From the IMG/VR virus record IMGVR_UViG_3300017782_000001: a DNA stretch of 64,000 bases; one strand, given 5' to 3'. Shown piece by piece: positions 1 to 64,000 of the stretch. Positions within the stretch are counted from its first letter, which is position 1; each line of letters begins with the position of its first letter. The translations under genes and the position numbers were made by a program. Origin of the DNA: a virus. Below the pieces are notes generated by a model, which saw only the letters and a list, made by a program, of their open reading frames with translations, made no database searches and was not told where the DNA came from.

Positions 1-1
1 G

Positions 2-223
2 CTTTTTACTAAAGCCTTTTGTGTTCATTCCAGCAGCTACATCGTCATATTCAGATTTATCAATCTTTGTTTGTTTACCGTTTGCTAATGCAAAGTCTTC
101 ACCTGTTTTTATTTTCATAACAAACAATTCACCACGCGACCTGTCTTTTGTAAGATCAGTGTGCTTAAGTACGTTAAATTGTTGCATAACCTTTTCCATT
201 AAAAAACGTTTGAAGCTTATCAT
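2..223 (-). CDS. Partial ORF running off the window edge; probable head-packaged internal protein
   Basis: Read manually: MISFKRFLMEKVMQQFNV..., open to the window edge. N-terminus resembles T4 capsid-targeting sequences (MKTYQEFIAE). Late promoter TATAAATA at 251-258. Confidence 0.55.
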   Translation of the reverse strand, partial: MISFKRFLMEKVMQQFNVLKHTDLTKDRSRGELFVMKIKTGEDFALANGKQTKIDKSEYDDVAAGMNTKGFSKK

Positions 224-250
224 GCCACTCTCTTTTTTTTATCCTTGTTC

Positions 251-258
251 TATTTATA
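251..258 (-). promoter_or_regulatory. T4-type late promoter (gp55)
   Basis: TATAAATA on minus strand, intergenic, just downstream of a terminator-like hairpin. Confidence 0.7.
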
Positions 259-260
259 TA

Positions 261-287
261 AAAACAAAGGGGAGCATGTGCCCCCCT
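261..287 (-). terminator. Rho-independent terminator
   Basis: GGGGGGCA-CA-TGCTCCCC hairpin followed by TTTGTTTTT. Confidence 0.55.
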
Positions 288-348
288 ATGTCCTATAAGC
301 CTCGCGTTGGAAAAGGAAAGGAAAATAACGCTTGCTTATATATTTGTA

Positions 349-669
349 TTATCGTCTTTCGTATATAAAAGCCTTTAAGACACTAGCATTTTTAATGCCG
401 CCGACAATATTTCCAAAGTAGTCATATGACACTTCACCTTTTGAGTTACAGAATCTGTAATGTGGATGAACCGCTTTCATTTTTTTATATGGTTTACGTC
501 CACGAATAACAACACGATATCGTTTGTCACTTTTGCTTTGTTTCAACCAACCATTAAATCGAGAAACCATATGTCTCACCATTTCTAGATCTTTCATATC
601 AGCGTCGCTATCACGACTAAAGGTACCTATAAAAGAATCTGTTGGATAACGTGGGGCTTGAATTCCCAT
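349..669 (-). CDS. Hypothetical early protein
   Basis: 106-aa ORF with AAGGAG RBS directly after a consensus early promoter. Confidence 0.7.
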   Translation of the reverse strand: MGIQAPRYPTDSFIGTFSRDSDADMKDLEMVRHMVSRFNGWLKQSKSDKRYRVVIRGRKPYKKMKAVHPHYRFCNSKGEVSYDYFGNIVGGIKNASVLKAFIYERR

Positions 670-691
670 TACTATAACTCCTTTTTCAATT

Positions 692-729
692 GGTAGATCT
701 ATTATACCATAGATCTACCTCATTGTAAA
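692..729 (-). promoter_or_regulatory. Sigma70-type early promoter with an inverted repeat over the -10 box
   Basis: TTTACA(724-729)-N17-TATAAT(701-706); 11-bp inverted repeat ggtagatctat/atagatctacc at 692-719. Confidence 0.8.
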
Positions 730-734
730 CCAAT

Positions 735-1682
735 TTATGCACTCATTGCGTATTCTACTGCTTTTTCTGCAGCTTTAACTTTACGTAGTTGGTTGAAACC
801 AAACCACTGTGAGTGCAATCTATTTTCAGCATTTCGTCCTTGGACATGATCAGTAATAAATGTTACTGAATTAAATGCCTGCCACCAAGTGCCTTCACCA
901 TACTCTGCACCTGGCTGAGTTTCTAAGACAGAAAGTGCTTGCTTAGCCGAGCGAGAGATTGTGTCAACATTGATTGAGTCAACTTGACCTGAAGTACGAG
1001 GAAACACTTCATTAAGAAAAGCGATATAGTTATCACTTGTCATTTTCTTCGAAGCTAAGAACTGAGCCATTTCTTTGTATTTTGCAAACTTTTCATGTGC
1101 AAGGCCTAGAGTTTGTTTTACACTTTCAGCATCAAATGCTGTGCGGTGACCAACTTTAACTGAACGATCAGCCTTTGACTCAAGTGACATAGTAAGTGTG
1201 TTGTTACATACTACACGGATAGGAGTAAAGCGAATGTCAATTGACTTGCCATATTGATGAGGATTAGAAAAAAGAAGATATGAATCAACTTTATCATCAC
1301 CAAACAAATCAAAAGACTCTTTGACTTTAGCCAAAGCCCATACCATTTGACCACCTTTAAGTGATCCAGCAGTATGCATTTCCATATCACCAGACATGCA
1401 ATATTCTGAGAAGAAATTAAATGCATCGTCATTTTGAACTGGATTCCAGTTTTCGCCAACATTAGTCAAAATTTTCTTGTTATCTTCTCTAACAAGAGAC
1501 TTTAGACCAGTAAGTGTTTTTTCACCATCAATCTCAATAAATGAGTCAAGCTCGCGAACTTTCCAATTTAGTCCAGCTTTTTCTTGCATTTGCTGAGGAG
1601 TAAGATCGTTTGATACAGGAACTCCTAGTCCATGCCACGGAACCTGACCGGCATACGCCATTGTTTCTACTTGATGTGCCAT
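735..1682 (-). CDS. DUF932 / phage-plasmid TIGR03299 family protein
   Basis: N-terminal MAHQVETMAY...PWHGLG, TAGSLKGG, and FTPIRVVCNNTL motifs typical of DUF932. Confidence 0.85.
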   Translation of the reverse strand: MAHQVETMAYAGQVPWHGLGVPVSNDLTPQQMQEKAGLNWKVRELDSFIEIDGEKTLTGLKSLVREDNKKILTNVGENWNPVQNDDAFNFFSEYCMSGDMEMHTAGSLKGGQMVWALAKVKESFDLFGDDKVDSYLLFSNPHQYGKSIDIRFTPIRVVCNNTLTMSLESKADRSVKVGHRTAFDAESVKQTLGLAHEKFAKYKEMAQFLASKKMTSDNYIAFLNEVFPRTSGQVDSINVDTISRSAKQALSVLETQPGAEYGEGTWWQAFNSVTFITDHVQGRNAENRLHSQWFGFNQLRKVKAAEKAVEYAMSA

Positions 1683-1716
1683 AATATATGTCTCCTTAAG
1701 ACTGTGTTTTGGAAAG

Positions 1717-1800
1717 CTTTGCAGTGACTCTTAATCTTAAAAAACTTTGCAGTGACTCTTAATCCTAACCTTTCGGCTCCAGTAAATTTTCTCCAGTAAA
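1717..1800. repeat. Two pairs of short direct repeats in the DUF932 leader
   Basis: ctttgcagtgactcttaatc at 1717-1736 and 1745-1764; ctccagtaaa at 1777-1786 and 1791-1800. Confidence 0.85.
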
Positions 1801-1826
1801 CTTTTCCTTTTCCATTTTATAGATCT

Positions 1827-1855
1827 ATTATACCATAGTTCTTTTCAATTGTACA
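1827..1855 (-). promoter_or_regulatory. Early promoter
   Basis: TGTACA-N17-TATAAT followed by the shared leader AGATCTATAAAATGGAAAAGGAA. Confidence 0.8.
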
Positions 1856-1892
1856 CCATTAAATGCAATTAAATGCATTTTTTTTCATTTTT

Positions 1893-2432
1893 TTACAATT
1901 TTTTTCTTAGTGATTCAAATTTTCTAATCTGTCTTTCATAAAAATTACCCATTTGTAACTTTAACTCAAAGAACCAATCATCTTTAGTGCCTTCAAAGTA
2001 ATTAATACCTTTATCGGTTTTTACCAATTGAAGTTGACCTAAGCCAAGGTTTTGAATAGAAAGATGATGCCAATCAATTGACTCTATAGGTCGATATTCA
2101 ATATTGACTATTTGAGCAGTTTCACCATCAACAGGATTAACTACATAATCAATGAATAGGTATGCTATTTCAGTATTTCTATTTTTTGATAATCTATCTA
2201 CTGAAATAAGATTAGGCATACTAAATTCACGACCAATGTCGCGGGTTTTAACGTCAACCAATACACCTTTGAACGTTACATCTTCAATAGTACGCACGCT
2301 TTTTGGTGCAATACCACCTTGTTCAATAAGTTGATTAACCACATCGTTTTCTATGATATCCGCAATAGCTCGTTGACCTGAGTTATGAGGAACATCGTAC
2401 ATTTTGTACTCAATGTTTGCTTGTATTTCCAT
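1893..2432 (-). CDS. PD-(D/E)xK endonuclease, HincII/EcoRV-like type II restriction fold
   Basis: EDVTF..VLVDVKTRD...PNLIS..RL and later QLQ parallel the HincII motifs DVKTRN...PNIIS..KL...QIQ (recalled, not aligned). Confidence 0.55.
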   Translation of the reverse strand: MEIQANIEYKMYDVPHNSGQRAIADIIENDVVNQLIEQGGIAPKSVRTIEDVTFKGVLVDVKTRDIGREFSMPNLISVDRLSKNRNTEIAYLFIDYVVNPVDGETAQIVNIEYRPIESIDWHHLSIQNLGLGQLQLVKTDKGINYFEGTKDDWFFELKLQMGNFYERQIRKFESLRKKL

Positions 2433-2459
2433 TAAATTTCCTTTTCCATAATATAAAGT

Positions 2460-2641
2460 GGGGCGGTTAGCCTGACATCTATCCTCCTCGACCGGTTGGT
2501 CCGCCCCTTGAGAAGGATAGGGTACATTCTATTTAAGATTACGGTTCCCTGAGTCGTACCAGACTTGTAAACCTCTGAGACTGTCGATCTTATTAGTGAT
2601 CTCCCTTATTCAGCCTCTCAATCTTTACCTTCGCTATGTCA
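2460..2641 (-). ncRNA. Structured non-coding RNA with multibranch core and pseudoknot, family unidentified
   Basis: About eight compatible helices, G-U wobbles favouring the minus strand, GC-rich relative to flanks, no ORF, downstream of a consensus promoter. Confidence 0.65.
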
Positions 2642-2674
2642 TAATATTTACTTCCTTTTCCATTTTATAGATCT

Positions 2675-2703
2675 ATTATACACTATTTCTTTTGAATTGT
2701 AAA
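2675..2703 (-). promoter_or_regulatory. Early promoter
   Basis: TTTACA-N17-TATAAT with the shared leader. Confidence 0.8.
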
Positions 2704-2723
2704 GGAAAAAGTGTATTTTTTTT

Positions 2724-2996
2724 TTAATTAAATGCGATTAAACTTAATAAGAGACTATTTAGTGCGAATCCGATCGCATTAGATACAATGTAAAGAGTAT
2801 CTTTAGCATATATAGCTCTTATCAAGAAGAGTACTAATCCAAGCCATATTAGAAGTATGAAGTTCAATGGCGGGAGATCAGTTGAATATCCCATAATGTA
2901 TCCGATTGATGTCGGAGCCGTTGCACCGTGGATTAGAATCATTCCAACCCAACCGCAGGTTTCTGAAACATTTATTTTTTTTATTTTATTAATCAT
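2724..2996 (-). CDS. Small 3-TM membrane protein, SemiSWEET/PQ-loop-like
   Basis: Three hydrophobic helices; GWVG..L..GATAPT and IVSN motifs; start adjusted to MINK after AAAGGA. Confidence 0.5.
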   Translation of the reverse strand: MINKIKKINVSETCGWVGMILIHGATAPTSIGYIMGYSTDLPPLNFILLIWLGLVLFLIRAIYAKDTLYIVSNAIGFALNSLLLSLIAFN

Positions 2997-3000
2997 AGAA

Positions 3001-3108
3001 TTTCCTTTCTTTTCCATTTTATAGTACTATTATACACCATTTCTTCTGAAAAGTAAAGGAAAAAATGCAAAAAAGTGCATTTTTATATTCAACAAAAACA
3101 ATGGCTTA
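3001..3108 (-). promoter_or_regulatory. Early promoter module, near-duplicate of 32941-33036
   Basis: TTTACT(3052-3057)-N17-TATAAT(3029-3034); about 90 bp of flanking sequence shared with the copy at 32.9 kb. Confidence 0.8.
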
Positions 3109-3708
3109 GCAAAAAAGTTCAAAAATAAATTTTTTTTGCCAGCGCCAAGTTAATCGTGGCTGAATAAATTTGTCAAAGGGGATGTTATGTTTTTTACAAA
3201 CCTTTAGTTGGATTGCTTTATCTTCTGGAGTCATTAATGAGGTGTCTGTATATGAGTCACCTACCTGTGAAACTCTTAAACCATTTCTTTCACCTAATCC
3301 CCAAACTTCATCAAAGGAAATCTTTTTTGGATCAGCGTGTGCTACGATAGTGCCATGATCGTTTAGCATTCGTGACATCATTGCAACTTGAGGTTGAGGA
3401 TCAGTATACTGAAGTGGACCGAAGTTTAGAATCCAGTCAGCTTTTCTTCTTAAAAGAAATTCAGCGTTGTGAAGGTCATCGACGATGTCTACGTTTGGAT
3501 GAGATACAAGATCAATACCAATTAAATTTGGAACGTGTTCTTTGAATACATTTCCACCACAGCCTAAGTCAACTACAAGATCAGGCTTTGTATTAGCTAT
3601 TTCTTTAGCTAAGTTTAATCCAGATAATTGTCTGTAGAGTGCTAGGTTTCTTTTTTCAAGTTCATCAGAAGATGAGTACCTTGCAATTATTTGTTCTTTT
3701 TCCACCAC
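3106..3708 (-). CDS. Class I SAM-dependent methyltransferase
   Basis: VVDLGCGGN motif I, LIGID motif II; paralogue of its neighbours with C-terminal R..W.W.K. Confidence 0.8.
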   Translation of the reverse strand: MVEKEQIIARYSSSDELEKRNLALYRQLSGLNLAKEIANTKPDLVVDLGCGGNVFKEHVPNLIGIDLVSHPNVDIVDDLHNAEFLLRRKADWILNFGPLQYTDPQPQVAMMSRMLNDHGTIVAHADPKKISFDEVWGLGERNGLRVSQVGDSYTDTSLMTPEDKAIQLKVCKKHNIPFDKFIQPRLTWRWQKKFIFELFC

Positions 3709-4667
3709 CAGTTCAACCTTGGTCGTACTCCATCAGAAAGTTCTGTGGAGTATAATGGGCTTTGTAATCTTCTAAATTTTTCGTTTAGACATTTAATATG
3801 AATGTCATGAAATTGTTCACTTGGTTCTTGTGGATCAATCATGTCACCTTTGTCATGATTCCTATTAATCCAACGATTCCACTCATCAACGGTAGTAGTT
3901 TTTTCGTCGTATCTTCCGATGTATGAGTTAAGTATAGGCCATGTTAGCTGCTTTAGATCTGTCCATTCTGTGATAATAGGCTGTTTCATTTCAGGTACAG
4001 AAAGATTGTAAGGACATAATTCAAGATTAGCTGCGTCTCCAAATTCTTTAATTTTTGCGCGGGTCCAAGGGTAATGAATCATACCTCTTCTATTAAACTG
4101 TTTTTCATCTGATATACGTCCTGGTCTGGCATGGCAACAAATCAATCCATCAGGTCTTAAAACTCTAGCACATTCAAAAATAAGCTCTAATATTTCATCT
4201 TCAGTACCAAAGTTAAAAGGACCAACACATCTAATACCATCGATTGTTTCACTTTTTAGAGATTGTAAATATTCTAAAACGTCCATTACAATGTCTGCAT
4301 TGTTATACCAAGGAAGCAAGTCAATACCTATCATATTATTGATATGCTCTTTCATAATGTTATTTCCACAACCTAAGTCTAATACAACATTACATTTCTT
4401 TTCATTAAAAACACTTACGCAAGCAAATCCTGATCCAGTCTTAGCGTGACTTGTTACTCTAATAACCTCAGACCAATCATTGCTAAAGTGATCCTTTAGT
4501 TTTTCAAGTCTCCATTCTCTTGTAGAGTTAGCTACATATTCAGGATCGTATCTATCACCATCACCAATTTGATCAGCTCTTTTAGAGTATCTTATTTTTT
4601 GCTTTTGTGTTAGCTCAACCGGTTTTGAAATCGGTCCGGCTCGTGTTACTTCTTCTGCCATATCCAA
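3687..4667 (-). CDS. Class I SAM-dependent methyltransferase
   Basis: VLDLGCGNN, MIGID, ARVLRPDG. Confidence 0.8.
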   Translation of the reverse strand: MDMAEEVTRAGPISKPVELTQKQKIRYSKRADQIGDGDRYDPEYVANSTREWRLEKLKDHFSNDWSEVIRVTSHAKTGSGFACVSVFNEKKCNVVLDLGCGNNIMKEHINNMIGIDLLPWYNNADIVMDVLEYLQSLKSETIDGIRCVGPFNFGTEDEILELIFECARVLRPDGLICCHARPGRISDEKQFNRRGMIHYPWTRAKIKEFGDAANLELCPYNLSVPEMKQPIITEWTDLKQLTWPILNSYIGRYDEKTTTVDEWNRWINRNHDKGDMIDPQEPSEQFHDIHIKCLNEKFRRLQSPLYSTELSDGVRPRLNWWWKKNK

Positions 4668-5323
4668 AAAATCCTTTCACGAGTTTTACCATTTTTGACA
4701 GGATCTCTTAAGTAAAATCTTTCATTTTCCTCTACTTTAGAAGCATAGGTATAATCAATTACTGGATCTAAATAGTATTCTAGGTTATGAGCTTTACTAA
4801 ATGCATGCGTTGTTTCAAACGACCAAGGGTATAGTTCTGCTCCTGCTTTGTATCCGTTAAATGGTTTACACAAACAAGCAATTTTTCCATTAGACTTTAC
4901 AAGGTGCTTCATTTGCTCAATCATAGTATGTATAGTTTCAGTGTTGTGGTGGTGTAAAACACCAATAGCCAATATCCAATCAAAAGTATTTTCTTTGAAT
5001 ATATCATAAGCACCTTGAAGGTCAGTGTTTATGTCAGGGCTTCCCCATGTTCCTGGCTCAACGCCTATGACATTTTTTAATCTATTTTTGAAAGGGTTGT
5101 TTCCGCATCCAACATCTAAAACAAAAACACCGGATCCATCCTTCTTAATTTCTTTAAGTAGGAATTCACCAGTGAATTTTCTTGTGTCGTAAGTAAATTT
5201 TCCTACGTACTCATCGTATCCTAACTCTTTACGGGTATATGTAGCCTTCCAATCAGAGTCTCTTTCTTCTATAGATTTGTTCCACCAATCAGAAAGTTCA
5301 AACTGGCCAGTAATATCAATCAT
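4646..5323 (-). CDS. Class I SAM-dependent methyltransferase
   Basis: VLDVGCGNN, FDWILAIGVLHH, LVKSNG. Confidence 0.85.
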   Translation of the reverse strand: MIDITGQFELSDWWNKSIEERDSDWKATYTRKELGYDEYVGKFTYDTRKFTGEFLLKEIKKDGSGVFVLDVGCGNNPFKNRLKNVIGVEPGTWGSPDINTDLQGAYDIFKENTFDWILAIGVLHHHNTETIHTMIEQMKHLVKSNGKIACLCKPFNGYKAGAELYPWSFETTHAFSKAHNLEYYLDPVIDYTYASKVEENERFYLRDPVKNGKTRERIFWIWQKK

Positions 5324-6248
5324 ATATGTTTTCCGTCATTAACTCATAAAAAGGCTTCATATCAATTTCTTTAATGATTTTCATTTTCTTTACATTAAAT
5401 TTTCCAGTGCCTTCATTTTCCATTATATCTTTTACTTTGAATGTTGCTTGAAAAAGCCTGTAGTCACTGTAAGCTCCACACGCAACCCATTCCCTTAGAA
5501 CCCAAGCCATATTAGCTACAGCCATTCCTGTATTAGTTGCTGGATCAAGAGGTACGTGTTCACCATTTTGGTCTTCTGCATCAAATTCTTTACCTACTTC
5601 ATAGGTAATCTTAGGGTGATAAATTCCTCTCGCATCTGCAGCAGTAAGTTTGTATCCAGTAACCTCAACATCGTCATCCAAGTACTCATACTGTAATGCT
5701 TCATCATGAAAAAAGTTAGGAGCATTTGACCATGAGAAATTTGCGTTGCGTGTATTCATGCCGCGCATTTTATTTAACTTAAATTCACCATACATAAAGT
5801 CTGCACCTCTTGCATTTACTTTACGCATATCATTATATTCCCACCTAGATCTAGGTGCATCAAGCTTTTCAATATTAGTAGTAACCATGTTGCAAGAATA
5901 GAATGTAATTTCAGGTGCAAATGAATATCTTACCGCACCTTCTCTTAAATTACATTTAATAAATTCTGCTGCATCCAATTGGCATCTTTCGAAAAGCACA
6001 GATCTTAGACCGCATTGCTTAAAAGTTGCACCTCTTAAATCTGATCCTGTAAAATCACATTCGTCTAAAACGAGCTTTTCGAAAGTCCACCCTCTAAAAT
6101 CTTGATATCTAAAATCACAATTTCTAAATTTTAATTTACCATCGCCTGTTTTGCGATCGTGTTGAGTTATCGTTAAATTTTCTCGCTCTGCTAACAGTTC
6201 TTGTAAGCTACGATCAAATTTTAATTTTCCGTTTCTTGTATAAATCAT
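5316..6248 (-). CDS. Pentapeptide-repeat protein with C-terminal phage domain
   Basis: Tandem pentapeptides such as CDFTG SDLRG ATFKQ, ADFMY, ANFSW. Confidence 0.85.
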   Translation of the reverse strand: MIYTRNGKLKFDRSLQELLAERENLTITQHDRKTGDGKLKFRNCDFRYQDFRGWTFEKLVLDECDFTGSDLRGATFKQCGLRSVLFERCQLDAAEFIKCNLREGAVRYSFAPEITFYSCNMVTTNIEKLDAPRSRWEYNDMRKVNARGADFMYGEFKLNKMRGMNTRNANFSWSNAPNFFHDEALQYEYLDDDVEVTGYKLTAADARGIYHPKITYEVGKEFDAEDQNGEHVPLDPATNTGMAVANMAWVLREWVACGAYSDYRLFQATFKVKDIMENEGTGKFNVKKMKIIKEIDMKPFYELMTENIYD

Positions 6249-6257
6249 TTTTGCCTC

Positions 6258-7772
6258 TTAGCTATACGTTGTTAATGATTTATCTCGCATAGTTCCATAA
6301 CCTACTAGGCCTACAGCGAGAATTAAGCAGGCAGTCATGATTGGGTGCATTCCCCATATTGGGTTTATTATATAATTACCTTCCCAAAAATATAGCGCTT
6401 GCATTTGATATAAACCTGCTTCTAATCTTTCTGCTAAGAAAAACGCAATCAAAAATGCCGGTCTACTAAATTCATATCTTCTCATATACCACCCTAAAAT
6501 ACTAAAGATGGTAAGCATAATCAGATCTTCGTACATTGTAGAATAATATCTAGCTGCTAGTACAGACCAAATAGTTAAAGCTGCCATAACAGGAACCCAA
6601 TAAATTGGCTTAATGTAAACTACTTTTGAAACTTGTCTAGCAAATATAAGAAGTACAACGCCTGAAATAGCTGTGCCAAGCATATATCCCCAATACAAAT
6701 GATGAGTAAATTCTGTATCCTCAATCACCTGCATTGATCCCATTTCAAATCCTACATATAAAAACAATGCCATGATGATAGCAACGCCGCGATTGCCTGG
6801 GATACCAAATAAAAACGCAGGAAGTATAGCTCCAGCTTTGCCGGAATTGTTTGCGCCTTCACTTCCTATTACACCTTTGATATTACCTTTACCAAATGGA
6901 ATTGTTTCTTTTCTACATATTGCTGTAGTTGCAGTATAAGCAGACCAGTCTCCAATGCCTCCTCCAGTTCCGGGTAAGACTCCAACTATAAACCCAATTA
7001 ATGAACCTTGCAAAGCAATGTACCAGTTTTTACCAGTATCAACTATGCCTTGCCATGTTTGCTTAGCGTGTTCTTTGCTGTTTATATGTTCATATTCATT
7101 CTTTTTAGTTAGAACATAAATCATTTCTGGTATAGCAAATAGACCGGCGGTTACAATAACAATTGACACACCATCAACTAGATATTCTATTCCGCCGGTC
7201 CACCTTGGGGTAGAATAAATATCATATCCGACAAGTCCTACGAATATTCCAAGGGCCAAAGCTACTAAGCATCTCAATGTATGCTTAGTCGTAATTAAAG
7301 TAATTAGTGAAAATGATAATATAATCATTCCAAATATTTCTGGAATGCCAACATAAGAACTAATTAATTCGTACATTGGAAATAAGGCAAATCCTATAAT
7401 ACCAAACAACAATCCTCCTAGCGTTGAAGTAGTGATTGCTGCTGACAATGCATAGCTAGCTTTCCCTTGTTTTGCTAAAGGAAATCCATCTACCATTGTA
7501 GCTGCAGTTCCATCAGCACCAGGGATGCCAATAAGAACTGAAGCAAACGAATCTCCAATTGAGCATGACACTAGTACAGCCATAGCAAACAGAACAAAAA
7601 GATATTCTGCACCAGGCGTATCAAACAGCTGAGCCAAACCAAATAACATAATTAATGCTTTGGCTGGACCAGCTGAAGGTATGAGTCCAATTATAGACCC
7701 ATACAGTACTCCTATTGTCACGATAATCCCCCACTGCATATACAGTGGGAGAGTTACTAGAGATTCGATCAT
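6258..7772 (-). CDS. tctA: Tripartite tricarboxylate transporter large subunit TctA
   Basis: Polytopic membrane protein; GLIP, GIPG..GTAATMVDGFPLAKQG, GVLPGTGG, EGANNS, GIPG motifs. Confidence 0.9.
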   Translation of the reverse strand: MIESLVTLPLYMQWGIIVTIGVLYGSIIGLIPSAGPAKALIMLFGLAQLFDTPGAEYLFVLFAMAVLVSCSIGDSFASVLIGIPGADGTAATMVDGFPLAKQGKASYALSAAITTSTLGGLLFGIIGFALFPMYELISSYVGIPEIFGMIILSFSLITLITTKHTLRCLVALALGIFVGLVGYDIYSTPRWTGGIEYLVDGVSIVIVTAGLFAIPEMIYVLTKKNEYEHINSKEHAKQTWQGIVDTGKNWYIALQGSLIGFIVGVLPGTGGGIGDWSAYTATTAICRKETIPFGKGNIKGVIGSEGANNSGKAGAILPAFLFGIPGNRGVAIIMALFLYVGFEMGSMQVIEDTEFTHHLYWGYMLGTAISGVVLLIFARQVSKVVYIKPIYWVPVMAALTIWSVLAARYYSTMYEDLIMLTIFSILGWYMRRYEFSRPAFLIAFFLAERLEAGLYQMQALYFWEGNYIINPIWGMHPIMTACLILAVGLVGYGTMRDKSLTTYS

Positions 7773-7776
7773 TAGA

Positions 7777-8829
7777 TTAGTCTTTTACGTCGTACTTAAA
7801 CCAAACTTTAGCAATTCTTTTTAGATCCGCTTCTGCCTGAGGTGTTTTAAGAGACGTAATATAGCTAGTGTGAGCTTGTGCATCTACACCGTCAATCCAT
7901 GGATAGTTACCTAAACGCTCTTGCAATTTTGCTAGAGATTCAGGGTTGTTAATCATTTTATTAACAGCCTCACGAATATCATCTAAGTATGGATTATCTT
8001 TATGAGTAAACAGCGTCTTTTGCAATCCATCACGGTAACCTTGGTTAAGCAAATAAGCATCATACACTGGACCTGAAGGTGCTACACCATGTGTTGCTTC
8101 ATACACAACTTCAAAAGTACCTTGGTCAGCTGGATTATTTGGATCTCCGTACTTGCCGTTTACTGCATCAACAATACCATGTGAATACCATACTACATGA
8201 GTACCGGCATCGTATTGACGTGAGGATGCTGCTAAAGCAGAAGCCATTGTATCACGGCTACCTTGTAGTAGCTGATCATTAAATGCCTTTCTACGCATAC
8301 CACCTTTTTTGAATCCGCCGACTAAACGCATTTCAGTATTTACGCATGTAAGAAAGTCATCAACCGTAGTGGTACGTTTTGGACCACATTCTAGCATACC
8401 AACTGAAAGCCAATCTGGACCAAAGCCTGATCCACCATCAAGTGGAAAAGTCATTACACCTTTACGATTAGCTACCTTTGAAATCCACATAGAAGAATTC
8501 ATAATTACTACTGGTGTGTAGTCAGCGTAATCAAAATCTCCTACATCTTCGATAAGGAATGCTTCACCATTACCACCATGTGTAATAAGAATCGTAGATT
8601 TATCTGTGCCTGAATAGGCCTTTAAGGATTTTTTACCACGAGCACCAGAAACAAATCTTGGTACTAGTGTATGATCAGTATATTTCTGCAGCTCTTTAAC
8701 TGTGGTGTCGCCCCATAGGGTTGTACCTTGTGCGCCAGGCTGTGAGGGATACTGAACCTCGAGAGTTTCAGCAAATGCTGAAAAGGAAAATGCTGCTGCA
8801 GTGAACAGCGAGATAATTAAGGTTTTCAT
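7777..8829 (-). CDS. Divergent TctC/Bug-like periplasmic substrate-binding protein
   Basis: Signal peptide (AFA-E), YP..PG..GT and GARG motifs, adjacent to tctA. Confidence 0.65.
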   Translation of the reverse strand: MKTLIISLFTAAAFSFSAFAETLEVQYPSQPGAQGTTLWGDTTVKELQKYTDHTLVPRFVSGARGKKSLKAYSGTDKSTILITHGGNGEAFLIEDVGDFDYADYTPVVIMNSSMWISKVANRKGVMTFPLDGGSGFGPDWLSVGMLECGPKRTTTVDDFLTCVNTEMRLVGGFKKGGMRRKAFNDQLLQGSRDTMASALAASSRQYDAGTHVVWYSHGIVDAVNGKYGDPNNPADQGTFEVVYEATHGVAPSGPVYDAYLLNQGYRDGLQKTLFTHKDNPYLDDIREAVNKMINNPESLAKLQERLGNYPWIDGVDAQAHTSYITSLKTPQAEADLKRIAKVWFKYDVKD

Positions 8830-8842
8830 TCATTCTACTCCA

Positions 8843-9487
8843 TTAAGTAATTTTATTCACGGTAATGTAAACATCATCATGATTCTTAGTAAATTCTTCC
8901 GCAGCCTCAGGATCAAACCCAGGTATCTCAAGGAATGAAGTTTTAGGTTCGTATAAACTCCACTTAAACTTCATTTTCTCTGCGAACTGTTTTATATATT
9001 CATCCTCTTCTATCAATCTTTTTTTCATTGTAGTAGAGTTTTCATACATTTCATTATATGACGGATAGACATCATCATCAAAAGACATGATTGCATTCCA
9101 CCATAGAAAGCTTTGTAGTGGCTTACGTTTAAGTAATACCATATAGTCGTTTTTGAAATTATCGTAAATGAATTGCAGGTTATCGTACCTTGCAAACGCG
9201 TGAGATTTTATTACTCGAATACCTTCACCAGCAAATTCTTTAGATATTTCTTCAAGTATGTTATCTTTGCCAATTTTGGCGAGGTCAGTCCAGGACTCGC
9301 CGCAGCCTTGCCCTGGACCCCAATAACTACCTCTATGCCCGTTGAACGTATAACCTTTTTCATTGTGTTTATGAAAATGTAAACGTTCTTCAGATTCGTC
9401 TGATCTATTCACAGGAAGCGAGTGCCTCATGTGAATATCAATGCCACTCCACTTAGATCCGGGTATTCCACAAAACCAGATATCCAT
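8843..9487 (-). CDS. Sulfotransferase-like P-loop protein (G.PGS.W family)
   Basis: WFCGIPGSKWS resembles the PAPS-binding G.PRSGT loop; VIKSH and LLKR.P..S resemble sulfotransferase motifs. Confidence 0.5.
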   Translation of the reverse strand: MDIWFCGIPGSKWSGIDIHMRHSLPVNRSDESEERLHFHKHNEKGYTFNGHRGSYWGPGQGCGESWTDLAKIGKDNILEEISKEFAGEGIRVIKSHAFARYDNLQFIYDNFKNDYMVLLKRKPLQSFLWWNAIMSFDDDVYPSYNEMYENSTTMKKRLIEEDEYIKQFAEKMKFKWSLYEPKTSFLEIPGFDPEAAEEFTKNHDDVYITVNKIT

Positions 9488-9490
9488 TAT

Positions 9491-9519
9491 ATTATACCAT
9501 AATAATTAAAGGATGTAAA
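9491..9519 (-). promoter_or_regulatory. Internal sigma70-type promoter
   Basis: TTTACA-N17-TATAAT with extended -10 TG. Confidence 0.7.
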
Positions 9520-9521
9520 CC

Positions 9522-10388
9522 CTATGCAAAAGAAAAGTTATCAATCGCCATTTCGTCTGATGCGTCATGCTTCTTAAAAGCACCTCTTACTACTGGTTTC
9601 CAGTTAGCAGAAGCATCTTTTAATTCTACCCAAGCTTTACCCATCGCAGACATTTTTTCGTCTGATGCATCAAAGCCGTAGAATTCTGAGCATCTTTCCG
9701 CGCCTGATTTAACAGCAGCAGTACCTTGACAATTAATCCAGAACATACGTTCCATCATTTTTGGCAGTACAGCCATTACTGCGTCTTGCGCTTCTTGATT
9801 TTTATCGCACTCTTTCATAAGTGTTTTAGCACCAATCATTGAATGGAAATGCTCGTCCTTTGCAATCTTAGCATAGGATGTGGAAACAACTTCATCATCA
9901 ATTGATGTTGCCATTGCGTTCCATACTCTTGATGCACGACCTTCAGCAACGTACTGATAAACAGCCGCCATTACTGGATTAGTATCGCCACCAATTTCGT
10001 CAAACAAAGAAGCACCTTTTGACTTCACGTTTGCTTTATCCATTTGCCAAGCGTATTCTTGCTCTAGCTCTTCGTTAGTAAATTTTTCTCCGCGGAGATA
10101 TTCAATGACGTTACGAACCATATCATAGTGCTTAGCTTCGTCATAGACTTGCTTTGACAAAAGCTTAAGATGATTGGGATCAGTTGACGCTGGCTTTTCA
10201 ACAAGTGTCTTACCAATTTCTACAATGTTCATACGTTCATTAAACATACGTCTCTTAAAATTAAAGATTGCTTCATCCAAATCTGGATCGTTACGAAAGT
10301 AAGCCTGTGTTTGTTCTTCAGAACTCTTGAACAGAGGCTCAATGTAATCTGCAACCTTTTTTACAAATTCCTTACCGGTCAATGCCAT
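9522..10388 (-). CDS. Ferritin-like di-iron carboxylate protein
   Basis: E...DEAKH...E...DEHFH four-helix metal-ligand pattern. Confidence 0.75.
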   Translation of the reverse strand: MALTGKEFVKKVADYIEPLFKSSEEQTQAYFRNDPDLDEAIFNFKRRMFNERMNIVEIGKTLVEKPASTDPNHLKLLSKQVYDEAKHYDMVRNVIEYLRGEKFTNEELEQEYAWQMDKANVKSKGASLFDEIGGDTNPVMAAVYQYVAEGRASRVWNAMATSIDDEVVSTSYAKIAKDEHFHSMIGAKTLMKECDKNQEAQDAVMAVLPKMMERMFWINCQGTAAVKSGAERCSEFYGFDASDEKMSAMGKAWVELKDASANWKPVVRGAFKKHDASDEMAIDNFSFA

Positions 10389-10389
10389 G

Positions 10390-10944
10390 TTATGCTCCTA
10401 AAAGTGTTTTAATCTCGTCTGGTATCCAGTGATCTTTCTCTCGTTCCGGATGCCAAACAACTGCTGCAACATTATCTAAAATCCAAGATTCTACATAATT
10501 ATCTTCGTCTGTCACAAGAACCTCAGAATGCTCTGGAGGTTCAACAATCGCAGACCCGTGAAAAGAATTCACTGTTCTGCTATGTCTATATTTATACATT
10601 ATAGAATGTCTAGTGCGTCGATGACCTGTAACATCAATCATCTTTCCGTTAAACAAGTGAGTCAATAAAAATGCTCCATGACATACACCTATAACGGGTT
10701 TGTTTAGTTCCTTAAAGCAGCCTACTGCGTATATTTCTACTCTTAATCTTTCTGGATTATCATCTCCTCCAGTTAAAATAAGAGCATCATTTGCTTCAGC
10801 CAGCTTTTCAATATTTTGATTATTGTTATTTAGTAAGGCTGTAATGTCATGGTCTTTAAGCCAATCATAAAAGCCTCTCTCAATACAATCATGTAAGTAC
10901 CCACCTGAGCTTTCTAAAGTTCTAGTAGATACTAGATACTGCAA
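10390..10944 (-). CDS. Class I glutamine amidotransferase / peptidase C26 (PuuD-like)
   Basis: LILTGG, PVIGVCHG nucleophile elbow, VNSFH, WHPE. Confidence 0.9.
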   Translation of the reverse strand: MQYLVSTRTLESSGGYLHDCIERGFYDWLKDHDITALLNNNNQNIEKLAEANDALILTGGDDNPERLRVEIYAVGCFKELNKPVIGVCHGAFLLTHLFNGKMIDVTGHRRTRHSIMYKYRHSRTVNSFHGSAIVEPPEHSEVLVTDEDNYVESWILDNVAAVVWHPEREKDHWIPDEIKTLLGA

Positions 10945-11609
10945 GATTCTTTTCCTTTATACAGTACAGGAAATAGAGTGTGATCAGATGGTTTTATTAA
11001 ATACTCATGATATGTATTATTATTAGGCAAATGTTTTTCTAATTCTGGCCAATTTGCTTTAATCCACTGAGGCGCTTCAGCTACTGGATAATTCATTTTC
11101 AAATCGTTTTCTCTAATAAACTTTTCCATGCAAGCGTTTTCAATCATGATTTGCCTACGCATGTTTTGAGAGTTACTATACCAGTTATAGTTAGGATATT
11201 CAATATCCCACCCACCAGATTCAAGCCACCAGTTCAAAGATTGAATAGGCTCTCTCATCATCATTAAGATGTCTACCTCAGGTAAATTTTCTTTAATCCA
11301 ATCTAATTGATATGCAAACCAATGACACCTAACAAATCTAACTTTGTGTTCTGGTTGTGGCTTAGAATATGATCTTTCAATTTCATTCATCACCGCGTCT
11401 GGTCCCATCAAATGCATAACGTCAAACATCTCTCCATAGTTATGATATGGACCATAAAATCTATGGTAATGCTCAGTGCTATTTTCTGGATTATCTTGGT
11501 TGTGCTGTAACCAGGATGATTGATCTACTATTGGAGAATTATCTCTAATGATCCATTCAAGCCTTCCCCACCTAGATCCAGGCACACCAGTTAAAAATAC
11601 AGTTTTCAA
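10932..11609 (-). CDS. Sulfotransferase-like protein, paralogue of 8843-9487
   Basis: FLTGVPGSRW, VRCHWF, MMREP..SLNWW, YPNY. Confidence 0.5.
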   Translation of the reverse strand: MKTVFLTGVPGSRWGRLEWIIRDNSPIVDQSSWLQHNQDNPENSTEHYHRFYGPYHNYGEMFDVMHLMGPDAVMNEIERSYSKPQPEHKVRFVRCHWFAYQLDWIKENLPEVDILMMMREPIQSLNWWLESGGWDIEYPNYNWYSNSQNMRRQIMIENACMEKFIRENDLKMNYPVAEAPQWIKANWPELEKHLPNNNTYHEYLIKPSDHTLFPVLYKGKESCSI

Positions 11610-11623
11610 TTTTTACTCCTCAA

Positions 11624-11812
11624 TTATAAAGATACTGAACCTACAGGTTTACAAATGTAATCAACCGTATCCCAAGATCCATCTACTGGCACTTTTATAT
11701 ATTCTGCAAGCATAGTTTCACACTCAGCTTTAGTATCAAACCATTGTACGTCTTGATCTAAGCAAGTTGAACCAGCACAAACTGTCAGCAATATATGCCA
11801 AATTATTTGCAT
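11624..11812 (-). CDS. Small Cys-containing hypothetical protein
   Basis: 62 aa, hydrophobic N-terminus, four Cys; fits the operon spacing. Confidence 0.6.
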   Translation of the reverse strand: MQIIWHILLTVCAGSTCLDQDVQWFDTKAECETMLAEYIKVPVDGSWDTVDYICKPVGSVSL

Positions 11813-11815
11813 GTC

Positions 11816-12340
11816 TTAAATTTTCACCCACTCAACGTAATTTCTATCGTTCCGTTTGCCGTGATCATAAATCCATTTTTCTAATCTAAAATTATACTTA
11901 TGACAAAAATGAATATTTTTCATTATGTTCCAACTATAAAAAGGTATAGCTTCAGATCCTTCCCAAGGATGATCATTGCCATTAGGATTTTGACGCCAAT
12001 GCACAGTTTGTCCAGGCTTTACCATATCACCAAGCTTTTTCATGTATTTGTCAATATGATATTCTGTACCAAAATTAATACTTCCTAAGATAAAGTATCT
12101 ATCAAAGTCCTGCTTAGGTACAAAGTCTTCCCAAGATACTACTTCATCTGTATTTGTTTCAATATAGGGATCAATTCCATACAAGTTAGGGAAGTGTTCT
12201 TTAAGCCAATTATGACCACATCCAATATCTAAAATACGTTCATTTTTATCTATGGTTTTTACTAGCCATTTATATGACCATTCATATTGTCTTGTGTTGG
12301 CTTTCCAATTATTAGCCCAATAATTTTTTATTTCACTCAT
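11816..12340 (-). CDS. Class I SAM-dependent methyltransferase
   Basis: ILDIGCGHN, LYGID, GSINFG; start adjusted to MSEIK. Confidence 0.8.
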   Translation of the reverse strand: MSEIKNYWANNWKANTRQYEWSYKWLVKTIDKNERILDIGCGHNWLKEHFPNLYGIDPYIETNTDEVVSWEDFVPKQDFDRYFILGSINFGTEYHIDKYMKKLGDMVKPGQTVHWRQNPNGNDHPWEGSEAIPFYSWNIMKNIHFCHKYNFRLEKWIYDHGKRNDRNYVEWVKI

Positions 12341-12728
12341 ATGTCGATGCACCCATTTTATCTAAATTTTTATGTGTATTTTTAACAACCTTTTGATTAG
12401 GCATAATAGAAGAAAGCAAGAAAAACTTAAATATAGTTTTTGAATCTTCTTCAGGATTTCCAGTTAAAAACTGATCAATACAATAGCAGTTGTCGATATG
12501 TTTAACATCTTCTAAATGTTTAGTACCAATCACAACACAGTTTTGTATTTCGTTATCGCCAATTAATCCCCATACATAATTTCTTAAGCCTGGGTCGCTT
12601 GGATATTTTCCATCAGCAGTAACTACAATATATCCTAAATCGAATTTATATATTTCTTTTAAGATGAATTCTGCAGCCTCACCGGTTTCTACGTATAGAA
12701 CATTTTGCATATAAAAAGGATGTTTCAT
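12333..12728 (-). CDS. Hypothetical protein
   Basis: 131-aa ORF tightly packed in the operon. Confidence 0.6.
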   Translation of the reverse strand: MKHPFYMQNVLYVETGEAAEFILKEIYKFDLGYIVVTADGKYPSDPGLRNYVWGLIGDNEIQNCVVIGTKHLEDVKHIDNCYCIDQFLTGNPEEDSKTIFKFFLLSSIMPNQKVVKNTHKNLDKMGASTYE

Positions 12729-12729
12729 A

Positions 12730-13176
12730 TTACTCCAATCTCTTGCGCATATAGCAATTAGGTCCGAACTCTACACCTTCAGTAAAAAATTCGCTTACTT
12801 GAACAAATCCAAAATTCTTATATGCAAACAGTGAGTTTTTTCTTGCCATAGTCCAAAGCATATTACAATTTTCACTTAAAGCTTGCTCTTCCAATTCTTC
12901 CATTAACAAAGTAGATATACCTTTTCCCCTATGTTCTTCATCAACTCTTACACCTCTAAGTCTATATTGATATACACTAGATCTGTAGCCGGATATTACA
13001 CCTACTAATTCTTCTTTATCGTAACATCCAAAATATGATGGATTGCTCGCTAAAATCGATTCATCTACTCCACCTAGGTATACAGAAGCATTAACAGGTA
13101 AAATGTTTTTCTTTCCTGGCCAAAGTAATTTCCACTTAGGTAAAATTTCTTCAAATGTTATTTTGGATATTTTCAT
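12730..13176 (-). CDS. GNAT N-acetyltransferase
   Basis: V..EHRGKGIS acetyl-CoA motif A; YKNFGF. Confidence 0.9.
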   Translation of the reverse strand: MKISKITFEEILPKWKLLWPGKKNILPVNASVYLGGVDESILASNPSYFGCYDKEELVGVISGYRSSVYQYRLRGVRVDEEHRGKGISTLLMEELEEQALSENCNMLWTMARKNSLFAYKNFGFVQVSEFFTEGVEFGPNCYMRKRLE

Positions 13177-13177
13177 A

Positions 13178-14422
13178 TTATTTGTTAATGGACATGCCTA
13201 TGCTTTTATATTTCCAACTTATATCTGTTCCACCAATCTGTAATGCTAATTCTTTTAGGTGTTCTTTTTTAATTTTATATTTTTGAGGGTATGACAACCA
13301 TTGGTGAAAAATATCTGAATCTGCATACATATTAAACCAAGTGTTTTTATTGTCCTGCGACTCACACCAAAGTCTATATGAGCCATGTTCTTGTAAAAAC
13401 AATCTGTATATTTTGTCTTCACCTTCAAGTCTATTCCATTTTTTAGTCCAATATTCTAAAAGATAATCGTAACCTTCGCCACTATATTCTTTATCAAATC
13501 CTCTCATCATACGTTCTTTAAGAAATGACGAGTTAACAGAAACCCAAAATTTTATTATATCCTCTACATTAGGTTTATGTATATTAGTAATATATGAAAA
13601 CAAAAGCTGATCTTTAGGAGTGTGTGCACTTAGTTCGCCGCTGTAAGCTCTAGTTCCTTTTCCTCTTACGGCCTCTTGCTTTACATTAAATGTACCATCT
13701 CTCCAAAAATCATGATTGAATTGATTAGTAATATATTTTTTTCTTCCTTCAATTTCATACTTTTCAATATTCCAACCATGCTTAGTAAACTCTTCGCAAG
13801 CTTTAATATCCACCATGTTTCTTACATTTTCACTATGGACTTTTACTAAACGAGGATTCTTATTGTATTTACGTAAAACTTCTGCAACCAAATAAGAATC
13901 TTTACCTCCACTAAATGCTACAACTGGATCTGATTCTGTAATTCTATTAGCAAAATTACTAACGTATGTTTTTAATAATTGATAGTCTGGTTCAACTGTA
14001 GGAGTATTCATGGAATCATGATACATGTAAGAACCAACTTCAGTTACGTAATGATCTGGTTCGACTCTCTTAATAGACTCATACGGTGTAAAAGGACCAA
14101 CAGTATGAGTCTTAAGTAATTCTATTTGAGAGTGCCACACAGTATCAAGAGTGTTGTTTTCCCTAACCTTTCTGATTTGATCAAAGGAAGATGTGACGGA
14201 GTCTTGATTATAGTACAAGTTTGTTGTGCACAAGTGATCACACATAAAAAAGTATTTTTTATCTTTTATATAGACATAGGCAAATTGACCTTTTGGTATA
14301 AAGTCAATGCCATTTTCAATAAAACCTATAACTTCTAGGTCCGTATAGTTTGAATAACCATACGCCCAGAAATTTTTATATTCTCTGAATTGTCTTTTAG
14401 GATTAGTGTTTAGAAACTTCAT
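13178..14422 (-). CDS. Asparagine synthase-like ATP pyrophosphatase (amide ligase)
   Basis: Degenerate Ntn domain (GQFAYV...CDH...LYY...IKRVEP) followed by PP-loop AFSGGKDS. Confidence 0.65.
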   Translation of the reverse strand: MKFLNTNPKRQFREYKNFWAYGYSNYTDLEVIGFIENGIDFIPKGQFAYVYIKDKKYFFMCDHLCTTNLYYNQDSVTSSFDQIRKVRENNTLDTVWHSQIELLKTHTVGPFTPYESIKRVEPDHYVTEVGSYMYHDSMNTPTVEPDYQLLKTYVSNFANRITESDPVVAFSGGKDSYLVAEVLRKYNKNPRLVKVHSENVRNMVDIKACEEFTKHGWNIEKYEIEGRKKYITNQFNHDFWRDGTFNVKQEAVRGKGTRAYSGELSAHTPKDQLLFSYITNIHKPNVEDIIKFWVSVNSSFLKERMMRGFDKEYSGEGYDYLLEYWTKKWNRLEGEDKIYRLFLQEHGSYRLWCESQDNKNTWFNMYADSDIFHQWLSYPQKYKIKKEHLKELALQIGGTDISWKYKSIGMSINK

Positions 14423-14425
14423 CCA

Positions 14426-15514
14426 TCATGCTGCCTTTTCAAATTGTAGGGGATTCATTGGATTAACTCCAAGCATATTTCCCCATTCAGAATAATAATG
14501 TCTCATACCAACTTCATCATGTATAGTTCTATTTTCATGTCTACCATGAAGAATGTTTCTTGCCTCAGTACCTTCTCTCATTGTAGTACCTTGACCTGCA
14601 ACACCAATCAAATCTTCATGTAGGTTACGACCAAATGGTCCCCAAATAGAATTGTGATGTTTGATTCTTGTTTGTCTTTCCTCTGGAGTATCTTTACGTA
14701 GACCATAACCACGAAATTCAATCAGAACTTTATTAGGTCCAAGTGGTGTTACTGAGTCTGAACGATACGCGGAACCCCGTAAGTTGAAATTAAACCCTGG
14801 GAAGAGGTCGACCATGTACCACTGGTTGGGCGGCAGATTGGGAAAAGATAACTCCCCTCTATCCTCAAACCCGTCATACTCTTCATAGTTAACAGTAAAG
14901 CTAGACACGTTAACGTGGCCATTATCAAAAGCAATATTCTTTCTAGCGAAATATTCATCATTAAATCCACTCACTCTATTAAAGTAGTGCATGAAGTCGT
15001 GATAGAATTCACTGTTAGTATCATGCCACAATTTATAGTTAGTATCAATCACAGCTTTGTGATAGTGAAAGACTTCCATTTCTTCTGTATCAATAGCATC
15101 AGCGATACAATCAAATGCACCTGCTGTCCATTCATCTACACTTTGTGTAGGATTAGAATTCAATGTTGTCCATACCATTCCACCATGCCTGACTTCAGTG
15201 TGCAGAGGAGTATAGTCATCCATTAAGAATTGAACTCTTGTCATTGATCCAGACGGAGTACTAAACTTCCCAGGATTCAAGTATGTTTTAATATTGTCGC
15301 CGTTATTAATTGCTATAACGTTTTGTCCAGCAATCTGAGTTGTCCTAAAGTTACCTGCTTCTGGAAGCTCAGATTTGTGACACATAGGTACCCACACTTT
15401 TGAAAAGATTTCTTCTTGTTCGCGTAGATAGATGCTATGATCGTTATAACATTCGCTAGAGATGTATTCTATATTCGGGGACTCTAACCACTTCTTATGA
15501 TTTCTCGGTGCCAT
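14426..15514 (-). CDS. msmA: Methanesulfonate monooxygenase alpha-subunit-like ring-hydroxylating oxygenase lacking Rieske cluster ligands
   Basis: IFSKVWVPMCHKSELPEAGNF N-terminus; catalytic NYKLWHDTNSEFYHDFMH and NLHED recalled from MsmA; no CxH...CxxH. Confidence 0.75.
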   Translation of the reverse strand: MAPRNHKKWLESPNIEYISSECYNDHSIYLREQEEIFSKVWVPMCHKSELPEAGNFRTTQIAGQNVIAINNGDNIKTYLNPGKFSTPSGSMTRVQFLMDDYTPLHTEVRHGGMVWTTLNSNPTQSVDEWTAGAFDCIADAIDTEEMEVFHYHKAVIDTNYKLWHDTNSEFYHDFMHYFNRVSGFNDEYFARKNIAFDNGHVNVSSFTVNYEEYDGFEDRGELSFPNLPPNQWYMVDLFPGFNFNLRGSAYRSDSVTPLGPNKVLIEFRGYGLRKDTPEERQTRIKHHNSIWGPFGRNLHEDLIGVAGQGTTMREGTEARNILHGRHENRTIHDEVGMRHYYSEWGNMLGVNPMNPLQFEKAA

Positions 15515-15532
15515 ATAGCTCTCCTTAAATAA

Positions 15533-15850
15533 GTTGCCGGATTCTGTTTCGAGGCTCCGGCGGGCCCAGAGATTATGCCGCTAGGCGCATCTCAGGAGCA
15601 AAGTTATCGTTTGCATTTACGTTTTTGATTCTCCACTGCCTTCTTGTATCTGTCGATCCTATTTCGCCCCCATCATAATAAGTCTTGCATGCCGCGGTGA
15701 ATAATTGTTTATGCAAATATATTCAACGCAAAATTTTCTAAATTGCCAAAGTAGTACTTCGTCCATTATTACCTCAAGACTTATTATGGTGGAGGCGGCG
15801 GGTACTGCCCCCGCGTCCAGCCTACATCCATCCAGTTTCACTGAATCATT
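15533..15850 (-). ncRNA. ssrA: Two-piece circularly permuted tmRNA, alphaproteobacterial type; tag ANDNFAPEMRLAA
   Basis: Acceptor piece ends GCGGGGGCAGTACCCGC-CGCCTCC-ACCA at 15787. Coding piece starts GGGGGCGAAATAGGATCGAC at 15671 and forms the acceptor stem with a G3-U pair. Tag ORF at 15614-15573. Confidence 0.93.
15659..15766 (-). CDS. Putative 35-aa peptide in the tmRNA intervening segment
   Basis: GAGGT RBS, then ATG, MDEVLLWQFRKFCVEYICINNYSPRHARLIMMGAK*. Confidence 0.35.
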   Translation of the reverse strand: MDEVLLWQFRKFCVEYICINNYSPRHARLIMMGAK

Positions 15851-15852
15851 TT

Positions 15853-15912
15853 TATTTATACTAGTATTATACCATACTTTTTTTTGAATGTAAACCGCTA
15901 ATTTTATAAATA
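15853..15912. promoter_or_regulatory. Divergent promoter hub: early and late promoters for tmRNA (-), late promoter for the plus-strand operon
   Basis: Minus: TTTACA(15889-15894)-N17-TATAAT(15866-15871) and TATAAATA(15853-15860). Plus: TATAAATA at 15905-15912. Confidence 0.8.
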
Positions 15913-15926
15913 GTAATAGAAAATCA

Positions 15927-16496
15927 ATGGAGAAAAACATGCGCAACTTTCTCGCGGTTGCTTTTTTTGTAATGATTGCCGTGACCCAGGCAAGCGCGCA
16001 AACTACTTCAAATGTTAATACAGATTCAAAGTCTAATTCAACTGTAAATACAGATGCTAATTCTAAGACTATTGTTATCTCGCCACCACCTTCGGCTATT
16101 AGTCCAAGTATTGGCTCGTCATCATCTGATCTCTGTTTATCTGGAGTCTCAGGTGCTGTTCAGACTCAGATCCTTGGTGTATCTACTGGGGAAATGGTCC
16201 GCGATGAAAATTGCGAAAGATTAAAAATATCTAAAACCCTATATGATATGGGTATGAAAGTGGCTGCGGTGTCAGTCCTTTGTCAGGATCGTAGAGTATT
16301 TGATGCAATGGAAATGGCAGGCACTCCTTGTCCATTCTTAGGTGAAATTGGTGACAAAGCAACTGACGGTTGGAAAGATAACCCAGGTCGCATACCACCA
16401 GCTGAAGTAGTGGAGACAAAGGATGACGTTCAAGAACGTAATGCAAAGATTGGCGCTGGTATCGGTGGCCTTGCTTTGCTCCTACTCTTACTCTAA
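15927..16496 (+). CDS. Exported Cys-containing protein with C-terminal membrane anchor
   Basis: Signal peptide (ASA-Q), PPPSAISP..DLC, D.NCERLK, GTPCP, ends GAGIGGLALLLLL. Confidence 0.75.
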   Translation: MEKNMRNFLAVAFFVMIAVTQASAQTTSNVNTDSKSNSTVNTDANSKTIVISPPPSAISPSIGSSSSDLCLSGVSGAVQTQILGVSTGEMVRDENCERLKISKTLYDMGMKVAAVSVLCQDRRVFDAMEMAGTPCPFLGEIGDKATDGWKDNPGRIPPAEVVETKDDVQERNAKIGAGIGGLALLLLLL

Positions 16497-18246
16497 CGCG
16501 CAGGTTTCAACCGGCACTCCAATATGCTCGACAGATGGAACTACTAATCCTTTGAATAGTAGCGTTAATGGCACGTGTATTGATCCCGTAGATAACACTA
16601 TTAAACCTATTGGCAATCAAGGCGACTTTGGAACAGGTGGTCATAGCACTGGTAATTCTCATAATCAGAAATATGTGTACTCCACACATGATGAGTACAT
16701 TATGCACTTTTCATATACTCCTGACACTTGGATTTCTAACTTTGCTATTAATCAAGCTCTTGCAGGTGCAGGGTTTGATATTACAGGTTATGTAGCAGAA
16801 TGGCAATGGAAAAATGAAAACACTAATACAGTAAACGGTGTTTGTAATGCACAAAAAGTAAATGGTGATTGTTTAGACGATTTGATAATTACAATTGACG
16901 CATATGCAAGTGGCGTTAATATCTATAGCGATGAATGGGATTACAGCCAGTCAAAATCAAATGGCTGGACGCTTGAAGAAGTTGTAAGCTTTACTCCACA
17001 AGCATTAATTCCGGGAACCCATATCGATGAAATAGAAGTTACCATATACGGTGTGGATAACGGGTTCTGGCAAGGTATGTATGGACCTAAGGTAATGAAC
17101 TTTGGTGGTTCATTAATTCTTCAGCCTGATGGGTGTACACTAAATGGTGCTATTTCAGATCCTAGCTGTCCAGGATATGCTGCAGCATTGTTTAACCAAC
17201 AGTGTACTGCTAACCCACTATTTGATCCTAGCTGTAAAGGATACTCAACTGCAAATCAAAATTTAATTTGCAATCAAAATCCTGCAAGTGATCCAAGCTG
17301 CCCAGACTATTATATCGCAAATTGTAATTTAGATGCTTTATACGATCCAGGATGTTCTGGATATGCAGACGCATACTTTGATGAACAGTGTTCTATGGAT
17401 GCGCAATATAGCGATCAATGTATCGGATTTGTCGATTTGTCTATTGACGATGATGCAGTTGAAATATATGACCCAGTAGTAGAAAACGTTTTAGAACAAG
17501 AATATAGTGAACCTATTTACGCTGCAGATATTCCAACCTTTGAATTTGAATACGTAGAAGAAAACGTTCAAGAAGAACCAGATACTGCATCTTATGGTGA
17601 CGAATTTGAAGTATTAGACGATGACATTGAAGCAGAAATTGCTGCTTTAGAAGCTGAAGGCGAAAACGGAGACGGTGAATTAAATTTAGAAGATGACATT
17701 GAAAACGAAATTACACAATTGGAAGAATCAACAAAGGAAGCAGATGCAGAAGATCCTCGTAATGGTGGTAGAGGAAAGAATATGGAGGATGACATTGAAG
17801 CAGAGCTCGCGCAATTGGAGAAAGAGTCGGATACCGAAGAAGGGAAGTCAGAGTCCACGAATGACGATGAATTACAAGTGTCCGATAATACTAATAGGCC
17901 CGACGGAGTGGTCAAACCCAGTGGAAAAAAAGACACACGGAAAGCCATACCTAACAAGACTACTTCAAGGCGGGACAAAATGCGGATGCTCATCGCACAA
18001 AAAGCAATAGAAACTACTAGGGAATTAGAAAACGCTATTAGTTTTGAGCAATCACTGGACATACAACGTAGACTACTTGCATTGATTAGTTATGTTCCAG
18101 ATTTTAAGAATGAATATGGTAAAAAAGAAATCAATCAAGTTAACTTTTATCCACCAAAACCAGTAGTTGATCATGCATATGCCAGATGGTTCTTAAATGA
18201 TCCTACCTTTGGTGCAATGGAAGATTCACAATACAATTTTAATTAG
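16423..18246 (+). CDS. Exported protein with Cys-rich repeats and acidic stalk
   Basis: Signal peptide; five C-x9/10-C-x-(G/D)(Y/F) repeats; three DDIE.E...LE repeats. Confidence 0.8.
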   Translation: MTFKNVMQRLALVSVALLCSYSYSNAQVSTGTPICSTDGTTNPLNSSVNGTCIDPVDNTIKPIGNQGDFGTGGHSTGNSHNQKYVYSTHDEYIMHFSYTPDTWISNFAINQALAGAGFDITGYVAEWQWKNENTNTVNGVCNAQKVNGDCLDDLIITIDAYASGVNIYSDEWDYSQSKSNGWTLEEVVSFTPQALIPGTHIDEIEVTIYGVDNGFWQGMYGPKVMNFGGSLILQPDGCTLNGAISDPSCPGYAAALFNQQCTANPLFDPSCKGYSTANQNLICNQNPASDPSCPDYYIANCNLDALYDPGCSGYADAYFDEQCSMDAQYSDQCIGFVDLSIDDDAVEIYDPVVENVLEQEYSEPIYAADIPTFEFEYVEENVQEEPDTASYGDEFEVLDDDIEAEIAALEAEGENGDGELNLEDDIENEITQLEESTKEADAEDPRNGGRGKNMEDDIEAELAQLEKESDTEEGKSESTNDDELQVSDNTNRPDGVVKPSGKKDTRKAIPNKTTSRRDKMRMLIAQKAIETTRELENAISFEQSLDIQRRLLALISYVPDFKNEYGKKEINQVNFYPPKPVVDHAYARWFLNDPTFGAMEDSQYNFN

Positions 18247-18255
18247 GAGCAAAAC

Positions 18256-18801
18256 ATGGCTGAAATAGAATACGGCGGAATCAAAGTAGGAGGCAGTAAG
18301 CTCCTATTAGTATTGCCACTTATTGGAACATTAGGCGGAGGTCTCTGGGGAGGCTTTGAGTTCTATAAAGATTATACGGATATGAAAGAACAAATCCAAA
18401 ACTACGTAGCACCTGACTTATCAGAGTTTGATAAGAACCTTGCAGTACTACATGAAGAAATGAAAATAACAAGAGAAGAAGTTGTTATTATTCGTGATGC
18501 GATTGGTGAACAGGTAGACTTTATGCGAGATACTAAGCATGACTTACGAGGTGACTTAGTTCGTATGGAAAAAATCTTAGATAAGGTTGAGAATGATATC
18601 GATAAAGTAGAAGATGAAGCTCAAAATCTCATGGACAGAACTAAATCAGACGCAAGAGCTATGATCGAAGATGCTAACAATCGTTTCAACGATAAAGTAT
18701 CTGGCATGGAAGGTTATGTCAAAAGAGAACTAAATTCACTTGAAGAAGATCTTAATAGAAAACTTCAAAAATCTTTAGATAACCCACTCGCCAATAGGTA
18801 A
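18256..18801 (+). CDS. Membrane-anchored coiled-coil protein (i-spanin-like topology)
   Basis: AGGAG RBS; N-terminal TM LLLVLPLIGTLGGGLWGG followed by a heptad-rich region. Confidence 0.7.
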   Translation: MAEIEYGGIKVGGSKLLLVLPLIGTLGGGLWGGFEFYKDYTDMKEQIQNYVAPDLSEFDKNLAVLHEEMKITREEVVIIRDAIGEQVDFMRDTKHDLRGDLVRMEKILDKVENDIDKVEDEAQNLMDRTKSDARAMIEDANNRFNDKVSGMEGYVKRELNSLEEDLNRKLQKSLDNPLANR

Positions 18802-18806
18802 AGACA

Positions 18807-19178
18807 ATGGTAGAAAAAAAATTAGAACCAGGATCTAAATATAACCATTTAGATAAAGATGGTGATGGTATTGTAACTGATGAGGAAATGATGATGGAAG
18901 CAAAAATGATTGAGCTAGAAGATAAACGAAGTGATATGGAAAATGAAGATAAAAAGCAAGACGCACAAAGAAACATGGCGTGGTTTGCTTTATGGGGAAT
19001 GCTACTATATCCTATAGTTGTTGTTTCTGCAACATTGGCTGGTTTAGACAAAGCAGCCTCTATCTTAGGTGATATGGCTGCTGTCTATTTCGTATCAGTT
19101 GCTGCTATCGTGGCAGCATTCTATGGTAAAGAAGCTATAGAAAAAAGAAGTAAACCTGCTCCTCCTAAAAAGTTTTAG
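18807..19178 (+). CDS. EF-hand plus 2-TM membrane protein, possible holin
   Basis: DKDGDGIVTDEE EF-hand loop, two TM helices, basic C-terminal tail. Confidence 0.6.
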   Translation: MVEKKLEPGSKYNHLDKDGDGIVTDEEMMMEAKMIELEDKRSDMENEDKKQDAQRNMAWFALWGMLLYPIVVVSATLAGLDKAASILGDMAAVYFVSVAAIVAAFYGKEAIEKRSKPAPPKKF

Positions 19179-19567
19179 GAAGTAGATCTATCATGCATAG
19201 CTAATGCAATAATTCCATAATGAACAACTTTAAGAAGGTCTGCTCGGTTTAGACCTTCTTTTTTTCCATATCGCTGAGAGTACTTAAGTACATTACCTAA
19301 AGCGAATCCCATACCATGACCACAGTCTTCAATGATCTGTGTAGCTTGATACTTGCCTTGTGAGTAATGAGCATCGTATGTTCCGTCAATATAAGTCTTA
19401 ATTTCTTTTAGAAGATCACCTTCATTAAAAGCGTATTCAGGATCTGGACCTACGAGATTAATAATATAGTCTTGATCAGTCGCAAACTCTTCAGTTGATG
19501 AATCAAAGTTAAATTTGATTTGACGATATTCGTCTTCCACCGCAGCGCCAGTGTATTTAATTGTCAT
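19175..19567 (-). CDS. DUF3310 family protein
   Basis: HYSQG..QA...I....GFALGNVLKY..RYGKK....DLLK..HY. Confidence 0.75.
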   Translation of the reverse strand: MTIKYTGAAVEDEYRQIKFNFDSSTEEFATDQDYIINLVGPDPEYAFNEGDLLKEIKTYIDGTYDAHYSQGKYQATQIIEDCGHGMGFALGNVLKYSQRYGKKEGLNRADLLKVVHYGIIALAMHDRSTS

Positions 19568-20222
19568 TCGTGTACTCCATAATATTAGGGAAAATTTTAC
19601 TAATTGCTTCTGCGCAAGCTATAGCCAATTCAATGTGTTCTTTTTGAGTTCCATTAGCAGAACGCAAATCAATGTAATGAATCCAGCTTCGCAGAGTTCC
19701 ATTAACATACATGCGAGACATGGTACAACCTTCTGGTAATACCGCTCTTGCTTGTTCTTTTGCAATGCCATTATCAATTGCCCATTTATAAACTTCAAGA
19801 GATTTACTAATAACCTCCTGCTGATGAATATCCCACTGGTCTTGGATATGTAACGGTGCTGCATCAATCGAGTTCTGACGATTCTTTGGATCTTGCAATC
19901 GAGCTCCACGTTTAACAAATAAAAGATCCTGTGTAGGATCAGCATATCGCTGGCTAAACTCTTGAAATGAGAATGAACGGTGACGTAAGAGTTGACGACC
20001 AATATCTCGTGTAGTTTCAATCTCTAGGCAAGCAGACACCATTTCGAAAGGCGACCAATGTTTGTGTTGTGCAAGATAATGTAGCAATTTTGTCGACGTT
20101 TCCTCGTTAATTTGGTTTGAGGGATTCGAGACACGGGCGCAATAAGCGATAAGTTCTTGGACATCGTTACCGACATGTAAATTCTCCGTTGTTTGCGAGT
20201 AGCTAATTAATCTAGCGTTCAT
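19557..20222 (-). CDS. thyX: Flavin-dependent thymidylate synthase
   Basis: HWSPFE and RHRSFSFQEFSQRY signature; start adjusted to MNARL. Confidence 0.95.
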   Translation of the reverse strand: MNARLISYSQTTENLHVGNDVQELIAYCARVSNPSNQINEETSTKLLHYLAQHKHWSPFEMVSACLEIETTRDIGRQLLRHRSFSFQEFSQRYADPTQDLLFVKRGARLQDPKNRQNSIDAAPLHIQDQWDIHQQEVISKSLEVYKWAIDNGIAKEQARAVLPEGCTMSRMYVNGTLRSWIHYIDLRSANGTQKEHIELAIACAEAISKIFPNIMEYTNDN

Positions 20223-21135
20223 AGTGAGACCTTTTATAATATTCATCTAAGTTTTCTATTTTATTGTAATGATCAAGTGCTTTTTCGAAAATTAGCCTTT
20301 GACCTTTTTTATCCGGATGAGGATCAAATAAATCAGGATGATGTTTAGTTTTTGTTGTAACCATTATGTTTTCATGGTATCCTAAAACATTCACATTTTT
20401 TCTAAAGCCATTTTTAATATCATCTTTATAAAACTCGTGAAGTTTATTTGGTGTAAGTCTACGAGGTACATACGAAAACATACCATTAAAGTCATACGTT
20501 GTAGAACATAATATATTTTTATTTATGTATTTAATATTAGATTTTTTTTCTACATATGGTTTTAAGAATTGATTTGAAAATCTTTTGCCAATATAGTTAT
20601 ATCTAAAATATCCATTAAACTCTGGCACTAGTTGCATAATAATTAATTTAATATTTCGTCTATCACAAACATCGTGTAAAGCTAAAATGTAAGATACAGT
20701 TTCATCAATAAAATATGGAATATTGTAATGGTCAATATAAGAATATCCTGCTAAGTCATCTATTTTCAATTCTTCAATATTTTTCCCTACTTCAGCAAGA
20801 TACCTGCCATCAAAATTATCTGGTAATTGATGGTGAGTTGCTACGTTCATAAATTTAAGAGTTTTGCCGGCAGTATTACTGATACTGTCTTCTCTCATAT
20901 ATTTCTTTTTAACAAACTCAAATCTATCCCACCCAGTTAATCCTAAAACAACAGTGTCAATTTCAGGATTTTTCTGTAACTCAGACATAGTAATTCTAAA
21001 AATATACTTATTACCTACACCTTCCATACCTTTATTGATGAGAGGTTTATTTAATTCTTTTGACAAGTGTTCTGGCCAAGGAACATCTCCTTCGTACCTT
21101 TTACACGTAAAACTGCAGCCAACTGCTAACAACAT
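20212..21135 (-). CDS. SGNH/GDSL-like hypothetical protein
   Basis: N-terminal GCSFT, W...LS..L....INKG..GVGN, C-terminal DPHP. Confidence 0.55.
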   Translation of the reverse strand: MLLAVGCSFTCKRYEGDVPWPEHLSKELNKPLINKGMEGVGNKYIFRITMSELQKNPEIDTVVLGLTGWDRFEFVKKKYMREDSISNTAGKTLKFMNVATHHQLPDNFDGRYLAEVGKNIEELKIDDLAGYSYIDHYNIPYFIDETVSYILALHDVCDRRNIKLIIMQLVPEFNGYFRYNYIGKRFSNQFLKPYVEKKSNIKYINKNILCSTTYDFNGMFSYVPRRLTPNKLHEFYKDDIKNGFRKNVNVLGYHENIMVTTKTKHHPDLFDPHPDKKGQRLIFEKALDHYNKIENLDEYYKRSHYER

Positions 21136-21233
21136 TAGTCATCATCCGATTCATAAATAAAATCATGAACTTTGTTTTTATTTCTAAAAATATACCACCG
21201 GGTTTTAATAGTTAGCCACAATTTTTTGATCAC
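21135..21233 (-). CDS. Small hypothetical protein (32 aa)
   Basis: GTG overlapping the gp41 stop; VIKKLWLTIKTRWYIFRNKNKVHDFIYESDDD*; fills the gap exactly. Confidence 0.4.
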   Translation of the reverse strand: MIKKLWLTIKTRWYIFRNKNKVHDFIYESDDD

Positions 21234-22603
21234 AGCTTAAACCCTTGAAATTTTTCTGCACTAACACGTTCAGCAGTAGCAGATTTATCAAACACCGGTG
21301 TATCGTCCATTAGTGTTTGCTCACCTTCTTCAACATCATACAATCTCATTTTAGCTCGATCTACTCCAATTACAAACCGCTTGTATTTTGTTGGATCATT
21401 ATATCTATTCTTAAGCTGTTTGACCATGAGTTGACCTTGTTGCTCCAACTCTTCAGTTGAAATAATAGCAAACATTAGATCGGCCGTTGCGGGTAATCCA
21501 AAAGACTCACTTGTATCTTCAAGCCCAACATCCGAGTTACTAAAACCAGAACGAGTCGTTTGCGTTGCAGAGAAGACCGGTACGTTGAACTCGACCGCAA
21601 GGCCACGTAACTCTTCAGCAACTGCTTTAATGTAGGTGTATGAATTGATCGATCCTCCCATGCCTTTCATTCTAGAACTTGAACAAATATTTAGATAATC
21701 AATAAAGATAATATCAGGTTCAAATGCACGCTTTAGCTTAAGCTCATTTAATAGCGCGCGGAAATGGCCAGCATGAGCTGAGCCAGTAGGATATTCTTTA
21801 ACAATTAACTTACCATTTGTTTTAGTTGATAGGTCTGCCACTTTAGTAGAAAACTGATCCTTAGTCATTTTATCTAGCTGATCAATTGGAACGTTAAGTA
21901 AATTAGCATCAATACGTTCAGCAATTCTTTCTTCAGCCATTTCCATCGTAATATAAAGAACATTACGACCTTCTACCAAAGCGCCACTAGCAACATGACA
22001 CATGAATAAAGACTTGCCAACACCAGTACCTGCAAGGGCAATGTTAAGTGTTTTATTTGGTACACCACCTTTTGTAATTTTATTGAGATATTCAAGATCA
22101 AACGGTATGCGATCTTCTTCTTTGTTATAAAATTCCCAACGTTCTTCAGCTTGTTCAACATAGTCGTGACCTACATTTGTATCAAAGGCAACACCAAGTG
22201 CTTTAGTAAGTAAATCTGGTAATGATCCTTTTGTTAATGATTCGTGTTTTCCATCGATGATAGAAATTGATTCCATGATTGCTATATGCAATGCACGATC
22301 TTGACACCATTTTTCTGTTGAATCAATTAGCCATGTTTCATCAACTGTGTCACCATCAAACAAGGTTTGAGCAACATCCATAGCCATGGAATATTGCTCA
22401 CCTTGAATGTCTGACTCAGTAATTTCAACTAAGAAACTTTCTCGTGTTGGAAGCTTATTATACTTTGCAACATACTTTCCAGCTTCTTTGAACAGATTTC
22501 TATACGGCCCCTCAAAATAATCAGGTTTAACGAAAGGCAATACTTTACGCATATACTTTTCATCGGTCAATAGGTTTCGTAATATGGTCTGTTCTATTTT
22601 CAA
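21230..22603 (-). CDS. gp41: Replicative DNA helicase
   Basis: LAGTGVGKSL Walker A, ITMEMAEE, DYLNI, SESFGLPATAD, KNRY. Confidence 0.95.
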   Translation of the reverse strand: MKIEQTILRNLLTDEKYMRKVLPFVKPDYFEGPYRNLFKEAGKYVAKYNKLPTRESFLVEITESDIQGEQYSMAMDVAQTLFDGDTVDETWLIDSTEKWCQDRALHIAIMESISIIDGKHESLTKGSLPDLLTKALGVAFDTNVGHDYVEQAEERWEFYNKEEDRIPFDLEYLNKITKGGVPNKTLNIALAGTGVGKSLFMCHVASGALVEGRNVLYITMEMAEERIAERIDANLLNVPIDQLDKMTKDQFSTKVADLSTKTNGKLIVKEYPTGSAHAGHFRALLNELKLKRAFEPDIIFIDYLNICSSSRMKGMGGSINSYTYIKAVAEELRGLAVEFNVPVFSATQTTRSGFSNSDVGLEDTSESFGLPATADLMFAIISTEELEQQGQLMVKQLKNRYNDPTKYKRFVIGVDRAKMRLYDVEEGEQTLMDDTPVFDKSATAERVSAEKFQGFKL

Positions 22604-23031
22604 TCGAGTAATCCTTTTGCTCGTAAATCTGCACGAATTTTAGTAGCAGAAATGTTATGAATTTCATTGCCAAGATCATGTTCAGTAAAGGTGTAACCAA
22701 CTCCACGTCCATAACTAATATCAACAATGTTTGGTACTACCATTATAACATAATCGTCACCACAAGTAAACCCCTCTTCTCCAAGATTTTTTACAATATT
22801 ATCTTGAACTTGAAGAATATCAAAAGGATTATCATCTTGCCCAGGCACACGAGAATTAGCTTCACGTTTTTCTGGTACTTGCCTAATCATAATACAAACT
22901 TGGCCAGTTATAGCAAAACATCTTTTGAATAATTCTGTATGACCAGCGTGCCAAGGTTGCCATCTACCAAGCATTTGTACTGTAGGATTTAATTTATCAA
23001 ATCTACCATTTGAGTTAACATATTCTGACAT
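22600..23031 (-). CDS. HxGH nucleotidyltransferase (cytidyltransferase-like)
   Basis: GRWQPWHAGH and ISATKIR. Confidence 0.8.
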   Translation of the reverse strand: MSEYVNSNGRFDKLNPTVQMLGRWQPWHAGHTELFKRCFAITGQVCIMIRQVPEKREANSRVPGQDDNPFDILQVQDNIVKNLGEEGFTCGDDYVIMVVPNIVDISYGRGVGYTFTEHDLGNEIHNISATKIRADLRAKGLLD

Positions 23032-23034
23032 ATT

Positions 23035-23535
23035 CTACTCCTTATTTTTAAGAAAGTTAGGAACAAAATCGCTATCACCAAATACTTGTGCTAAGCCACT
23101 ATCGTTGTACTGAGGAATTTCAATATTCTTTGCAAACTCTTCTATTTCTTTATCAGACATATAAGAAGTTACTTCATAATAAGCTCCTGCTTCAGTACCA
23201 TTTGGTTTTTCAAACATTTTATTTGTGTCGTCATACCTACCTTCATCAAGAGTGTTTACCCAGATTAAAACATCAGCATCAAAAATATTACGTGTTTCTA
23301 CTAAGGGGCAAACAAAGTCACATATAACTGTACGTTCTTCTCCGTCTTCAAAGTCTGCAATGTTACGCATTCTTTCTGCTTGGCGCAGTCTTGCTTGAGG
23401 ACTAAAGTCCCAATCGTTAGCCATACCTCTAACTTTATCTGCGTTATACCACGCACATTCGGGTAAAGCTTTTTGCAGTCTTTCGCTTAGCCAAGTTTTA
23501 CCAGCACCCGGCAAGCCCATTACTAGAATTTTCAT
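23035..23535 (-). CDS. cysC: Adenylylsulfate kinase-like P-loop kinase
   Basis: MGLPGAGKT, NADKVR, DFS...RLRQ..R, FVCP....R, FEKP. Confidence 0.75.
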   Translation of the reverse strand: MKILVMGLPGAGKTWLSERLQKALPECAWYNADKVRGMANDWDFSPQARLRQAERMRNIADFEDGEERTVICDFVCPLVETRNIFDADVLIWVNTLDEGRYDDTNKMFEKPNGTEAGAYYEVTSYMSDKEIEEFAKNIEIPQYNDSGLAQVFGDSDFVPNFLKNKE

Positions 23536-23846
23536 TTTCTCTCCGTTAAAATTACTTCGTCTTTTGTTAAAGCGTTTTCCAAAATATCATGTAGAATAGA
23601 TCCACACTCATCTTGAAAAGGAACGTAGTCAGGAGTTAAATCTTTATCCGGACTACTTGCGATTGTAAAGTTAAAGTGCAATGCACCTTCTTTACCATCA
23701 ACAGAAATGTTGCCATATCTAACAACTGTTTCTGAAAATTCTCCAGTTAGAATACGAATATCCCATGCTTGTTCTGCATCCGGTAATTCAGATGCAGGAA
23801 TGATTTCGTAATCAAGGCCTTCTGATTTTTTATCTAAATTAATCAT
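23532..23846 (-). CDS. Hypothetical protein, possibly gp40-like head assembly chaperone
   Basis: Sits between uvsX and gp41, as gp40 does in T4; similar size. Confidence 0.45.
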   Translation of the reverse strand: MINLDKKSEGLDYEIIPASELPDAEQAWDIRILTGEFSETVVRYGNISVDGKEGALHFNFTIASSPDKDLTPDYVPFQDECGSILHDILENALTKDEVILTERK

Positions 23847-24894
23847 TTGCTTCTTCTACAATTTCATCCATAGAAACAATTGATTCTGAACCAATTGCAT
23901 ATTGTTTATTTACAAAATCTTTGAAGTCAGTTTCTTCTAAAATTGGTTTCCAAAATTCTGCTTTTAGAGTATCTTTTTCTCTGACCTTGGCATCCATAAG
24001 CTCGCCAGTGCTACGGTCAACGTGACAGTACCAACCATTAGAAGGCTTAGCAACATAGTTACCAGCAAGACCAACGGCGAGCAAACCACTATAAGGCTCA
24101 ACCCCACCTTCCCAAGAAACTGAGATAGGAATTTTTGATTTTTCTTTAACATAACGGCTTTTCTCCACATTAATTACGAAGTGATAGCCTTTAATTTCTG
24201 TACCTACTTTATTTTGTTGGCGACCAAGAATCCAAATATTATCGGCTGAATAATATATGCCAGTACCACCAGAAACAATTGCTTTAGGGAACAAACCAAT
24301 TTCTTGATATGTATGATTAACGGCTAGTAATGGAATATTTTTCATATTAAGATATGGTGTACACATACGAAACAAACCTTTAAGGGCTTTAGCACGTGTC
24401 ATATCTGCTACTGATTTTTCATTTAGTGCATCTTCCATTTCTTTTTTAGATGCTAGGTTACCAATTGAATCAATAACAACAATAACCTTATCGCTTCTGT
24501 CAATATTTTCGAGCTGATGTATTAAATCAAACTTCAGTTCTTCCACATTTGTAATTGGAGTATGTAGTACACGATTGGTATCAATACCAAATTGAGTAAA
24601 GTAACTCTGAGGACTACCAAACTCAGAATCATAAAAAAGCATAACAGCATCTTTATGTTGCTTTAGATATGCTCCAGCCATAAGCAAAGCAAATGACGTT
24701 TTGAAATGTTTAGATGGACCGGCAAGTACAGTAAGTCCTGGAGCTAAACCTCCATCAATAGAACCAGACAAAGCAACGTTAACCATAGGTACGTCTGTTG
24801 GTGTCATATCTTTTTCAGTAAAAAATTTAGATTCAGCCAAAATTTCTGTATGACCAAGTCGTGAGTTTTTCTTAAGCTTGTCCATTACTGACAT
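23839..24894 (-). CDS. uvsX: RecA-like recombinase
   Basis: AGPSKHFKT, FYDSEFG, DSIGNLASKKE, VSGGTG. Confidence 0.95.
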   Translation of the reverse strand: MSVMDKLKKNSRLGHTEILAESKFFTEKDMTPTDVPMVNVALSGSIDGGLAPGLTVLAGPSKHFKTSFALLMAGAYLKQHKDAVMLFYDSEFGSPQSYFTQFGIDTNRVLHTPITNVEELKFDLIHQLENIDRSDKVIVVIDSIGNLASKKEMEDALNEKSVADMTRAKALKGLFRMCTPYLNMKNIPLLAVNHTYQEIGLFPKAIVSGGTGIYYSADNIWILGRQQNKVGTEIKGYHFVINVEKSRYVKEKSKIPISVSWEGGVEPYSGLLAVGLAGNYVAKPSNGWYCHVDRSTGELMDAKVREKDTLKAEFWKPILEETDFKDFVNKQYAIGSESIVSMDEIVEEAND

Positions 24895-24925
24895 GCATAT
24901 CTCCTATTAATCGATTGTAAGTATT

Positions 24926-24954
24926 ATTATACCATAGTTTTGCTGGTATGTACA
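24926..24954 (-). promoter_or_regulatory. Early promoter, near-identical to 41564-41592
   Basis: TGTACA-N17-TATAAT. Confidence 0.8.
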
Positions 24955-24963
24955 CCATTAAAT

Positions 24964-25563
24964 TTATTTTCTAACATACGCATCTATGCCATAAGCCATT
25001 ACAATATTACTATTATGGCGTTCCATATAGTCCACCTGGTCCATTGTAATCTCGCCTTTGTCTAGCTTTGCTTTAATACCTTTATCCAAATATCGATGCC
25101 ACTTCATTGGTACGATATTAATGTTATGAATCATTGCTAGTGGTGTATTTCCTTGATTAAGTCTTGACATTTCTATACAGGTATCTCTATGAAACATGTT
25201 AAATGTTTCTGCCATAATAGGTAACTTATGAGAAGGGTCTTCCCAATAATGATCATGTCTTACATGTGGTATTTCTATTTTAACAAAGCATCCATCTTTA
25301 CCACACCTATATATTTCTTTCATACATTCAATAAATTGTTCGTAATCAAGATGTTCTAAAATATGATAAGCATGAATTTCATCAAAGTAATCATCAGGGA
25401 AATCCCATTGCTGTGAAATGTCCATAACCTTATCAGGGTTACACGTAGAAGTGATGTCTACGTTTATCATTCCTTTGATTTTTTGAGTGCTACACCCTAA
25501 ATTAATTTTAACTAATTCAGGTGGTTTATCATTTAGCCACATTTCATGCCTCCATTCTGCCAT
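24964..25563 (-). CDS. Class I SAM-dependent methyltransferase (Methyltransf_11-like)
   Basis: INLGCS, NVDI, FDEIHAYHILEHL, EIYRCGKDG. Confidence 0.8.
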   Translation of the reverse strand: MAEWRHEMWLNDKPPELVKINLGCSTQKIKGMINVDITSTCNPDKVMDISQQWDFPDDYFDEIHAYHILEHLDYEQFIECMKEIYRCGKDGCFVKIEIPHVRHDHYWEDPSHKLPIMAETFNMFHRDTCIEMSRLNQGNTPLAMIHNINIVPMKWHRYLDKGIKAKLDKGEITMDQVDYMERHNSNIVMAYGIDAYVRK

Positions 25564-25564
25564 A

Positions 25565-26755
25565 CTACATAAAGACTTCTAATGTGTTAGGCTCAGATTC
25601 ATACCAAAAGGTTTGTGATTTATTGTCTTGAATTGCAAAGTTAGATCCAACCAATTCAATATCATCTTCAACAAATCTTTTAACGTTTGCAGCCATGTCA
25701 GATGCTGTTGTAACTGGAACATTCTGACAAATCATATTTAGATTTTTTACTCCGCCAACCAATTGAAAGTCTTTAGGCATTTTCATAATATCTAAACATT
25801 CTCTAATTGACAAATATCTATCAGCATCTGGGTGTGTAAGCATAATAGGCATATGACCTACAAAGGCTCCAATGTAATCCTTTGGGATTTCAGTAGTCTT
25901 ACGCATAATGTTACCACCTGCTTTTAACTTATCTCCCATACGAATACATTTTTGAGAATGACTTTCGTATCCTTCTTTTATCATCCACTTAGACATATCA
26001 TAATAGTTACCACCGTTATCTTCAAAGTAATGAAGAACATTAGTAGTTTTTTCTATTCTTTTAGCAAATTCTATATGATCAATTCCACCTAACATTTCTT
26101 TTAAGATGAATTGATAAAAAGGATTGTCTGAAGGCTTTTCCTTTTGCACAATGATTTTAGACATAGGATCTTCATCATTTCTTGCAGAAGATCTAATTTG
26201 GTCTTCAATCTTCATATGTGGTCTTTTATAAAATTCGAATTTAGGTACAGCCTTTCCTTTCCAAAAGAAAAAGAATGCTCTATCACGAATTTGACTTAAT
26301 CCATGAAGCAATGATTTTGTTTTATACAAACTAAACGTGTATCCATTGTCTTTGGCGAGTTGTCTTAATTGTTTTACAACAGGCTCACCCATTTTAGATG
26401 CAAGTCTTGGTGCATTCTCACCCCACAATACTTTAGGTTGTACATTTTCAAGAACGTATTGAGAAGATTTAATCATCCAGTCGTTATGTTCGTGATCAGA
26501 GCGTGAACTAACACTAAGACTAGACAAACCTGCGCAAGGACAAACAGAATTGACCACGTCCACTTTAGAAGCGGTATGAGATACTTCATCAAGTTTATAG
26601 TAAGGAATACGATTCCCATAATGATTAAGAAGTTGGCTATCATTTGCTTCAAATCCCGAGTATGATAAAACGTATTCGGGTTCATTACCAAACACGTTTT
26701 CCATAGCAAAAGTTTCACCGCCTATGAGCGGAACAATACTTGCATAACTAGTCAT
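25565..26755 (-). CDS. DNA C5-cytosine methyltransferase-like protein with atypical motif I
   Basis: CPCAGLS (IV), ENAP (VI), QIRDR.FF (VIII), RYLSIREC....P.DF (IX), QNVP (X); motif I reads VPLIGG. Confidence 0.75.
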   Translation of the reverse strand: MTSYASIVPLIGGETFAMENVFGNEPEYVLSYSGFEANDSQLLNHYGNRIPYYKLDEVSHTASKVDVVNSVCPCAGLSSLSVSSRSDHEHNDWMIKSSQYVLENVQPKVLWGENAPRLASKMGEPVVKQLRQLAKDNGYTFSLYKTKSLLHGLSQIRDRAFFFFWKGKAVPKFEFYKRPHMKIEDQIRSSARNDEDPMSKIIVQKEKPSDNPFYQFILKEMLGGIDHIEFAKRIEKTTNVLHYFEDNGGNYYDMSKWMIKEGYESHSQKCIRMGDKLKAGGNIMRKTTEIPKDYIGAFVGHMPIMLTHPDADRYLSIRECLDIMKMPKDFQLVGGVKNLNMICQNVPVTTASDMAANVKRFVEDDIELVGSNFAIQDNKSQTFWYESEPNTLEVFM

Positions 26756-27584
26756 AATTTACATTCTGTTCTTTCTCTCTAGAATCCTTTTCATACGTTG
26801 ACCTAATTTTATTATTGGCTGTAATAACGTCTTTAAGGATAGAGAATTCTGGATCAAAGTATGATAAAGCTTTTGTATCTTTAGGGAAACAAGCACCACC
26901 AAAACCGCGCTTCCCATCAAAGCCAGGTACAATAGTGTGGCTATGACCAATCCTAGGATCATTGGCAATAGCAGAAATAATCCGGTTATAATTTCCATGG
27001 CCGTTAACAGTATCGTAAAACTGATTGAACCAGAGGACTTTTGTAGCGAGGAAACTGTTGATTCCATATTTGATAAGGCTTGCTTCAGCAATTGACACAT
27101 GGAAGACAGGACATGGACGGCAAAGCGAACAGGTTTCGAAAAGCTCTTCGATGAATCTACAAGTGCCTGGGTCACCACCGAATACGTGCATTTTAGGATT
27201 AATAAAGTCTTCATTTGCATTTTTTTCAGTAAGGAATTCAGGGTTATAAACAATTCTATCTCTAGCTAAATTTGCTAGCTCCATCATAATATCAGGAGTC
27301 ACTGTAGATTTAACTACAACAAAACCTTTTGTCTTATCTATTAGTTCTTTAACTACCTTTGTAACAATACTTGCATCGATTTTTCCGTCATCTGACATTG
27401 GTGTAGGTACTGCAACAAAAGTAACATCAGGATCAAATTTTGTTAAGTCGTCTATAGTTGTATCAATATTAGGATCTACAATAAACTTCTTTACATCACG
27501 TTGACTAAAGCCATAGTCAACAGCTTTACCTACAAAGCCGTGACCAACAATGCCAATCAAAGGAGTTCTAGTATGATTAAACAT
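26748..27584 (-). CDS. ugd: UDP-glucose 6-dehydrogenase (short form)
   Basis: GHGFVG, VAVPTP, KSTVTP, YNPEFL, GFGGACFPKD; start adjusted to MFNHT. Confidence 0.85.
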   Translation of the reverse strand: MFNHTRTPLIGIVGHGFVGKAVDYGFSQRDVKKFIVDPNIDTTIDDLTKFDPDVTFVAVPTPMSDDGKIDASIVTKVVKELIDKTKGFVVVKSTVTPDIMMELANLARDRIVYNPEFLTEKNANEDFINPKMHVFGGDPGTCRFIEELFETCSLCRPCPVFHVSIAEASLIKYGINSFLATKVLWFNQFYDTVNGHGNYNRIISAIANDPRIGHSHTIVPGFDGKRGFGGACFPKDTKALSYFDPEFSILKDVITANNKIRSTYEKDSREKEQNVNYD

Positions 27585-28546
27585 TAATTGACTCCATAAT
27601 ATTTTTTGTACCATGTAATAAATTGACTTACACCTTCTTTAATAGAAGTAGTAGGTTTATATCCAAGTTTTTGAATTTTAGTTGTATCTGACCAAGTTTC
27701 AGGAGTATCGGCAGGATGCGCTGGTGTAAGATTTCTTTCAGCTTTACGTCCAAGATTTTTTTCAATCTCATCTACAAACTCAACCAATTCTACTTGCTCA
27801 CCATAACCAATACAGAAAACTTCATGGTCAACTTCTTGATTATCATTAAGAATATTTTCAGCTACAATCTTAACGCCTTGTACAATATCATCAACGTAAG
27901 TAAAGTCTCGTTTCATATCACCATAGTTGTATAGATCAATAGGCGTACCTGCTACAATACCATCAGCAAACTTAAACAGTGCCATATCTGGTCGACCATA
28001 AGGACCATAGACAGTAAAGAAGCGAAGACCAGCAGATTTTACAACAGTGCTGTGTGCAAACTGACATTCGTTTACATACTTAGACCAACCATACGGATTG
28101 TTTTGTAGGGCTGGACGATCATCTTCATTCCACGGCAAAGGCTGGCCATGCATGACACATGAGCTTGATGCGTATACAATCGGAACTTTATTTCTTTCAG
28201 CGCCTTCAATAAGACGTTGTGTACCTGAAATATTAGTATCAATATATGGCTGTGGTTCTGCCATTGCATGTCGTGGATTTGCATATGCTGCAAGGTGAAT
28301 CACTAAGTCTACATTTTTTAAGATACTATGAAAATTTACATTTTCAATATTACCAACAATTATATTTTCTGGATCTAATCCATTAGCAATAAGTAAAGCT
28401 TCTCTATCATGCTTAAGCTTTGGATCGTAGTAATTGTTAAAGTTGTCAATACCGCTAACGTGATAACCTGCATCCATTAACTTTTTTGCTGTGTGGTATC
28501 CAATCATTCCGGCAATACCGGTTATAAAAATCTTTTTAGGTTTCAT
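27584..28546 (-). CDS. NAD-dependent epimerase, UDP-glucuronate 4-epimerase-like
   Basis: TGIAGMIG, IDNFNNYYDPKLK, YGWSK, LRFFTVYGPYGRPDMALFKF, RDFTYVDD. Confidence 0.85.
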   Translation of the reverse strand: MKPKKIFITGIAGMIGYHTAKKLMDAGYHVSGIDNFNNYYDPKLKHDREALLIANGLDPENIIVGNIENVNFHSILKNVDLVIHLAAYANPRHAMAEPQPYIDTNISGTQRLIEGAERNKVPIVYASSSCVMHGQPLPWNEDDRPALQNNPYGWSKYVNECQFAHSTVVKSAGLRFFTVYGPYGRPDMALFKFADGIVAGTPIDLYNYGDMKRDFTYVDDIVQGVKIVAENILNDNQEVDHEVFCIGYGEQVELVEFVDEIEKNLGRKAERNLTPAHPADTPETWSDTTKIQKLGYKPTTSIKEGVSQFITWYKKYYGVN

Positions 28547-29772
28547 ACGAAAAACTCCTCTAGTCCCTGTGATTGATTGTCTGGTGTTTTGTCAATTTTA
28601 TTGAATATATCAGGGAATGACACATCCGGTCCATTGTGCGATGCATAATATTCATAAGCCATTTCACGCCATTCGTCACGCATTACATTATCTTTTCTAA
28701 GCTTATTTATGATTTCAATAGTTTCTGTCCAATCGCTACCTACTTCGCCTGCCCATATCGTACCAGTGTTTTTATCTGCAGTAAGCCTATTGCCAGTTTG
28801 CAAGTGTGTACAATGATCACCAAAAGCTTTTCTAAAAATTGGAACTACACCAACAGCAGCAATTTCTAAGTGAGTAAATTCAATAAAGTTTTGAATGTAT
28901 TCAGGTTGAAGAGTTGTCAACTGAAAACCAAAGCCACAGCGTGACATACGTTCTAGCATTTCAGCATGTTTGAATGCACCGAAAACATAAGCTTTTCCAC
29001 CGGGTGATGTTTGAACATCAAAGTCTTCTGCCATTTCGTGGAATTCAAATTTTTCGCGGATATCAACAAACTGAATTGATTTTTCCATTCCTTCTAATGT
29101 ATACAAAGGATCAGGCAAACTTTTCTGCAAGTCGAACATAACATCGAAACCTTTCCAGTATGCAGACCTGCCAATCCATTTCAAGTGATTAGGATCTTGA
29201 TCTTCAATAGGTTTCCAATATTGTTTACGAATGCTTTCTACATTAACACCATTACAAAAGCTATATGAACTAGCTTTAGCACCAAGATTTCTACAGTAAT
29301 CCATAAAAGGACTTTTAGTAGAATATGATAGAATAACGTTTGCAGATTTGATAACGTCATCAAGTAAAGCATTACGCTTGATTGACATCATTTTGTGATC
29401 GTGTTGAATCATAACTTTTTTAGTCGTGATTCCATTAATCAACTTACCAAAGTTTTCAATACAATCATCAGGGTGACCTTTAGAAGGTAGTGAACCAATA
29501 AGTACTACATCAGCATTATTGCAATCTTCAACAATTAATTCAGTGCCGCAGATCGTATCACCACGAGCAGGTTTATTACCCCACTTCCACTGTTTAATAT
29601 TTTCATCTAAATAATGAGATGCGGCACGTGTCCACTTTTTATCACTAGGTGCATAGACTGTATAATCCCACCCCTGTTTTAGTGCCCAGTCTTTTAGTTC
29701 GAGTGTAAATCGAGTTACGCCGCAGCCTTCAATGCCGCGGCCTAAAATATGTACAACTTTCATACTTTTCAC
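28543..29772 (-). CDS. agt: T4 DNA alpha-glucosyltransferase homologue (GT-B)
   Basis: GRGIEGCGVTRF, DKKWTR..SH, QHDH, RN and EFTHLE match recalled T4 AGT motifs (ARGLEGCGVTKF...QHDH). Confidence 0.85.
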   Translation of the reverse strand: MKSMKVVHILGRGIEGCGVTRFTLELKDWALKQGWDYTVYAPSDKKWTRAASHYLDENIKQWKWGNKPARGDTICGTELIVEDCNNADVVLIGSLPSKGHPDDCIENFGKLINGITTKKVMIQHDHKMMSIKRNALLDDVIKSANVILSYSTKSPFMDYCRNLGAKASSYSFCNGVNVESIRKQYWKPIEDQDPNHLKWIGRSAYWKGFDVMFDLQKSLPDPLYTLEGMEKSIQFVDIREKFEFHEMAEDFDVQTSPGGKAYVFGAFKHAEMLERMSRCGFGFQLTTLQPEYIQNFIEFTHLEIAAVGVVPIFRKAFGDHCTHLQTGNRLTADKNTGTIWAGEVGSDWTETIEIINKLRKDNVMRDEWREMAYEYYASHNGPDVSFPDIFNKIDKTPDNQSQGLEEFFV

Positions 29773-29792
29773 CTGTCTTTATTATAATAGTT

Positions 29793-29821
29793 ATTATATC
29801 ATATATATGAGGGTTTGTACA
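29793..29821 (-). promoter_or_regulatory. Early promoter for the agt-epimerase-ugd-MTase unit
   Basis: TGTACA-N17-TATAAT. Confidence 0.75.
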
Positions 29822-29829
29822 CCAAAAAA

Positions 29830-30324
29830 TTAATCTTTTTTCGGTTTAAGCTTAACAACGTTATCGTTAGATGGTCCGTCATCCAAATCAACAAATTCAT
29901 ATACTATACCTGCTTCGTCAAACATTTCAAATGTTAAGCTTGCAGAGTTTTTCCAATCATCTGGAATAACCTGATCAACCATTACTACTCGTTCAATGCC
30001 TACTTGGATAATACCCTTAGCACAATCGCTACAAACAGGTAAACCATATACGTATAGTGTTGAACCAGCAAGAGATACACCATTCCATGATGAATTATAT
30101 ATGACATTCATTTCTGCATGAACTACATATTTGTACTTTGTTGGTCTATCATTATATCTTTCAGGAAAATCTTCAATGTCTCGTGGAAAGCCGTTATATC
30201 CTTGAGATAAAACTTCACCGTTATGACCAACAGCTACTGCACCAATTTTTCTTGAAGGATCTTTAGACCATGAAGCAATATGCTTAGCCAATTCAAGATA
30301 ACGTTTATCCCACTTATCATACAT
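29830..30324 (-). CDS. cd: dCMP deaminase
   Basis: SKDPS..IGAV, GYNG, HAE, PVC..C. Confidence 0.9.
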   Translation of the reverse strand: MYDKWDKRYLELAKHIASWSKDPSRKIGAVAVGHNGEVLSQGYNGFPRDIEDFPERYNDRPTKYKYVVHAEMNVIYNSSWNGVSLAGSTLYVYGLPVCSDCAKGIIQVGIERVVMVDQVIPDDWKNSASLTFEMFDEAGIVYEFVDLDDGPSNDNVVKLKPKKD

Positions 30325-30668
30325 TACGATTTACCACCTGATGTTTTACGTTTAATATCATTGTGATTGAATTCAGCCCAATACAATTCAAAAGCAACGC
30401 CGTCTTCAATTCCAACAAATTGGTGATAGAGACCAGGCTTTACTTTTGTAAAATCGCCAGGATACAAAATAGTTTCATCAACTAATCCTTGATCTGCTTG
30501 CCATACTCTAATCAGCATAGTGCCTGACTCTACATAAAAGCCATTCCACTTAAATTCATGCTTATGTTCTGAACATTGCATTCCTGCTTTATATTCAATT
30601 CGATGGAACTCACATGCACCGTTTGCTTCAACTAATTCTGTTTGACCCCAAACTTTTCCTGCAATCAT
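30324..30668 (-). CDS. Cupin (sugar isomerase-like)
   Basis: KVWG, CSEHKH..K...FYVESG, PGLYHQF. Confidence 0.75.
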   Translation of the reverse strand: MIAGKVWGQTELVEANGACEFHRIEYKAGMQCSEHKHEFKWNGFYVESGTMLIRVWQADQGLVDETILYPGDFTKVKPGLYHQFVGIEDGVAFELYWAEFNHNDIKRKTSGGKS

Positions 30669-31366
30669 GACTTTACCAATTCAAAATGTTTTTCATAAAC
30701 ATGCAAGTTTTGTACTTGCCATGTTATACTACCAACTTTCATATCTTTACGATAGTCTGCGTCAGCAGCACTCATCATGTATTCATAGTTGTATGCTCGA
30801 GTTAATTCTTCTAAAACATACTGCTGCCAAGCATAGTCATTCTTGTATCCGAACACAACATCGTTTGAGCGCATTTGGACCACAGCGTGGATTGAGCCAT
30901 CGCGTAAATAATAAGTGACAGCATTAGTACATATAAAATCATTTTTATCATGTGCATTAAACTCTGACCAAATTGAAGGGCGATTATAAATCATAGAAGC
31001 ACGACGGCTATCCATATTATATAGCAATTCATTTAGAGCATTATCGAATTGACGATAATATGTGTCACTAAAAATTAGTTGACCATAGTTACTATTAATT
31101 TCACCATGCGAGTTTGCTGCGTACTGCCATGCTTTAGGTGGCTCATCACCATAAGGAATGTCATTAATGTTTGTTGAGCAACCAATGTACCAATCGATTT
31201 CTGCATCAATATAGTCTTGATTAGGCGTGCCGAAAATAGCAGGCTCATCTGCAACAAAGCAAGCGCCAAGCATTTCAATAGTTTTTTGACCGGTTCGATC
31301 TACAGTAAACCTTTCACCTTTAAGTGCGTCTATAAAAAACTCACGAATATCACTTACGCTTTGCAT
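30665..31366 (-). CDS. gp42: dCMP hydroxymethylase (thymidylate synthase fold)
   Basis: NSNYG, DFICT, MRSNDVVFGYKNDYAWQ (T4: MRSNDVVFGFRNDYAWQ, with the cytosine-specifying Asp), LHVY. Confidence 0.88.
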   Translation of the reverse strand: MQSVSDIREFFIDALKGERFTVDRTGQKTIEMLGACFVADEPAIFGTPNQDYIDAEIDWYIGCSTNINDIPYGDEPPKAWQYAANSHGEINSNYGQLIFSDTYYRQFDNALNELLYNMDSRRASMIYNRPSIWSEFNAHDKNDFICTNAVTYYLRDGSIHAVVQMRSNDVVFGYKNDYAWQQYVLEELTRAYNYEYMMSAADADYRKDMKVGSITWQVQNLHVYEKHFELVKS

Positions 31367-31766
31367 TACTTACTCTCCTTCTTAGACCACTAGTTGAAAA
31401 TCTGTGGTCACGCTTATTAAAATACAATTCAATATCTCGATGTTTACAAATATCTCTACCTGTAAAATCTTTATCTCGGTATTCTTCACCAAGAATTCTT
31501 ACATGGATAGTTTTCATTTGTAGAATATCTTCTAAGTCAGCTTCGTAGTAATAAGGTATGATTTCATCTACATATCTTACTGCAGCTAGCTGCGTGTGTC
31601 TTTCTACAATTGATTGGATAGGCGTGTTTTTAGTGTCACGATCTGCGGTTGGATCTATTTGCAAGGCGCAAATAAGATAATCACATTTAGACTTTGCTTC
31701 ACGTAGCATTTCAATATGGCCAGCGTGAAGCAAATCAAACGTTGATGCTGTAAGGCCTATCTTCAT
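31350..31766 (-). CDS. tagD: Glycerol-3-phosphate cytidylyltransferase-like
   Basis: STFDLLHAGH, YVDEIIPY, R.HRFSTS. Confidence 0.75.
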   Translation of the reverse strand: MKIGLTASTFDLLHAGHIEMLREAKSKCDYLICALQIDPTADRDTKNTPIQSIVERHTQLAAVRYVDEIIPYYYEADLEDILQMKTIHVRILGEEYRDKDFTGRDICKHRDIELYFNKRDHRFSTSGLRRRVSNAKRK

Positions 31767-32089
31767 TTCTTTGGCCTATTAAACATATCGTTATTAGGAT
31801 CCTGTCCATCCATTTCACCACGCATATATGATACAGCAAAAGACGCATAATTAATAAGATCCATAAACGTATCTTCAAGAGATTCGTGATTAGGTTCTTG
31901 ACCAGACTCAAGTAAAGAAGCAGCACGCATCATTTTACCATGCATGATATCGTAGATAGTATCTACACCTCGACGATAGTGCATAGCTTGCACTACGTTA
32001 GATTTAGCAGACTGATAGTCTTGGCCTTTTTTAATTTGTAATGCAATACATTCTTGCAAAACTTTTACAGACTGGCGCTCATTGCTCAT
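31763..32089 (-). CDS. Nucleotide-modification-associated helical protein (DUF1599-like)
   Basis: KGQDY...K..R...ESLEDTFMDLINYA. Confidence 0.6.
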   Translation of the reverse strand: MSNERQSVKVLQECIALQIKKGQDYQSAKSNVVQAMHYRRGVDTIYDIMHGKMMRAASLLESGQEPNHESLEDTFMDLINYASFAVSYMRGEMDGQDPNNDMFNRPKK

Positions 32090-32276
32090 TACTTGAACTC
32101 CATACGCTATTTAGATCGCTTTGAATTTCATCAAAAGCATATAGCGCAGAATTATATTGAAACGTATGTTTACCAAACTGCACTTCAGCTTTATCAACAA
32201 ATACATTTCTACTTTCATTAAAGTTTTCTTCAGCGAAAACCTGACCTTCATAAAAGGCTTGACCTGTTTTTGACAT
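32079..32276 (-). CDS. Hypothetical early protein
   Basis: GGAG RBS, translationally coupled. Confidence 0.6.
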   Translation of the reverse strand: MSKTGQAFYEGQVFAEENFNESRNVFVDKAEVQFGKHTFQYNSALYAFDEIQSDLNSVWSSSNEQ

Positions 32277-32464
32277 TATATATTACTCCTTAAACACATT
32301 GCTGATCCAGCTATTATACCACAAAGTCCAACAGAAGTAAACACTAATAATTCAGAAAGTGACAAAGCGTTTTCCATACAATCGCCGTCACAATCAGAAC
32401 CTGCTGCACCAATTACTAAAAAGAAACCTACAAAAATAAGAGCACTTCCAATTACATTTTTCAT
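32276..32464 (-). CDS. Small 2-TM membrane protein
   Basis: Two hydrophobic helices around GSDCDGDC. Confidence 0.6.
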   Translation of the reverse strand: MKNVIGSALIFVGFFLVIGAAGSDCDGDCMENALSLSELLVFTSVGLCGIIAGSAMCLRSNI

Positions 32465-32676
32465 TATTTACACTCCTCAACTGTTACTTTATACTGCTTA
32501 CCATTCCAGTCAGTTAAAGTAAGAAACTTTGAAGTTGATTGCATATAACCTTCTTTAGCTAAATCAAAATCAACAACACCTGAAGTAATATTACCATCAG
32601 TAACTTTGGCAATATTATCTTTAATTGCATAAGCAATCATATCACAATAAGCTAAATTCATTATACGATACTCCAA
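32464..32676 (-). CDS. Hypothetical early protein
   Basis: Coupled ORF in the early operon. Confidence 0.55.
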   Translation of the reverse strand: MEYRIMNLAYCDMIAYAIKDNIAKVTDGNITSGVVDFDLAKEGYMQSTSKFLTLTDWNGKQYKVTVEECK

Positions 32677-32936
32677 CCAAAGTTTTCTACCAAGAAGTCA
32701 TTACCTTTATCTTCAGCAATGGCTACACAGATGGCTTCACGAACGATTGTATCACGGCTGCTAAGATATTTAGCGGCAGTTGGCATATTAGCACCATTGC
32801 TTTCAGTGATGAAGTTATATACAACTTCTGCATCGTTTGCATCTGCAAGGTACATATCAGCCATATCTTCGGCAATTGCCCAATCTGATTTAGCTTGGTT
32901 TTTATAAGATTTGATTAGTGATTTTAAGTTTTTCAT
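32661..32936 (-). CDS. Hypothetical early protein
   Basis: First gene after the promoter; start adjusted to MKNLK. Confidence 0.65.
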   Translation of the reverse strand: MKNLKSLIKSYKNQAKSDWAIAEDMADMYLADANDAEVVYNFITESNGANMPTAAKYLSSRDTIVREAICVAIAEDKGNDFLVENFGWSIV

Positions 32937-32940
32937 TTTT

Positions 32941-33036
32941 CTTTTCCTTTTCCATTTTATAGATCTATTATACACCATTTCTTCTCAAAAGTAAAGGAAA
33001 AAGTGCATTTTTATATTCAACAAAAACAAAGGCTTA
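32941..33036 (-). promoter_or_regulatory. Early promoter module, near-duplicate of 3001-3108
   Basis: TTTACT(32990-32995)-N17-TATAAT(32967-32972) with the shared leader. Confidence 0.8.
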
Positions 33037-33459
33037 TGATTTTTTTGTAAATTTTTTTCCATTCCACTGGTATATTCCTTCATGAATATACTCTTTAGAC
33101 TTCTTATTATTGATAAAAATATAGACAATATCAGGGTATTTACGCCATGTTTCAAGTTTAGCTGCTTGACATCTAGCTAATACATAAGGAACGTTTCCAA
33201 GGTGTTCAGTACATTTAACTTCTATTAGATCACCTTGTGGATCTATCAGATCTTTGTATGGACGCTCATCATCCATCCATCCAGTTTCAATCAGGTATTG
33301 TTCTGCAGCATGACCGTATAAGGTTACTTCATATATTTCATTAAGAGTTCTACCTCGAGCAGTAGAAGGTTTTCTATGAATTTGTTTTGCTTCATTCATA
33401 GCCCTTTCACTCCATTCATGTTTGTCTTGTATATCATCAATGCTAAAGCTCATATCCAT
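33034..33459 (-). CDS. Hypothetical PD-(D/E)xK nuclease-like protein
   Basis: GHAAE...YKDL....IEVK; start adjusted to MDMSF. Confidence 0.5.
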   Translation of the reverse strand: MDMSFSIDDIQDKHEWSERAMNEAKQIHRKPSTARGRTLNEIYEVTLYGHAAEQYLIETGWMDDERPYKDLIDPQGDLIEVKCTEHLGNVPYVLARCQAAKLETWRKYPDIVYIFINNKKSKEYIHEGIYQWNGKKFTKKS

Positions 33460-33460
33460 A

Positions 33461-34393
33461 TTAAATATTTCTGTACACGTATTCGATTGCACGATCTGCC
33501 TCCTTATCAAGTGGACGATTTTCATACCAATTACCTGTGTCAGTATCAAACTGTCGACATAGTTGAGATACTTCAGCTGCAGTAATTGGATATTTTTTAG
33601 TTACGGCGTTGCTTGCTGTTGCTACCATAATCTGATACATTTTGTGATACCAACCTGTACCACTAATAGTTCTATACTCATTAGCAAGCTTTTTAGGAAA
33701 GAAGGGACAATCGTGATATGATGTCCAATTGACATTAGTGTTATCCATTTGAGATTTACGATAAGATGTAATCGCTTGTCTCATTTCTTCTGGCATTCTA
33801 TCAAGAAATGAATTGCCAGTTGATTTTATAGGCATTGGATGTTTTCTAATTAATTCGTCCGGGTCAATAGTATTGCCGTTACGATTACTGAATATAAAAT
33901 TATTAGCACCATTATAGTTGCCTGGGATGTAATACATGCGAGACAAGTCTTTAGTCTGCTTATCTCCAAGTTCTCCGAGCTCACTTTGGAGCGCATACCA
34001 GAAGGCTTTGATTCTATCTCGTTCAACACCATATGCAAGTGGGAATACAAGTCTGAATTTCGGTACATCAATAGTAGAGCTAGCAGTAGAATAACACACC
34101 CAACGCCAACTACCAAAAAGTTTGTTAAGAGCATCAAATAAATCTCCTTCAAATTCGAAATCATCAACATCGACTGCACACCACATAGACCATTCAACTA
34201 CATTATCATTTGCACGTGTTGTGTTGGGTTTATATACAGCAGGTGACATTAGTTCTGCGTCTTGTTTTCCTTTCCTAGGCTTTTCAGCAAGTTGATATAA
34301 GACGCGTTCAAACGCATTGAAGTCATGAACATCAACTCGTTTGTCTGTCTTATTATCAAATATACTATTGAAAAGCGTTAGGGATAATGCCAT
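33461..34393 (-). CDS. DNA primase, AEP/primase-polymerase type
   Basis: AVDVDD catalytic DxD, YSTASS...PKFRLVFPL, D.QTKDLSRMYYIP. Confidence 0.8.
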   Translation of the reverse strand: MALSLTLFNSIFDNKTDKRVDVHDFNAFERVLYQLAEKPRKGKQDAELMSPAVYKPNTTRANDNVVEWSMWCAVDVDDFEFEGDLFDALNKLFGSWRWVCYSTASSTIDVPKFRLVFPLAYGVERDRIKAFWYALQSELGELGDKQTKDLSRMYYIPGNYNGANNFIFSNRNGNTIDPDELIRKHPMPIKSTGNSFLDRMPEEMRQAITSYRKSQMDNTNVNWTSYHDCPFFPKKLANEYRTISGTGWYHKMYQIMVATASNAVTKKYPITAAEVSQLCRQFDTDTGNWYENRPLDKEADRAIEYVYRNI

Positions 34394-34793
34394 GGTTTCC
34401 TCTATGTGTTGGAGCTTCCCAGCCTTCAGGTTTAATTAAATCAGGCATTCCTAATGGATTAGGGCGTGATTCTTTTACACCAACTTCTTTATCGAGATTA
34501 GCACGAAGCACTTCATCCCAAGCTCGATATGTATCTACTCCAAAAGCATCTAACGTGCCAAGAGCGACAACTACCAAATCAATAAGACCATCAACTACTT
34601 CTTCAGAATCTTTTTCATCGACAGCTTTTTCTGTTTCTTGTAGTTCTTCCATAAGAAATGAAAGACGAAACTTTAAGAACTTTTTCATTAGTTCTTTGTT
34701 ATCTTTATTTTCGGCTATCCACTTATGGACACCATATTTTTGATGCATAAAATTTATGTCATAAGGTAAGTCGCCTTTGAAAGGTGCACTCAT
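34365..34793 (-). CDS. MazG/PRA-PH-like NTP pyrophosphohydrolase
   Basis: EELQE..EEVVDGLIDL, V..AN..K, DLIKPEGW..P. Confidence 0.85.
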   Translation of the reverse strand: MSAPFKGDLPYDINFMHQKYGVHKWIAENKDNKELMKKFLKFRLSFLMEELQETEKAVDEKDSEEVVDGLIDLVVVALGTLDAFGVDTYRAWDEVLRANLDKEVGVKESRPNPLGMPDLIKPEGWEAPTHRGNHGIIPNAFQ

Positions 34794-37258
34794 ACGAAAA
34801 AATCCTCCAATGTCATTTGTTCTGAGCTACTCCATCCAACCGCATTTAGAATAGGTTCCAATGGGTCGAGGAATGTTTTATTAAACTGCATTTCATAGTC
34901 AATATAGTTATGAAGCTGTAGTTCATTAGGTAAGTAATCTGGAAACGATACTACGTTTTCGCGGATTGGGTTAGGCATACGAAGATAGCAAAACTTTACT
35001 TTCTCTCCGTTTTTAATAGTCACATACTTTTTAAGTAAAGCTTTATCTTTGATGTGGTGATTATATAGTAAAGCACCACGTACATGAATTGGCGTACCTT
35101 TGCCATAAACAAGTTTTTTATCAGACCACTTTGATAAATCAGATGTGCCACGTGGAAAAGATACTTTTTCAGGTGGAAGACTTTTGAACTCATCGCGGAA
35201 ATCTGATATAAACTTTTGTGTTGCTTGTTCATCACCAGAAATAATAACTTGAAATATTTTTTTGAACTTATCCCGCACAACTTCTGGTGTAGAAGATTTG
35301 ATAGCCTCAATACCCATGATTTTAAGTTTAGGCACAGCGTATTGTACACCTTCGTTATTATGTACATTTAATATGTATCGCTTTTTAGCAGTCCATATAC
35401 CTCGATCAGCAATTGCTTCACGTGCCATAACCATACGATTATCGTATGCATTCATGTTGCTAGCCATTTTAGCATAAGACTTTTCAAGAGCAGGTTCAAA
35501 ATGATCTTGACAAATTTTATCAAGGAATGCTGTTGGATTCTTTGGCTCAAAGTGTTTGACTATATTCCCCATGTTGACATATAACGAATCAGTATCAATT
35601 GCAATAACGTAATCTTTATCATTAGTCTTAAGGATGTTATTCATTTCTTTGTTCATAGTACGTTCAGCCCAAAGAATAGCAAGCTGGCCAGATAAAGTAA
35701 TAGCCTCAGCTATACGCATATCAAAATAACGAAAGTACTTATTGCCAAGTGCACCATAAAGAGAATTCAATAGAATCTTAATAGCCATCTGACGATTTTC
35801 GAGTTGATTGATTTCTTTTTCAAGTTCAAATGTTTTTTCAACCTCGTACTTTTTCATAGCAGCAATCATCATATTCTTAACAGACTTACGTTCATCGTAA
35901 TATTGAACAATGATTTGAGGAATGATACCTTGCTTTTCGCAATTAAAAGTACAACCATTAGCTGCTGTGGCATAAGTGGAACAGGTTGTTTGGTCATTAA
36001 GATAATAATCCACACCACCTTTTTCAGTGACACCAATGATTGTTTCAGGTGACATGTTGTATTGTACAATAAGATTAGGATACAAAGAATTCAAATCAAA
36101 TGAGCATACCCATTCATGCATACCTACCTGTGGTTCTTTAACAAAGCCACCAGGATATTCCATTTTATTTTTTTCGATAGCAGGAGGAATAGCAATTTTG
36201 TTTTTATGTAGTTCACGATAAATGATTGAATCCCAGATAGCAGTAGTGCCAAATGTATCTTGGAAGTTAACACCACCTTTATAAGCTATAGTCACAGCTA
36301 GTGTGATAAGCCCCATCTTGTCTTCAAGGCGTTCAATAAGCTCGACATCTTTAATGTTGTAGTCAATAAAAAGCTGGTGATTTTGTTTGTAAAGATTATA
36401 AAGGTTACCGTATTCTTCATATGATAATTTAGTTTCACCAAGGACAACATAAGCAATATGATTTAGTGCATAAGATTCTTGAGCACCATAGGAATAACCA
36501 AACTTAATAAACAATTCCATGTAATCAAGTTGAGAAATACCAACTATGTCATATGCCTGTTGCTTACGGCCTTTGATAGTTTTTTCTTGAAAGTGCACTA
36601 AACCCCAAGGAGATAATCTACGAATAGATTCAGGAGAAACAATACGATTAATACGATTAACGAGATATGGAATATCAAAAAATCGTGTATTCCAACCAGT
36701 TATAACATCAGGACAATTATCCTCCCAGTAACTAATAAACTTATTAAGTAGCTCATGCTCATTAGCACACTTTACATAACGAATATTATCAGTTTTAGCA
36801 TGATAATCATCTAAGCCCCAAACATAGTATACGTTACCACGGCTCATTTTAAGAGCAATAGAAATTACAGGATGCAAAGCATCGCTAGGTTCGGGGAATC
36901 CATCATCCGAGGCAACCTCAATATCAATGTTACATACTTGAATATGTGCACGATTGAATTGAATATCGTGAGGAAACCTTTCAGTGATGTATTGGTGTAC
37001 AAAGTTTTGGTTGCCATATACCTTAGCATTGGCAACATCTGAATATCTTTCTAGGAATTCCTTACCATCTTTCATAGATGCTTGTTTTACAGGCGCAACC
37101 GGTACACCATCAAGAGATTTCCATGTAGTTTGTTTTTGTGTAGGCACAAAAAGCGTAGGCTCGTATTTAACTTTTTTCTTTACTGGCACACCATTATGGT
37201 TGTAGCCACGATAAAGTAAAGAGTTGCCGTAACGAGCGACAGAAGTGTAAAATGACAT
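34790..37258 (-). CDS. gp43: Family B DNA polymerase
   Basis: DIEV exonuclease I, FDLNSLYP, KILLNSLYG, IDTDS, KKRY; uninterrupted. Confidence 0.97.
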   Translation of the reverse strand: MSFYTSVARYGNSLLYRGYNHNGVPVKKKVKYEPTLFVPTQKQTTWKSLDGVPVAPVKQASMKDGKEFLERYSDVANAKVYGNQNFVHQYITERFPHDIQFNRAHIQVCNIDIEVASDDGFPEPSDALHPVISIALKMSRGNVYYVWGLDDYHAKTDNIRYVKCANEHELLNKFISYWEDNCPDVITGWNTRFFDIPYLVNRINRIVSPESIRRLSPWGLVHFQEKTIKGRKQQAYDIVGISQLDYMELFIKFGYSYGAQESYALNHIAYVVLGETKLSYEEYGNLYNLYKQNHQLFIDYNIKDVELIERLEDKMGLITLAVTIAYKGGVNFQDTFGTTAIWDSIIYRELHKNKIAIPPAIEKNKMEYPGGFVKEPQVGMHEWVCSFDLNSLYPNLIVQYNMSPETIIGVTEKGGVDYYLNDQTTCSTYATAANGCTFNCEKQGIIPQIIVQYYDERKSVKNMMIAAMKKYEVEKTFELEKEINQLENRQMAIKILLNSLYGALGNKYFRYFDMRIAEAITLSGQLAILWAERTMNKEMNNILKTNDKDYVIAIDTDSLYVNMGNIVKHFEPKNPTAFLDKICQDHFEPALEKSYAKMASNMNAYDNRMVMAREAIADRGIWTAKKRYILNVHNNEGVQYAVPKLKIMGIEAIKSSTPEVVRDKFKKIFQVIISGDEQATQKFISDFRDEFKSLPPEKVSFPRGTSDLSKWSDKKLVYGKGTPIHVRGALLYNHHIKDKALLKKYVTIKNGEKVKFCYLRMPNPIRENVVSFPDYLPNELQLHNYIDYEMQFNKTFLDPLEPILNAVGWSSSEQMTLEDFFV

Positions 37259-37283
37259 ATGTTAATCCTCAACTGTAGATATT

Positions 37284-37312
37284 ATTATACCACAGAAATC
37301 ATGTAAAGTAAA
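37284..37312 (-). promoter_or_regulatory. Promoter of gp43
   Basis: TTTACT-N17-TATAAT. Confidence 0.75.
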
Positions 37313-37313
37313 C

Positions 37314-37339
37314 AAAAAAAGGGCGGTTTCCCGCCCTTT
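37314..37339 (-). terminator. Rho-independent terminator
   Basis: GGGCGG-GAAA-CCGCCC followed by a T-tract. Confidence 0.85.
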
Positions 37340-37348
37340 CTGTCATTT

Positions 37349-37450
37349 TTATTTGCCTAACATAAGCTTTTTAGCTTCATCCATTCTTCCAGATGATGCT
37401 AGCCTATGTGCTTCTAACGACATTAACAAAGTATTAAAAAAGTCTTTCAT
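37349..37450 (-). CDS. Small protein (33 aa)
   Basis: MKDFFNTLLMSLEAHRLASSGRMDEAKKLMLGK*, ATGA-coupled to the upstream ORF; not in the ORF track. Confidence 0.55.
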   Translation of the reverse strand: MKDFFNTLLMSLEAHRLASSGRMDEAKKLMLGK

Positions 37451-37593
37451 CGGTAATAACCCAATGGGCCTAAACCGCGTTGTAGTCTTTTCATTCTTTG
37501 TTCAAGATCTACTAAGTCTGTAGCTCTTGCTAGATATTTTTCGTCAGGACACATTTTGTAGTTCTTCCACCAAGCTTTGATTTTTTTAATCAC
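37447..37593 (-). CDS. DUF3563-like small protein (48 aa)
   Basis: GTG start; EKYLARATDLVDLEQRMKRLQRG matches the recalled YLA.A.D..DLE.R motif; not in the ORF track. Confidence 0.6.
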   Translation of the reverse strand: MIKKIKAWWKNYKMCPDEKYLARATDLVDLEQRMKRLQRGLGPLGYYR

Positions 37594-37807
37594 GGTATCT
37601 TACCTCCGCTCTGTCATTCATTTCTGACAGTAGAGATTCAAGCGTGTGATGAGGGTACTCATGCAGAATCATAGGAGCAATTTGCCTATTAGCTGCTTTT
37701 TGTCTTGCGACTTGGTACCCAATCAGCATTGCTGAAAGAGTTACTTTTAGTGAGCTTAGAAATTTCTCAAATATTTTCGTTGAGAAGTTGAGCGCTATTG
37801 TTGTCAT
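37586..37807 (-). CDS. Hypothetical small protein
   Basis: GAGGA RBS, 73 aa. Confidence 0.6.
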   Translation of the reverse strand: MTTIALNFSTKIFEKFLSSLKVTLSAMLIGYQVARQKAANRQIAPMILHEYPHHTLESLLSEMNDRAEVRYRD

Positions 37808-38234
37808 TTTTTAATTCCTCGTTAGATTTAATTTTGATCTTACGAGGCTGCTTTTCTTTTGGTAGAACCACCTGTAAATTCACGGCTAAGATTCCATCCT
37901 CAAGATTAGCTCCTGTTACTTCGGTATATTCCGACAGTCTAAATGACTTAATCCAGTTTTTTGCACTAATACCTTTATGAACATACGAATTTTGATCGCG
38001 CCTTGTCGGTCTGTCGCCTTTAATGTGCAACACACCATCATTTACTTCAATATCAATATGATCTTGTTTGAATCCAGCCACTGCCATTTCAACTACAAAA
38101 TTGTAATCGTCATTCTTTACGACATTATGTGGTGGGTAGGTATCCTTCGCATGCTTGTGAATATTCTCAAGCTGATCGAAGATGTGGTCAAAACCAATAA
38201 AACCCGAACGTGGGTATGCGAAATTGCTAGTCAT
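37767..38234 (-). CDS. Small heat-shock protein Hsp20 (IbpA-like)
   Basis: YPPHNV, EMAVAGF, YVHKGIS, A.LEDGIL, P.EKQPRKI. Confidence 0.95.
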   Translation of the reverse strand: MTSNFAYPRSGFIGFDHIFDQLENIHKHAKDTYPPHNVVKNDDYNFVVEMAVAGFKQDHIDIEVNDGVLHIKGDRPTRRDQNSYVHKGISAKNWIKSFRLSEYTEVTGANLEDGILAVNLQVVLPKEKQPRKIKIKSNEELKNDNNSAQLLNENI

Positions 38235-38296
38235 TGTTTCCTCCTATAGAATAGCAAGGTTATTTACGTAACCTACATAGTGTAGCATTACGATTC
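38235..38296 (-). promoter_or_regulatory. ROSE-like RNA thermometer in the hsp20 5' UTR
   Basis: CCUU-G-CUAU/UCU/AUAG-GAGG hairpin with UUGCU and a bulged G occluding the SD; upstream hairpin CGUAAUGCUACA/UGUAGGUUACG; late promoter at 38297-38304. Confidence 0.7.
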
Positions 38297-38304
38297 TATT
38301 TATA

Positions 38305-38430
38305 TTAGATTTTCTTTTTAATCCAACGATAAGCAGCATAGGCAAGCAATAAAACAAAAATTGTTCCAATGCCATCAAACCATGATGTCTCATTCATTGC
38401 ATCAATTAAATCAGCAGTTAGCCAATCCAT
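38305..38430 (-). CDS. Small single-TM protein (41 aa)
   Basis: MDWLTADLIDAMNETSWFDGIGTIFVLLLAYAAYRWIKKKI*, TAATG-coupled. Confidence 0.55.
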   Translation of the reverse strand: MDWLTADLIDAMNETSWFDGIGTIFVLLLAYAAYRWIKKKI

Positions 38431-38861
38431 TATTCGTGCTCTCCTCCATTACCGCGACCAAGTCCACCAAAATATTGTGGAGCTCGTCTGGCTGTTTCGA
38501 ATGTAGCAACTGTTATAACAATTCCCGCTATAAAGAGAATGTGGGCAACAGCACTAACTGCAAATACAGTAACGCTGCCAACACTCATACTAAAAATAAT
38601 ACACCACATCCACGCTAGTATTTGCATTACTACATGGCGTGTTTGCATATCTGGAATATTTCGTAGCGGATTCATGTTATGATCCATGATTGCATTCCAA
38701 CAGTTTACGATCAATGTTCTCACAGGATATACTCCTTTTTCAAATGTCACTTTTATAGGATAGTTTGCATCGACAATATCTTTGAAATCAATAGCGTCGT
38801 ATACGTCAGTGAAGTACTGAACTACTTTTCTTTCCCTAAAATAACCTGTCACTCTATACAT
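38430..38861 (-). CDS. Hypothetical membrane protein
   Basis: NPLRNIPD..TRH.VMQILAWMWC followed by TM helices; start adjusted to MYRV; internal AAGGAG-GTG start at 38723. Confidence 0.65.
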   Translation of the reverse strand: MYRVTGYFRERKVVQYFTDVYDAIDFKDIVDANYPIKVTFEKGVYPVRTLIVNCWNAIMDHNMNPLRNIPDMQTRHVVMQILAWMWCIIFSMSVGSVTVFAVSAVAHILFIAGIVITVATFETARRAPQYFGGLGRGNGGEHE

Positions 38862-38874
38862 ACTAACTCTATAA

Positions 38875-39288
38875 TTACTGCTTTGACCCGATGTTATATT
38901 TCGGACAAAGTTCCCATTCACTTTTTTCTCTAAACGGTATGATTTTAATTTGTCTAAGCGGCGCTTGGCCATTTACATCATCACTCTTTTGAATCTCAAT
39001 AAGACCCCAATCACTCATTAATTGTGCGATTGTATTCCTACGAGCAAGATCGGTTCCTTCAAGGTTAGCTTTCTTACCGTCTAAAAGAAATAGCTCTTTG
39101 AAGTGTACTATAAAATACCTGCCTTGCTTGTGCAAAATATGACAGGATTGAAATAGTCTTTTTTCTTTACGTGATGCTACACCGATTCTTGTTAAAGTTT
39201 CTCTTACTTTGAGAAAATCGTCTGGTTCATTAAGAGTGATTTCCAGCATTGACTGCGGACTCCACTCGATTACATTATTTTGTTCCAC
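38875..39288 (-). CDS. regA: Translational repressor RegA
   Basis: DDFLKVRETLTRIG, QSCHILHKQGRY.IVHFKE. Confidence 0.97.
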   Translation of the reverse strand: MEQNNVIEWSPQSMLEITLNEPDDFLKVRETLTRIGVASRKEKRLFQSCHILHKQGRYFIVHFKELFLLDGKKANLEGTDLARRNTIAQLMSDWGLIEIQKSDDVNGQAPLRQIKIIPFREKSEWELCPKYNIGSKQ

Positions 39289-39652
39289 CTTTATACACCT
39301 TCTTCTTTAACCCATTGATATCATCTGGCGATAGAAGTGTGAGTGCTTGGCGGGCTTTTTCATTACTGTAACCATAGTATTCTTTAACAACTTCAATATC
39401 GCTTTCAATTTGAGGCTTTGCCCATTTCGAAAATCTTTTCTTCTTCCTTACTATATTTATAAGGAAGTCGAATTGAAGACGGCTGTCAAGGTGTGCATGC
39501 TGATTCATTTCATTAGCCATGAGAACAGTATCGTTAAAATAAGAAAGACCACGGTTAACCATAAACGCATTGTATTGCTTTTCTGTAATATCATCAACCA
39601 TTATATCTTCTTTAGAAGTATTAATAGCATTTAAGTATTCAAACGGATTCAT
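39275..39652 (-). CDS. gp62: Clamp loader small subunit
   Basis: YNAFMVNRGLS, KKRFSKW, YYGYSNEKA; synteny. Confidence 0.92.
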   Translation of the reverse strand: MNPFEYLNAINTSKEDIMVDDITEKQYNAFMVNRGLSYFNDTVLMANEMNQHAHLDSRLQFDFLINIVRKKKRFSKWAKPQIESDIEVVKEYYGYSNEKARQALTLLSPDDINGLKKKVYKGGTK

Positions 39653-39660
39653 TAAAACCT

Positions 39661-40599
39661 CTATGTAAGTTCAACATTGGCCATAATCTCTGTCATACAG
39701 GCGACTACGTTCAATTCATGATCTGCAACAAAAGCGTTTTTATATTGATAGTCAGCAAGTATAAGAACGAGTTGAGGAATAGATTGAGGAGATACTTTAT
39801 CTGTCATACGATCATACACTCCACGAAAGATTGCACTTGCATCGGTATCAATATTATTGACAACCCATTGCCGCATCTTTTTGAAGTCTTTAGTTTTCAG
39901 AAAAGTAAATAGTTCATCGAATGTTTTTTCACTTGATGACGTTAATACATTTGAGTCAATTCTACCAGATGCACTATGTCTTTGTAATTCATTAAGAACT
40001 CTGCGCCAATCTGGTGCATGTCTCATAATTAAATCAGCAAGAACTTTACTATCAAATGATACTTCTTCCTTATAAAGGATGTTAGCAGCGCGATCCATAA
40101 ATTGACCACACAATTGAACCATATCTTTTTTAGAAGTATTAAATTCGTATACACCACACCGTGAGTGCAATGGCTCAATAATTCGATTCTTAAAGTTACA
40201 TGTTAGAATAAATCGACAGTTATTAGCAAACTCTTCAATGAAACCACGAAGAGCAGGCTGTGTCGATTGAGGATTCAAATAATCTGCTTCATCAAGGATA
40301 ACTACTTTATAGCCACCTTGTAATGAAACAGAACTCGCGAACTGTTTAATTTTTCCGCGAAGTGTATCAATGTTGCCTTCCTCTGAACCATTGATTAAAA
40401 TATAATCAAGGTTTAGCATATTACACATTGCTTTTGCGACTGTAGTTTTACCTAAGCCGGCGGTACCGGTGAGAAGCATATTAGGCAACTCACCGGTTTG
40501 TACTACTGAACTAAACGTATTCTTAAGGGATTCAGGTAAAATACATTCTTCAATAGTTTTTGGCCGATACTTTTCGACCCACAGAAAATCTGTAGACAT
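39661..40599 (-). CDS. gp44: Clamp loader large subunit
   Basis: LWVEKYRP, G.GKTT, DEAD, SRC. Confidence 0.95.
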   Translation of the reverse strand: MSTDFLWVEKYRPKTIEECILPESLKNTFSSVVQTGELPNMLLTGTAGLGKTTVAKAMCNMLNLDYILINGSEEGNIDTLRGKIKQFASSVSLQGGYKVVILDEADYLNPQSTQPALRGFIEEFANNCRFILTCNFKNRIIEPLHSRCGVYEFNTSKKDMVQLCGQFMDRAANILYKEEVSFDSKVLADLIMRHAPDWRRVLNELQRHSASGRIDSNVLTSSSEKTFDELFTFLKTKDFKKMRQWVVNNIDTDASAIFRGVYDRMTDKVSPQSIPQLVLILADYQYKNAFVADHELNVVACMTEIMANVELT

Positions 40600-40629
40600 T
40601 CACATACTCCATAATAAAAAATAACTAGC

Positions 40630-40854
40630 TTACTTAGAAGCTTGTTCTTGCTGGTAGTTTTCAGCAAGTTGGATGATCTGAATCGATTGATCACGCAATC
40701 CACCAATGGTAGATAGCTCTTCACCCTTAAACCCACCACGTTGTGTGAGGGCATCAACTACAGCGATCGTAGACCTAGCGGCCCGGTTCGCAACTTCATA
40801 AATCTGAGCATGCGGATCTTCCGCTGCTTCGACTTCTTTTTTTTCTTCAGCCAT
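40630..40854 (-). CDS. Hypothetical protein
   Basis: GGAG RBS, start MAEEK, RGGFKGEEL motif. Confidence 0.65.
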   Translation of the reverse strand: MAEEKKEVEAAEDPHAQIYEVANRAARSTIAVVDALTQRGGFKGEELSTIGGLRDQSIQIIQLAENYQQEQASK

Positions 40855-40856
40855 AA

Positions 40857-41531
40857 TTAAACTCCGAACGTTGAAGATTTTTCCATAGCAATCCAATATT
40901 GAACTGCAGTACTTTTGTTAACAAAGTTTGAGATTAGTTTAGATGAAATACTTACATCATAATCTCCATCAACAATTTTTAGATTGCTAATGTTGAGTAC
41001 AAAATTAAATTTTGCCTCAGAGTATTCTCCATCAACCATGATAGAGAAAGTATTCGATGTAGTATTCTGTGGATCTACAATCGAAAGTTCTAGTGCACCA
41101 TCACTTGGTGTAATCGATACATTAGTATGACCAAGTGCAGATGATGCGCGCTTTAGGCGAGATAGTGTTTCACTATCCAGCGTAAACTTTACATCCGTTG
41201 AAGGCATAGTGATTGCTTTACTAGGTGCTGTCAACATTTCTGTATCGCTAAAGAAATATTTACTCTTGGATCTACCTGAGCTATCACTAATGATAACATA
41301 GTTTTCATCAAACTTTAAGGTAGGATTATCAACAAGACTAACAACACTTAAAAATTCATTTAGATCGTAAATGCCAAACCCAACTGGAAATGATTCTTCC
41401 AGCGTTGCTTCAGCAAGTACATTTTTTGCTTCGGTAATAGTTTTAACAACATTACCGGGTTCTACAATTAGATTAAGATTAATCGTAGAAAAGTTTTTCA
41501 ATACCTGAAGAGTAGATTCTTTCAGTTCCAT
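40857..41531 (-). CDS. gp45: Sliding clamp
   Basis: LKNFSTIN, FGIYDLNEFL, YWIAME; synteny. Confidence 0.95.
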   Translation of the reverse strand: MELKESTLQVLKNFSTINLNLIVEPGNVVKTITEAKNVLAEATLEESFPVGFGIYDLNEFLSVVSLVDNPTLKFDENYVIISDSSGRSKSKYFFSDTEMLTAPSKAITMPSTDVKFTLDSETLSRLKRASSALGHTNVSITPSDGALELSIVDPQNTTSNTFSIMVDGEYSEAKFNFVLNISNLKIVDGDYDVSISSKLISNFVNKSTAVQYWIAMEKSSTFGV

Positions 41532-41563
41532 AACAAAGCTCCATTGTTTATTCTATAAGTATT

Positions 41564-41592
41564 ATTATACCATAGTTTTGGCGGTATGTACA
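41564..41592 (-). promoter_or_regulatory. Promoter of the gp45 operon
   Basis: TGTACA-N17-TATAAT. Confidence 0.8.
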
Positions 41593-41595
41593 CCA

Positions 41596-43308
41596 TTAAG
41601 TTTTAATTTTTGAAAAATTTCTATCTTTAACAAACTCAAGTTTCTCTTGAAATTTTCCATCCAGTATTTCACCTTTATGAGATATAACAAAGGTGTTTGT
41701 ATCATCCTCTAAAGAATATAAGATCTTCATCAGGTTATCTACTCCATCATGATCAAGTGACGAATCAAATGTTTCATCAAGGATAAGAAGATTTGTGGCT
41801 ACACTATTTTTCATTTTAGCAACTTGCCGCCACGTAAACAAGAGTGCTAAATCAATTCTTTGCTTTTCGCCTTCAGAAAAAGAAGCATAGGTAAAAGCAT
41901 CGCGATGTCTTGATCTAAGTGTTTCTTGAAATGATTCATCCAAATTAAAGTGGATAAAGAAATCTAAAGTCTGCAGGTAATTGTTAACTAGCTGGTTTAT
42001 AGCTGGGAGATATTGTTTAATGATTTTAGTTTTAATACCAGTATCTTTTAGCATTTCAAGAATCACTTGATTATATTGTTGCTTTTCATTCAAAGCAAAT
42101 TTTGTTTCCATAAAAGAATTACGAGTTTGTTCTAAATTCTTTAATTCTTTATGTGCATCATTTAGATCAGCTACTGCACTAGTTTCTAGCTCTCCTTTTA
42201 TAGAATCTATTTGAACACGAAGTGAACTAATTTGTCTACTGTTAGAATGAATAATTTGTTGCTTTTCTCTAATGTCTGTTAAATCTGCAGTAACTTGCTC
42301 AATACTTTGTTCTACCGCAGTTGACTCTAGAGATGCACTGTCCATTGCACTTTTAAGTTCTTTTGCTTTAGCCTTAGCTGAAGATAGCTTTTCATTTCTA
42401 AGAATTTCATCAATGTCCTGAGAACATGTAGGACATGATTCATTGTCTTCATAAAACTTAGCTTCCTTTGTAATATTATTCATTTGGCTTCTAAAGGTAG
42501 AATTATATTGTAAAAGACTTTGCTTTTTATCATGCAGCTCATTTAGTCTTGATTCGATTGGTCCTTGCTTTGAATCAATTTCTGCGGCAAGACTAGTGTT
42601 TTCTTTTTCAAGCGATTCGATCTCGGTATTATGTTCCGAGATTTTAGCTTCCTTTGATGCCAGATTTTGCTCCGTGAGTATTTTAACATCTTTAATATAC
42701 TTCTTTTGTGTATCTATTCGATTATTATTTATGTCAAGTTCATACTGGTTTGTACGAAGACTTTCTTTTATAATAGAATATTGTTCTTTACAAAGCTGAT
42801 TCATTCTAGAAAACACATTAATGTCTAATAGATCTTCAATTACTTCTCGACGATGGCCACCTGGCAATTGCATAAAGGGAATAAAACTACCACTACCAAG
42901 GACAACAATTTGATGAAAAGATTTATGATTTAGTTTAAGAATATTTTGTTCAAGAATTTTTTGATATTCTTTGGCATGTGATGATTGATTAATCATTGTG
43001 CCGTTTTTCCATATTTCAAAGATGGACGGCTTTATTCCTCGAACAATCTTATATTTGTTTTTTCCACTAGAAAATTCTACTTCAACCAAACAGTTTTTAT
43101 TATTAACTGAATTAAGAAGTTGTGGCTTTGTAATAGATCTATGTGGTTTACCAAATAAACCAAACGATATCGCATCAAGCATTGTTGATTTACCCGCACC
43201 GTTATGTCCTACGATGAGAGTTGATTTCGTTTTATTTAACTGGATTTCTGTCGTGTTATTACCCGTGGAAAGAAAGTTTTTCCACCGTACGATTTCAAAC
43301 ATAATCAT
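41596..43308 (-). CDS. gp46: Recombination endonuclease, Rad50/SbcC-like
   Basis: GHNGAGKST, CPTC zinc hook, FSEGEKQRID, LILDE. Confidence 0.95.
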   Translation of the reverse strand: MIMFEIVRWKNFLSTGNNTTEIQLNKTKSTLIVGHNGAGKSTMLDAISFGLFGKPHRSITKPQLLNSVNNKNCLVEVEFSSGKNKYKIVRGIKPSIFEIWKNGTMINQSSHAKEYQKILEQNILKLNHKSFHQIVVLGSGSFIPFMQLPGGHRREVIEDLLDINVFSRMNQLCKEQYSIIKESLRTNQYELDINNNRIDTQKKYIKDVKILTEQNLASKEAKISEHNTEIESLEKENTSLAAEIDSKQGPIESRLNELHDKKQSLLQYNSTFRSQMNNITKEAKFYEDNESCPTCSQDIDEILRNEKLSSAKAKAKELKSAMDSASLESTAVEQSIEQVTADLTDIREKQQIIHSNSRQISSLRVQIDSIKGELETSAVADLNDAHKELKNLEQTRNSFMETKFALNEKQQYNQVILEMLKDTGIKTKIIKQYLPAINQLVNNYLQTLDFFIHFNLDESFQETLRSRHRDAFTYASFSEGEKQRIDLALLFTWRQVAKMKNSVATNLLILDETFDSSLDHDGVDNLMKILYSLEDDTNTFVISHKGEILDGKFQEKLEFVKDRNFSKIKT

Positions 43309-44366
43309 TGGATTTCGAGAGCCTGTGCTTCTTTCATTAATTCATGCATTTTCATCTTTATCACGTCTTTCTCTAAGTCAGTATCAACATTATCAATATA
43401 TGCATTAAGAAGTACTGAGGTATCTTCAATTGATACTTCAGTATCTTCTACGTTTTCACCCATAAACTCTTGGAAATTTTCTTGTATTTTTAGATCATGT
43501 ATATTTAGGTTTTGAATTCTATCAACAAACCTATCAAAGGTAAACAGATCAGTTTTGTTTTTTACAACAATTTTTACAAACTTATTTTTTAGATAGGTTG
43601 TATCAAATTCATTGTAGTCTTTATTAGTATCATCATAGATTATTTTTTCAAATGATGTGACAGGATTTCTTACACTAGTTAATGCACGAGTTTCTGTATC
43701 TAACACATGAAAGTATTTAGGATCATGAGCATCAGACCAAAAAAATTCCATTTGAGAACCAAGATAATGTATGTTATCTTGACTTGATTTTACATGAAAG
43801 TGACCTGATAAAACCATTTCAAATCTTTTGAAAATATCTCTGGATAATCCTCCATCATGCCTATGACCACGCATTACTTCAAATCCTGATAACTCTAAAT
43901 GAGCACCAATAATATCAGCCTGACACGTTTCAATAAATTTCATAGACTTATCATAATTGTCTTGGCATATCCAAGGGATAAGACCCATTTTTAATCCATC
44001 GTAATCCATGACAGTTGGTTCCATAACAATATGAACTTCATTCATATAATGGCCAAGCAATTCTTTTAGAGAATTTAGATCATTAGTATTTTTGTAAAAG
44101 GTATCGTGATTGCCAGGGATGATGTCCATAGTAACACCGTACTCTCGCAACCTATTCAAAAATACATTTCGATTTGAGTTAAGACATTTGAAATTAACAT
44201 ATTTACGATGATCATAATAATCACCTAAGTGTACAATATGTTTAATATCATTTTCAATCATGTGTGGCCAAAAGATATTATTATAAAAATCTTCTTGGTG
44301 CTTCATAAAAACTTCTGATGAGTTTCTTATGCCACAATGTGTATCATTAAGTATAGCTATTTTCAA
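43305..44366 (-). CDS. gp47: Recombination endonuclease, Mre11/SbcD-like
   Basis: DTH, GD, GNHD, SGHFH. Confidence 0.95.
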   Translation of the reverse strand: MKIAILNDTHCGIRNSSEVFMKHQEDFYNNIFWPHMIENDIKHIVHLGDYYDHRKYVNFKCLNSNRNVFLNRLREYGVTMDIIPGNHDTFYKNTNDLNSLKELLGHYMNEVHIVMEPTVMDYDGLKMGLIPWICQDNYDKSMKFIETCQADIIGAHLELSGFEVMRGHRHDGGLSRDIFKRFEMVLSGHFHVKSSQDNIHYLGSQMEFFWSDAHDPKYFHVLDTETRALTSVRNPVTSFEKIIYDDTNKDYNEFDTTYLKNKFVKIVVKNKTDLFTFDRFVDRIQNLNIHDLKIQENFQEFMGENVEDTEVSIEDTSVLLNAYIDNVDTDLEKDVIKMKMHELMKEAQALEIQ

Positions 44367-44950
44367 GTCATAAAATCCTGTAAGTCTGAATCAGTGGCTT
44401 TCTTTTTCTTTGTTTTTTTAGCATATTCTTTAACAGTAGTATCTTGTGTTTTTACACGATCAATACGTCCTTTTAGAACATCTACAAAGTGTTGCTGAAC
44501 TAATCCTGCTTGAGCATTATCACCTTCAACAGTCATAAACTCTTCAATGCCTGATTGTGATAGATACTTGAATTTAATATCTTGTTGTTTCTTTTCTTTT
44601 GCAATTCGCCTAAGAAAAGCGTACCACGAAATTTGTGTAAAGTAAGCAAACGCGTTTGGTTTACCTGTCCGTGTTGCAGCTTCAATATTATAATTTTCAA
44701 TCGCTTTTAAGCAGTTTTCTACAGCGTCCATTACCATCTCTTCGCGATATGTATAGCGAATAAAGTTTGACTTGTGTGACAAGCCTTCAGCAATTCTTAG
44801 AAAACAGGATGCGATATAATCTGTGACAACAGGAAGAGGTTTACCAGTATCTTTGGCTTCTCTAACTGTCATGACATAAGCTACCACGGACTGGGAAAAT
44901 TCTGCGTTATTCACATAATGTGGTTTTTGTCTGGCTGCGACTTTCACCAA
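44363..44950 (-). CDS. gp55: Late-transcription sigma factor
   Basis: HYVNN, IAEGLS...NF..YTYREEM, NAFAYFTQI...AFLRRI.KEKKQ. Confidence 0.95.
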   Translation of the reverse strand: MVKVAARQKPHYVNNAEFSQSVVAYVMTVREAKDTGKPLPVVTDYIASCFLRIAEGLSHKSNFIRYTYREEMVMDAVENCLKAIENYNIEAATRTGKPNAFAYFTQISWYAFLRRIAKEKKQQDIKFKYLSQSGIEEFMTVEGDNAQAGLVQQHFVDVLKGRIDRVKTQDTTVKEYAKKTKKKKATDSDLQDFMT

Positions 44951-44991
44951 GTCCTCCTAAGGTTATCTTTCTGTTATTAAATTCTAGATAT

Positions 44992-45020
44992 ATTATACAA
45001 CAGATCGTAGGAAAAGTACA
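44992..45020 (-). promoter_or_regulatory. Promoter of gp55
   Basis: TGTACT-N17-TATAAT. Confidence 0.7.
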
Positions 45021-45053
45021 ATACTTTTTTTTTATTTTTTTGCATTTTAGGGG

Positions 45054-45082
45054 TGTACACGAGCCTAAAACTATGGTATAAT
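45054..45082 (+). promoter_or_regulatory. Plus-strand consensus promoter firing antisense into the late region
   Basis: TGTACA-N17-TATAAT with extended -10 TG, the same consensus as the minus-strand early promoters. Confidence 0.7.
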
Positions 45083-45117
45083 TAAAGAGTAGTGTTGAGG
45101 ATAGGGATATACCGAAA

Positions 45118-45603
45118 TCAGTGTATGTTATCTGATCCAGGAAATTTAATAATATTCTCAAACTTTATTTCACTATCTGAATCTTCCCAATCAGTTTCTA
45201 GTTCCATTTTTAGATCTCTCATCTTAGAGAAGTATTCTTCCATGGCTTTTCTAGTTTCATCTATAGAAAGAAGTTTATTGTCTTGTGCGTCTGAATTAAG
45301 ATCTTCTACAGCTTTGCCGTATTCCTCAATAAGAGCACGTGTAGGAGTACATTCACCTACAATATGACCAGGGTTTAGGATTTGTACATGTTGTCCGTCA
45401 CCTTGGTATAACATAAAAGGTCTAAAGGCGTAATACCTTTGTCCTGATGTTGGATTTTCTACGTTAATTAATTTAAGAGTATTTCTAACAAGAATACTTT
45501 CTTCATCACTTTCTCCAAAATCTAGTACTTCACAAACTATTTCTTCTGAATTAGAAAGCTTAAATTGCCGTAGACTAATTTCTGTTACTGATTGGTTGTT
45601 CAT
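45118..45603 (-). CDS. Conserved T4-like hypothetical protein downstream of uvsW
   Basis: QFKLSNSEEIVCEV N-terminus, NIIKFP tail; TATAAATA at 45608-45615 just upstream of the ATG. Confidence 0.7.
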   Translation of the reverse strand: MNNQSVTEISLRQFKLSNSEEIVCEVLDFGESDEESILVRNTLKLINVENPTSGQRYYAFRPFMLYQGDGQHVQILNPGHIVGECTPTRALIEEYGKAVEDLNSDAQDNKLLSIDETRKAMEEYFSKMRDLKMELETDWEDSDSEIKFENIIKFPGSDNIH

Positions 45604-45610
45604 GATTTAT

Positions 45611-47098
45611 TTATATTCCTATTTCAACTACTTTGTAGTCGAATCTTTCTTTGCTGTAGATTTTGACTCGCTCTTCGCCGTGCGAGAGGGTGTAATTCTT
45701 TTTTGATTTCCACTGGAAGTTGTCTGTAATGTCGAAAAGTGATGTATCTCGTCCGTCATCAGACTTCCGTAACCCACGTCCAATACTTTGGAGAACTTTA
45801 ATTTGAGACTTAGATGGTGAAGCAAAAATAATATTATGGAGATTTCTGATATTAATGCCAGTACTAAAAGTACCAAGACTTGCCACGATAATTGCATCTT
45901 TTTGTTTCTCCGTTATTCTACGAATTGCTTCTCTATCCGAAGTATCAGTTTCTCCTGACACAAAAAATACTTTACGACCTTCATCTGCTTTACTATTTAT
46001 TAACTCATATAAAGGCTTTCCATGCTTTTCTACATATTGAAATAACACAAGGGTATTACCGCTTTGATCACATGCAAGATTACGAATAAACTTATTTCTT
46101 TTTTCATATCCTACTATAAAATCTATTTCGTCTTGATATTTTCTACTAGATACGTCTTTTCTAATTTCGTCAGGATATGTAAGCTTAATACATGTAATGT
46201 TAAGTTTAGCAAGAGTGTCGTTATCTTGAAGATCTCTAGTAGTAGTTACATTAAAGACTCTTCCAAACAATCCTTCCAAAACAAGCTTATGAGTTTGAGT
46301 ACCGTCAAGAGTTCCTGTTGTACCAATTCTATATATGGTTTTTTCAGCTTTGTTCATGATACCAGTTAAAGATTTAGATTTGAATCCATGTACTTCATCT
46401 CCAAAAATTCCTACAAATTGATTATACCAGGTTTTTGGTAATTTGTAAACAGACTGCCACGTGCTTATAACAACTCTTTCCGATAAATTTGTTTTTGGTT
46501 TACCAGAATATATTTTATGAATTTCACTACTAGCATCAAATGAGTGATCACCTTCAGCGTACTCTACAAAATCACCTGCCATTTGTTCTACCAAAGAAGT
46601 AGTAGGTACAATAATTAATACTTTGCTGTCAGTATTTTCAAGTAAGTATCTCATTAATGTATAAATGATAAGAGACTTTCCTGATCCAGTAGGAGATAGC
46701 GCAATAACTCGTCTTACAGTAAGAGCTTTTTTTACAGCAGCGAATTGGTAATCTCTTATATCAAAAGGAAGAAATAGAGAATCTATAAATTTATTAAGTT
46801 CATCTTCAGTAACTTTTTCTATATGTGTCAACTCAGGATCACAAGTTAATTTATAACCGCGTGATGAGCAAAAATTCATAACGTAAGTTAATAGACCAAT
46901 TGGTAACTCACGTGTTTGCATATTCATAAGACGAATTTTTCCATCCCATACTTTATTTCTATAAGCAGGCATGAACTTATAACCTGGAACATAAAAGCTA
47001 AAAAACTCTACGAGTTCTCGTGCTATTCCAGAATCTGACTCAATTAGCATCGAGCTTTCATTTTGTTTTATTAAATTAACATCAGACACCGGCTTCAA
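45611..47098 (-). CDS. uvsW: SF2 helicase UvsW
   Basis: RDYQ, SPTGSGKS, DEVH, GTTGT, QSIGRGLR. Confidence 0.95.
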   Translation of the reverse strand: MKPVSDVNLIKQNESSMLIESDSGIARELVEFFSFYVPGYKFMPAYRNKVWDGKIRLMNMQTRELPIGLLTYVMNFCSSRGYKLTCDPELTHIEKVTEDELNKFIDSLFLPFDIRDYQFAAVKKALTVRRVIALSPTGSGKSLIIYTLMRYLLENTDSKVLIIVPTTSLVEQMAGDFVEYAEGDHSFDASSEIHKIYSGKPKTNLSERVVISTWQSVYKLPKTWYNQFVGIFGDEVHGFKSKSLTGIMNKAEKTIYRIGTTGTLDGTQTHKLVLEGLFGRVFNVTTTRDLQDNDTLAKLNITCIKLTYPDEIRKDVSSRKYQDEIDFIVGYEKRNKFIRNLACDQSGNTLVLFQYVEKHGKPLYELINSKADEGRKVFFVSGETDTSDREAIRRITEKQKDAIIVASLGTFSTGINIRNLHNIIFASPSKSQIKVLQSIGRGLRKSDDGRDTSLFDITDNFQWKSKKNYTLSHGEERVKIYSKERFDYKVVEIGI

Positions 47099-47525
47099 AT
47101 TGTCTCCACTTGATCATATTGCCTATTGTTTGGTGTCTCCATTTAATGTTCTCTACAATTTCATGTAAGGTTTCAATAACAGTTTTCCAATACTCTTCTA
47201 ACTGTTCACTTTCCTGTATCTCAGGATCTGAATCATAATAGTAATCCATTTCACCTTTAAGAATTTTCAAACCATTAAAAGGATCTGGCTTCCAACCTTT
47301 TTCTTTCAAAGTTTCTTCATCCATCTTTCCATTATAATATAGCCATTTTTCTTTTAATAAGATTTTCTGCTTAGACCTAACTCTTTTAAGTCTAAGTTTT
47401 GACTGCGATAACATGTCTAAATATTTAGCATGAAGCTTAGGTGTTTCTTCAGAGGCTTTGTCTAGGTAAGCGCCGATTTGACAATCTGTACGCCATTCAT
47501 CTAAAATCTTTTCAAGTTCTATCAT
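47082..47525 (-). CDS. uvsY: Recombination mediator
   Basis: PKLHAKYL, YYNGK, I.N.I.W..F.AG; synteny. Confidence 0.9.
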   Translation of the reverse strand: MIELEKILDEWRTDCQIGAYLDKASEETPKLHAKYLDMLSQSKLRLKRVRSKQKILLKEKWLYYNGKMDEETLKEKGWKPDPFNGLKILKGEMDYYYDSDPEIQESEQLEEYWKTVIETLHEIVENIKWRHQTIGNMIKWRQFEAGV

Positions 47526-47540
47526 TATATACTCACACTA

Positions 47541-48080
47541 TTAAATTAAATCAAAATAACTAAATCTGAAGTTTGCTGGAAATACTATATATTGTACATC
47601 TCCAGCTGCAGCTTCAAACGCAACGTCTCCTAATGAAGTTGGTATTGCATCTCTATATACTATTTGTTTTGTTACATTATTATGACTACTCATAATTGAA
47701 ACTGTTATATCTGCACTGGAAGGTCCAGCGCCATCAACGACTTGTGTTGGGCTAGCATCTTCTTTTTCTACAAACGATTTGAGCCAACCAAACAATTCTG
47801 TATATGCTGTCATGTCTTCATCTAAAATAACCATCATACTTACTTCGCCAAATTCTAAAGAATCTGCTGTCATAGGTATACCTGCGCTTAGACGAGGTAC
47901 CATTAATGATGGACCAACAGCATTCATTGCTGGATGCATTACACTTTGAGCAAAAAACTGTAAGTTAGGAAAATACTTCCTATTAATTGAAACTCTAAAC
48001 CCGTTTGGTTGTAGATAATTCGTGTTGCTTGTTAGCGTCGAAGTATCAACACCTGTGGTAATTGTTCTAGTAGTTGCCAT
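47541..48080 (-). CDS. gp3: Tail tube terminator / completion protein
   Basis: NYLQPNGF, FFAQSV..P, LDEDM..Y, PTSLG; late promoter at 48102-48109. Confidence 0.85.
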   Translation of the reverse strand: MATTRTITTGVDTSTLTSNTNYLQPNGFRVSINRKYFPNLQFFAQSVMHPAMNAVGPSLMVPRLSAGIPMTADSLEFGEVSMMVILDEDMTAYTELFGWLKSFVEKEDASPTQVVDGAGPSSADITVSIMSSHNNVTKQIVYRDAIPTSLGDVAFEAAAGDVQYIVFPANFRFSYFDLI

Positions 48081-48112
48081 AATTCACACCTCTGTTTACT
48101 TTATTTATACAC

Positions 48113-48141
48113 AAAAAAAGGGGCCCTCCGAAGAGGACCCC
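48113..48141 (-). terminator. Rho-independent terminator after gp23
   Basis: GGGGTCCT-CTTCGG-AGGGCCCC followed by T7; UUCG tetraloop. Confidence 0.92.
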
Positions 48142-48164
48142 AGTGCGTTTTTGACGTTTCTTAT

Positions 48165-49493
48165 CTATGCAAGAATGTTGTCAACTCTAAAGATACGGAA
48201 GTACTGGTTAGACTTCACTGTACCCAGACCGTTGTTAGCGATAGCACCCGGAGTAAATGGGTTACCTGCCATGCCGTAACGTGTCTTAAAGCCAATCTTT
48301 GGCTGGAATGTATCTTCACCAACCGCTCTCACCATTGTTAGCGGAACGTATGGACAGTAGAAGATACCTGCGTCATATGGGTTAGTACCCTTATAACCAA
48401 CAGTAACGTAGTCAGCAGTTGCATATGGGTCAATGTAGACCTTTGTGCGACCGTTAAGAACACCGGCAAATGTATTACCTGTGTCATCTACCTGCAAGTT
48501 AACTGACAATGCAGGAGTGTAATCCAGCATGCCTGAAGCAGCTAGAGCAGAAGCTACGTCTGAAGATGTGATAAGGAAGTTACCACGGCCTCTACGTGTT
48601 TCTTTAGCAATCGTGTTTGCTTCTCTTTCGATCTGTACAATCAGACCTTTGAACTTCTCAACTGACCAACGGCCGTCTGCATCTGTTGACAAGTCAAAGA
48701 TACCATTAACCGCAGTGTTGCCAGTAGCAGCACCAGTTTTTGCCTGAGAGTTAATGGTTCTGATAACCTCACGGTTAATTTCAGCCATGATCTCAGCAGA
48801 CAAGATGTTTGCTAGTTCTGTTTCAGCATCCAAGCCATGAATAGCTTTAAGATCCTGAGCAAGTTCCAGTGAGTATTCAGCTTTCAAAGCACGTGACTTA
48901 GCTGTCACAGTTTGCTTTTCAATGGTGAAACCCATCTGAGCGAAAGAGTTGCTGGCAGAATCGCCAAGTGCTTCAGCAGAGTCTGTTGCCATACCCTGTG
49001 TAGCAAGTGCAGTTGCACGATCGTCATCAGCAGATGAGTCAGAATCAGTTGCAGAACCGAGACCGGATCCGTCTGATGGCTGAGCCGCACCGGTTTGTGT
49101 ACCGGAGAAGCGAGTATCTGCTTCGTTAAACAATGCTTCTGTTGAGCCAGTTGTACCGGCACCATAGCGTGACTTCATTGCGAAGATCAAGCCAGTTGGA
49201 CCTGACATTGGCTGAACACCAGCAACATCATAGGCCATAAGGTTAGGCATCGCACGTCTTACAAGTGAGATCAACACTGGATCCCATGTGCCGATAGAAG
49301 CAGTGTTTGCACCAGCAGGTGAAGCTTCATAAAGGCCGTGTTGTTGTGCGCGCTCTTCACGGAGAGCGATTTCTTGGTTTTCCAGAATTGCTGCTGTTAC
49401 AGCTTTTCTGTGGTTATCTTTAATGGCACCAGCTGATTCTTCATTCAGTACTGGGGCCCACTTTTCGATCAAGTTATTATATGTATTCTGCAT
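48165..49493 (-). CDS. gp23: Major capsid protein
   Basis: VRRAMPNL, GVQPMSGPTGLIFAM, SRALKAEYSLELAQDLKAIHGLDAE, FQPKIGFKTRYG. Confidence 0.98.
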   Translation of the reverse strand: MQNTYNNLIEKWAPVLNEESAGAIKDNHRKAVTAAILENQEIALREERAQQHGLYEASPAGANTASIGTWDPVLISLVRRAMPNLMAYDVAGVQPMSGPTGLIFAMKSRYGAGTTGSTEALFNEADTRFSGTQTGAAQPSDGSGLGSATDSDSSADDDRATALATQGMATDSAEALGDSASNSFAQMGFTIEKQTVTAKSRALKAEYSLELAQDLKAIHGLDAETELANILSAEIMAEINREVIRTINSQAKTGAATGNTAVNGIFDLSTDADGRWSVEKFKGLIVQIEREANTIAKETRRGRGNFLITSSDVASALAASGMLDYTPALSVNLQVDDTGNTFAGVLNGRTKVYIDPYATADYVTVGYKGTNPYDAGIFYCPYVPLTMVRAVGEDTFQPKIGFKTRYGMAGNPFTPGAIANNGLGTVKSNQYFRIFRVDNILA

Positions 49494-49504
49494 CTCGGAC
49501 TCCC

Positions 49505-50551
49505 TTATATCGCAGATTTACGGATTGCTTGGAGATACTGGCCCATTGCGCTAGAAGTTTCAACAGTTTGATCTGCGTCATCTTCTTCATCAACAGTAGT
49601 TTCTGTAACAATCTTTTTATCACCAAAGTATGTTTCTTTGATAGTTGCAACCTTTGTAGTAAATGTTGCCTCATCTTCAAAGTCAATATCTTCAGCCAGT
49701 TTGTGTAGCTTCTCAACTTGAGTTTCTGCAAGACCACGAGCCGCTTCGCGGATAATAGTATTGCGCTTGTAAACTTCAAGCTCTTCAGCCAAAGTGATAG
49801 CGTCAGCAGTTGTTGAGTTAAGTCTTTCTTCCAACTCAGCAATGTTTTCTGCTTGTTCGTCAACTAGGTCAACCTTAGACTCAGGAACTTCAACGTAAGA
49901 CTCAGTGAATAGATCTTTCAAGCTATTCATAAAGTTCTCAGCAATTTCTGTTCTGAGGCCAGCTTGGATAGCAACTCTATTTTCTTCCATCCAATTCTCG
50001 ACCACGTAGTTCAGGTAGCTGTCAACCTTCTCAACCATCTCACCTTTTTGGGTTTCGATTTCTTCATTGAGTTCAGTTGTGTACTGCTCTTCGAGACGAT
50101 TAATCTCTTCAGACAGTTTTGTTTTTACAGCAGCTTCAAAAATTACAGCTGTTTTAGCCTTAAACTCATCAGAGAGAGTGGCTTCAGACTCGATCAGTGC
50201 ATCTAGTTCACCATCAAAATTGACAGCAACATCATTCATCTCTGGTTCAACAGATTCTTTCTGTTCCTTGTCTCCCATATATGATGAGTACATCTTAGAC
50301 ATTTCCTGCTTAGACATACCACTCATTTTTGAGAACATTGCATTGATCATACCAGCTTTTGTTTTTGGCATTGGCTCAGCCGGCGAAGCTTTCCCACCGG
50401 GTTCCTTAGCGGACTTACCAGCGTTTTCTGCTTTTTTGACTGCGTCTACTGCCTGCTTTTCAGCGTTTTTCGGATCGTGCGCTTCGTCCATGATTTCGTT
50501 CTCGTCATCATGGAGTTCTTCAACCTGATCTGTGATTTGATCTTCAGTCAT
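49505..50551 (-). CDS. gp22: Prohead core scaffold
   Basis: LSDEFKAK...IFEAAV, VDSYLNYVVE.W; synteny. Confidence 0.92.
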   Translation of the reverse strand: MTEDQITDQVEELHDDENEIMDEAHDPKNAEKQAVDAVKKAENAGKSAKEPGGKASPAEPMPKTKAGMINAMFSKMSGMSKQEMSKMYSSYMGDKEQKESVEPEMNDVAVNFDGELDALIESEATLSDEFKAKTAVIFEAAVKTKLSEEINRLEEQYTTELNEEIETQKGEMVEKVDSYLNYVVENWMEENRVAIQAGLRTEIAENFMNSLKDLFTESYVEVPESKVDLVDEQAENIAELEERLNSTTADAITLAEELEVYKRNTIIREAARGLAETQVEKLHKLAEDIDFEDEATFTTKVATIKETYFGDKKIVTETTVDEEDDADQTVETSSAMGQYLQAIRKSAI

Positions 50552-50562
50552 ACTTGACTCCT

Positions 50563-51225
50563 TTACAAATTATTTTTGAGCAACGAGAGGAAATTCTTGA
50601 ACTCACGAGTTTGAACCTCATATAGATCCGAACGCGGAGCTTGTTTAATTTCAGTCTCCATTTTTTCAATTTCTCTTGCTTCAACAATGCCGTTATTCCA
50701 GACCCATTCCACACCTTCCATAATTCCATTAACGAAAGCGCCAGGAGCGGATGGATCTTGTACGATGTCAACCGTATTAAGAAGGTAGTCGTCTTTAACT
50801 ACCATCGCGCCATTTTGTTGCATGAGACTACCCATACCACGAGTTGAGACACCTAGTCTTACTTCACCATCGAGCAAACCTTCAACGATTTTCCCCATAG
50901 GAGTAGGCAAGATAGTTGCCTTTCCGACCACACTATTGCCTTCAAAATGAAGGTCAGTAATGAGATGCGAAACTTTATCCAAGTTAACTGTCGGACCTTG
51001 CGGGTGATTTAACTCACCAACAGATCTTTTAGTTTTTACTTGGTCATTGACGTATTTATTAACAGCTTGTTCCATGACAGCCTTTGGATAAATACGACCA
51101 TTGCGATTCTTTGTGTCTGCTTCTGCGAATACGCCTTCAATGACATACTTTTTTGAGCCATCTTCTTTAGCTTCAACGATACATGCGATATCGTGGCTTT
51201 CTTGGTATTCGCTAATCAGTTTCAT
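50563..51225 (-). CDS. gp21: Prohead protease
   Basis: NRNGRIY, GELNHP, GVSTRGMGS, DIVQDPSAP.AFV. Confidence 0.96.
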   Translation of the reverse strand: MKLISEYQESHDIACIVEAKEDGSKKYVIEGVFAEADTKNRNGRIYPKAVMEQAVNKYVNDQVKTKRSVGELNHPQGPTVNLDKVSHLITDLHFEGNSVVGKATILPTPMGKIVEGLLDGEVRLGVSTRGMGSLMQQNGAMVVKDDYLLNTVDIVQDPSAPGAFVNGIMEGVEWVWNNGIVEAREIEKMETEIKQAPRSDLYEVQTREFKNFLSLLKNNL

Positions 51226-51437
51226 TTTGTCATCGCCTTTATGAATTCCATACCAGCTCTCTTAGCTTGATTAAGATTAGAGAACTCATCAAATTTGTCA
51301 CGATCTACATACACAACAAATTTGTTTTTTTCTTTGTGAATCATTAACTCGACTTTTTTAACTTTTTTGTCGAATACATGTTCACCGGGAGGCATGCCTT
51401 TAGACATTTTCTCCCTTAATTCAAGAAACGTCTTCAT
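51222..51437 (-). CDS. Prohead core protein (gp68-like)
   Basis: MKTFLELRE N-terminus; position between gp20 and gp21. Confidence 0.6.
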   Translation of the reverse strand: MKTFLELREKMSKGMPPGEHVFDKKVKKVELMIHKEKNKFVVYVDRDKFDEFSNLNQAKRAGMEFIKAMTK

Positions 51438-51744
51438 CAGACTCTTCGTCTTCGATTACTTCTTCTTCATCACCAGTGATTTCAACTTCTTCATCAGACT
51501 CTTCATCTTCTTCAGACTCATCGTCATCATCGTTTTCATCTTCGTCGCTAGGTTCTTCATCTGCGTCCAAAGGTAAATCAAGTTGTTCTTCATCTTCGTC
51601 TCCGTTAAATACAGTTCCGGCTACTTTGATTTTTTCTTGTTCTAAAGCATCAGCCACTTTGGCCATCATTAGCTCATTGAATGTTGCACCAGATTTTGTA
51701 AAATCTTGGTCTCTTACATCCTGAATAAAAGTTGCTATATCCAT
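51421..51744 (-). CDS. Acidic prohead core protein (gp67-like)
   Basis: Position, D/E-rich tail, late promoter at 51769-51776. Confidence 0.65.
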   Translation of the reverse strand: MDIATFIQDVRDQDFTKSGATFNELMMAKVADALEQEKIKVAGTVFNGDEDEEQLDLPLDADEEPSDEDENDDDDESEEDEESDEEVEITGDEEEVIEDEESDEDVS

Positions 51745-51781
51745 AATCTATCCTCTCTAATATGATATTATTTATATAATT

Positions 51782-52003
51782 TTAGTCTTTAAGAAACAAT
51801 CTTTCTTCTATTTTCAAAATATTCTCTTTCAATTCAATTATTCTTTTCTGAGTTGATTTGTGAAGATTTAACCAATACACATTTCCAGTTATAGCGTATT
51901 GATAATCAGCGTTGTCAACAATTTGAGTGAGAGATTTTATTTCATCTTCATAAGGCGCACGAACTGAAAAATTAAACTTCTTCTTCTTCCTCGTCGCTAT
52001 CAT
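51782..52003 (-). CDS. Hypothetical protein overlapping the portal 3' end
   Basis: Fills a 190-bp gap; nearest in-frame ATG lies inside gp20 (MIATRKKKK...). Confidence 0.4.
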   Translation of the reverse strand: MIATRKKKKFNFSVRAPYEDEIKSLTQIVDNADYQYAITGNVYWLNLHKSTQKRIIELKENILKIEERLFLKD

Positions 52004-53519
52004 CAGGTTGTTCTTGATCTTGCTCAGGCTCAGGTTCCTGTTCTTCACCAGCAGGATTTTCAGCTTCAATTTCTTTAACCATTTGAGCAATTTCGAATTC
52101 ATCAAGATTGAGTACATTTTTATAAATCCATGTTTTACTAAAGAATCCTTCTGGACCTACATAATTGGCCAAGCCATCTAATGTAGTAATTTTTTCTCGC
52201 ATAAGCTCCGCATCGCGCAACTCAGTGAAATGATTATCTCTTATAAATTCAACTTCAAGTTTATTTTTCCAAGAAGTCCAATCTTCTTCAGTAATAATTT
52301 CTTTAAGAATAAGTTGCTTTTTTAGTACATCATAGAATAAATGTGCAAACTTTTTACGGAGTCTTTCAATAAACTTATTGAATTTTAATTCTTCTCGGCT
52401 AATTTCAGTTGCACGCCCAAGAGAAAATGCTTGCTCTTGTTCTAACCTAGATGCTGGAACATTAAGAGATCTATATAATCTCTTTTGAAAGTAAATAACA
52501 TCATCAATTTGTCCTAGGTTTTCCCCGCCTGGTAAAGTCTCAATTTGAGTACCTCTACCACCTTCACGCCTTGGCAACCAGAAATCTTCTAGCATTGACA
52601 TGTGTTTACGATCGTCTTTTAATTGACCAGTGTTTGCATCATATACAAGTTTATTGCGATACCTTGCCATGATGTCTTTCATATATTGTTCTGACTTACC
52701 TCTAGGTAAGTTACCTACATCAATATAAAAAATGCGTCGTTCTGGTGCTCGAGCCAGTCTGTAAATAACTAACGAGTCTTCCATCATACGTAATTGATTA
52801 ATAGGCTTTAATGCTTTATGAAGAAATGAAAGTACCTTTTTTCTATCATCACTCATTACACCTGAAGTGGTATAAGAAATTGCATCTGGAGAAATTTTTA
52901 CGCCGTCTGTTTGTGCCTTAGGCTTTTCTTGAAAGATATAAAATTCTTCAACGTTTTGAATGATAGATGCACCAGTTTTTTCATCTTTCTTTTTCTTAAC
53001 CTGTTTTACTTTACGAATTTTACATGCATCAATAGATCTTATTTCTTGAATGCCTTCCTTAGGATTATTAGGATCTACTATAAGATGATAGTACAACCGG
53101 CCATCAATATACCAGCGCTTGAAAATGTCATGTCCATTTTCATTCATGTTTAGCATTGTAGTAATGCCATGAAATTCTTCTTTAATTTGTTTTTTGATGC
53201 TAGCTGAAACGTCTATTTCGTCAAGTATAATCTCAACAGGATTTCCAGTTTCAGAAGTAATTGATTCATTACAAATATCCTCAATAGCAGCATCAACTTC
53301 TGGGTGATTTGCAACACCTCTATATTTCATTATCAGGGATTGATTGTCGGTTGACTCATCCCCTTCCATATTAATAAATTGACCATAATGACTACCAGAC
53401 GCAGTTACGTATCCAGCACCATCGTCTTCTTGAGGAGGGACAATAGAGTCTAGTTTTTTAGCAGGCTTAGCCCGTTTAATTTCAAACCCAAAAAGATTGA
53501 GTGGTTTGTCCTCAGCCAT
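51972..53519 (-). CDS. gp20: Portal protein
   Basis: WYIDGR, YRLARAPERRIFYIDVGNLP, EDFWLPRREGGRGT. Confidence 0.98.
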   Translation of the reverse strand: MAEDKPLNLFGFEIKRAKPAKKLDSIVPPQEDDGAGYVTASGSHYGQFINMEGDESTDNQSLIMKYRGVANHPEVDAAIEDICNESITSETGNPVEIILDEIDVSASIKKQIKEEFHGITTMLNMNENGHDIFKRWYIDGRLYYHLIVDPNNPKEGIQEIRSIDACKIRKVKQVKKKKDEKTGASIIQNVEEFYIFQEKPKAQTDGVKISPDAISYTTSGVMSDDRKKVLSFLHKALKPINQLRMMEDSLVIYRLARAPERRIFYIDVGNLPRGKSEQYMKDIMARYRNKLVYDANTGQLKDDRKHMSMLEDFWLPRREGGRGTQIETLPGGENLGQIDDVIYFQKRLYRSLNVPASRLEQEQAFSLGRATEISREELKFNKFIERLRKKFAHLFYDVLKKQLILKEIITEEDWTSWKNKLEVEFIRDNHFTELRDAELMREKITTLDGLANYVGPEGFFSKTWIYKNVLNLDEFEIAQMVKEIEAENPAGEEQEPEPEQDQEQPDDSDEEEEEV

Positions 53520-53544
53520 GATTTCTCCTTACATGATAAAAATC

Positions 53545-53568
53545 GGAAGAGGGCCGAAACCCTCTTCC
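53545..53568. terminator. Hairpin after gp19 (terminator or processing site)
   Basis: GGAAGAGGG/CCCTCTTCC inverted repeat with a TTCG-containing loop on the minus strand. Confidence 0.6.
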
Positions 53569-53575
53569 ACACACT

Positions 53576-54103
53576 TTAGCTAGTGGTATTTGATGTCCAG
53601 TACTGAATCTGGAACTCCACTGTAAATTCCTCAATCTGATCATTAGCATCGTATGCCAATTCGATTGCAGAAACATTTGTTGGAAATGCACCTTTGAATT
53701 GATACTCTTTGATTGGGTCACCAGCTTTATTTAGCTGTTCTACAATCATATCTGCTTCATACTCGGCAATGGCCACAAGACCAGTGTTTTCTGTATGGGC
53801 AGCCATACCATTCATCCATCGCTCCATTGCATCTCTAATTGCAAAATCAGTATCGTTAATGATAGTTACTGTCCAAGGTTCGAACGTTCTATCACCAGCC
53901 ATCTGAAGTTGCCTACCGCGGAAAGGAACCACAATAGGCGCAATTGTTGATGCTGGAAGCTGTGCACCTTTACACATAAATGATGTAGCTTCTACATCAC
54001 CGCCAGCGTAACCGGGGAAATTTAATGTCACCTTAAAAAGGTTAGGGCGAGCACCACCTCCGCGGATTTTTGACTTAAAGTCGTCAACTCCTAAAATTGC
54101 CAT
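53576..54103 (-). CDS. gp19: Tail tube protein
   Basis: GGARPNLF, PFRGR..AGDRTF, IEEFTV. Confidence 0.95.
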   Translation of the reverse strand: MAILGVDDFKSKIRGGGARPNLFKVTLNFPGYAGGDVEATSFMCKGAQLPASTIAPIVVPFRGRQLQMAGDRTFEPWTVTIINDTDFAIRDAMERWMNGMAAHTENTGLVAIAEYEADMIVEQLNKAGDPIKEYQFKGAFPTNVSAIELAYDANDQIEEFTVEFQIQYWTSNTTS

Positions 54104-54116
54104 TTGTTCTCTCCCT

Positions 54117-55838
54117 CTACGCTACGTTACCAGCAATTTCTTCAAAGTCAACACCGGTTCTTACTGCAACAAAGTTCAGAGTAACAAAGTTAATTGAACG
54201 TGCAGGTTTGATAAGGATATTGGCAATGAACTCGTTACGATCAATTACGGCCGCAGTGTTGTTTGTGTCATCACAAATGACTCTAAAGTCTGTGATACCA
54301 CGTCTACCTTTAATTTCTCTTAGGAAAGGTTCAACAATGCCTACAAATTCTGATCTCGTAAATTCATCGTTAAATTCAAACATAACGTTACGAGCAGCAA
54401 TTGCAATAGCTCTTTCAATGACAAGGAACAATCTACGAACGTTAATTCTGTCAAAGGCAGAAGGTCTGTTCATTTTTGTCTTATCACCGAAAAGCAACAA
54501 TCCTTGACCAGGAATATTTGCGATAGGGTTAACACTTTCTCTATACAAAGTATCTCTTTGAGATTTTGTAGGAGAACGGAATGCGTTAACAACCCCAAGG
54601 TATCTGCCTCTCCGCGGGCCCGCTGGTGAGAACCAAGGTGCTGCTACAAAATCTGTGGCAGCCATTAGGCCTGCAGTGGATGATGCCGATGGAATATCAA
54701 TGTATTGATCATTGAATTTATCGTAAATTCTAAAATAGTTGTTATCTACAAATAGGTAGCTTGAGGTTGTGAAACCTTTAGCTGTAGTAACAATTTCAGT
54801 AATAAAGTTTTTGTTAGTAACAGCATTCTTATTAGGTGATGCTACTACAACACAATCTTTACGTGCTTCTGCAATTGAAACCAGATCGTTAACAACTGCA
54901 GTATGATCTGTTCTACCAGCAACGTCTGGAGCAATAATCATATCTACTTGAATATTATCTTTATCCTCAAATTCGTCGAAGCCTCTTAAGATTCTTCCAA
55001 CTTTACCAGCTGTTGCTGATGCCGCACCATTTGCAAGGTTATATGTTTTAACCGCAGGAGCAGCAAGTGCAAAGCTCGTACCAGAATCGGCGTCATCGCC
55101 TGCGTTAGCAGTATCGAATGCCGAATCAAATGTTGACAAAAATACATAACCTGATCTTTGGTTCAATACATCTTTAATGTATATGCTAGAACCATCAGGT
55201 GATTTTGCATTTTGTGCAAGTGATACGAAAGGAAATGTTTCTAGTACATTTCCGACTGTGCCAGTAAATTTGCCGAGTCTATCAATAATTGCTACATGAA
55301 CCTCATCGTGAGTTGAGTTTCTCTTAGTAGCAAATTCTGATGTTGCAGGAGCAGCATCGAAGTTAGCTTTAAGAGTCCAGTTATCAAACGCAGAGTCATT
55401 TGATTGTCTTGGACAAATTTGGATTTGAATTCCGTTACCTAGATCGCCAGGATATTTTGCGATAAAATCAAAACCATCTGATTCTAATTTACCTACTTGG
55501 CCATCAAAGTTTTCTATTGATTTAATTACAGGCGAGGCTGGACCACCAACACCACCGGTGAATGAATTAACACCGTTTGAGTCAATGATTCGCACAACTT
55601 GAAGTGAGTTACCATACTTTAAGAAGTATGCTGCACTGTGAAAGTCGACTGAATTATATGTTTCGGGTGCGCCAAATTCGCTTACAAGAGTTGCCTCATT
55701 GTCAATCTTGCGCGGAGTATGGACAGGACCCCAGCTAAAGTTCCCAACAATCGCACCAGTAGAACTAGATACTGAAGGAACTACACCCGACAGGTCAACT
55801 TCTCTGACTACAATTGAGGGAGATTCTGAAAAAGCCAT
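54117..55838 (-). CDS. gp18: Tail sheath protein
   Basis: WGP, PWFSPAG..RG, FDRINVRRLF, KPARSINF; late promoter at 55901-55908. Confidence 0.96.
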   Translation of the reverse strand: MAFSESPSIVVREVDLSGVVPSVSSSTGAIVGNFSWGPVHTPRKIDNEATLVSEFGAPETYNSVDFHSAAYFLKYGNSLQVVRIIDSNGVNSFTGGVGGPASPVIKSIENFDGQVGKLESDGFDFIAKYPGDLGNGIQIQICPRQSNDSAFDNWTLKANFDAAPATSEFATKRNSTHDEVHVAIIDRLGKFTGTVGNVLETFPFVSLAQNAKSPDGSSIYIKDVLNQRSGYVFLSTFDSAFDTANAGDDADSGTSFALAAPAVKTYNLANGAASATAGKVGRILRGFDEFEDKDNIQVDMIIAPDVAGRTDHTAVVNDLVSIAEARKDCVVVASPNKNAVTNKNFITEIVTTAKGFTTSSYLFVDNNYFRIYDKFNDQYIDIPSASSTAGLMAATDFVAAPWFSPAGPRRGRYLGVVNAFRSPTKSQRDTLYRESVNPIANIPGQGLLLFGDKTKMNRPSAFDRINVRRLFLVIERAIAIAARNVMFEFNDEFTRSEFVGIVEPFLREIKGRRGITDFRVICDDTNNTAAVIDRNEFIANILIKPARSINFVTLNFVAVRTGVDFEEIAGNVA

Positions 55839-55911
55839 TTGTTTCTTCCTCTCATTTGTTTTATAAGTCTACATAATACGATTTAGATTTCACTTAATTC
55901 TATTTATAAAA

Positions 55912-57519
55912 TTAGAAATCTTGGTGGCTTTCATCAATAGACCACGTCTCGCCTCTAATTTCTTGTTCTGTTAGTTCTCTTACTTCGCCATTATCAATAA
56001 AACCAAAAGGCACAATGTCTTCTTCAATTTCTTTCATTCTTTGTTTATAAATCATTTCTTTTAGATTAATATCAGTCATATCCATAAAGTATGCAGTTGT
56101 TGCAAAATAAGCAAACAAAACTATATTCATCATTAAATCATCATGGTTACCATCTTCAGCTTCAAACGATATACCTTTTGCTACAAATGTAGAAATTTCT
56201 TTAATTGTTTCTTCGTCTACGATACTTAGTTTATTATTTTCAAGTAAATCTTTTGCAGCAGAACATCCTAGTCTTTTAACCTTACGGCCCATTTCAATAC
56301 CAAACGCATTTGATTTAACACTAGATTCCGTATGCATATTTTCATATTCTAAATCGTGATACAAACCTGTACAAACAACCATTCCTTGATCGTTATTTTC
56401 AATTACTACATAGGCGTTGTTGTAGGCGACTGCCCATTTATAAATAATATTGGGGAAGAGTAATGGAGAGATAGTGTTATTGCGATATACAGCAACCTGT
56501 GCAAACGGGCGAACGCTAATATCGATCAAATTGAATGTAGAATAGTCCTGACCTCTTCCCTTCGCAACATCTACAACCATAACATAATCGTGTTTTTCAA
56601 TACACTTTTTGTATATTGTTACGTCGCCGTTTTCTTCTATACATAAAGGTCGACTAGCTCTTAGTGATAATAAAGTTTCAGAATTAATAAGAGTATTACC
56701 AGTACCAAAAAACGTATTCCCAAATTCTTGATCGAACTGTACTTGACTGGTATTTGCAATTGTTTGCTCTTTCCAAGTTTGATCACGCCCAGGAACATCC
56801 CACCAATCTACTCGAAACGAAGAAAACTCATTGGTCTCCTGTTGAGAACCTTCCCAAATCTTATGAAATTGATTTCCAAGACCATTTGCAGTAGAAGTAA
56901 TAATCACCTTTGTGTTTTTACCTGATGAAATAACAGGATAAGTTGAAGTATAAAATTCAGAAGCGCGCTCAACAAATGCAAACTCATCAAGATAAAGAAG
57001 ATTAACTGAGAGACCACGAATAGAGCTACCAGTTGTTGCGCTAGCAATAATTCTAGAGTTATTAGAAAAATCTACATTTTGTTTGTTTAGTGCTTTACAC
57101 CCAGGCTGTAAGAAAAAAGGAATATTTTCTAGCATTAAAGTTATACGCGATAGCATTTCTTTTGCTGTCGCACCTTTATTAGCTAATATAGCAATAGTTT
57201 GTTCAGGATTAAATAGTGCATACCAAAGCAAATAAGCACACACTGAAATAGATTTGCCTGATTGTCTACATGCAAGAACAATATTAAATCTATGGTTATC
57301 AAAATGTGAAAACATTTTTTCTTGATACGCGTATGGGACAAAGTCAACCAAGCCTTCATCAAGAGAAATAACTTTTACATATGTTGAAACAAAATATACG
57401 GGATCTTTACTACACTTAACGTATTCTGCAACTTCTTCTTTAGCAAAATTGTGCTCAACGCCATCCCTTTTAACGTTGGGATTACCTAGGTAGTTTTCCG
57501 GACTTAGCGCCTGCGTCAT
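55912..57519 (-). CDS. gp17: Terminase large subunit
   Basis: RQSGKS, YLDEFAF, TSTANG, DVAKG, HDDL. Confidence 0.97.
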   Translation of the reverse strand: MTQALSPENYLGNPNVKRDGVEHNFAKEEVAEYVKCSKDPVYFVSTYVKVISLDEGLVDFVPYAYQEKMFSHFDNHRFNIVLACRQSGKSISVCAYLLWYALFNPEQTIAILANKGATAKEMLSRITLMLENIPFFLQPGCKALNKQNVDFSNNSRIIASATTGSSIRGLSVNLLYLDEFAFVERASEFYTSTYPVISSGKNTKVIITSTANGLGNQFHKIWEGSQQETNEFSSFRVDWWDVPGRDQTWKEQTIANTSQVQFDQEFGNTFFGTGNTLINSETLLSLRASRPLCIEENGDVTIYKKCIEKHDYVMVVDVAKGRGQDYSTFNLIDISVRPFAQVAVYRNNTISPLLFPNIIYKWAVAYNNAYVVIENNDQGMVVCTGLYHDLEYENMHTESSVKSNAFGIEMGRKVKRLGCSAAKDLLENNKLSIVDEETIKEISTFVAKGISFEAEDGNHDDLMMNIVLFAYFATTAYFMDMTDINLKEMIYKQRMKEIEEDIVPFGFIDNGEVRELTEQEIRGETWSIDESHQDF

Positions 57520-57850
57520 GTTCTATCACTTCACCTTTATCTGCATCTTTTAACATTTTCTGTAACTCTGAAGTAGATCCTATAAAGAAATTGTTTTGTT
57601 GGTTTTCAACCTTTTTCTTTTCAGTCTGAGTAAGTTCTTTCATTTTTTTGTTTAGGTCCATCAACTTATCATTAGTATCTGAAACCTGTTTAAGCATTCC
57701 TGCAAGAACTTCAATTGCTCTAGGATGTTCAGTTTCTTCAGCAATTCTTTGAGCTAATTGTAAGCTTTCTTTTCCTTGTTCAATAAGCTCGTAATATGTA
57801 TTTCTTGAATAATCATAATCGCCTTTTACATCGTCATTTGAATCTGTCAT
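57482..57850 (-). CDS. gp16: Terminase small subunit
   Basis: DYDYSR, HPRAIEV, FIGSTSELQK. Confidence 0.92.
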   Translation of the reverse strand: MTDSNDDVKGDYDYSRNTYYELIEQGKESLQLAQRIAEETEHPRAIEVLAGMLKQVSDTNDKLMDLNKKMKELTQTEKKKVENQQNNFFIGSTSELQKMLKDADKGEVIEHDAGAKSGKLPR

Positions 57851-58647
57851 TAAATCACCCCGGCATCACTATCTGCCGCTAATATAAATGTTTCTGTAAA
57901 TCCAAAATCGCTATCAGGAGAAACGCTTAGCGGGTTTGGAACTAAATTAATTCTTTCTAGCGGAACATCAGAATCACCTGTTAATCCGCTATTCATAATA
58001 AGTGTGTTAGCATTAACCTCACGAATGATAGAGCCTTCATCAATCTTACCATGAAAGTAAATGTGCATATCAAAGGTTAGTGTATATTGTATTGTACGTC
58101 TTGTTCCTTGCTCACCTTCATAGTCGTCATTAAAGTTTACACCAGTTAATATAATAGGAACGTCTTCTGTTATATTATCAAATTCATTAAATGGTTTAAT
58201 TGTGAGAGTATATTGAGGAGCAAAATAAGGAATAATCTGTTCTACAATTTGCAATGCATCGTCTTGATTTTTTGCGTATATTGTTAAAGCAAAATTCATA
58301 ATATACGGCACACCGCTTCTAAATTTATTTCTTACATTATTAGTACTGCCTGATCTATTTTGATCATTAAGCTTTGGTAGTTGTCTCATCGTGTCATAAG
58401 AAATTCCTTCTATTTCAAAAGAAAGTCTTGGTAGTTTAATAGCAACTTTATCGTTATTAACTAAATCTGCAACTTCTCTTATTCTTTCAAGAAACTTCGC
58501 GCGCGGCCCGTACGAAAGCGGAACTTTCATTTGTGTTGCGCCTTGAGTTGAACTACTTTTTCTGAGTATATAAATGTCGTTAAACATTTTACCAAATGTA
58601 GAAACTGCTTTTTTTATTCTTTCGTGATAAAAATAATTTCCAAACAT
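57850..58647 (-). CDS. gp15: Tail sheath stabiliser / completion protein
   Basis: YFYH, VPLSYGP..KFL, LPRLSFE, QIVEQI.PYF.P. Confidence 0.93.
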   Translation of the reverse strand: MFGNYFYHERIKKAVSTFGKMFNDIYILRKSSSTQGATQMKVPLSYGPRAKFLERIREVADLVNNDKVAIKLPRLSFEIEGISYDTMRQLPKLNDQNRSGSTNNVRNKFRSGVPYIMNFALTIYAKNQDDALQIVEQIIPYFAPQYTLTIKPFNEFDNITEDVPIILTGVNFNDDYEGEQGTRRTIQYTLTFDMHIYFHGKIDEGSIIREVNANTLIMNSGLTGDSDVPLERINLVPNPLSVSPDSDFGFTETFILAADSDAGVI

Positions 58648-58913
58648 TATAAACCCTTATAGATTTCTTGTAATTTATCTTCGAACTGTTCAACCTTAGC
58701 TAATCTATTTGGCCAAAGAATATAATCTTTTTCTGGATTCGCTTTGAGATTATTTAACAATGGTGTAATAGCGTTATATAATCTATCAAGTTTGTCTTGA
58801 GAAGTTCTAGCTTCAACTGCAGTATCACCTACAGCTTTTTGTGCATCTTGTACCGCAGTCAGTTCATCTTCATTAACTGCAGTAAAACCGAAATCAAACA
58901 TATCATCATTCAT
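58647..58913 (-). CDS. Hypothetical protein
   Basis: FDFGF...NLK.NPEKDYI.WPNR; coupled between gp14 and gp15. Confidence 0.7.
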   Translation of the reverse strand: MNDDMFDFGFTAVNEDELTAVQDAQKAVGDTAVEARTSQDKLDRLYNAITPLLNNLKANPEKDYILWPNRLAKVEQFEDKLQEIYKGL

Positions 58914-60031
58914 TATTCAGGATCTCCAAACGGGTTATTTTCAGAAAAATCAATAATGTTTGAAGTAAAGTCATCAAAATCTAAATTATCTTCTGTATCT
59001 GATTGATTCATTAATTCAGAAACTGATTTTACACTTGATACCGCAAATGATGTTCCACCAGTTACGTCAATATCTTTAACAAACGTATGGAACTTACCGT
59101 CATTAGCTCCAACGTGTGTAACATAGAGCGCAGCGTCAGAATCAACTTGTTTGACAAGTTCTCCAGTAACTTTAACACCAGAAGCTAATGTTTGTTCAAC
59201 AGTTTCTCCTCTTTCAAATTCTACTGATGCCGGAGCTTCTATAGAAATAGTAGGGGCAGTTGTATAGCCAGTTCCTCCTGAAGATAATGTTAAAGTTGTA
59301 ACTTTACCGCCAGAAACCTGAGCTGTGCCTGTAGCAGTAGTTCCACTATCTGGAGATGAGAACGTAATATCTGGGAATGTTTCTTTATAACCATCACCGC
59401 CGTTTACTAATGAAATCGAGCTGACTACTCCATTTGAATCAATTAAAGATGAAGCAGTTGCAGTTTCAGGTTTTGTGTAAAAAATTACATATTGATATGT
59501 GTTATCAACTTCAATATTATCGATATCAATAACACCTGTGTCAAGATCTTCGCCGCTATATTCGAATAAAGCTGCTCTACATTTGAATGTAGGTATGTTT
59601 GATATTTGATAAAAAGGTTGTTCATTTTCAACGTGATTAATTTCAAACAATGATTTAGAAAGAGGAAGATAAATCAAATCACCTTCTCTTGGTCTTTCAC
59701 CAGTAATGTCATTATCATATTGTACTGCAGTGTGAATAAATCTTTTACGCGAAATAATGAACGTAGCTTCATCTCTAATTTCAACACCAAACTTAGTGAA
59801 CAAATCTCCTTCACCTTCAAAACCTTCAGTGTTTTCAATGTACATTTCTACTTTATACGCAGTGCCATACCTTGAAGCAGGATCTTCATTAAGAATCGTA
59901 TCTTCATTGACAATTTCTCTTGGAATGTAATAAACATCCTGTCCATACATTTTAAGAGATTCAATTACGATATCTTCGTAAAGCCTCTGCTCAGAAGTTA
60001 CCTTCTGACTAAAGTAGCGATTAGTAGCCAT
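58913..60031 (-). CDS. gp14: Neck protein with inserted beta-rich domain
   Basis: YG.DVYYIPR, KFG, RPREGDLIY.P, PFYQ, DFSE.NPFG; insertion with GG.GY...P.I repeats. Confidence 0.93.
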   Translation of the reverse strand: MATNRYFSQKVTSEQRLYEDIVIESLKMYGQDVYYIPREIVNEDTILNEDPASRYGTAYKVEMYIENTEGFEGEGDLFTKFGVEIRDEATFIISRKRFIHTAVQYDNDITGERPREGDLIYLPLSKSLFEINHVENEQPFYQISNIPTFKCRAALFEYSGEDLDTGVIDIDNIEVDNTYQYVIFYTKPETATASSLIDSNGVVSSISLVNGGDGYKETFPDITFSSPDSGTTATGTAQVSGGKVTTLTLSSGGTGYTTAPTISIEAPASVEFERGETVEQTLASGVKVTGELVKQVDSDAALYVTHVGANDGKFHTFVKDIDVTGGTSFAVSSVKSVSELMNQSDTEDNLDFDDFTSNIIDFSENNPFGDPE

Positions 60032-60035
60032 TCAA

Positions 60036-60791
60036 TCATCCTATAAAGAAATCTGCTGGAAGCTCTTGCTCTAGCCTAATTCTTTCCATAAGTTTTTCTA
60101 TTTCAGCTGTAGCATCTTCATAAAGCTGACGTCCATTTAACATAACACCACCGGGCAGCTGCATTCCTTCAAACTTAATAAGGTTAGCGCCCCACTGTTG
60201 TTTAATAAGTTGTGTAGTATATTCCTTTAGCCACATGTCGTTATATACACCTGTATGTGTATTAGGATCAACGATTTGATACACTTCTGCAATAACGTAT
60301 TCACCTGCTTTAATATCCTTATCTTCAAAATCTCCATGAATAAGCAATCTATTTTGAAGTCTTGAAAATGTTACCTGAGGTGTTCCGTTTAGCTTCATAT
60401 CCAGCAAAGATAAATACTGTTGCATCTGCTCATAATAACCTAAGTCACCAGCAAAATTTTGCAAATCTGCTATATCATTAAGCATCATTTGATACTTTAA
60501 GCCAAACATATTAGTTGACGAATTTAATGAAGAAGAAATAGGGAAAAGTTTAGATACATATATAATATTGTCTGAAATAGGAATATATTTGTTAGTGACA
60601 TCTGTTGCAGTTACTTGGTGCTTCAAATAAGTTTTAAGTGTTGCGTCTGAATGAAACTCCTGATAAACTTGTAGGGCTTCATCAACGCGGTCTTCAAGTT
60701 GATCTGGATCAACATTAACCTCGATGACAGGATCGCCAAGCTTCCTCAGGCAATAGTCTATCAAACCTTGTCGTGTTGATGGGTTTGCCAT
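60036..60791 (-). CDS. gp13: Neck protein
   Basis: YCLRKLG.PVIEVNV, WLKEY...IK.QWG.NL.KF, LPGG; late promoter at 60828-60835. Confidence 0.95.
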   Translation of the reverse strand: MANPSTRQGLIDYCLRKLGDPVIEVNVDPDQLEDRVDEALQVYQEFHSDATLKTYLKHQVTATDVTNKYIPISDNIIYVSKLFPISSSLNSSTNMFGLKYQMMLNDIADLQNFAGDLGYYEQMQQYLSLLDMKLNGTPQVTFSRLQNRLLIHGDFEDKDIKAGEYVIAEVYQIVDPNTHTGVYNDMWLKEYTTQLIKQQWGANLIKFEGMQLPGGVMLNGRQLYEDATAEIEKLMERIRLEQELPADFFIG

Positions 60792-60835
60792 GATTTTTTC
60801 CTGTACAAAATACGTTATCTATGGTACTATTTATA

Positions 60836-61246
60836 ATGAAAACAATATTCACCAACGGCTGCTTTGACATCTTACACGCTGGCCACGTAAATTATCTTCA
60901 ACAATCTAGAGCTTTAGGCGATAGGTTAATTGTCGGGCTAAATTCTGATAAAAGCCTGTACAATCTAAAGAATAGATGTTATAATATAGATATAGATCGA
61001 AAACAAGTATTAGAAGCTTTATCTTGTGTAGATGAAGTTATTATTTTCGATGAAGAAACTCCTTGGAATTTAATTAAGGAAGTAAAGCCCGATATCATTA
61101 CTAAAGGTGGTGATTATAACCTAGATCAGGTAGTCGGCAAAGAATTAGCAGAAGTACGTATTATTCCAGCCTTACGCGATAGATCTACTTCTCGACTTAT
61201 ACGAAGGATTAAAGATGGCAACTCAGTTATCTGGCCAAGTGAATAA
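60836..61246 (+). CDS. D-glycero-D-manno-heptose 1-phosphate adenylyltransferase (HldE domain II)
   Basis: FTNGCFDILHAGH, VGLNSD, KGGDY, STS. Confidence 0.9.
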   Translation: MKTIFTNGCFDILHAGHVNYLQQSRALGDRLIVGLNSDKSLYNLKNRCYNIDIDRKQVLEALSCVDEVIIFDEETPWNLIKEVKPDIITKGGDYNLDQVVGKELAEVRIIPALRDRSTSRLIRRIKDGNSVIWPSE

Positions 61247-61586
61247 AGGGTGGGGAAGTGAACTCATTTTTGCCACTAATGATATGTACTGCGGTAAACT
61301 ATTAAGGTTTAACCAGCAAAAAAGCTTTTCAATGCATTTACATAAAGAGAAGCATGAAACTTGGCATATACTTGAAGGGCAATTTAGGCTAGAAACAATC
61401 AATACTATTGATGCTTCTAGAAACATTGAGATTTTAGAAACCGGAGATACAAAAGTTATTCCGCCTATGTTACCACATAAACTAACATGCATTTCTAACG
61501 TTGGTATTATTATTGAAGTCTCGACACCAGATTCAGTCGAGGATAACTATAGAGTTGAACCTGGAGATAGTCAAATTGAGAAGTAA
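61215..61586 (+). CDS. Cupin (sugar isomerase-like)
   Basis: KGWG.E, YCGK, SMH.H..KHETW, EVST.D..EDNYR. Confidence 0.8.
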   Translation: MATQLSGQVNKGWGSELIFATNDMYCGKLLRFNQQKSFSMHLHKEKHETWHILEGQFRLETINTIDASRNIEILETGDTKVIPPMLPHKLTCISNVGIIIEVSTPDSVEDNYRVEPGDSQIEK

Positions 61587-62481
61587 AAGAATATGGGGTA
61601 TGGCAGGTCATGGTCATGATGCTAGCATTACTGTTTGGTATGACACAGACGTAATGGTTGAGCACTATACTTCTGAGCCTTATCATAAATATGAAGATGT
61701 AGAGTCGTTAAAGAAAAAGTTTGGTGCACCTGATTTAGTTGTATGGTACGAAAATCCTTATCTAAAATCTATTAGACAATGGTGGGCTGGCCAAAAAAAT
61801 CCTTTTCAAAGAAATAATGTTAGAAAAATTTTAGACGATTTAGGACTTGATCGTACTCGCTGGACATGGGTTGGCCACCACGAAGCTCACGCATCTTGGG
61901 CACTTAAATCACCTTTTGATAAAGCCTTGGTTTTTGTAATTGATTCTATTGGCGAATGGGATTGTACTTCAGTATGGAAGTATGACGGCGATCTTACAAA
62001 AAAAGCTTCAATTAGATATCCAGATAGCATAGGTTTATTTTATAGCTCAATGGTTAAAGAAGCAAAGCTTGTGCCACAAAAAGATGAAGCTCATTTTGAA
62101 TCACTAGCAGTAACACCAAGCCCGGCAATTAAAAATAAAATTAAAAGTGATCTTGTCCTTAGTGCTGGTTGGCAACCAAGATTCAGTAGAAATATGCATA
62201 GAGGATTAGGTGGGATATATGAAAATTTTAGAGCAGAAGACTTAGCATCTGCAACTCAAGAAATATTTGAAGAACTTATAGTTAATATGATTGAGCATTG
62301 GGTCAAAAAAACTGGTATTAAAAATATCATTTTAACAGGAGGATGCGCATATAATAAAAAAATTAGAAGTAAAATACCGTATACGCTATGGGTTCCACCA
62401 CGGCCACATGATGGAGGCTCAGCTTATAGTTGTGTGCTAGCTCATAACCGGACAGCACTTATAGATTCATTGAATACGTAG
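61576..62481 (+). CDS. Carbamoyltransferase NodU/CmcH-like, N-terminal Kae1-like domain only
   Basis: GHDAS, HHEAHA, DSIGE, SIGLFYS, GGCAYN, P.P.DGGS; TTG start after GGAG. Confidence 0.75.
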   Translation: MRSKRIWGMAGHGHDASITVWYDTDVMVEHYTSEPYHKYEDVESLKKKFGAPDLVVWYENPYLKSIRQWWAGQKNPFQRNNVRKILDDLGLDRTRWTWVGHHEAHASWALKSPFDKALVFVIDSIGEWDCTSVWKYDGDLTKKASIRYPDSIGLFYSSMVKEAKLVPQKDEAHFESLAVTPSPAIKNKIKSDLVLSAGWQPRFSRNMHRGLGGIYENFRAEDLASATQEIFEELIVNMIEHWVKKTGIKNIILTGGCAYNKKIRSKIPYTLWVPPRPHDGGSAYSCVLAHNRTALIDSLNT

Positions 62482-63148
62482 GTTTAGTTTTTTGCCAAGC
62501 TTCTGTAATAGGCCAAAGACAATCATCAATATATTGTTCAACCACTTCTTTTTCAATACCTAATGATTCCATTACGCGTGGGGTATGTGGATTTTGTCTT
62601 TGATTATAAACGTACCATGATTGGTTTGATGAGAAATCTTTAGAAGTTCTTTTTCCAATATGAGACAAGTGCATTTTTAGATTTTTAATTGCTAAGCTTA
62701 ATATTTGATCAACTTCAGCGTCTGTATTTACATTACCTGCAGCAATCATATGTGGACTAAAAATATTTTTTGCCCAGTCTGGAAGTTCTCTTTTCTTTGA
62801 TGGAATAAACTCCTTTACATTCTCTCCAAACTGTGTTATAATAGTACTATTATGGTCCATAGGAGAAAAGTCATGAAAAGCTCCAGTAACTTTCTTAGGA
62901 CCTGATATAATATCGAACCCGTAAATAGGAGAAGGATCATTAAAATGCGGATAAACTACTAAGTGTAACATCCATAGTTTTCGTGTTTCTGTAACATCAA
63001 TAATGTCTAAGTCAGCTCTTCTAAACTTTTCACATGGACCATACGATAAAGCAGGCCAAGGGAATTTATGAGTATGCTTTAGATCAGTGGTATCTTCTAA
63101 TATTTCTTGAAGATCATTGCTAGCTGATATTAACTTCTGAAACATCAT
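62459..63148 (-). CDS. pcyX: Ferredoxin-dependent bilin reductase, PcyX/PcyA-like
   Basis: FRRA.L, MLH...YP, PIYGFD, GAFHDFSP, RELPDWA..IFS, Q..Y...Q..NPHT; adjacent to heme oxygenase. Confidence 0.8.
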   Translation of the reverse strand: MMFQKLISASNDLQEILEDTTDLKHTHKFPWPALSYGPCEKFRRADLDIIDVTETRKLWMLHLVVYPHFNDPSPIYGFDIISGPKKVTGAFHDFSPMDHNSTIITQFGENVKEFIPSKKRELPDWAKNIFSPHMIAAGNVNTDAEVDQILSLAIKNLKMHLSHIGKRTSKDFSSNQSWYVYNQRQNPHTPRVMESLGIEKEVVEQYIDDCLWPITEAWQKTKPTYSMNL

Positions 63149-63707
63149 AGTATTCTTCTAGCTCCTTAAATAAATTGATTGCAAATTGAAAACAAGTTTT
63201 AGCTTCATCAGCCATATCATCAGACAAATCTTCTCTAATGCTAGTAATTAATTCTTTTTTATTTTCGAAATTATACATAGTTGACCAAGAATTAGGATCA
63301 GGGTTTTTTCCCATCCAGTCTATATTTTGTGGAGAAGGAATAGCTTTTGAAATCATTTGACCACCATACATATCCCCAAAATGTCTAACATATATGTGTG
63401 CCAATACTTGCTTTCTTTTCATTTTACTACAATACTTAATGTACTTATTAACAGAAGGAAAAATCTTAGGTGAGAAATCATAAAAGCTTCGATCATGCGC
63501 AATATTCATTGCGCGCTCCAGACCAGGAAGTTCTTCCAAAATACCAAAATGATCAGCCCTGTCTTCTAAAGCAAGATAACAAGCAACTTGATTATTTAGG
63601 TATAGAGCATATTGCTCTGCTGTCATTTTATGAGACACCAGAAGCTTTGCCCACGGCATGTTCTCCGCTTCAAGGTGAATATCTTTTGTCAATTCTTTAA
63701 GGGACAT
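63120..63707 (-). CDS. hemO: Heme oxygenase
   Basis: LKELT...H..AE, Y.ALE, LER...I..D, AH.YVRHFGD..GGQ; start adjusted to MSLKE. Confidence 0.9.
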   Translation of the reverse strand: MSLKELTKDIHLEAENMPWAKLLVSHKMTAEQYALYLNNQVACYLALEDRADHFGILEELPGLERAMNIAHDRSFYDFSPKIFPSVNKYIKYCSKMKRKQVLAHIYVRHFGDMYGGQMISKAIPSPQNIDWMGKNPDPNSWSTMYNFENKKELITSIREDLSDDMADEAKTCFQFAINLFKELEEYYDVSEVNIS

Positions 63708-63717
63708 ATATAACTCC

Positions 63718-64000
63718 ATGATCCATGTTATTGGCGACATTATAATAGATGAGTACCTATTAGGTTCATCTACCAGATTATCACCTGAAGCACCTATACC
63801 AGTTGTAGATCTAAAACGAAAGCGCTACTCTTTAGGTGGTGCTGGTAATGTATTTATGAACGTAAAATCTGCCACAGAAGACGTAAGTCTATATGGCTAT
63901 ATTGATGACGCTCATAGTTATATATTAAAGAAAATAAAGCCAAAGGGTAAAATTAGCGAATGTGATTTAATGCCGCTTAAAACAAGAATTGTAGCAAATG
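63718..64000 (+). CDS. HldE domain I (heptose 7-phosphate kinase, PfkB family), partial
   Basis: Manual translation MIHVIGDIIIDEY..GSSTRLSPEAPIPV....GGAGNV; open to the window end. Confidence 0.85.
   Translation, partial: MIHVIGDIIIDEYLLGSSTRLSPEAPIPVVDLKRKRYSLGGAGNVFMNVKSATEDVSLYGYIDDAHSYILKKIKPKGKISECDLMPLKTRIVAN

Follow-up and report, generated by a model that had tools for sequence, protein, structure and literature searches.

What is encoded between a strong early promoter and the gene of a nuclease-like protein in an uncultured phage genome, and whether the two belong together, is the question raised by the locus considered here. It lies near one end of a stretch of 64,000 nucleotides from IMG/VR record IMGVR_UViG_3300017782_000001 (the whole stretch is hereafter called the window), in whose first 6 kb the genes are all on the minus strand. 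Among named phages, Methylophilales phage Melnitz (T4-like, Kyanoviridae) is the nearest relative, the match being limited to an upstream 97-aa gene; the nearest virus record, G001, has only the promoter in common with the window and no synteny. An examination of the letters alone (the sequence-only reading) had proposed an unassigned, pseudoknotted RNA at this place, and the sequence and coordinates of the element are as it described them. After the promoter come the leader AUAAAAUGGAAAAGGAAG, the frame AUG ACA UAG (2642-2634), about 175 nt without a credible ORF, and the Shine-Dalgarno (SD) sequence and ATG (2432) of a 179-aa ORF (Table 1). From its sequence and relatives, the element is predicted to be an independent early gene whose product is a structured RNA of ~210 nt, and the RNA at 2458-2639 is almost certainly a genuine, uncatalogued structured-RNA gene.

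This RNA belongs to a family of at least 46 distinct sequences, found on uncultured marine phage contigs. Motifs of the fold, searched as exact patterns in IMG/VR, JGI metagenomes and GTDB genomes, yielded ~40 distinct sequences in several clades, and a covariance model, R1, was built from 35 of them; it detects a single copy in the window (2458-2639, 131.5 bits) and a single copy on each of the other contigs. The first scans all demanded the P5 hairpin, and the apparent invariance of P5 was an artefact of this ascertainment. The converse scan, anchored on the minigene leader alone, gave 27 further loci that score 84-132 bits with the model and differ in their P5 and K1 sequences (types B and C), while about 25 other distinct matches of that scan were rejected as coding false positives. 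A third scan, in which the type-B fold served as the anchor, added 31 more distinct upstream regions. Since the homologues were gathered by sequence patterns, the conservation seen in an anchor motif is in part a product of the search. Two matches in bacterial MAGs are phage contigs, with a T4 gp23 gene in the same bin.

Among cultured phages no homologue was found by blastn of three family types against a copy of INPHARED in which records near the genome of the window are possibly masked, and the Enterococcus phage matches of that search were rejected, being confined to the AT-rich promoter stretch. The whole genome of T4 gives no match to the family model, and its tRNA region, including rnaC/rnaD, reaches at most 4.9 bits with R1 when filters are off. 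A 17-bit model match in Melnitz was also set aside, as it lies inside a hydroxylase CDS, and Melnitz is without the RNA. In the window itself a second occurrence of ATGACTTAGC (20750) is inside a 307-aa ORF and was dismissed as a chance match. Neither the paper on Melnitz (PMC9004378) nor, as far as its named models go, a bulk catalogue of viral structured RNAs (PMC10690425) describes this RNA.

The fold of the minus strand is unexceptional when a single sequence is considered (z = -1.7 for the MFE fold; 13/200 shuffles fold as well), and the plus strand has about the same thermodynamic score, so that support for the fold is comparative. In a model-based alignment of the 46 distinct homologues (A6), 92.6% of cells are in standard pairs as against 71.5% in shuffles, and 0/500 shuffles reach the observed value, counts that are not probabilities because the rows are related and were fitted to the model. 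A stronger argument is provided by controls with slid partners, in which pairing falls to 30-49%, together with the number of distinct pair types. Compensatory changes, the test proposed with the sequence-only reading, occur at 33/44 pairs; in a comparison helix by helix the sequence turns over wholesale with pairing kept, and RNAalifold recovers P3-P6 independently.

Table 1. Features of the RNA locus in the window, with positions counted from the first letter of the stretch.
Feature	Position	Strand	Remarks
Sigma-70-type early promoter	2675..2703	-	TTTACA, 17-nt spacer, TATAAT; consensus 11/12
5' leader with Shine-Dalgarno-like AAGGAAG	2651..2668	-	
Minigene AUG ACA UAG	2634..2642	-	Met-Thr-stop
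9-nt spacer CGAAGGUAA	2625..2633	-	Stop codon to P2; in-frame UAA inside
P2 helix	2536..2624	-	2619-2624 with 2536-2541; three-way junction enclosing P3 and P4/P5 arms
P3 hairpin	2577..2617	-	2611-2617 with 2577-2583; variable apical hairpin 2586-2601
P4, internal loop, P5 hairpin	2543..2573	-	P4 2569-2573 with 2543-2547; ACA/CAGG internal loop; P5 hairpin 2552-2565
Pseudoknot K1	2521..2560	-	P5 loop GGUAC (2556-2560) with GUACC (2521-2525)
P6, 11-bp stem	2479..2520	-	2510-2520 with 2479-2489; 20-nt loop
Pseudoknot K2	2460..2507	-	P6 loop GGGGCGG (2501-2507) with CCGCCCC (2460-2466); linker 2467-2478
Downstream 179-aa ORF	1893..2432	-	Own SD; not part of RNA element

The predicted architecture is a three-way junction formed by P2, P3 and P4-P5, plus the long hairpin P6, the whole tied by the pseudoknots K1 and K2. 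Most of the nested helices of the sequence-only reading are reproduced by the MFE fold, and the alignment bears out AAGAUUG/UAAUCUU as P2 (compensatory changes at 5/6 pairs in a ragged alignment, the helix sequence being wholly changed between clades), GAGGCUG/CAGUCUC as P3 (7/7 pairs, 100% paired), GGUUU/GAACC as P4 (2/5 pairs), AGUC/GACU as P5 (3/4 pairs, with the variants AGAG/CUCU, AGUU/AACU and GGUA/UACC) and the 11-bp stem as P6 (9/10 pairs). The loop-to-tail pseudoknot that had been drawn between GGGGCGG and CCGCCCC was recognised correctly as well, K2 having compensatory changes at 4/7 pairs and at least seven different complementary sequence pairs across clades. Two of the proposed helices had to be given up. 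Of the closing helix UGACAU/AUGUCA only CAU/AUG recurs, without compensatory change, and its 5' half reads UUG or GGA elsewhere; in GGUA/UACC the UACC side pairs instead with the loop of P5, forming K1, in which 3/5 pairs show compensatory changes, 99% are paired and the covarying versions are GGUAC/GUACC, GGUAG/CUACC, GGUAU/AUACC, GGAAC/GUUCC and GGUUG/CAACC. The apical hairpin GAUC/GAUC, also among the original helices, is a variable insert in place of which other clades have other hairpins or none.

That G-U pairs make sense on the minus strand only, as had been remarked, holds in A6, where one P4 pair is U-G in 46/46 sequences; the transcribed (RNA) strand is thus the minus strand. Conservation among unpaired nucleotides is found in the ACA/CAGG internal loop and in an A-rich joiner before K1. 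At the 5' edge the sequence around UAGC is strongly conserved, with a relaxation of UAGC in one clade.

The gene order throughout the family is a sigma-70-type promoter, a short SD leader, a minigene of 2-4 codons, a spacer of 5-10 nt and a compact fold of 150-200 nt. In searches anchored on the fold, which left the 5' region unconstrained, every full-length member has an SD and an in-frame ORF of 2-4 codons, and in all clades the minigene AUG is preceded, at a distance of at most 16 nt, by an SD-like element, the leader sequences being different. Six different peptides are encoded across the family: MT (AUG ACN UAG, with ACA, ACC or ACG), ML (AUG UUG UAG), MRR (AUG CGG/AGG CGA UAA), MDYG (AUG GAU UAC GGA UAG), MKEP (AUG AAA GAA CCA UAG) and MTWT (AUG ACU UGG ACA/ACU UAA/UAG). 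The spacer from the stop codon to P2 measures 9 nt in 36/36 type-A sequences, one clade having 10 nt and another 5 nt, so that the stop-to-P2 spacing is near fixed while the length from start to stop varies; no covarying pairing partner was found for this 5' spacer. Conservation concerns the presence of the minigene frame, its shortness and the point where it ends, and not the peptide itself. The RNA is distinguished by this SD-minigene, which is obligatory and keeps a fixed distance to the fold.

The absence of a match to tRNA, tmRNA, 6S, SRP, RNase P or a known riboswitch, as first stated on inspection, was upheld by database comparison. A scan of the window at gathering thresholds with the 4227 models of Rfam 15, which include riboswitches, ribozymes, 6S, SRP, RNase P, IMES, GOLLD, ROOL and HEARO, returned only a tmRNA at 15532-15898, and at E up to 10 the region 2380-2760 gave chance matches only (12-18 bits). 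Four other family members at E up to 0.1, and three other family types, also had no Rfam match. ARAGORN reported no gene in the window, and the RNA has no cloverleaf or tRNA-like domain. A group I intron was rejected, and so was splicing to the ORF downstream, as inspection revealed no omega-G or frame-compatible junction and no Rfam intron model matched. The RNA shares with riboswitches a conserved structured, aptamer-like domain with covariation and conserved junction nucleotides; functionally coherent downstream genes are missing, the genes varying by clade without a common family. As to an expression platform, K2 is followed by at least four U in 15/36 members, and no alternative pairing partner was detected. 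The layout of a bar-type minigene, with SD, AUG, at most about five codons and a stop, is present in all full-length members. A ToxI-like antitoxin or a nuclease guide finds no counterpart in the RNA, which is single-copy, not repeated, and without linkage to a partner gene.

The family members are autonomous in their settings. Each of them possesses a sigma-70-type promoter of its own, nearly every clade has a different gene downstream of the RNA, and a search of 5 kb to either side revealed no protein gene that co-occurs with it. In many members K2 is succeeded by a terminator hairpin or a run of U; the locus L009 has a separate hairpin there. Genes for tRNAs are located 50-110 nt downstream of the RNA in L020 and L010, ~1 kb from it in the L081 clade and 1-3 kb from it in L022, L024 and L019; most RNA loci, and the window itself, have no tRNA genes nearby. 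The tRNA genes concerned (Arg-UCU, Pro-UGG, Cys, Trp, His and Gly; L010 7768-8002, L020 907-980, L081 1256-1331, and those of L022, L024 and L019) are spread over six clades, and in L020 a tRNA-Trp gene is located 3' of an RNA whose minigene holds a Trp codon.

Copies of promoter and leader also occur near 32958, 3020 and 1818 on the minus strand of the window; the early cassette (TTTAC., 17 nt, TATAAT, then AUAAAAUGGAAAAGGAA) thus exists in at least four near-identical copies, at about 32958, 3020, 2666 and 1818. A copy of the leader without promoter is present at 2452 (minus strand), 3' of the RNA, and the window leader AUUAUGGAAAAGGAA accordingly recurs right after the RNA, ahead of the 179-aa ORF. 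The sequence ATATTATG, which had been regarded as a special flank of the element, turned out to be part of this repeated early leader, and for the same reason a target-site duplication was rejected. An oligo-dT RNA library contains a 302-nt contig that agrees exactly with window 2471-2681 and diverges on both flanks, which indicates the same RNA allele in another genomic background, and suggests that the RNA and its promoter behave as a cassette shuffled via the repeated promoter and leader sequences. The repeated early cassettes are consistent with such shuffling through recombination in the repeats. In a wider marine set of 18 studies, 16 public runs recorded as RNA libraries hold parts of the stretch; in four RNA-library runs these parts are covered by assembled contigs at the low word depth of 2-5, for which DNA carry-over is possible.

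For the working of the RNA we favour a ribosome-coupled mechanism in which a ribosome on the minigene and the fold would act as one unit, and we put the probability of this reading at roughly 0.4. A host ribosome would initiate on the minigene and, once its A site holds the stop codon, the mRNA entry site would abut P2; a spacing such as the one found here brings P2 to where mRNA enters the 30S subunit, which is the geometry of frameshift and read-through pseudoknots. The complex of ribosome and fold would be the working unit. It might hold or slow the ribosome, and so serve as a ribosome trap or as a source of peptidyl-tRNA drop-off during host take-over, ORFs as short as the minigene being those prone to drop-off in the literature on lambda bar; in the other option, ribosome occupancy would set the state and the stability of the fold. 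The tRNA genes close to the RNA in six clades point to a translation-related neighbourhood. In its most specific form, which we put forward only tentatively, the proposal is that of an RNA class widespread in marine T4-like myophages, whose start-to-stop minigene would load a host ribosome and park it against the double pseudoknot, as a device for capture, stalling or sensing early in infection; we know of no described counterpart of such a device. Against ribosome coupling it may be held that an SD-AUG-stop at the 5' end could be a mere nuclease shield, which explains arbitrary peptides equally well, and that a ribosome trap does not obviously need so elaborate a conserved core.

The shield argument leads to the view that this is a stable RNA acting in trans as a protein sponge, decoy or anti-defence factor, the fold of which would bind a host or phage protein while the minigene loads a protecting ribosome at the 5' end. 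Its own promoter, its usually terminator-like 3' end and its unrelated neighbours agree with this, as does a peptide that is free to vary, and the conserved ACA/CAGG loop and A-rich joiner before K1 would suit recognition by a protein; yet a 5' shield needs just an SD or a hairpin, whereas AUG, stop and spacing are all kept, and no protein gene accompanies the RNA in the 5 kb on each side; we rate this view as rather doubtful. A further alternative is a riboswitch-like or attenuator leader, where a ligand or ribosome occupancy would decide via K2 between termination and read-through into the downstream early genes or tRNAs. The core, with its pseudoknots and conserved junctions, resembles an aptamer, K2 is GC-rich and followed by the U runs counted above, a gene start or tRNA usually comes 5-110 nt after the RNA, and leader ORFs joined to sensing leaders are known, mgtL-mgtA being an example. 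Such a leader is nevertheless unlikely, given that the downstream genes are functionally incoherent, that neither K2 nor the 5' spacer has a conserved alternative pairing, that several members possess a separate terminator or no nearby gene, and that the SD is upstream of the fold and not within it.

A self-cleaving or otherwise catalytic RNA, cutting for instance near the stop codon, would be in keeping with the size and double-pseudoknot topology, both comparable with those of the glmS and HDV classes, and with the strongly conserved UAGC region. No known ribozyme family matches, the conservation of UAGC is relaxed in one clade, and contigs from RNA libraries cross the 5' edge unbroken at 2633-2642, which is weak evidence; catalysis of this kind appears quite improbable. 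Finally, the sequence-only reading had suggested that the RNA might be the partner (antitoxin, scaffold or guide) of the neighbouring nuclease. The one point in favour is adjacency in the window to a protein that has no Pfam or PHROG match and is weakly similar to the restriction enzyme HincII (E = 0.07). A tblastn search found no homologue of the 179-aa protein in 335 kb of other RNA-bearing loci, a result that refutes the partnership; moreover, the protein has its own copy of leader and SD, and in L010 a near-identical RNA precedes another small ORF, with tRNA genes beyond it. We consider a role as nuclease partner hardly credible.

Returning to the ribosome-coupled reading, comparison with known systems helps to delimit what is particular to this RNA. 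The lambda bar minigenes (barI and barII) consist of an SD, a two-codon ORF and a stop on a phage transcript and fall in the length range that gives peptidyl-tRNA drop-off; the combination of SD, very short ORF and stop on a phage transcript is thus common to both. The bar sites are, however, without a conserved downstream fold, whereas the RNA described here has a dedicated promoter and a minigene fused to a covarying double-pseudoknot domain. Frameshift and read-through pseudoknots, such as that at the MuLV gag-pol UAG, resemble it in that a stable pseudoknotted structure is placed 5-10 nt after the A-site codon. Unlike these recoding signals, it has no longer ORF beyond the stop, an in-frame UAA follows two codons on in most members, and the region beyond the stop evolves as RNA, with indels and compensatory pairs. 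In trpL and mgtL-mgtA a short ORF likewise stands beside a structured leader, and the position of the ribosome could decide the structure of the RNA; the minigene is nevertheless too short for sensing through a nascent peptide or codon starvation, the genes that come after the RNA are unrelated, and no sign of a conserved alternative pairing was seen.

Like the present RNA, tmRNA combines an mRNA-like segment with pseudoknots, and it acts on ribosomes. A tmRNA gene of the two-piece (alpha-type, permuted) kind is present in this phage as well (window 15532-15898, minus strand; 97 bits against Rfam RF01849), and phage-encoded tmRNA is known from Melnitz and pelagimyophages (PMC9004378). The RNA studied here differs from tmRNA in lacking a tRNA-like domain, in escaping detection by ARAGORN and Rfam and in what is predicted to be normal SD-dependent initiation. 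Phage-encoded structured RNAs of obscure function, often near tRNA genes, include T4 rnaC/rnaD and the phage-borne GOLLD and ROOL; the family model, in contrast, matches nowhere in T4, and in comparison with GOLLD and ROOL the RNA is much smaller, carries a minigene and matches no Rfam entry.

Few viruses on Earth are as abundant as the marine T4-like phages that infect SAR11, OM43 and related hosts, and the early genes of these phages are, to our knowledge, almost entirely unknown. An RNA in which strong covariation and two pseudoknots go together with an obligatory minigene would form a new RNA class. If the ribosome-coupled mechanism is true, it may also be the first natural RNA made for action on the ribosome from the side of the mRNA channel; it accompanies other phage equipment directed at translation, tmRNA and tRNAs. 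Should the minigene be merely a shield, the fold would still be promising as a new aptamer, ribozyme or protein decoy. K1 and K2 offer ready tests by compensatory mutation.

Several other elements were observed at these loci. On the same contig as the RNA, L022 contains a glutamine riboswitch aptamer at 9018-9066 on the plus strand (RF01739, 50.5 bits). In one clade (L054 6690-6770, also L041 and L046) a second conserved element of ~85 nt, closed by a hairpin with a stem that is roughly AGAUACA...UGUAUCU, occupies the interval between the RNA and the next promoter and matches neither Rfam nor tRNA. In the window, ~135 nt of non-coding sequence at 1683-1818 (minus strand), between a promoter at 1855-1827 and a DUF932 gene, contain two direct repeats, TTTACTGGAG and AAGATTAAGAGTCACTGCAAAG, each present twice; this stretch could be another regulatory or RNA element. 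Upstream of the RNA gene, at 3106-5323 (minus strand), three overlapping tandem ORFs of 200, 326 and 225 aa, the first without Pfam match, all have a (V/L)D(L/V)GCG.N motif, as is typical for SAM-dependent methyltransferases, and look like paralogues.

Follow-up and report, generated by a model that had tools for sequence, protein, structure and literature searches.

Positions 3106-15514 of the window, i.e., of the 64,000 nt of viral DNA that were analyzed, are a cargo island. The DNA is from an uncultured marine T4-like myophage, and the variable slot that holds the island is bordered by the tmRNA and a DUF932 gene. Several modules form the island as a mosaic, in which an enlarged version of a virus-restricted, putative "import-and-tailor" cassette is combined with two unrelated genes, g01 and g06. 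The conserved core of the cassette consists of TctA and a divergent TctC-fold binding protein, without TctB, and a methyltransferase, often accompanied by a sulfotransferase-fold protein. A literature search found no paper that describes this cassette.

Organization of the Island

The ORF listing of the window revealed 16 intact ORFs on the minus strand (Table 1), with intergenic gaps of at most 34 nt and overlaps of up to 22 nt. The co-orientation and tight coupling noted in a preliminary description were confirmed, but the number of 15 genes given there has to be raised to 16, which is also the sum of its own list. The island directly follows the tmRNA, as described before, with 18 nt between the tmRNA and the first ORF, and nearly all of the earlier family calls were borne out by Pfam, profile or fold evidence. 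The tmRNA was detected with Rfam, while ARAGORN made no call; it is the upstream boundary of the slot and lies outside the cassette.

Table 1. Features of the cargo island and of its upstream boundary (window coordinates; ST, sulfotransferase; GATase, glutamine amidotransferase)
Feature	Position	Strand	Assignment	Matches and motifs
tmRNA	15532..15898	-	alpha-type permuted tmRNA	Rfam RF01849 97.4 bits, RF04321 92.8 bits
g01	14426..15514	-	Rieske-less MsmA-like oxygenase, catalytic domain only	PF00848 4.5e-7
g02	13178..14422	-	PP-loop ATP pyrophosphatase (adenylating enzyme), 414 aa	
g03	12730..13176	-	GNAT N-acetyltransferase	PF00583 4.8e-14
g04	12333..12728	-	131-aa protein, third member of PP-loop/GNAT sub-module	
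g05	11816..12352	-	class I SAM methyltransferase, paralogue 1 ("second MT" clade)	ILDIGCGHN
g06	11624..11812	-	62-aa Cys-rich protein, hydrophobic N-terminus	
g07	10932..11609	-	sulfotransferase-fold paralogue A, first gene of block ST-GATase-di-iron-ST	
g08	10390..10944	-	class I GATase / C26-type gamma-glutamyl hydrolase	PF07722 8e-10, PF00117 2e-9
g09	9522..10388	-	ferritin-like di-iron protein, PaaA/PaaC-like	
Promoter-like site	9491..9519	-	TTTACA-17-TATAAT	11/12 consensus matches (consensus match only)
g10	8843..9487	-	sulfotransferase-fold paralogue B, last gene of block	
g11	7777..8829	-	periplasmic TctC-fold solute-binding protein with signal peptide, virus-restricted family	
g12	6258..7772	-	TctA permease	PF01970 2.6e-83
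g13	5316..6248	-	pentapeptide-repeat protein, phage-specific C-terminal domain	PF13599 1.4e-14
g14	4646..5323	-	class I SAM methyltransferase, paralogue 2	PF08241 9e-5, above cut-off
g15	3687..4667	-	class I SAM methyltransferase, paralogue 3	VLDLGCGNN
g16	3106..3708	-	class I SAM methyltransferase, paralogue 4, last gene of the island	VVDLGCGGN

The dN/dS values of island genes were 0.05-0.17 in comparison with orthologues in the loci L001, L084, L171, L005, and L008. The genes are under purifying selection and are far beyond chance ORFs. A promoter-like TTTACA-17-TATAAT sequence is present at 15894-15866. The site in Table 1, identical in form to those at 15894 and 2703, sits immediately 5' of g10, where the island has its single larger gap. 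Its -10 hexamer ends 4 nt ahead of the g10 ATG, so that a transcript from it would lack a leader; alternatively, the site may not be active.

The order of tmRNA and oxygenase was kept in many loci (blastn). In L008, L044, L064, and L080 the DUF932 gene is reached 1-4 kb after the tmRNA, and further cargo was a PP-loop gene in L178, where it follows the tmRNA directly, as well as AMP-binding enzymes (L005) and a B12-radical SAM enzyme (L073). Because the slot is hypervariable, some neighbours may be mere co-located cargo. Just beyond the tmRNA lies the gene of a secreted protein of 607 aa in which DPSCPGY-type motifs are repeated; in L132 and L162, homologues of this protein are encoded next to the cassette.

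The Transporter Pair and Its Linkage to Tailoring Genes

The glycine-rich motif of TctA proteins, G-x3-G-x3-G-x2-P-x-x-G as defined in PMC5812351, was legible in TM1 and again in TM7 of g12. The g11 protein had no match in Pfam and was not recognized by the TctC family PF03401. The best Foldseek matches of its AF2 model (pLDDT 86) were BugD (9.7e-10), MatC, AdpC, TphC, and TBP, with a moderate fold match (TM 0.5-0.66). The protein is very divergent from the Pfam TctC family. Members of its own family were found on at least 175 viral contigs of IMG/VR. Among 185,579 species genomes, 6 had a member, in all six with the same cassette genes alongside; 596 clusters were counted at E <=1e-3 and 45 at E <=1e-30, and no member was present among the isolate phages searched. 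It is essentially a virus-only family. PrpF, of the aconitate-isomerase family, is fused to a distant relative of g11, which hints at a tricarboxylate-type ligand and may serve as a lead. Nothing that was tested pointed to the organosulfur substrate proposed earlier.

In 79 of 80 loci, the genes for TctA and the binding protein lie side by side, with a median gap of 4 nt, and the two are probably translationally coupled. No TctB gene was found in the island, which has no space for such an ORF, or in the related loci.

Linkage was counted for these 80 transporter loci, 29 of which were well-flanked, and neighbours were scored within 4 kb. A small SAM methyltransferase was near the transporter pair in all 29 well-flanked loci, a sulfotransferase-fold protein in 18, and the cupin-like hydroxylase F5 in 16 of them; the latter is common elsewhere and missing in this island. 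The L084/L177 contig retains 13 of the 16 island genes, in changed order and with 30-80% identity. Importer and tailoring enzymes had been regarded as one set, and these counts support their co-inheritance. The extras of the window are the four methyltransferase paralogues, the block ST-GATase-di-iron-ST, the PP-loop, GNAT, and small-protein genes, and the pentapeptide protein.

The first gene, g01, belongs to neither the core nor these extras. It is 72% identical, over its full length, to gp61 ("MsmA") of the SAR116 podophage HMO-2011, and its sequence has no Rieske motif CxH...CxxH, which is also missing from virome MsmA proteins (PMC4433239). It was found in more than 600 IMG/VR stretches at >80% identity; all 80 transporter loci lacked it. 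In HMO-2011 gp61 stands alone among unrelated genes, and, thus, g01 adjoins the cassette in this island without belonging to it. It is an independent, very widespread marine-phage gene. Homologues of g06 adjoin the oxygenase gene or lie near it in L008, L030, L031, and L065, and were likewise seen in none of the 80 loci; g06 associates with g01, not with the cassette. The neighbourhood analysis that had been suggested yielded both a conserved core and independent assortment of these two genes, and the reading of the region as a single pathway of 15 genes is not upheld.

The four methyltransferases formed a single blast cluster, i.e., they are one family, with profile matches to CFA synthase (1.5e-7), TehB, and UbiG. 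In the tree g05 was on a separate long branch, and each methyltransferase of the window had its own orthologue in the L084/L177 contig. For g14 this was L084:4433-5146 (branch support 100/100; dN/dS 0.05 versus L001), and for g15, which is extended by about 90 residues at the N-terminus and by about 100 at the C-terminus, L084:5116-5997 (dN/dS 0.13 versus L001). An own orthologue of g16 is L085:4830-5501, and g16 is 45-55% identical to the methyltransferase found in many loci next to TctA or the binding protein. Being old paralogues, each conserved in its own right, the four methyltransferases and the two sulfotransferase-fold proteins suggest several distinct positions or steps and not redundancy.

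These results bear on the alternative that unrelated auxiliary genes, each affecting host metabolism on its own, have gathered in a hypervariable slot and that the transporter is a nutrient scavenger for carbon or energy during infection. The clearly independent assortment of g01 and g06, the differing slot contents of the relatives (L008, L044, L064, L080, L178, L005, L073), and the separate occurrence of sub-modules would fit such an aggregate. However, the same families are linked across very divergent phages in varied order, cellular counterparts of a host-like kind are lacking for the binding-protein family, whereas typical scavenging genes are copied from hosts, and the paralogues were each kept separately under purifying selection. 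An aggregate of independent cargo is regarded as unlikely.

The Block with Sulfotransferase-Fold, GATase, and Di-Iron Proteins

The proteins g07 and g10 are members of one family, with 22% identity to one another and the invariant elements G-x-P-G-S-x-W, H47, H96, and W128; their loop P-G-S-R/K-W is non-canonical. When the AF2 model of g07 (pLDDT 85) was compared in VIA, the best 11 matches were all sulfotransferases (Z 10.7-7.1), among them TPST1 (10.7), TPST2 (10.2), and Stf9 (9.5), while P-loop kinases had Z <=7. Orthologues of g10 with 63% identity are present in L083-L085. No PAPS-synthesis gene was identified, and near the cassettes of other phages only marginal APS-kinase-like P-loop ORFs were seen.

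In g08, GVCHG and WHPE were legible. Its best NCBIfam match was gamma-glutamyl-CDP-amidate hydrolase (4.8e-14), with 52.9 bits versus a cut-off of 250, and generic GATase models scored similarly. The gene adjoins that of the di-iron protein in the window, in L170, and in L171-L175. The di-iron protein g09 has the invariant residues E57, E84xxH87, E149, and E179xxH182 and is a probable oxygenase; PF05138 was precomputed on 10 of 33 homologues, and the Atlas placed g09 in viral "RNR-family" clusters at 0.94, near DUF455 and AurF. The order of the block was the same in the L084 contig and in four further contigs; the loci with conserved order are L171-L175. In L172-L175 the block was also found about 30 kb from the transporter or without it, and Marine virus AG-345-D19 has a sulfotransferase-fold protein without the transporter. 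The imported solute is, therefore, not necessarily the substrate of these enzymes.

The distance between block and transporter would also be compatible with the decoration of macromolecules, i.e., with the oxygenase, sulfotransferase-fold, methyltransferase, and acetyltransferase enzymes modifying a glycan or, post-translationally, a protein of the phage or of its host (a virion fibre or a secreted Cys/Tyr-rich protein), in which case the transporter would merely supply a precursor or a source of sulfur or sulfate. By structure, g07 is closest to protein tyrosine sulfotransferases, a candidate secreted protein with DPSCPGY motifs is encoded across the tmRNA, and bacterial neighbourhoods of hydroxylase, sulfotransferase, methyltransferase, and acetyltransferase genes, sometimes with PAPS synthetase, were predicted to modify co-encoded tail-collar or collagen-like proteins (PMC2938197). 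However, in the 80 loci the 7 kb on either side of the transporter contained no collagen-like or glycine-rich ORF, no tail-collar protein was among the Pfam-scanned neighbour families, and the island itself encodes no obvious substrate protein. In addition, the TPSTs exceed Stf9 and similar small-molecule sulfotransferases by a Z of just about 1, the profile of the methyltransferases is like that of enzymes acting on small molecules, and the invariable linkage of methyltransferase and transporter is explained more easily if the methyltransferase acts on the imported solute. Decoration of a macromolecule is considered improbable.

A chemistry with an analogue of PAPS was also considered, in which g08, g02, the sulfotransferase-fold proteins, and the methyltransferases would build and transfer a phosphoramidate-like or another activated group instead of sulfate. 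The model is the O-methyl phosphoramidate pathway of Campylobacter, in which two methyltransferases take part and the cytidine donor is PAPS-like. The best NCBIfam match of g08, the non-canonical donor loop of g07 and g10, and the lack of identified PAPS-synthesis genes are in line with it, but the g08 score is far below the cut-off and shared by generic models, no homologue of a glutamine kinase, cytidylyltransferase, or phosphoramidate transferase was seen, and the transporter is left unexplained. This chemistry is considered very improbable.

The PP-Loop Sub-Module and the Pentapeptide Protein

The g02 protein contains an invariant SGGKDS; no fold was assigned to its N-terminal domain. Profile comparison with the PDB gave MJ0690 (9e-6), TtuA, NAD synthetase, and GMP synthase, and weak matches were TIGR01536, WbuX, and LarE. 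Orthologues of g02 adjoin a GNAT gene in L084/L177, L097, and L073, and g03 co-occurs there also with g04, except in L073. The g04 protein had no Pfam, NCBIfam, or PHROG match; in L084/L177 and L097 its homologues adjoin the PP-loop and GNAT genes or lie between the two. The C-terminal part of g13 matches virus-only clusters, with DUF7666 as a lead, and its orthologues are 83% (L001), 65% (L084), and 44% (L175) identical. It is a non-enzymatic passenger or accessory.

Proposed Function

The catalytic motifs are intact in the enzymes of the island. The favoured reading, with about even chances of being correct, is that an organic anion is imported and then oxidized, amidated or acetylated, sulfated, and methylated. 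The binding protein g11 would bind a small organic anion in the periplasm of the host and deliver it to g12 for uptake without a TctB subunit. In the cytoplasm, the solute would be methylated by g05 and g14-g16, members of the family that is linked to every well-flanked transporter pair, and may be oxidized by g09, with g08 as a glutaminase or gamma-glutamyl hydrolase partner. Sulfate, or a related group from a PAPS-like donor, could be added by g07 and g10, and in this lineage g02 would adenylate and amidate and g03 acetylate. If this is true, the product would be a compound confined to infected cells.

Comparison with Known Systems

The oxygenase g01 shares the loss of the Rieske motif with the "methanesulfonate monooxygenase" gp61 of HMO-2011 and with the virome MsmA-like proteins. 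The island also contains a PP-loop adenylating enzyme and a class I glutaminase, like the split amidotransferases GuaA, NAD synthetase, and the WbuX/WbuY type. In contrast to these, g02 and g08 are non-adjacent and their co-occurrence is inconstant, g08 pairs with the di-iron gene and g02 with GNAT, and the respective scores are all far under the family cut-offs.

Similar to TTT-type systems, g12 is a strong Pfam TctA protein with a duplicated glycine-rich motif, and the adjoining g11 encodes a secreted, type II protein that is closest in structure to Bug/TctC proteins. In contrast to them, TctB is missing, g11 is outside PF03401 with a family almost only on phage contigs, and the pair is always linked to a methyltransferase and is encoded by a lytic-type T4-like phage.

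The last comparison concerns the bacterial neighbourhoods with hydroxylase, sulfotransferase, methyltransferase, and acetyltransferase genes, which are computational predictions and not characterized pathways (Iyer et al. 2010, PMC2938197). The island likewise joins oxygenase, P-loop sulfotransferase, methyltransferase, and acetyltransferase genes. The bacterial examples encode PAPS synthetase, dioxygenases of the beta-hydroxylase or PhyH type, and a substrate protein that is collagen-like or of the tail-collar kind, but no transporter, whereas the island has di-iron and Rieske-less oxygenases and a TTT-type importer, and no substrate protein was detected. The logic proposed for them, i.e., hydroxylation followed by sulfation or methylation of the new hydroxyl group, may by analogy serve as a pointer to the chemistry of the cassette.

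Organization and Genomic Context of the Island

The window belongs to a marine T4-like myophage. PHROG matches were obtained for DnaB helicase, gp43 polymerase, major head protein, portal, sheath and large terminase, and the major head protein is 61-66% identical to those of Phage C48C1, Methylophilales phage Melnitz and Pelagibacter phage HTVC008M. Sixteen ORFs on the minus strand, g01 to g16, occupy positions 15514 to 3106; they overlap or are separated by gaps of at most 34 nt, and the GC content of this island (0.32-0.40) is similar to that of the remaining window. The preliminary description had spoken of 15 genes, while its own list adds up to 16; its gene annotations turned out to be right almost throughout, as judged by Pfam, profile and fold evidence (see the table below). 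An alpha-type permuted tmRNA was detected by Rfam 18 nt upstream of the first ORF, though ARAGORN called no tmRNA in the window. A megablast search with the island against isolate phages gave no match, and no convincing terminator was found inside the island.

Three promoter-like sites of the type TTTACA-17-TATAAT, each with 11 of 12 matches, are all located on the minus strand and in intergenic gaps. Overall, such matches were not more frequent than in shuffled sequence, so the three sites are leads only. The site in the g09/g10 gap ends 4 nt before the start codon of g10, which implies either a leaderless message or no function.

The order of a tmRNA followed by the Rieske-less oxygenase g01 is common to the related loci L036-L047, L064, L065, L073 and L075. 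Locus L178 departs from it, with a g02-like PP-loop gene directly after the tmRNA and no oxygenase, and therefore the post-tmRNA site behaves as a hot spot for the insertion of cargo. Different genes were found between the oxygenase and the TctA/binding-protein pair in two loci, i.e., two AMP-binding (adenylating) enzymes and an OpuAC-type glycine-betaine binding protein (L005:10261-12320), and a B12-binding radical SAM enzyme and a cupin-like protein (L073:7636-9606). The nearest viral record, G001, is 99% identical to the window from position 18228 onwards; this fragment terminates exactly there, about 2.3 kb before the tmRNA, and stops short of the island. An assembly break at this position would fit population-level variability of the island.

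Features of the island and its surroundings, with assignments and their basis
Feature	Position	Strand	Assignment	Basis or remark
g01	14426-15514	-	ring-hydroxylating catalytic domain, no Rieske ligands	PF00848
g02		-	PP-loop ATP pyrophosphatase	invariant SGGKDS; nearest solved relatives MJ0690, TtuA, NAD synthetase, GMP synthase
g03		-	GNAT	
g04, g06		-	no recognisable family	
g05, g14, g15, g16		-	single family of class I SAM methyltransferases	
g07, g10		-	one family, 22% identical; predicted sulfotransferase fold	AF2 pLDDT 85
g08		-	class I GATase / C26 hydrolase	Cys and His-Pro-Glu readable (GVCHG, HPE)
g09		-	ferritin-like di-iron carboxylate protein	full E...ExxH...E...ExxH ligand set
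g11		-	secreted protein, predicted TctC/Bug fold	AF2 pLDDT 86; PDB matches BugD, MatC, AdpC, TphC, TBP
g12		-	TctA	PF01970 2.6e-83, residues 17-441
g13		-	pentapeptide-repeat protein with phage-only C-terminal domain	
DUF932 gene	735-1682			
Promoter-like site	2675-2703	-		after island
Membrane ORF, 97 aa	2724-3017			
Promoter-like site	9491-9519	-		g09/g10 gap
tmRNA	15532-15898		alpha-type, permuted	Rfam
Promoter-like site	15866-15894	-		before tmRNA
Secreted protein, 189 aa	15927-16496	+	Ser/Thr-rich	C-terminal hydrophobic anchor
Secreted protein, 607 aa	16423-18246	+		five Cys-Pro/Gly-Tyr repeats (DPSCPGY-like), long acidic tail
DUF3310 protein	19175-19567	-	ordinary phage auxiliary gene	
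ThyX thymidylate synthase	19557-20246	-	ordinary phage auxiliary gene	PF02511
Carbamoyltransferase-like gene	61501-62481	+		ordinary phage auxiliary gene; 33% identical to the family neighbouring the cassette in other phages

Conserved Linkage across Viral Loci

The genes had been proposed to serve a single pathway, and their assortment was analyzed by IMG/VR searches anchored on g01, g11 and g09. Independent assortment had been named as the refuting condition; by this measure g01 and g06 do not belong to one pathway, and for the other genes the proposal holds up, in tiers. More than 600 IMG/VR stretches carry g01 at above 80% identity. In the 80 fetched loci it nearly always lies after the tmRNA, it is usually followed within 1-4 kb by the DUF932 gene that the window has at 735-1682, and in HMO-2011, a cultured SAR116 phage, the homologue stands alone.

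The first tier is the core of TctA, binding protein, methyltransferase and often sulfotransferase-fold protein. Relatives of the binding protein g11 were found on at least 175 viral contigs. In the 80 loci anchored on it, TctA was adjacent in 79; 63 contained a member of the methyltransferase family, 38 one of the sulfotransferase-fold family and 29 a cupin-like HxD...H protein (F5), and g01 was present in none. Of the 80 loci, 29 extend for at least 4 kb on either side; all of these have the methyltransferase, 18 the sulfotransferase-fold protein and 16 F5. The median gap between the TctA and binding-protein genes is 4 nt. F5 is absent from the window and present in L084.

The second tier is the block sulfotransferase-GATase-di-iron protein-sulfotransferase, which recurs in exactly the order of g07-g10 in the L084 contig and four others (L172-L175). 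In these four the block is followed by methyltransferase, F5 and radical-SAM genes, and the transporter is not adjacent; L175 and L089 are on the same contig, and there the block lies about 30 kb from the transporter. The third tier consists of the PP-loop/GNAT/g04 trio and the pentapeptide protein. The trio is also present in L084/L177 and L097, L073 has only the PP-loop and GNAT genes, and a scan of viral contigs for the PP-loop family found only two loci.

In L084/L177, 13 of the 16 island genes were matched at 30-80% identity, with the transposition of a block, and in L001, the closest relative, g12-g16 and the downstream flank were matched at 56-91% identity. A maximum likelihood tree revealed that g14, g15 and g16 each pair with their own orthologue of the L084/L085 lineage and not with another copy in the window, and therefore the paralogues are old and were separately maintained. 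The remaining methyltransferase, g05, is on a separate long branch, and its nearest relative is 39% identical. The dN/dS values of the island genes were 0.05-0.17, and are rough because synonymous sites are near saturation. One main alternative to a common pathway is that independent cargo genes have simply accumulated in a slot that is hypervariable, and the conserved linkage across loci argues against it.

A Putative Transporter with a Binding Protein and TctA

The sequence of g12 is that of a TctA-type 12-TM permease: hydropathy analysis indicated many transmembrane segments, and the motif G-x3-G-x3-G-x2-P-x-x-G (PMC5812351) is readable in TM1 and TM7. For g11 there was no Pfam match by sequence, PF03401 included. 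Searches of the PDB sequences were likewise unproductive, both with phmmer (g11, g09, g07 and g02) and with the profiles of the binding-protein and sulfotransferase-fold families, so that folds were needed. The best fold matches of the g11 model in the PDB were BugD, MatC, AdpC and TphC, with E values of 1e-9 to 1e-6 and TM scores of 0.5-0.66. Binding-protein-dependent uptake of a carboxylate, as in TTT transporters (TC 2.A.80), is a putative function of g11 and g12.

The island has no ORF room for a TctB, the small 4-TM subunit, as its gaps do not exceed 34 nt. TctB counts among the subunits that define TTT systems, although its sequence is poorly conserved and its function is not known; archaeal TctA systems do without it (PMC5812351). 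The transporter is therefore described as TTT-like in working, and is not filed as a standard TTT member. The 97-aa membrane ORF after the island, the sole small membrane ORF in its vicinity, was considered as TctB and rejected, because it does not travel with TctA elsewhere and has no relevant match; nor is it related to the corresponding ORF of L001 or to f7, a small membrane protein family of other loci. Members of f7 have about 72 aa and 2-3 transmembrane segments. Their genes immediately follow that of the binding protein in 12 of the 80 loci (L134:1485-1712, L106:12418-12636, L124:12427-12645 and nine others), and one lies next to a sulfotransferase-like gene in Marine virus AG-345-D19. 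The family is absent from the window, and is a possible TctB substitute in other phages. The TctA of L001 is 91% identical to g12; in L001 a 118-aa secreted protein (L001:1507-1863) is inserted between TctA and the pentapeptide gene, which the window does not have.

Near-Restriction of the Binding-Protein Family to Viruses

Viral contigs from the ocean and from freshwater commonly carry the cassette, with at least 175 such contigs in IMG/VR. Among 185,579 prokaryote species, each represented by one genome, the binding-protein family was found on six MAG contigs of unrelated phyla, in a scan with two conserved peptide patterns, so that distant cellular relatives could be missed. The phage-type TctA adjoins the binding protein in all six, methyltransferase and/or sulfotransferase-fold families are present in four, and two carry phage neighbour families such as PhoH, DUF6071, f10, f11 and f7. 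These contigs look like mis-binned phage DNA. The collection of isolate phages contained no record with the binding protein or the phage-type TctA.

When 1.84 billion cluster representatives were searched exhaustively with a profile, 45 clusters had E values of at most 1e-30 and 596 of at most 1e-3. The weaker tier was mostly without Pfam families; it included one distant relative of g11 with a sub-threshold TctC match (5.5e-4) and one fusion protein, P0155 (768 aa), in which a domain of the PrpF family (2-methylaconitate or aconitate isomerase type) is joined to a distant relative of the binding protein. This single fusion is a weak hint that the wider family may bind aconitate-like tricarboxylates.

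Tailoring Enzymes

The PF00848 match of g01 (30.4 bits versus a cut-off of 24.9), which marks the catalytic mononuclear-iron domain, is accompanied by a readable EFYH...H motif. The Rieske [2Fe-2S] motif CxH...CxxH is not present, with no Cys in residues ~60-130, and it is also missing from the MsmA proteins of viromes and HMO-2011 (PMC4433239). The g02 cluster contains near-identical copies on contigs of up to 147,790 bp. In the methyltransferase family the class I features, a glycine-rich motif I loop and a Rossmann-type core, were recognised: motif I (D-x-G-C-G) is invariant, the family profile matched PDB methyltransferases at 1.5e-7 and below, and g14 is above the PF08241 cut-off. Both Pfam matches of g08 are over their cut-offs (PF07722, 39.2 bits; PF00117, 37.7 bits), and its Cys-His-Glu triad is readable. 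For g09, the residues E57, E84, H87, E149, E179 and H182 are invariant in 12 homologues, and PF05138 is recorded on 10 of 33 homologues. A ferritin-like four-helix fold is predicted from its sequence, and its Atlas placement is a lead only.

With the AF2 model of g07 as query, the top 11 VIA matches were all sulfotransferases, from TPST1 (Z 10.7, 3.3 A rmsd, 172 aligned residues) to Cpz8 (Z 7.1), whereas P-loop kinases had Z values of at most 7.0; Foldseek matched TPST2 at 2e-3 with a probability of 0.99. The canonical 5'-phosphosulfate loop is PKxGTTW or PRSGTT. The invariant loop of this family, G-x-P-G-S-(R/K)-W-S, is at the equivalent N-terminal position and is a permuted variant, not the canonical form; H96 and R119 are also conserved. 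PAPS-dependent sulfuryl transfer is a putative activity of g07 and g10. An APS_kinase search of five large related contigs identified no gene for PAPS synthesis; the marginal matches in three of them (24-29 bits, cut-off 21.1, about 90 of 152 profile positions) are not evidence of it.

A P-loop ORF of 144-155 aa lies within 2-4 kb of the cassette in L100 (~11786-12031) and L122 (~6248-6490), which belong to the records G002 and G006. It matches APS_kinase at ~29 bits with the N-terminal part of the profile only, too weak to call PAPS synthesis.

Proposed Function and Comparison with Known Systems

The favoured reading, to which we give an even chance, is that one small organic anion is imported and then tailored in the cytoplasm. 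It is favoured because transporter and methyltransferase are invariably linked, the binding protein is virus-only and the catalytic motifs are intact. The anion would be taken up through g11/g12 and methylated, by the enzyme that accompanies the transporter everywhere. It would further be oxidized, by the di-iron protein here and by the cupin F5 elsewhere, and sulfated; in this lineage adenylation-dependent amidation and acetylation might be added. An organosulfur compound had been suggested as substrate, for which nothing tested gave support.

The second main alternative is that the enzymes instead modify protein or glycan, following the logic of Iyer et al. for bacterial hydroxylase-sulfotransferase neighbourhoods (PMC2938197). 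Possible targets, if proteins are modified, are the secreted 607-aa and 189-aa proteins, which are encoded divergently from the island across the tmRNA and have homologues adjoining the cassette in L132 and L162. Neither had a Pfam, NCBIfam or PHROG match, and no decisive Pfam result was obtained for F5, F6 or the ORFs on the other side of the tmRNA. It speaks against this alternative that no collagen-like or Gly-rich ORF was found within 7 kb of the transporter in the 80 loci. The enzyme block is able to live apart from the transporter, which keeps both protein or glycan modification and aggregated cargo alive.

Uptake and tailoring of an anion could go as far as a virus-invented pathway, which we consider rather unlikely, in which a specific dissolved organic acid, possibly a tricarboxylate, would be imported by a TctB-less phage transporter and converted to a multiply methylated, sulfated and amidated compound found only in infected cells. 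If true, the compound might act as a signal, inhibit competing phages or grazers, or protect as a solute, and the version in the window would be the most elaborate one, comprising four steps of methylation and two of sulfation. The auxiliary genes of phages are mostly single enzymes that derive from hosts. In contrast, this phage lineage keeps its own putative high-affinity uptake system, with a binding protein that has almost no cellular relatives and a predicted transporter that lacks the third, TTT-defining subunit. The system is firmly tied to enzymes for the transfer of methyl and, putatively, sulfate groups. Knowledge of the ligand would reveal what dissolved compound is drawn from seawater by infected cells and whether phages make metabolites of their own, and would offer a natural test of the dispensability of TctB.

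No paper describing a phage TctA/TctC cassette was found. The nearest mention is 'tctA, protein domain hit only' on a SUP05 viral contig (PMC4164917), and the text of a pelagimyophage survey has no tmRNA, methyltransferase or sulfotransferase and uses 'transporter' solely for curli secretion (PMC7029224). The cassette combines two kinds of components that are already known, a transporter of TTT type and enzymes for tailoring, and is not a new category. In contrast to the island, which has no collagen-like or Gly-rich ORF and no F5, the bacterial neighbourhoods of Iyer et al. co-encode both a collagen-like or tail-collar substrate protein and a DSBH hydroxylase (PMC2938197).

Follow-up and report, generated by a model that had tools for sequence, protein, structure and literature searches.

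The window analysed here is a 64,000-nt stretch of viral DNA (IMGVR_UViG_3300017782_000001), and its gene content suggests that the phage DNA is probably decorated with a sugar acid and not with plain glucose, because the gene for an AGT-family DNA glycosyltransferase shares an operon with two enzymes for an acidic sugar donor. Among the possible explanations we lean slightly towards a hexuronate attached to 5-hydroxymethylcytosine (hmC). The source is an abundant marine T4-like (Kyanoviridae-like) myophage, whose host, unlike that of T4, is marine and probably an alphaproteobacterium.

Module layout and hydroxymethylcytosine supply

All ten genes of the module lie on the minus strand at 24964-32089, where the ORF listing placed them at the coordinates given by the first-pass annotation, and searches of Pfam, PHROG or PDB gave every one of them the same assignment. 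The gp42-type hmC pathway proposed there was confirmed. Its central enzyme, a dCMP hydroxymethylase (5hm-dCMP synthase) of the TS family (30665..31366), matched the T4 enzyme (1B49/1B5E) with an E value of 3.6e-68. The types within this family are separated by four diagnostics, namely a Cys, L143D, D169 and N177D (PMC13326640). In the window protein the Cys lies in DFICTN, L143 is replaced by D, D169 is kept (SND) and N177 is replaced by D (KNDYAW), a signature common to 47-48 of 49 homologues. The signature is that of T4 gp42, with D169 retained, and not that of the 5-hydroxy-dCMP synthases.

The neighbours reported for the hydroxymethylase were also present: a DUF1599 (nucleotide modification associated domain 1, Nmad1) protein (31763..32089; PF07659, 4e-07), whose gene precedes the hydroxymethylase in nearly all relatives; a small cytidylyltransferase-family nucleotidyltransferase resembling TagD and RfaE-II (31350..31766; PF01467, 6e-11; TIGR01518, 6e-17; TIGR02199, 1e-16); a cupin (30324..30668; PF07883, 3e-06; PHROG 7851), which may act as a sugar isomerase in the sugar cassette; and a dCMP deaminase (29830..30324; PF00383, 9e-19; PHROG 174, 3e-44). 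Two further minus-strand genes lie outside the module. ThyX, a flavin-dependent thymidylate synthase proposed to supply dTMP, was found at 19557..20246 (PF02511 (Thy1), 1.1e-42). The other, a MazG-like all-alpha NTP pyrophosphatase of the PRA-PH type (34365..34793; PF01503, 2.4e-11; PHROG 671/12019), had been put forward as a replacement for the dCTPase, which would make it an analogue of T4 gp56, and its genomic behaviour agrees with this: it adjoins the polymerase gene (43), lies between polymerase and primase in relatives only when the hydroxymethylase shares that interval, and moves with the relocated hydroxymethylase module in L052, L053, L058, L159 and L163. PF01503 belongs to a modified-cytosine gene network (PMC8670742). 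PHROG 18404 matches both the MazG-like and the DUF1599 proteins. As judged from sequence, the gp42-type enzyme converts dCMP to 5-hydroxymethyl-dCMP, the MazG-like pyrophosphatase likely keeps dCTP out of the pool, and the dCMP deaminase and ThyX feed dTMP synthesis.

Linkage of AGT to the sugar genes

The glycosyltransferase (28543..29772; PF11440, 1e-51; PHROG 2888, 1.5e-74) is a T4 alpha-glucosyltransferase-like enzyme of the GT-B type that matched T4 AGT (1Y6F) over its full length (residues 1-393, E 1e-63) and is 33% identical to the T2/T4 alpha-glucosyltransferase. Its likelier start is the ATG at 29763, preceded by the ribosome-binding site AGGTGA, rather than the GTG at 29772. From AGT to the small methyltransferase, successive genes overlap by 4, 31 and 8 bases and are then separated by a 1-base gap, and these overlaps imply translational coupling of the unit. 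The 57-base gap upstream of AGT holds a minus-strand promoter-like site (29793..29821; TGTACA-N17-TATAAT, extended TG) identified as a consensus match only; both of its hexamers occur again upstream of uvsX (24926-24954). The separately promoted, overlapping unit of agt, epimerase, ugd, C5-MTase and MTase genes that had been proposed thus holds as far as the overlaps go, while its promoter is called by position only, because promoter-like sites showed no enrichment across the region (52 found against 46 +/- 6 expected).

It had been suggested that the co-occurrence of ugd and the epimerase with agt be examined, and the outcome was in favour of linkage. Of the 69 distinct AGT genes in IMG/VR relatives, 58 are immediately followed by the epimerase, and the AGT-then-epimerase order was present in all 80 loci kept by the epimerase scan, which retained the best 80 of 159 matched stretches at 62-99% identity to the query. 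The linkage spans two deep AGT clades that share only 33% identity, and it persisted after relocation to at least three other positions, beside gp45/44 (L099, L100), after gp41-ThyX (L159, L163) and in another context (L164). Wherever this could be assessed, the epimerase and the short Ugd-like gene were present or absent together among AGT-bearing contigs. Other glycosyltransferases had similar neighbours: a more distant epimerase copy directly follows TAGT (PF20691, 8e-49) in L047, further such copies, in L052 and L053, follow a protein for which T4 beta-glucosyltransferase is the best match to the AF2 model (pLDDT 86), and TAGT abuts a cupin-PMM-cytidylyltransferase-short Ugd run in L066, L067 and L071.

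These patterns bear on a rival explanation, which we consider rather unlikely, namely that the phage makes plain T4-style alpha-glucosyl-hmC with host UDP-glucose, while the sugar cassette (epimerase, short Ugd, cytidylyltransferase, cupin) serves another target, such as the host envelope, the virion proteins or a further round of glycosylation, and owes its place beside AGT solely to the status of the polymerase-uvsX interval as an insertion hot spot. This region is known to be plastic (PMC6024577), and short Ugd adjoins uvsX in many loci where neither AGT nor hydroxymethylase is in view and where KdsA/KdsB are sometimes present. Glucose would also fit AGT subclade I-B of the Type II loci, which shares 63-75% identity with the AGT of the window and has the same HDH, GR..WKG and E..E motifs, and which directly precedes the C5-MTase gene at loci that have no epimerase, Ugd, cytidylyltransferase or cupin (one I-B contig was searched across all 55 kb). 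Moreover, in an alignment of the relatives with T2, 37 AGT columns were invariant, every position shared with the UDP-Glc-using T2 enzyme was retained, and no donor-switch residue separated epimerase-linked from epimerase-less AGTs. What argues against glucose is that an adjacency owed to a hot spot would have to survive those relocations in two such divergent clades and to arise again directly 3' of TAGT-type and BGT-like enzymes, that the AGT unit appears to be translationally coupled, and that a Pfam scan of 50 window ORFs showed no glycosyltransferase other than AGT. The claim that this AGT installs glucuronate or galacturonate draws support from the epimerase adjacency and loses some to the sister subclade and to the failure to find donor-switch residues. 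Also weighing against a hexuronate are L048, which has the epimerase and Ugd with no glycosyltransferase, and contig C48C1, in which the epimerase-Ugd pair lies 13 kb from a TET/JBP - BGT-like - Glf cluster.

Sugar-nucleotide enzymes and the proposed modification

The gene next to AGT (27584..28546) encodes an SDR of the UDP-glucuronate 4-epimerase type, as had been predicted, and its three best solved relatives are all UDP-GlcA 4-epimerases (5U4Q, 1e-69; BcUGAepi 6ZL6, 3e-42; MoeE5 6KV9, 1e-31). In BcUGAepi numbering the protein keeps GxxGxxG, S/T126, S127, Y149/K153, T178 and R185, the last of which grips the galacturonate carboxylate in BcUGAepi (PMC12338863). The FFTVYGPxGRPD motif was present in 68 of 68 homologues.

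The status of the Ugd-like protein (26748..27614) is less favourable. This 288-aa member of the UDP-glucose/GDP-mannose-dehydrogenase family consists of the NAD-binding and central domains only (PF03721 and PF00984; TIGR03026 covers positions 76-298 of 413), and its GHGFVG (Rossmann), NPEFL, K/N pair and GFGGACFPKD elements align with the UGDH structures 4A7P/3PHL. The C-terminal domain PF03720, which in all solved UGDH structures is the part that holds UDP, was absent in the Pfam/NCBIfam search and in the alignment with UGDH structures. The earlier statement that Ugd makes UDP-GlcA is consequently not established. The short form is widespread: 84 unique homologues of 260-333 aa were found, the Cys motif being present in 80, and several viral clusters of it are present in the ESM Atlas. 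In many relatives no glycosyltransferase is in view and the short form lies beside PMM, a cytidylyltransferase-family enzyme, a cupin and KdsA/KdsB, which also tells against a hexuronate on DNA.

A different non-glucose sugar, made from something other than a simple UDP-hexuronate, seems to us unlikelier still than glucose. Either the epimerase would take a different UDP-sugar as substrate, with galactose, a pentose or an N-acetyl-hexosaminuronate among the possible products, or the short dehydrogenase would act on an ADP- or CDP-linked sugar made by the cytidylyltransferase-family enzyme with the cupin and PMM, the donor then carrying a different nucleotide handle. The missing PF03720 domain would suit this, as would the epimerase's NCBIfam scores, which lie below every equivalog cut-off. 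PMM and the RfaE-II/TagD-like nucleotidyltransferase consistently precede short Ugd in relatives, with the cupin adjoining this run, and AGT loci that lack the sugar genes also lack the cytidylyltransferase. A cytidylyltransferase, a HAD enzyme and a glycosyltransferase gave heptosyl-hmC in reconstitution (bioRxiv 10.1101/2023.12.21.572611). Set against this are the UDP-GlcA/GalA carboxylate contacts kept by the epimerase, Arg185 among them, and the identity of its best solved relatives. Ugd followed by a GlcA 4-epimerase is, moreover, the standard two-step route to UDP-GalA. The conserved residues that AGT shares with T2 presumably include the donor-nucleotide contacts, by homology with other retaining GT-B enzymes.

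On the sequence evidence AGT glycosylates hmC in DNA after replication. For the hexuronate we envisage a pathway in which its donor would be a UDP-hexuronate from the two genes coupled to AGT and not host UDP-glucose. The short Ugd-family dehydrogenase would oxidise an NDP-hexose at C6 and the epimerase-type SDR would then invert C4; with this UDP-hexuronate as donor, the retaining AGT would leave hmC bearing alpha-galacturonate (or glucuronate), and the modified base would be anionic. The identity of the sugar, its methylation and evasion of GmrSD are all points that we infer.

Two accessory genes complete the unit. The C5-cytosine-methyltransferase-like protein (25565..26755; PF00145, 2e-15), whose gene always lies downstream of AGT in this lineage, carries motifs I (PLIGGE), IV (CPCAGLS), VI (ENA), VIII (QIRDR) and X (QNVP), all five of which were present in 64 of 64 homologues, and its 2024 database relatives are marine/TARA sequences; this co-transcribed enzyme may methylate residual unmodified cytosine. 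The small class-I SAM methyltransferase (24964..25563; PF13489/PF08241; PHROG 6636, 2e-14; PDB 3DLI, 2e-06) was seen only in the closest relatives (L003-L008, L037-L039, L097, L145) and may methylate the sugar.

Relation to known systems

With T4 and T2 the phage shares a gp42-type hydroxymethylase with the same diagnostic residues, a dCMP deaminase and a full-length AGT homologue, and its hydroxymethylase and glycosyltransferase lie between polymerase gene 43 and uvsX, like T4 42 and beta-gt. It differs in that its AGT, at 33% identity, is operon-fused to an epimerase-type SDR, a short Ugd, a C5-MTase-like gene and a small methyltransferase, in that its dCTPase candidate is of the MazG/PRA-PH type and not gp56, and in drawing dTMP from ThyX.

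The modification had been presented as a new class, which it is not, because metavirome glycosyltransferases with their partner epimerases have already produced hexuronosyl-5hmC in E. coli (bioRxiv 10.1101/2023.12.21.572611); the product is documented for contig 57 (glycosyltransferase and epimerase) and for GT91 alone, and hexosyl- and hexuronosyl-hmdC are reported there at 419 and 433 amu, respectively (bioRxiv 10.1101/2023.12.21.572611). So far this chemistry is known as a laboratory product of other viral genes rather than from a natural T4-like phage. In metavirome subclass II, too, an epimerase gene lies next to that of the DNA glycosyltransferase, and glycosylation depends on the epimerase (the epimerases are compared here by role, not homology). 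However, its route is post-replicative (C5-MT and TET) whereas that of the window is pre-replicative (gp42), GT57 has a GT-A, JGT-like fold in contrast to the AGT-family GT-B enzyme, and a phage Ugd proved unnecessary in E. coli, whereas the window phage encodes a short one.

RB69, DLP3 and RL38JI also combine a TS homologue, DNA glycosyltransferases and phage sugar-nucleotide enzymes, clustered from polymerase to uvsX or rIIA, and in RB69 and RL38JI the NDP-sugar pathways are encoded beside the DNA glycosyltransferases (PMC13326640). Their TS homologues, however, carry D169N and make 5-hydroxy-dCMP, whereas the window enzyme retains D169 (hmC type), and their sugars are arabinofuranose or galactofuranose, whereas the window's sugar genes point to a uronic acid. 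The DNA of Bacillus phage SP-15 carries phosphoglucuronate on dihydroxypentyluracil (PMC5977210). Although its base derives from thymine, with a phosphodiester linkage, unrelated transferases and no AGT or epimerase, SP-15 resembles our proposal in that its DNA bears a uronic acid and the phage itself encodes a homologue of UDP-glucose dehydrogenase (Ugd).

A T4-like route to hydroxymethylcytosine

The window, a piece of a T4-like myophage genome, encodes a DNA polymerase that shares 58% identity with its counterpart in Phage C48C1 (Kyanoviridae) and ~48% with cyanomyophage polymerases. When the 7.1-kb region was compared with 50,697 phage records by megablast, zero matches were returned. The ORFs of all module genes lay on the minus strand, at the coordinates given in the first-pass annotation, and each of its gene calls was recovered by Pfam, PHROG, NCBIfam and PDB searches. 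In order of transcription, the first half of the module encodes a DUF1599 protein, a small cytidylyltransferase-family enzyme (CTase), a TS-family protein, a cupin and a dCMP deaminase. The second half encodes a glycosyltransferase of the T4 alpha-glucosyltransferase (AGT) family, an extended SDR, a Ugd-family protein, a C5-MTase-like protein and a small class-I methyltransferase. Successive genes from AGT to the C5-MTase-like gene share 4, 31 and 8 bases, and 1 base separates the latter from the small methyltransferase gene. Within the 57-base gap preceding AGT lies a TGTACA-N17-TATAAT site that has an extended TG, and uvsX is preceded by the same two hexamers. Since promoter-like matches overall were not enriched, it is the position of this site that argues for a promoter. 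Translation of AGT probably starts at ATG 29763, downstream of an AGGTGA ribosome-binding site.

The best match of the TS homologue was the T4 dCMP hydroxymethylase gp42 (E 3.6e-68), and the hydroxymethylcytosine (hmC) core of the window resembles that of T4. According to a 2026 paper, phage TS homologues related to gp42 can make 5-hydroxy-dCMP instead; as diagnostic residues it gave N177D for cytosine and D169N, which marks hydroxylase-type enzymes, along with an acidic substitution at L143, which in gp42-type enzymes concerns water access (PMC13326640). In the window protein, DFICTN contains the catalytic Cys, and Asp occupies both the L143 and the N177 position, the latter in KNDYAW; these two motifs line up with T4 C148, D145 and D179. 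D169 is kept as Asp (SND). On these four residues the protein was assigned to the hmC type, and a 5-hydroxy-dCMP synthase like RB69 gp48 was ruled out, because D169N is absent. Of 49 homologues encoded at related loci, 47-48 shared the hydroxymethylase signature, and 48 had RSND.

The first-pass annotation had also named ThyX, which was found, and a MazG-like gene near the polymerase as a possible replacement for dCTPase. A MazG/PRA-PH gene does adjoin the polymerase. Among relatives, the MazG-like gene lies between polymerase and primase only where the hydroxymethylase gene is in that place, and when the hydroxymethylase module is relocated the MazG-like gene relocates with it. PF01503 is moreover part of a gene network on modified-cytosine contigs (PMC8670742). 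This co-location and the PF01503 network support a putative dCTPase-like role.

A different TS homologue was seen in the IMG/VR relative L048 (6871-7653). It retains Leu at the L143 position and has Asp at the N177 position, and its sequence suggests a methylase of dCMP (giving 5-methyl-dCMP). Its neighbours are PMM, CTase, deaminase, short Ugd and epimerase genes, with no glycosyltransferase in view.

The glycosyltransferase and its sugar genes

The AGT of the window is homologous to T4 AGT over its full length, with a PF11440 match of 1e-51 (positions 1-353 of 355) and an E value of 1e-63 to 1Y6F across residues 1-393. The catalytic and donor motifs (DH of HDH, GR...WKG, E....E) are kept, and 37 columns, including D125, H126, G201, R202, K207, E298 and E303, are invariant from the T2 enzyme to every relative. 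We consider it very probable that the window phage carries a glycosylated-hmC system, as far as can be read from its genes.

The SDR encoded directly after AGT had as its three best solved relatives 5U4Q (1e-69), the Bacillus cereus UDP-glucuronate 4-epimerase (3e-42) and MoeE5. It contains the extended-SDR GxxGxxG and the S/T-Y-K triad. Compared with 6ZL6 (BcUGAepi), it keeps T126 (as Ser), S127, T178, Y149, K153 and R185 (in GRPDMA), including the carboxylate contacts; in the Bacillus enzyme Arg185 holds the carboxylate of UDP-GalA (PMC12338863). The FFTVYGPxGRPD signature was present in 68/68 homologues. The protein is therefore predicted to be a UDP-glucuronate 4-epimerase of the BcUGAepi or GAE-like type.

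The third gene of this unit had been called ugd in the first-pass annotation. This holds as to family and catalytic residues: the 288-aa protein has the Rossmann and central domains (PF03721 and PF00984) and, aligned to 4A7P and 3PHL, keeps NPEFL, the K/N pair and GFGGACFPKD, thus the Cys, Lys and Asn of a UDP-glucose 6-dehydrogenase. It does not hold for a normal Ugd, because the protein stops 46 residues past the catalytic Cys and so has no C-terminal UDP-binding domain (PF03720); TIGR03026 matched at positions 76-298 of 413 only, with a score of 131.8 against a cut-off of 189.8. The 84 unique homologues are 260-333 aa long, the Cys motif is present in 80, and several clusters of the short form, mostly viral, occur in the ESM Atlas; shortness is typical of the family and does not reflect artefactual truncation. 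A dehydrogenase family that keeps its active site but has no UDP-binding domain is of enzymological interest in itself. The Ugd matches in HTVC008M and Bellamy were excluded from this family, as they are full-length enzymes in an unrelated cluster (with carbamoyltransferase, NadE, MTase and GT).

To follow the linkage of these genes, IMG/VR was scanned with AGT, short Ugd and epimerase, and neighbours were tabulated via tblastn and ORF clustering. The epimerase gene came directly after AGT for 58 of the 69 unique full-length AGT proteins, and the complete order AGT-epimerase-Ugd-C5MT was found for 40 of them. Conversely, AGT preceded the epimerase in 80/80 loci, these being the best 80 of 159 epimerase-matched stretches (62-99% identity to the query). 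In a quick IQ-TREE phylogeny the epimerase-linked AGTs formed two deep clades, 33% identical to each other and each including sisters without epimerase, and T2 AGT was placed with the window's clade. The AGT-epimerase block also stayed intact in other surroundings, namely beside gp45/44 (L099, L100), after gp41-ThyX (L159, L163) and in one further context (L164). Wherever this could be assessed, epimerase and short Ugd were both present or both absent on AGT-bearing contigs, and a Ugd gene that was not adjacent lay elsewhere on the contig (L142, G003).

Distant copies of the epimerase (48-55% identical) were found directly after other DNA glycosyltransferases in three relatives. In L047 the partner is the TET-associated glycosyltransferase TAGT (PF20691, 8e-49); in L052 and L053 it is a 374-aa protein without a Pfam match, whose AF2 model (pLDDT 86) is closest to T4 beta-glucosyltransferase. 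TAGT in addition adjoins cupin-PMM-CTase-Ugd in L066, L067 and L071. The first-pass annotation had proposed asking whether ugd and epimerase track with agt; the adjacency, its occurrence in two clades, the relocations and the other DNA glycosyltransferases together favour a functional link. This gene context suggests an AGT donor other than UDP-glucose.

Other loci count against the link. AGTs of a sister subclade (L014-L020, L025, L032), 63-75% identical to the window AGT, and the 43% identical AGT of L034 have the C5-MTase gene directly after AGT and lack epimerase, Ugd, CTase and cupin genes there, and no Ugd was found anywhere on one 55-kb contig of the sugar-gene-less type. The HDH, GR..WKG and E..E segments of the sister subclade are identical to those of the window AGT. 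A search for specificity-determining positions in alignments of 32 and then 70 AGT sequences gave nothing convincing: position 162 is in an unalignable loop, position 317 (F/Y) has exceptions within both groups, and no position divides linked from unlinked AGTs. The 37 columns in common with T2 AGT, which uses UDP-Glc, are all invariant. No published donor-pocket residues of T4 AGT were found in the literature searched. The sister AGTs without sugar genes, together with the missing UDP-binding domain of Ugd, weaken the case for a hexuronate. Plain glucosylation of hmC is the alternative that these AGTs bring forward; with the linkage pattern standing against it, we consider it unlikely.

In many AGT-less relatives short Ugd is still next to uvsX and is accompanied by PMM, the cytidylyltransferase-family enzyme and cupin, with KdsA/KdsB added in some; in L048 epimerase and Ugd occur with no glycosyltransferase in view. 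Such cassettes fit a general sugar-nucleotide function, possibly with a non-UDP handle. Another sugar or another nucleotide handle is a reading that we hold to be improbable, as the epimerase is of the UDP-glucuronate type. Phage C48C1, with epimerase and short Ugd and no AGT or hydroxymethylase, was at one stage taken to refute the link, and this was withdrawn: a TET/JBP gene, a BGT-like glycosyltransferase gene and a UDP-galactopyranose mutase gene lie there in a row, 13 kb from the epimerase-Ugd pair. As C48C1 is thus also a DNA-glycosylating phage, it counts neither for nor against the link. The record annotates these three genes (L090:3584-7031; record 49583-53030) as hypothetical; by their matches (PF12851, 3e-17; a BGT-like glycosyltransferase homologue; PF03275, 6e-52) they look like a DNA hypermodification cluster. 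The oxygenase may act on thymine, since near the polymerase the phage encodes just one DNA MTase, of the Dam type.

On balance, gene linkage and epimerase type incline us towards a hexuronate on hmC, most simply alpha-galacturonate. A fuller and more tentative proposal is that an abundant marine T4-like lineage might use alpha-galacturonosyl-hmC, anionic and possibly methylated, for cytosine, with the donor made via the two-domain UDP-glucose dehydrogenase (UGDH), acting despite its missing UDP-binding domain, and AGT switched from UDP-glucose to UDP-uronic acid at least twice. Sugar-nucleotide synthesis genes beside DNA glycosyltransferases in the polymerase-uvsX region are known from RB69, DLP3 and RL38JI (PMC13326640), and SP-15 DNA bears uronic acid (PMC5977210). 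Metavirome glycosyltransferases were often strictly dependent on an adjacent epimerase, and hexuronosyl-5hmC was made in E. coli by one GT-A and epimerase pair and by one glycosyltransferase alone (2023 preprint, bioRxiv 10.1101/2023.12.21.572611). In that work hexosyl-hmdC was seen at 419 amu and hexuronosyl-hmdC at 433 amu. The modification class, which the first-pass annotation had put forward as a candidate new one, is therefore already known. New features here are an AGT-family GT-B serving as transferase, a T4-like phage with the pre-replicative gp42 route, a short UGDH encoded by the phage itself and the strictly linked C5-MTase-like gene; our literature search found no paper describing this gene cluster.

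If hmC indeed carries a hexuronate, the module would be the first of the T4-like, pre-replicative hmC type with a predicted sugar acid on every cytosine, adding one negative charge per modified base. It would extend phage-DNA glycodiversity to the AGT family and provide a natural setting for hexuronosyl-hmC, so far obtained only by heterologous reconstitution. AGTs with and without epimerase and short Ugd (63-75% identical, 25 fixed differences) offer a natural comparison for determinants of donor specificity. Counted from the GTG start, the fixed differences include positions 38, 60, 62, 177, 182, 269, 287, 322, 335, 370 and 371.

Methyltransferases behind the glycosyltransferase

Wherever the lineage carries AGT, the C5-MTase-like gene lies behind it, with or without sugar genes. 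Its product has the PF00145 motifs PLIGGE (I), CPCAGLS (IV), ENA (VI), QIRDR (VIII) and QNVP (X), and all five catalytic motifs were present in 64/64 homologues. Motif I is atypical in having Pro-Leu-Ile ahead of GG and no Phe, and TIGR00675 scored 33.8, below its cut-off of 100.65. The phage lineage occurs widely in ocean metagenomes, and this family alone has ~2000 database relatives in marine data, TARA samples included. The putative C5-MTase sits in a genome whose C5 should already be substituted.

We also considered whether the two methyltransferases could be a CmoX/CmoA carboxymethylation pair. The DNA cytosine C5-carboxymethyltransferase CmoX has an SPPC motif and Arg350 replacing the motif X Asn (PMC12783734). 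The pair was rejected, as the window protein has Asn in motif X and CPC instead of SPPC; its match to 8YF3 reached E 0.008 only, and the sole PDB relative of the small methyltransferase, 3DLI, also counted against it. The small methyltransferase is confined to the closest relatives, and different small SAM methyltransferases adjoin AGT at other loci. These small enzymes lend weak support to methylation beyond glycosylation.

Further genes in the window and its relatives

At 22600-23535 of the window, on the minus strand, two adjacent ORFs of 166 and 143 aa match one PHROG, 10255 'kinase', the former over its N-terminal half and the latter over its C-terminal half; the 166-aa ORF also has AAA_18 and APS_kinase matches and the 143-aa ORF a weak cytidylyltransferase-like match. 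Many relatives have the pair as well, placed between uvsX and gp41, and it is possibly a kinase/nucleotidyltransferase that is split or built of two parts. At 60821-62481, on the plus strand and 30 kb away from the hmC module, there is another cytidylyltransferase-like gene (PF01467, 1e-17), and after it comes a gene for a carbamoyltransferase N-terminal-domain protein (PF02543, 3e-18) without the C-terminal domain; hmC carbamoyltransferases are known (PMC8670742).

Several genes were seen in relatives. KdsA-like (DAHP_synth_1, 8e-54) and KdsB-like (CTP_transf_3, 6e-26) genes (L059:7595-8380, L061:8508-9251, L110:798-1988 and relatives) lie in the polymerase-uvsX interval adjoining cupin-CTase-short Ugd, at some loci with PEP carboxykinase (1e-93), and their matches point to CMP-Kdo synthesis in the phages carrying them. 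Directly upstream of AGT, many loci other than the window encode a 120-150-aa protein (for example L011:9606-9974) with a weak uracil-DNA-glycosylase superfamily match (PF03167, 1.6e-4). Finally, radical-SAM, QueC-like and GTP cyclohydrolase I genes in or near the module (L105:5157-6017, L110:3578-4261, L059:15511-16203) hint at an extra modification of the 7-deazaguanine type in the lineage.
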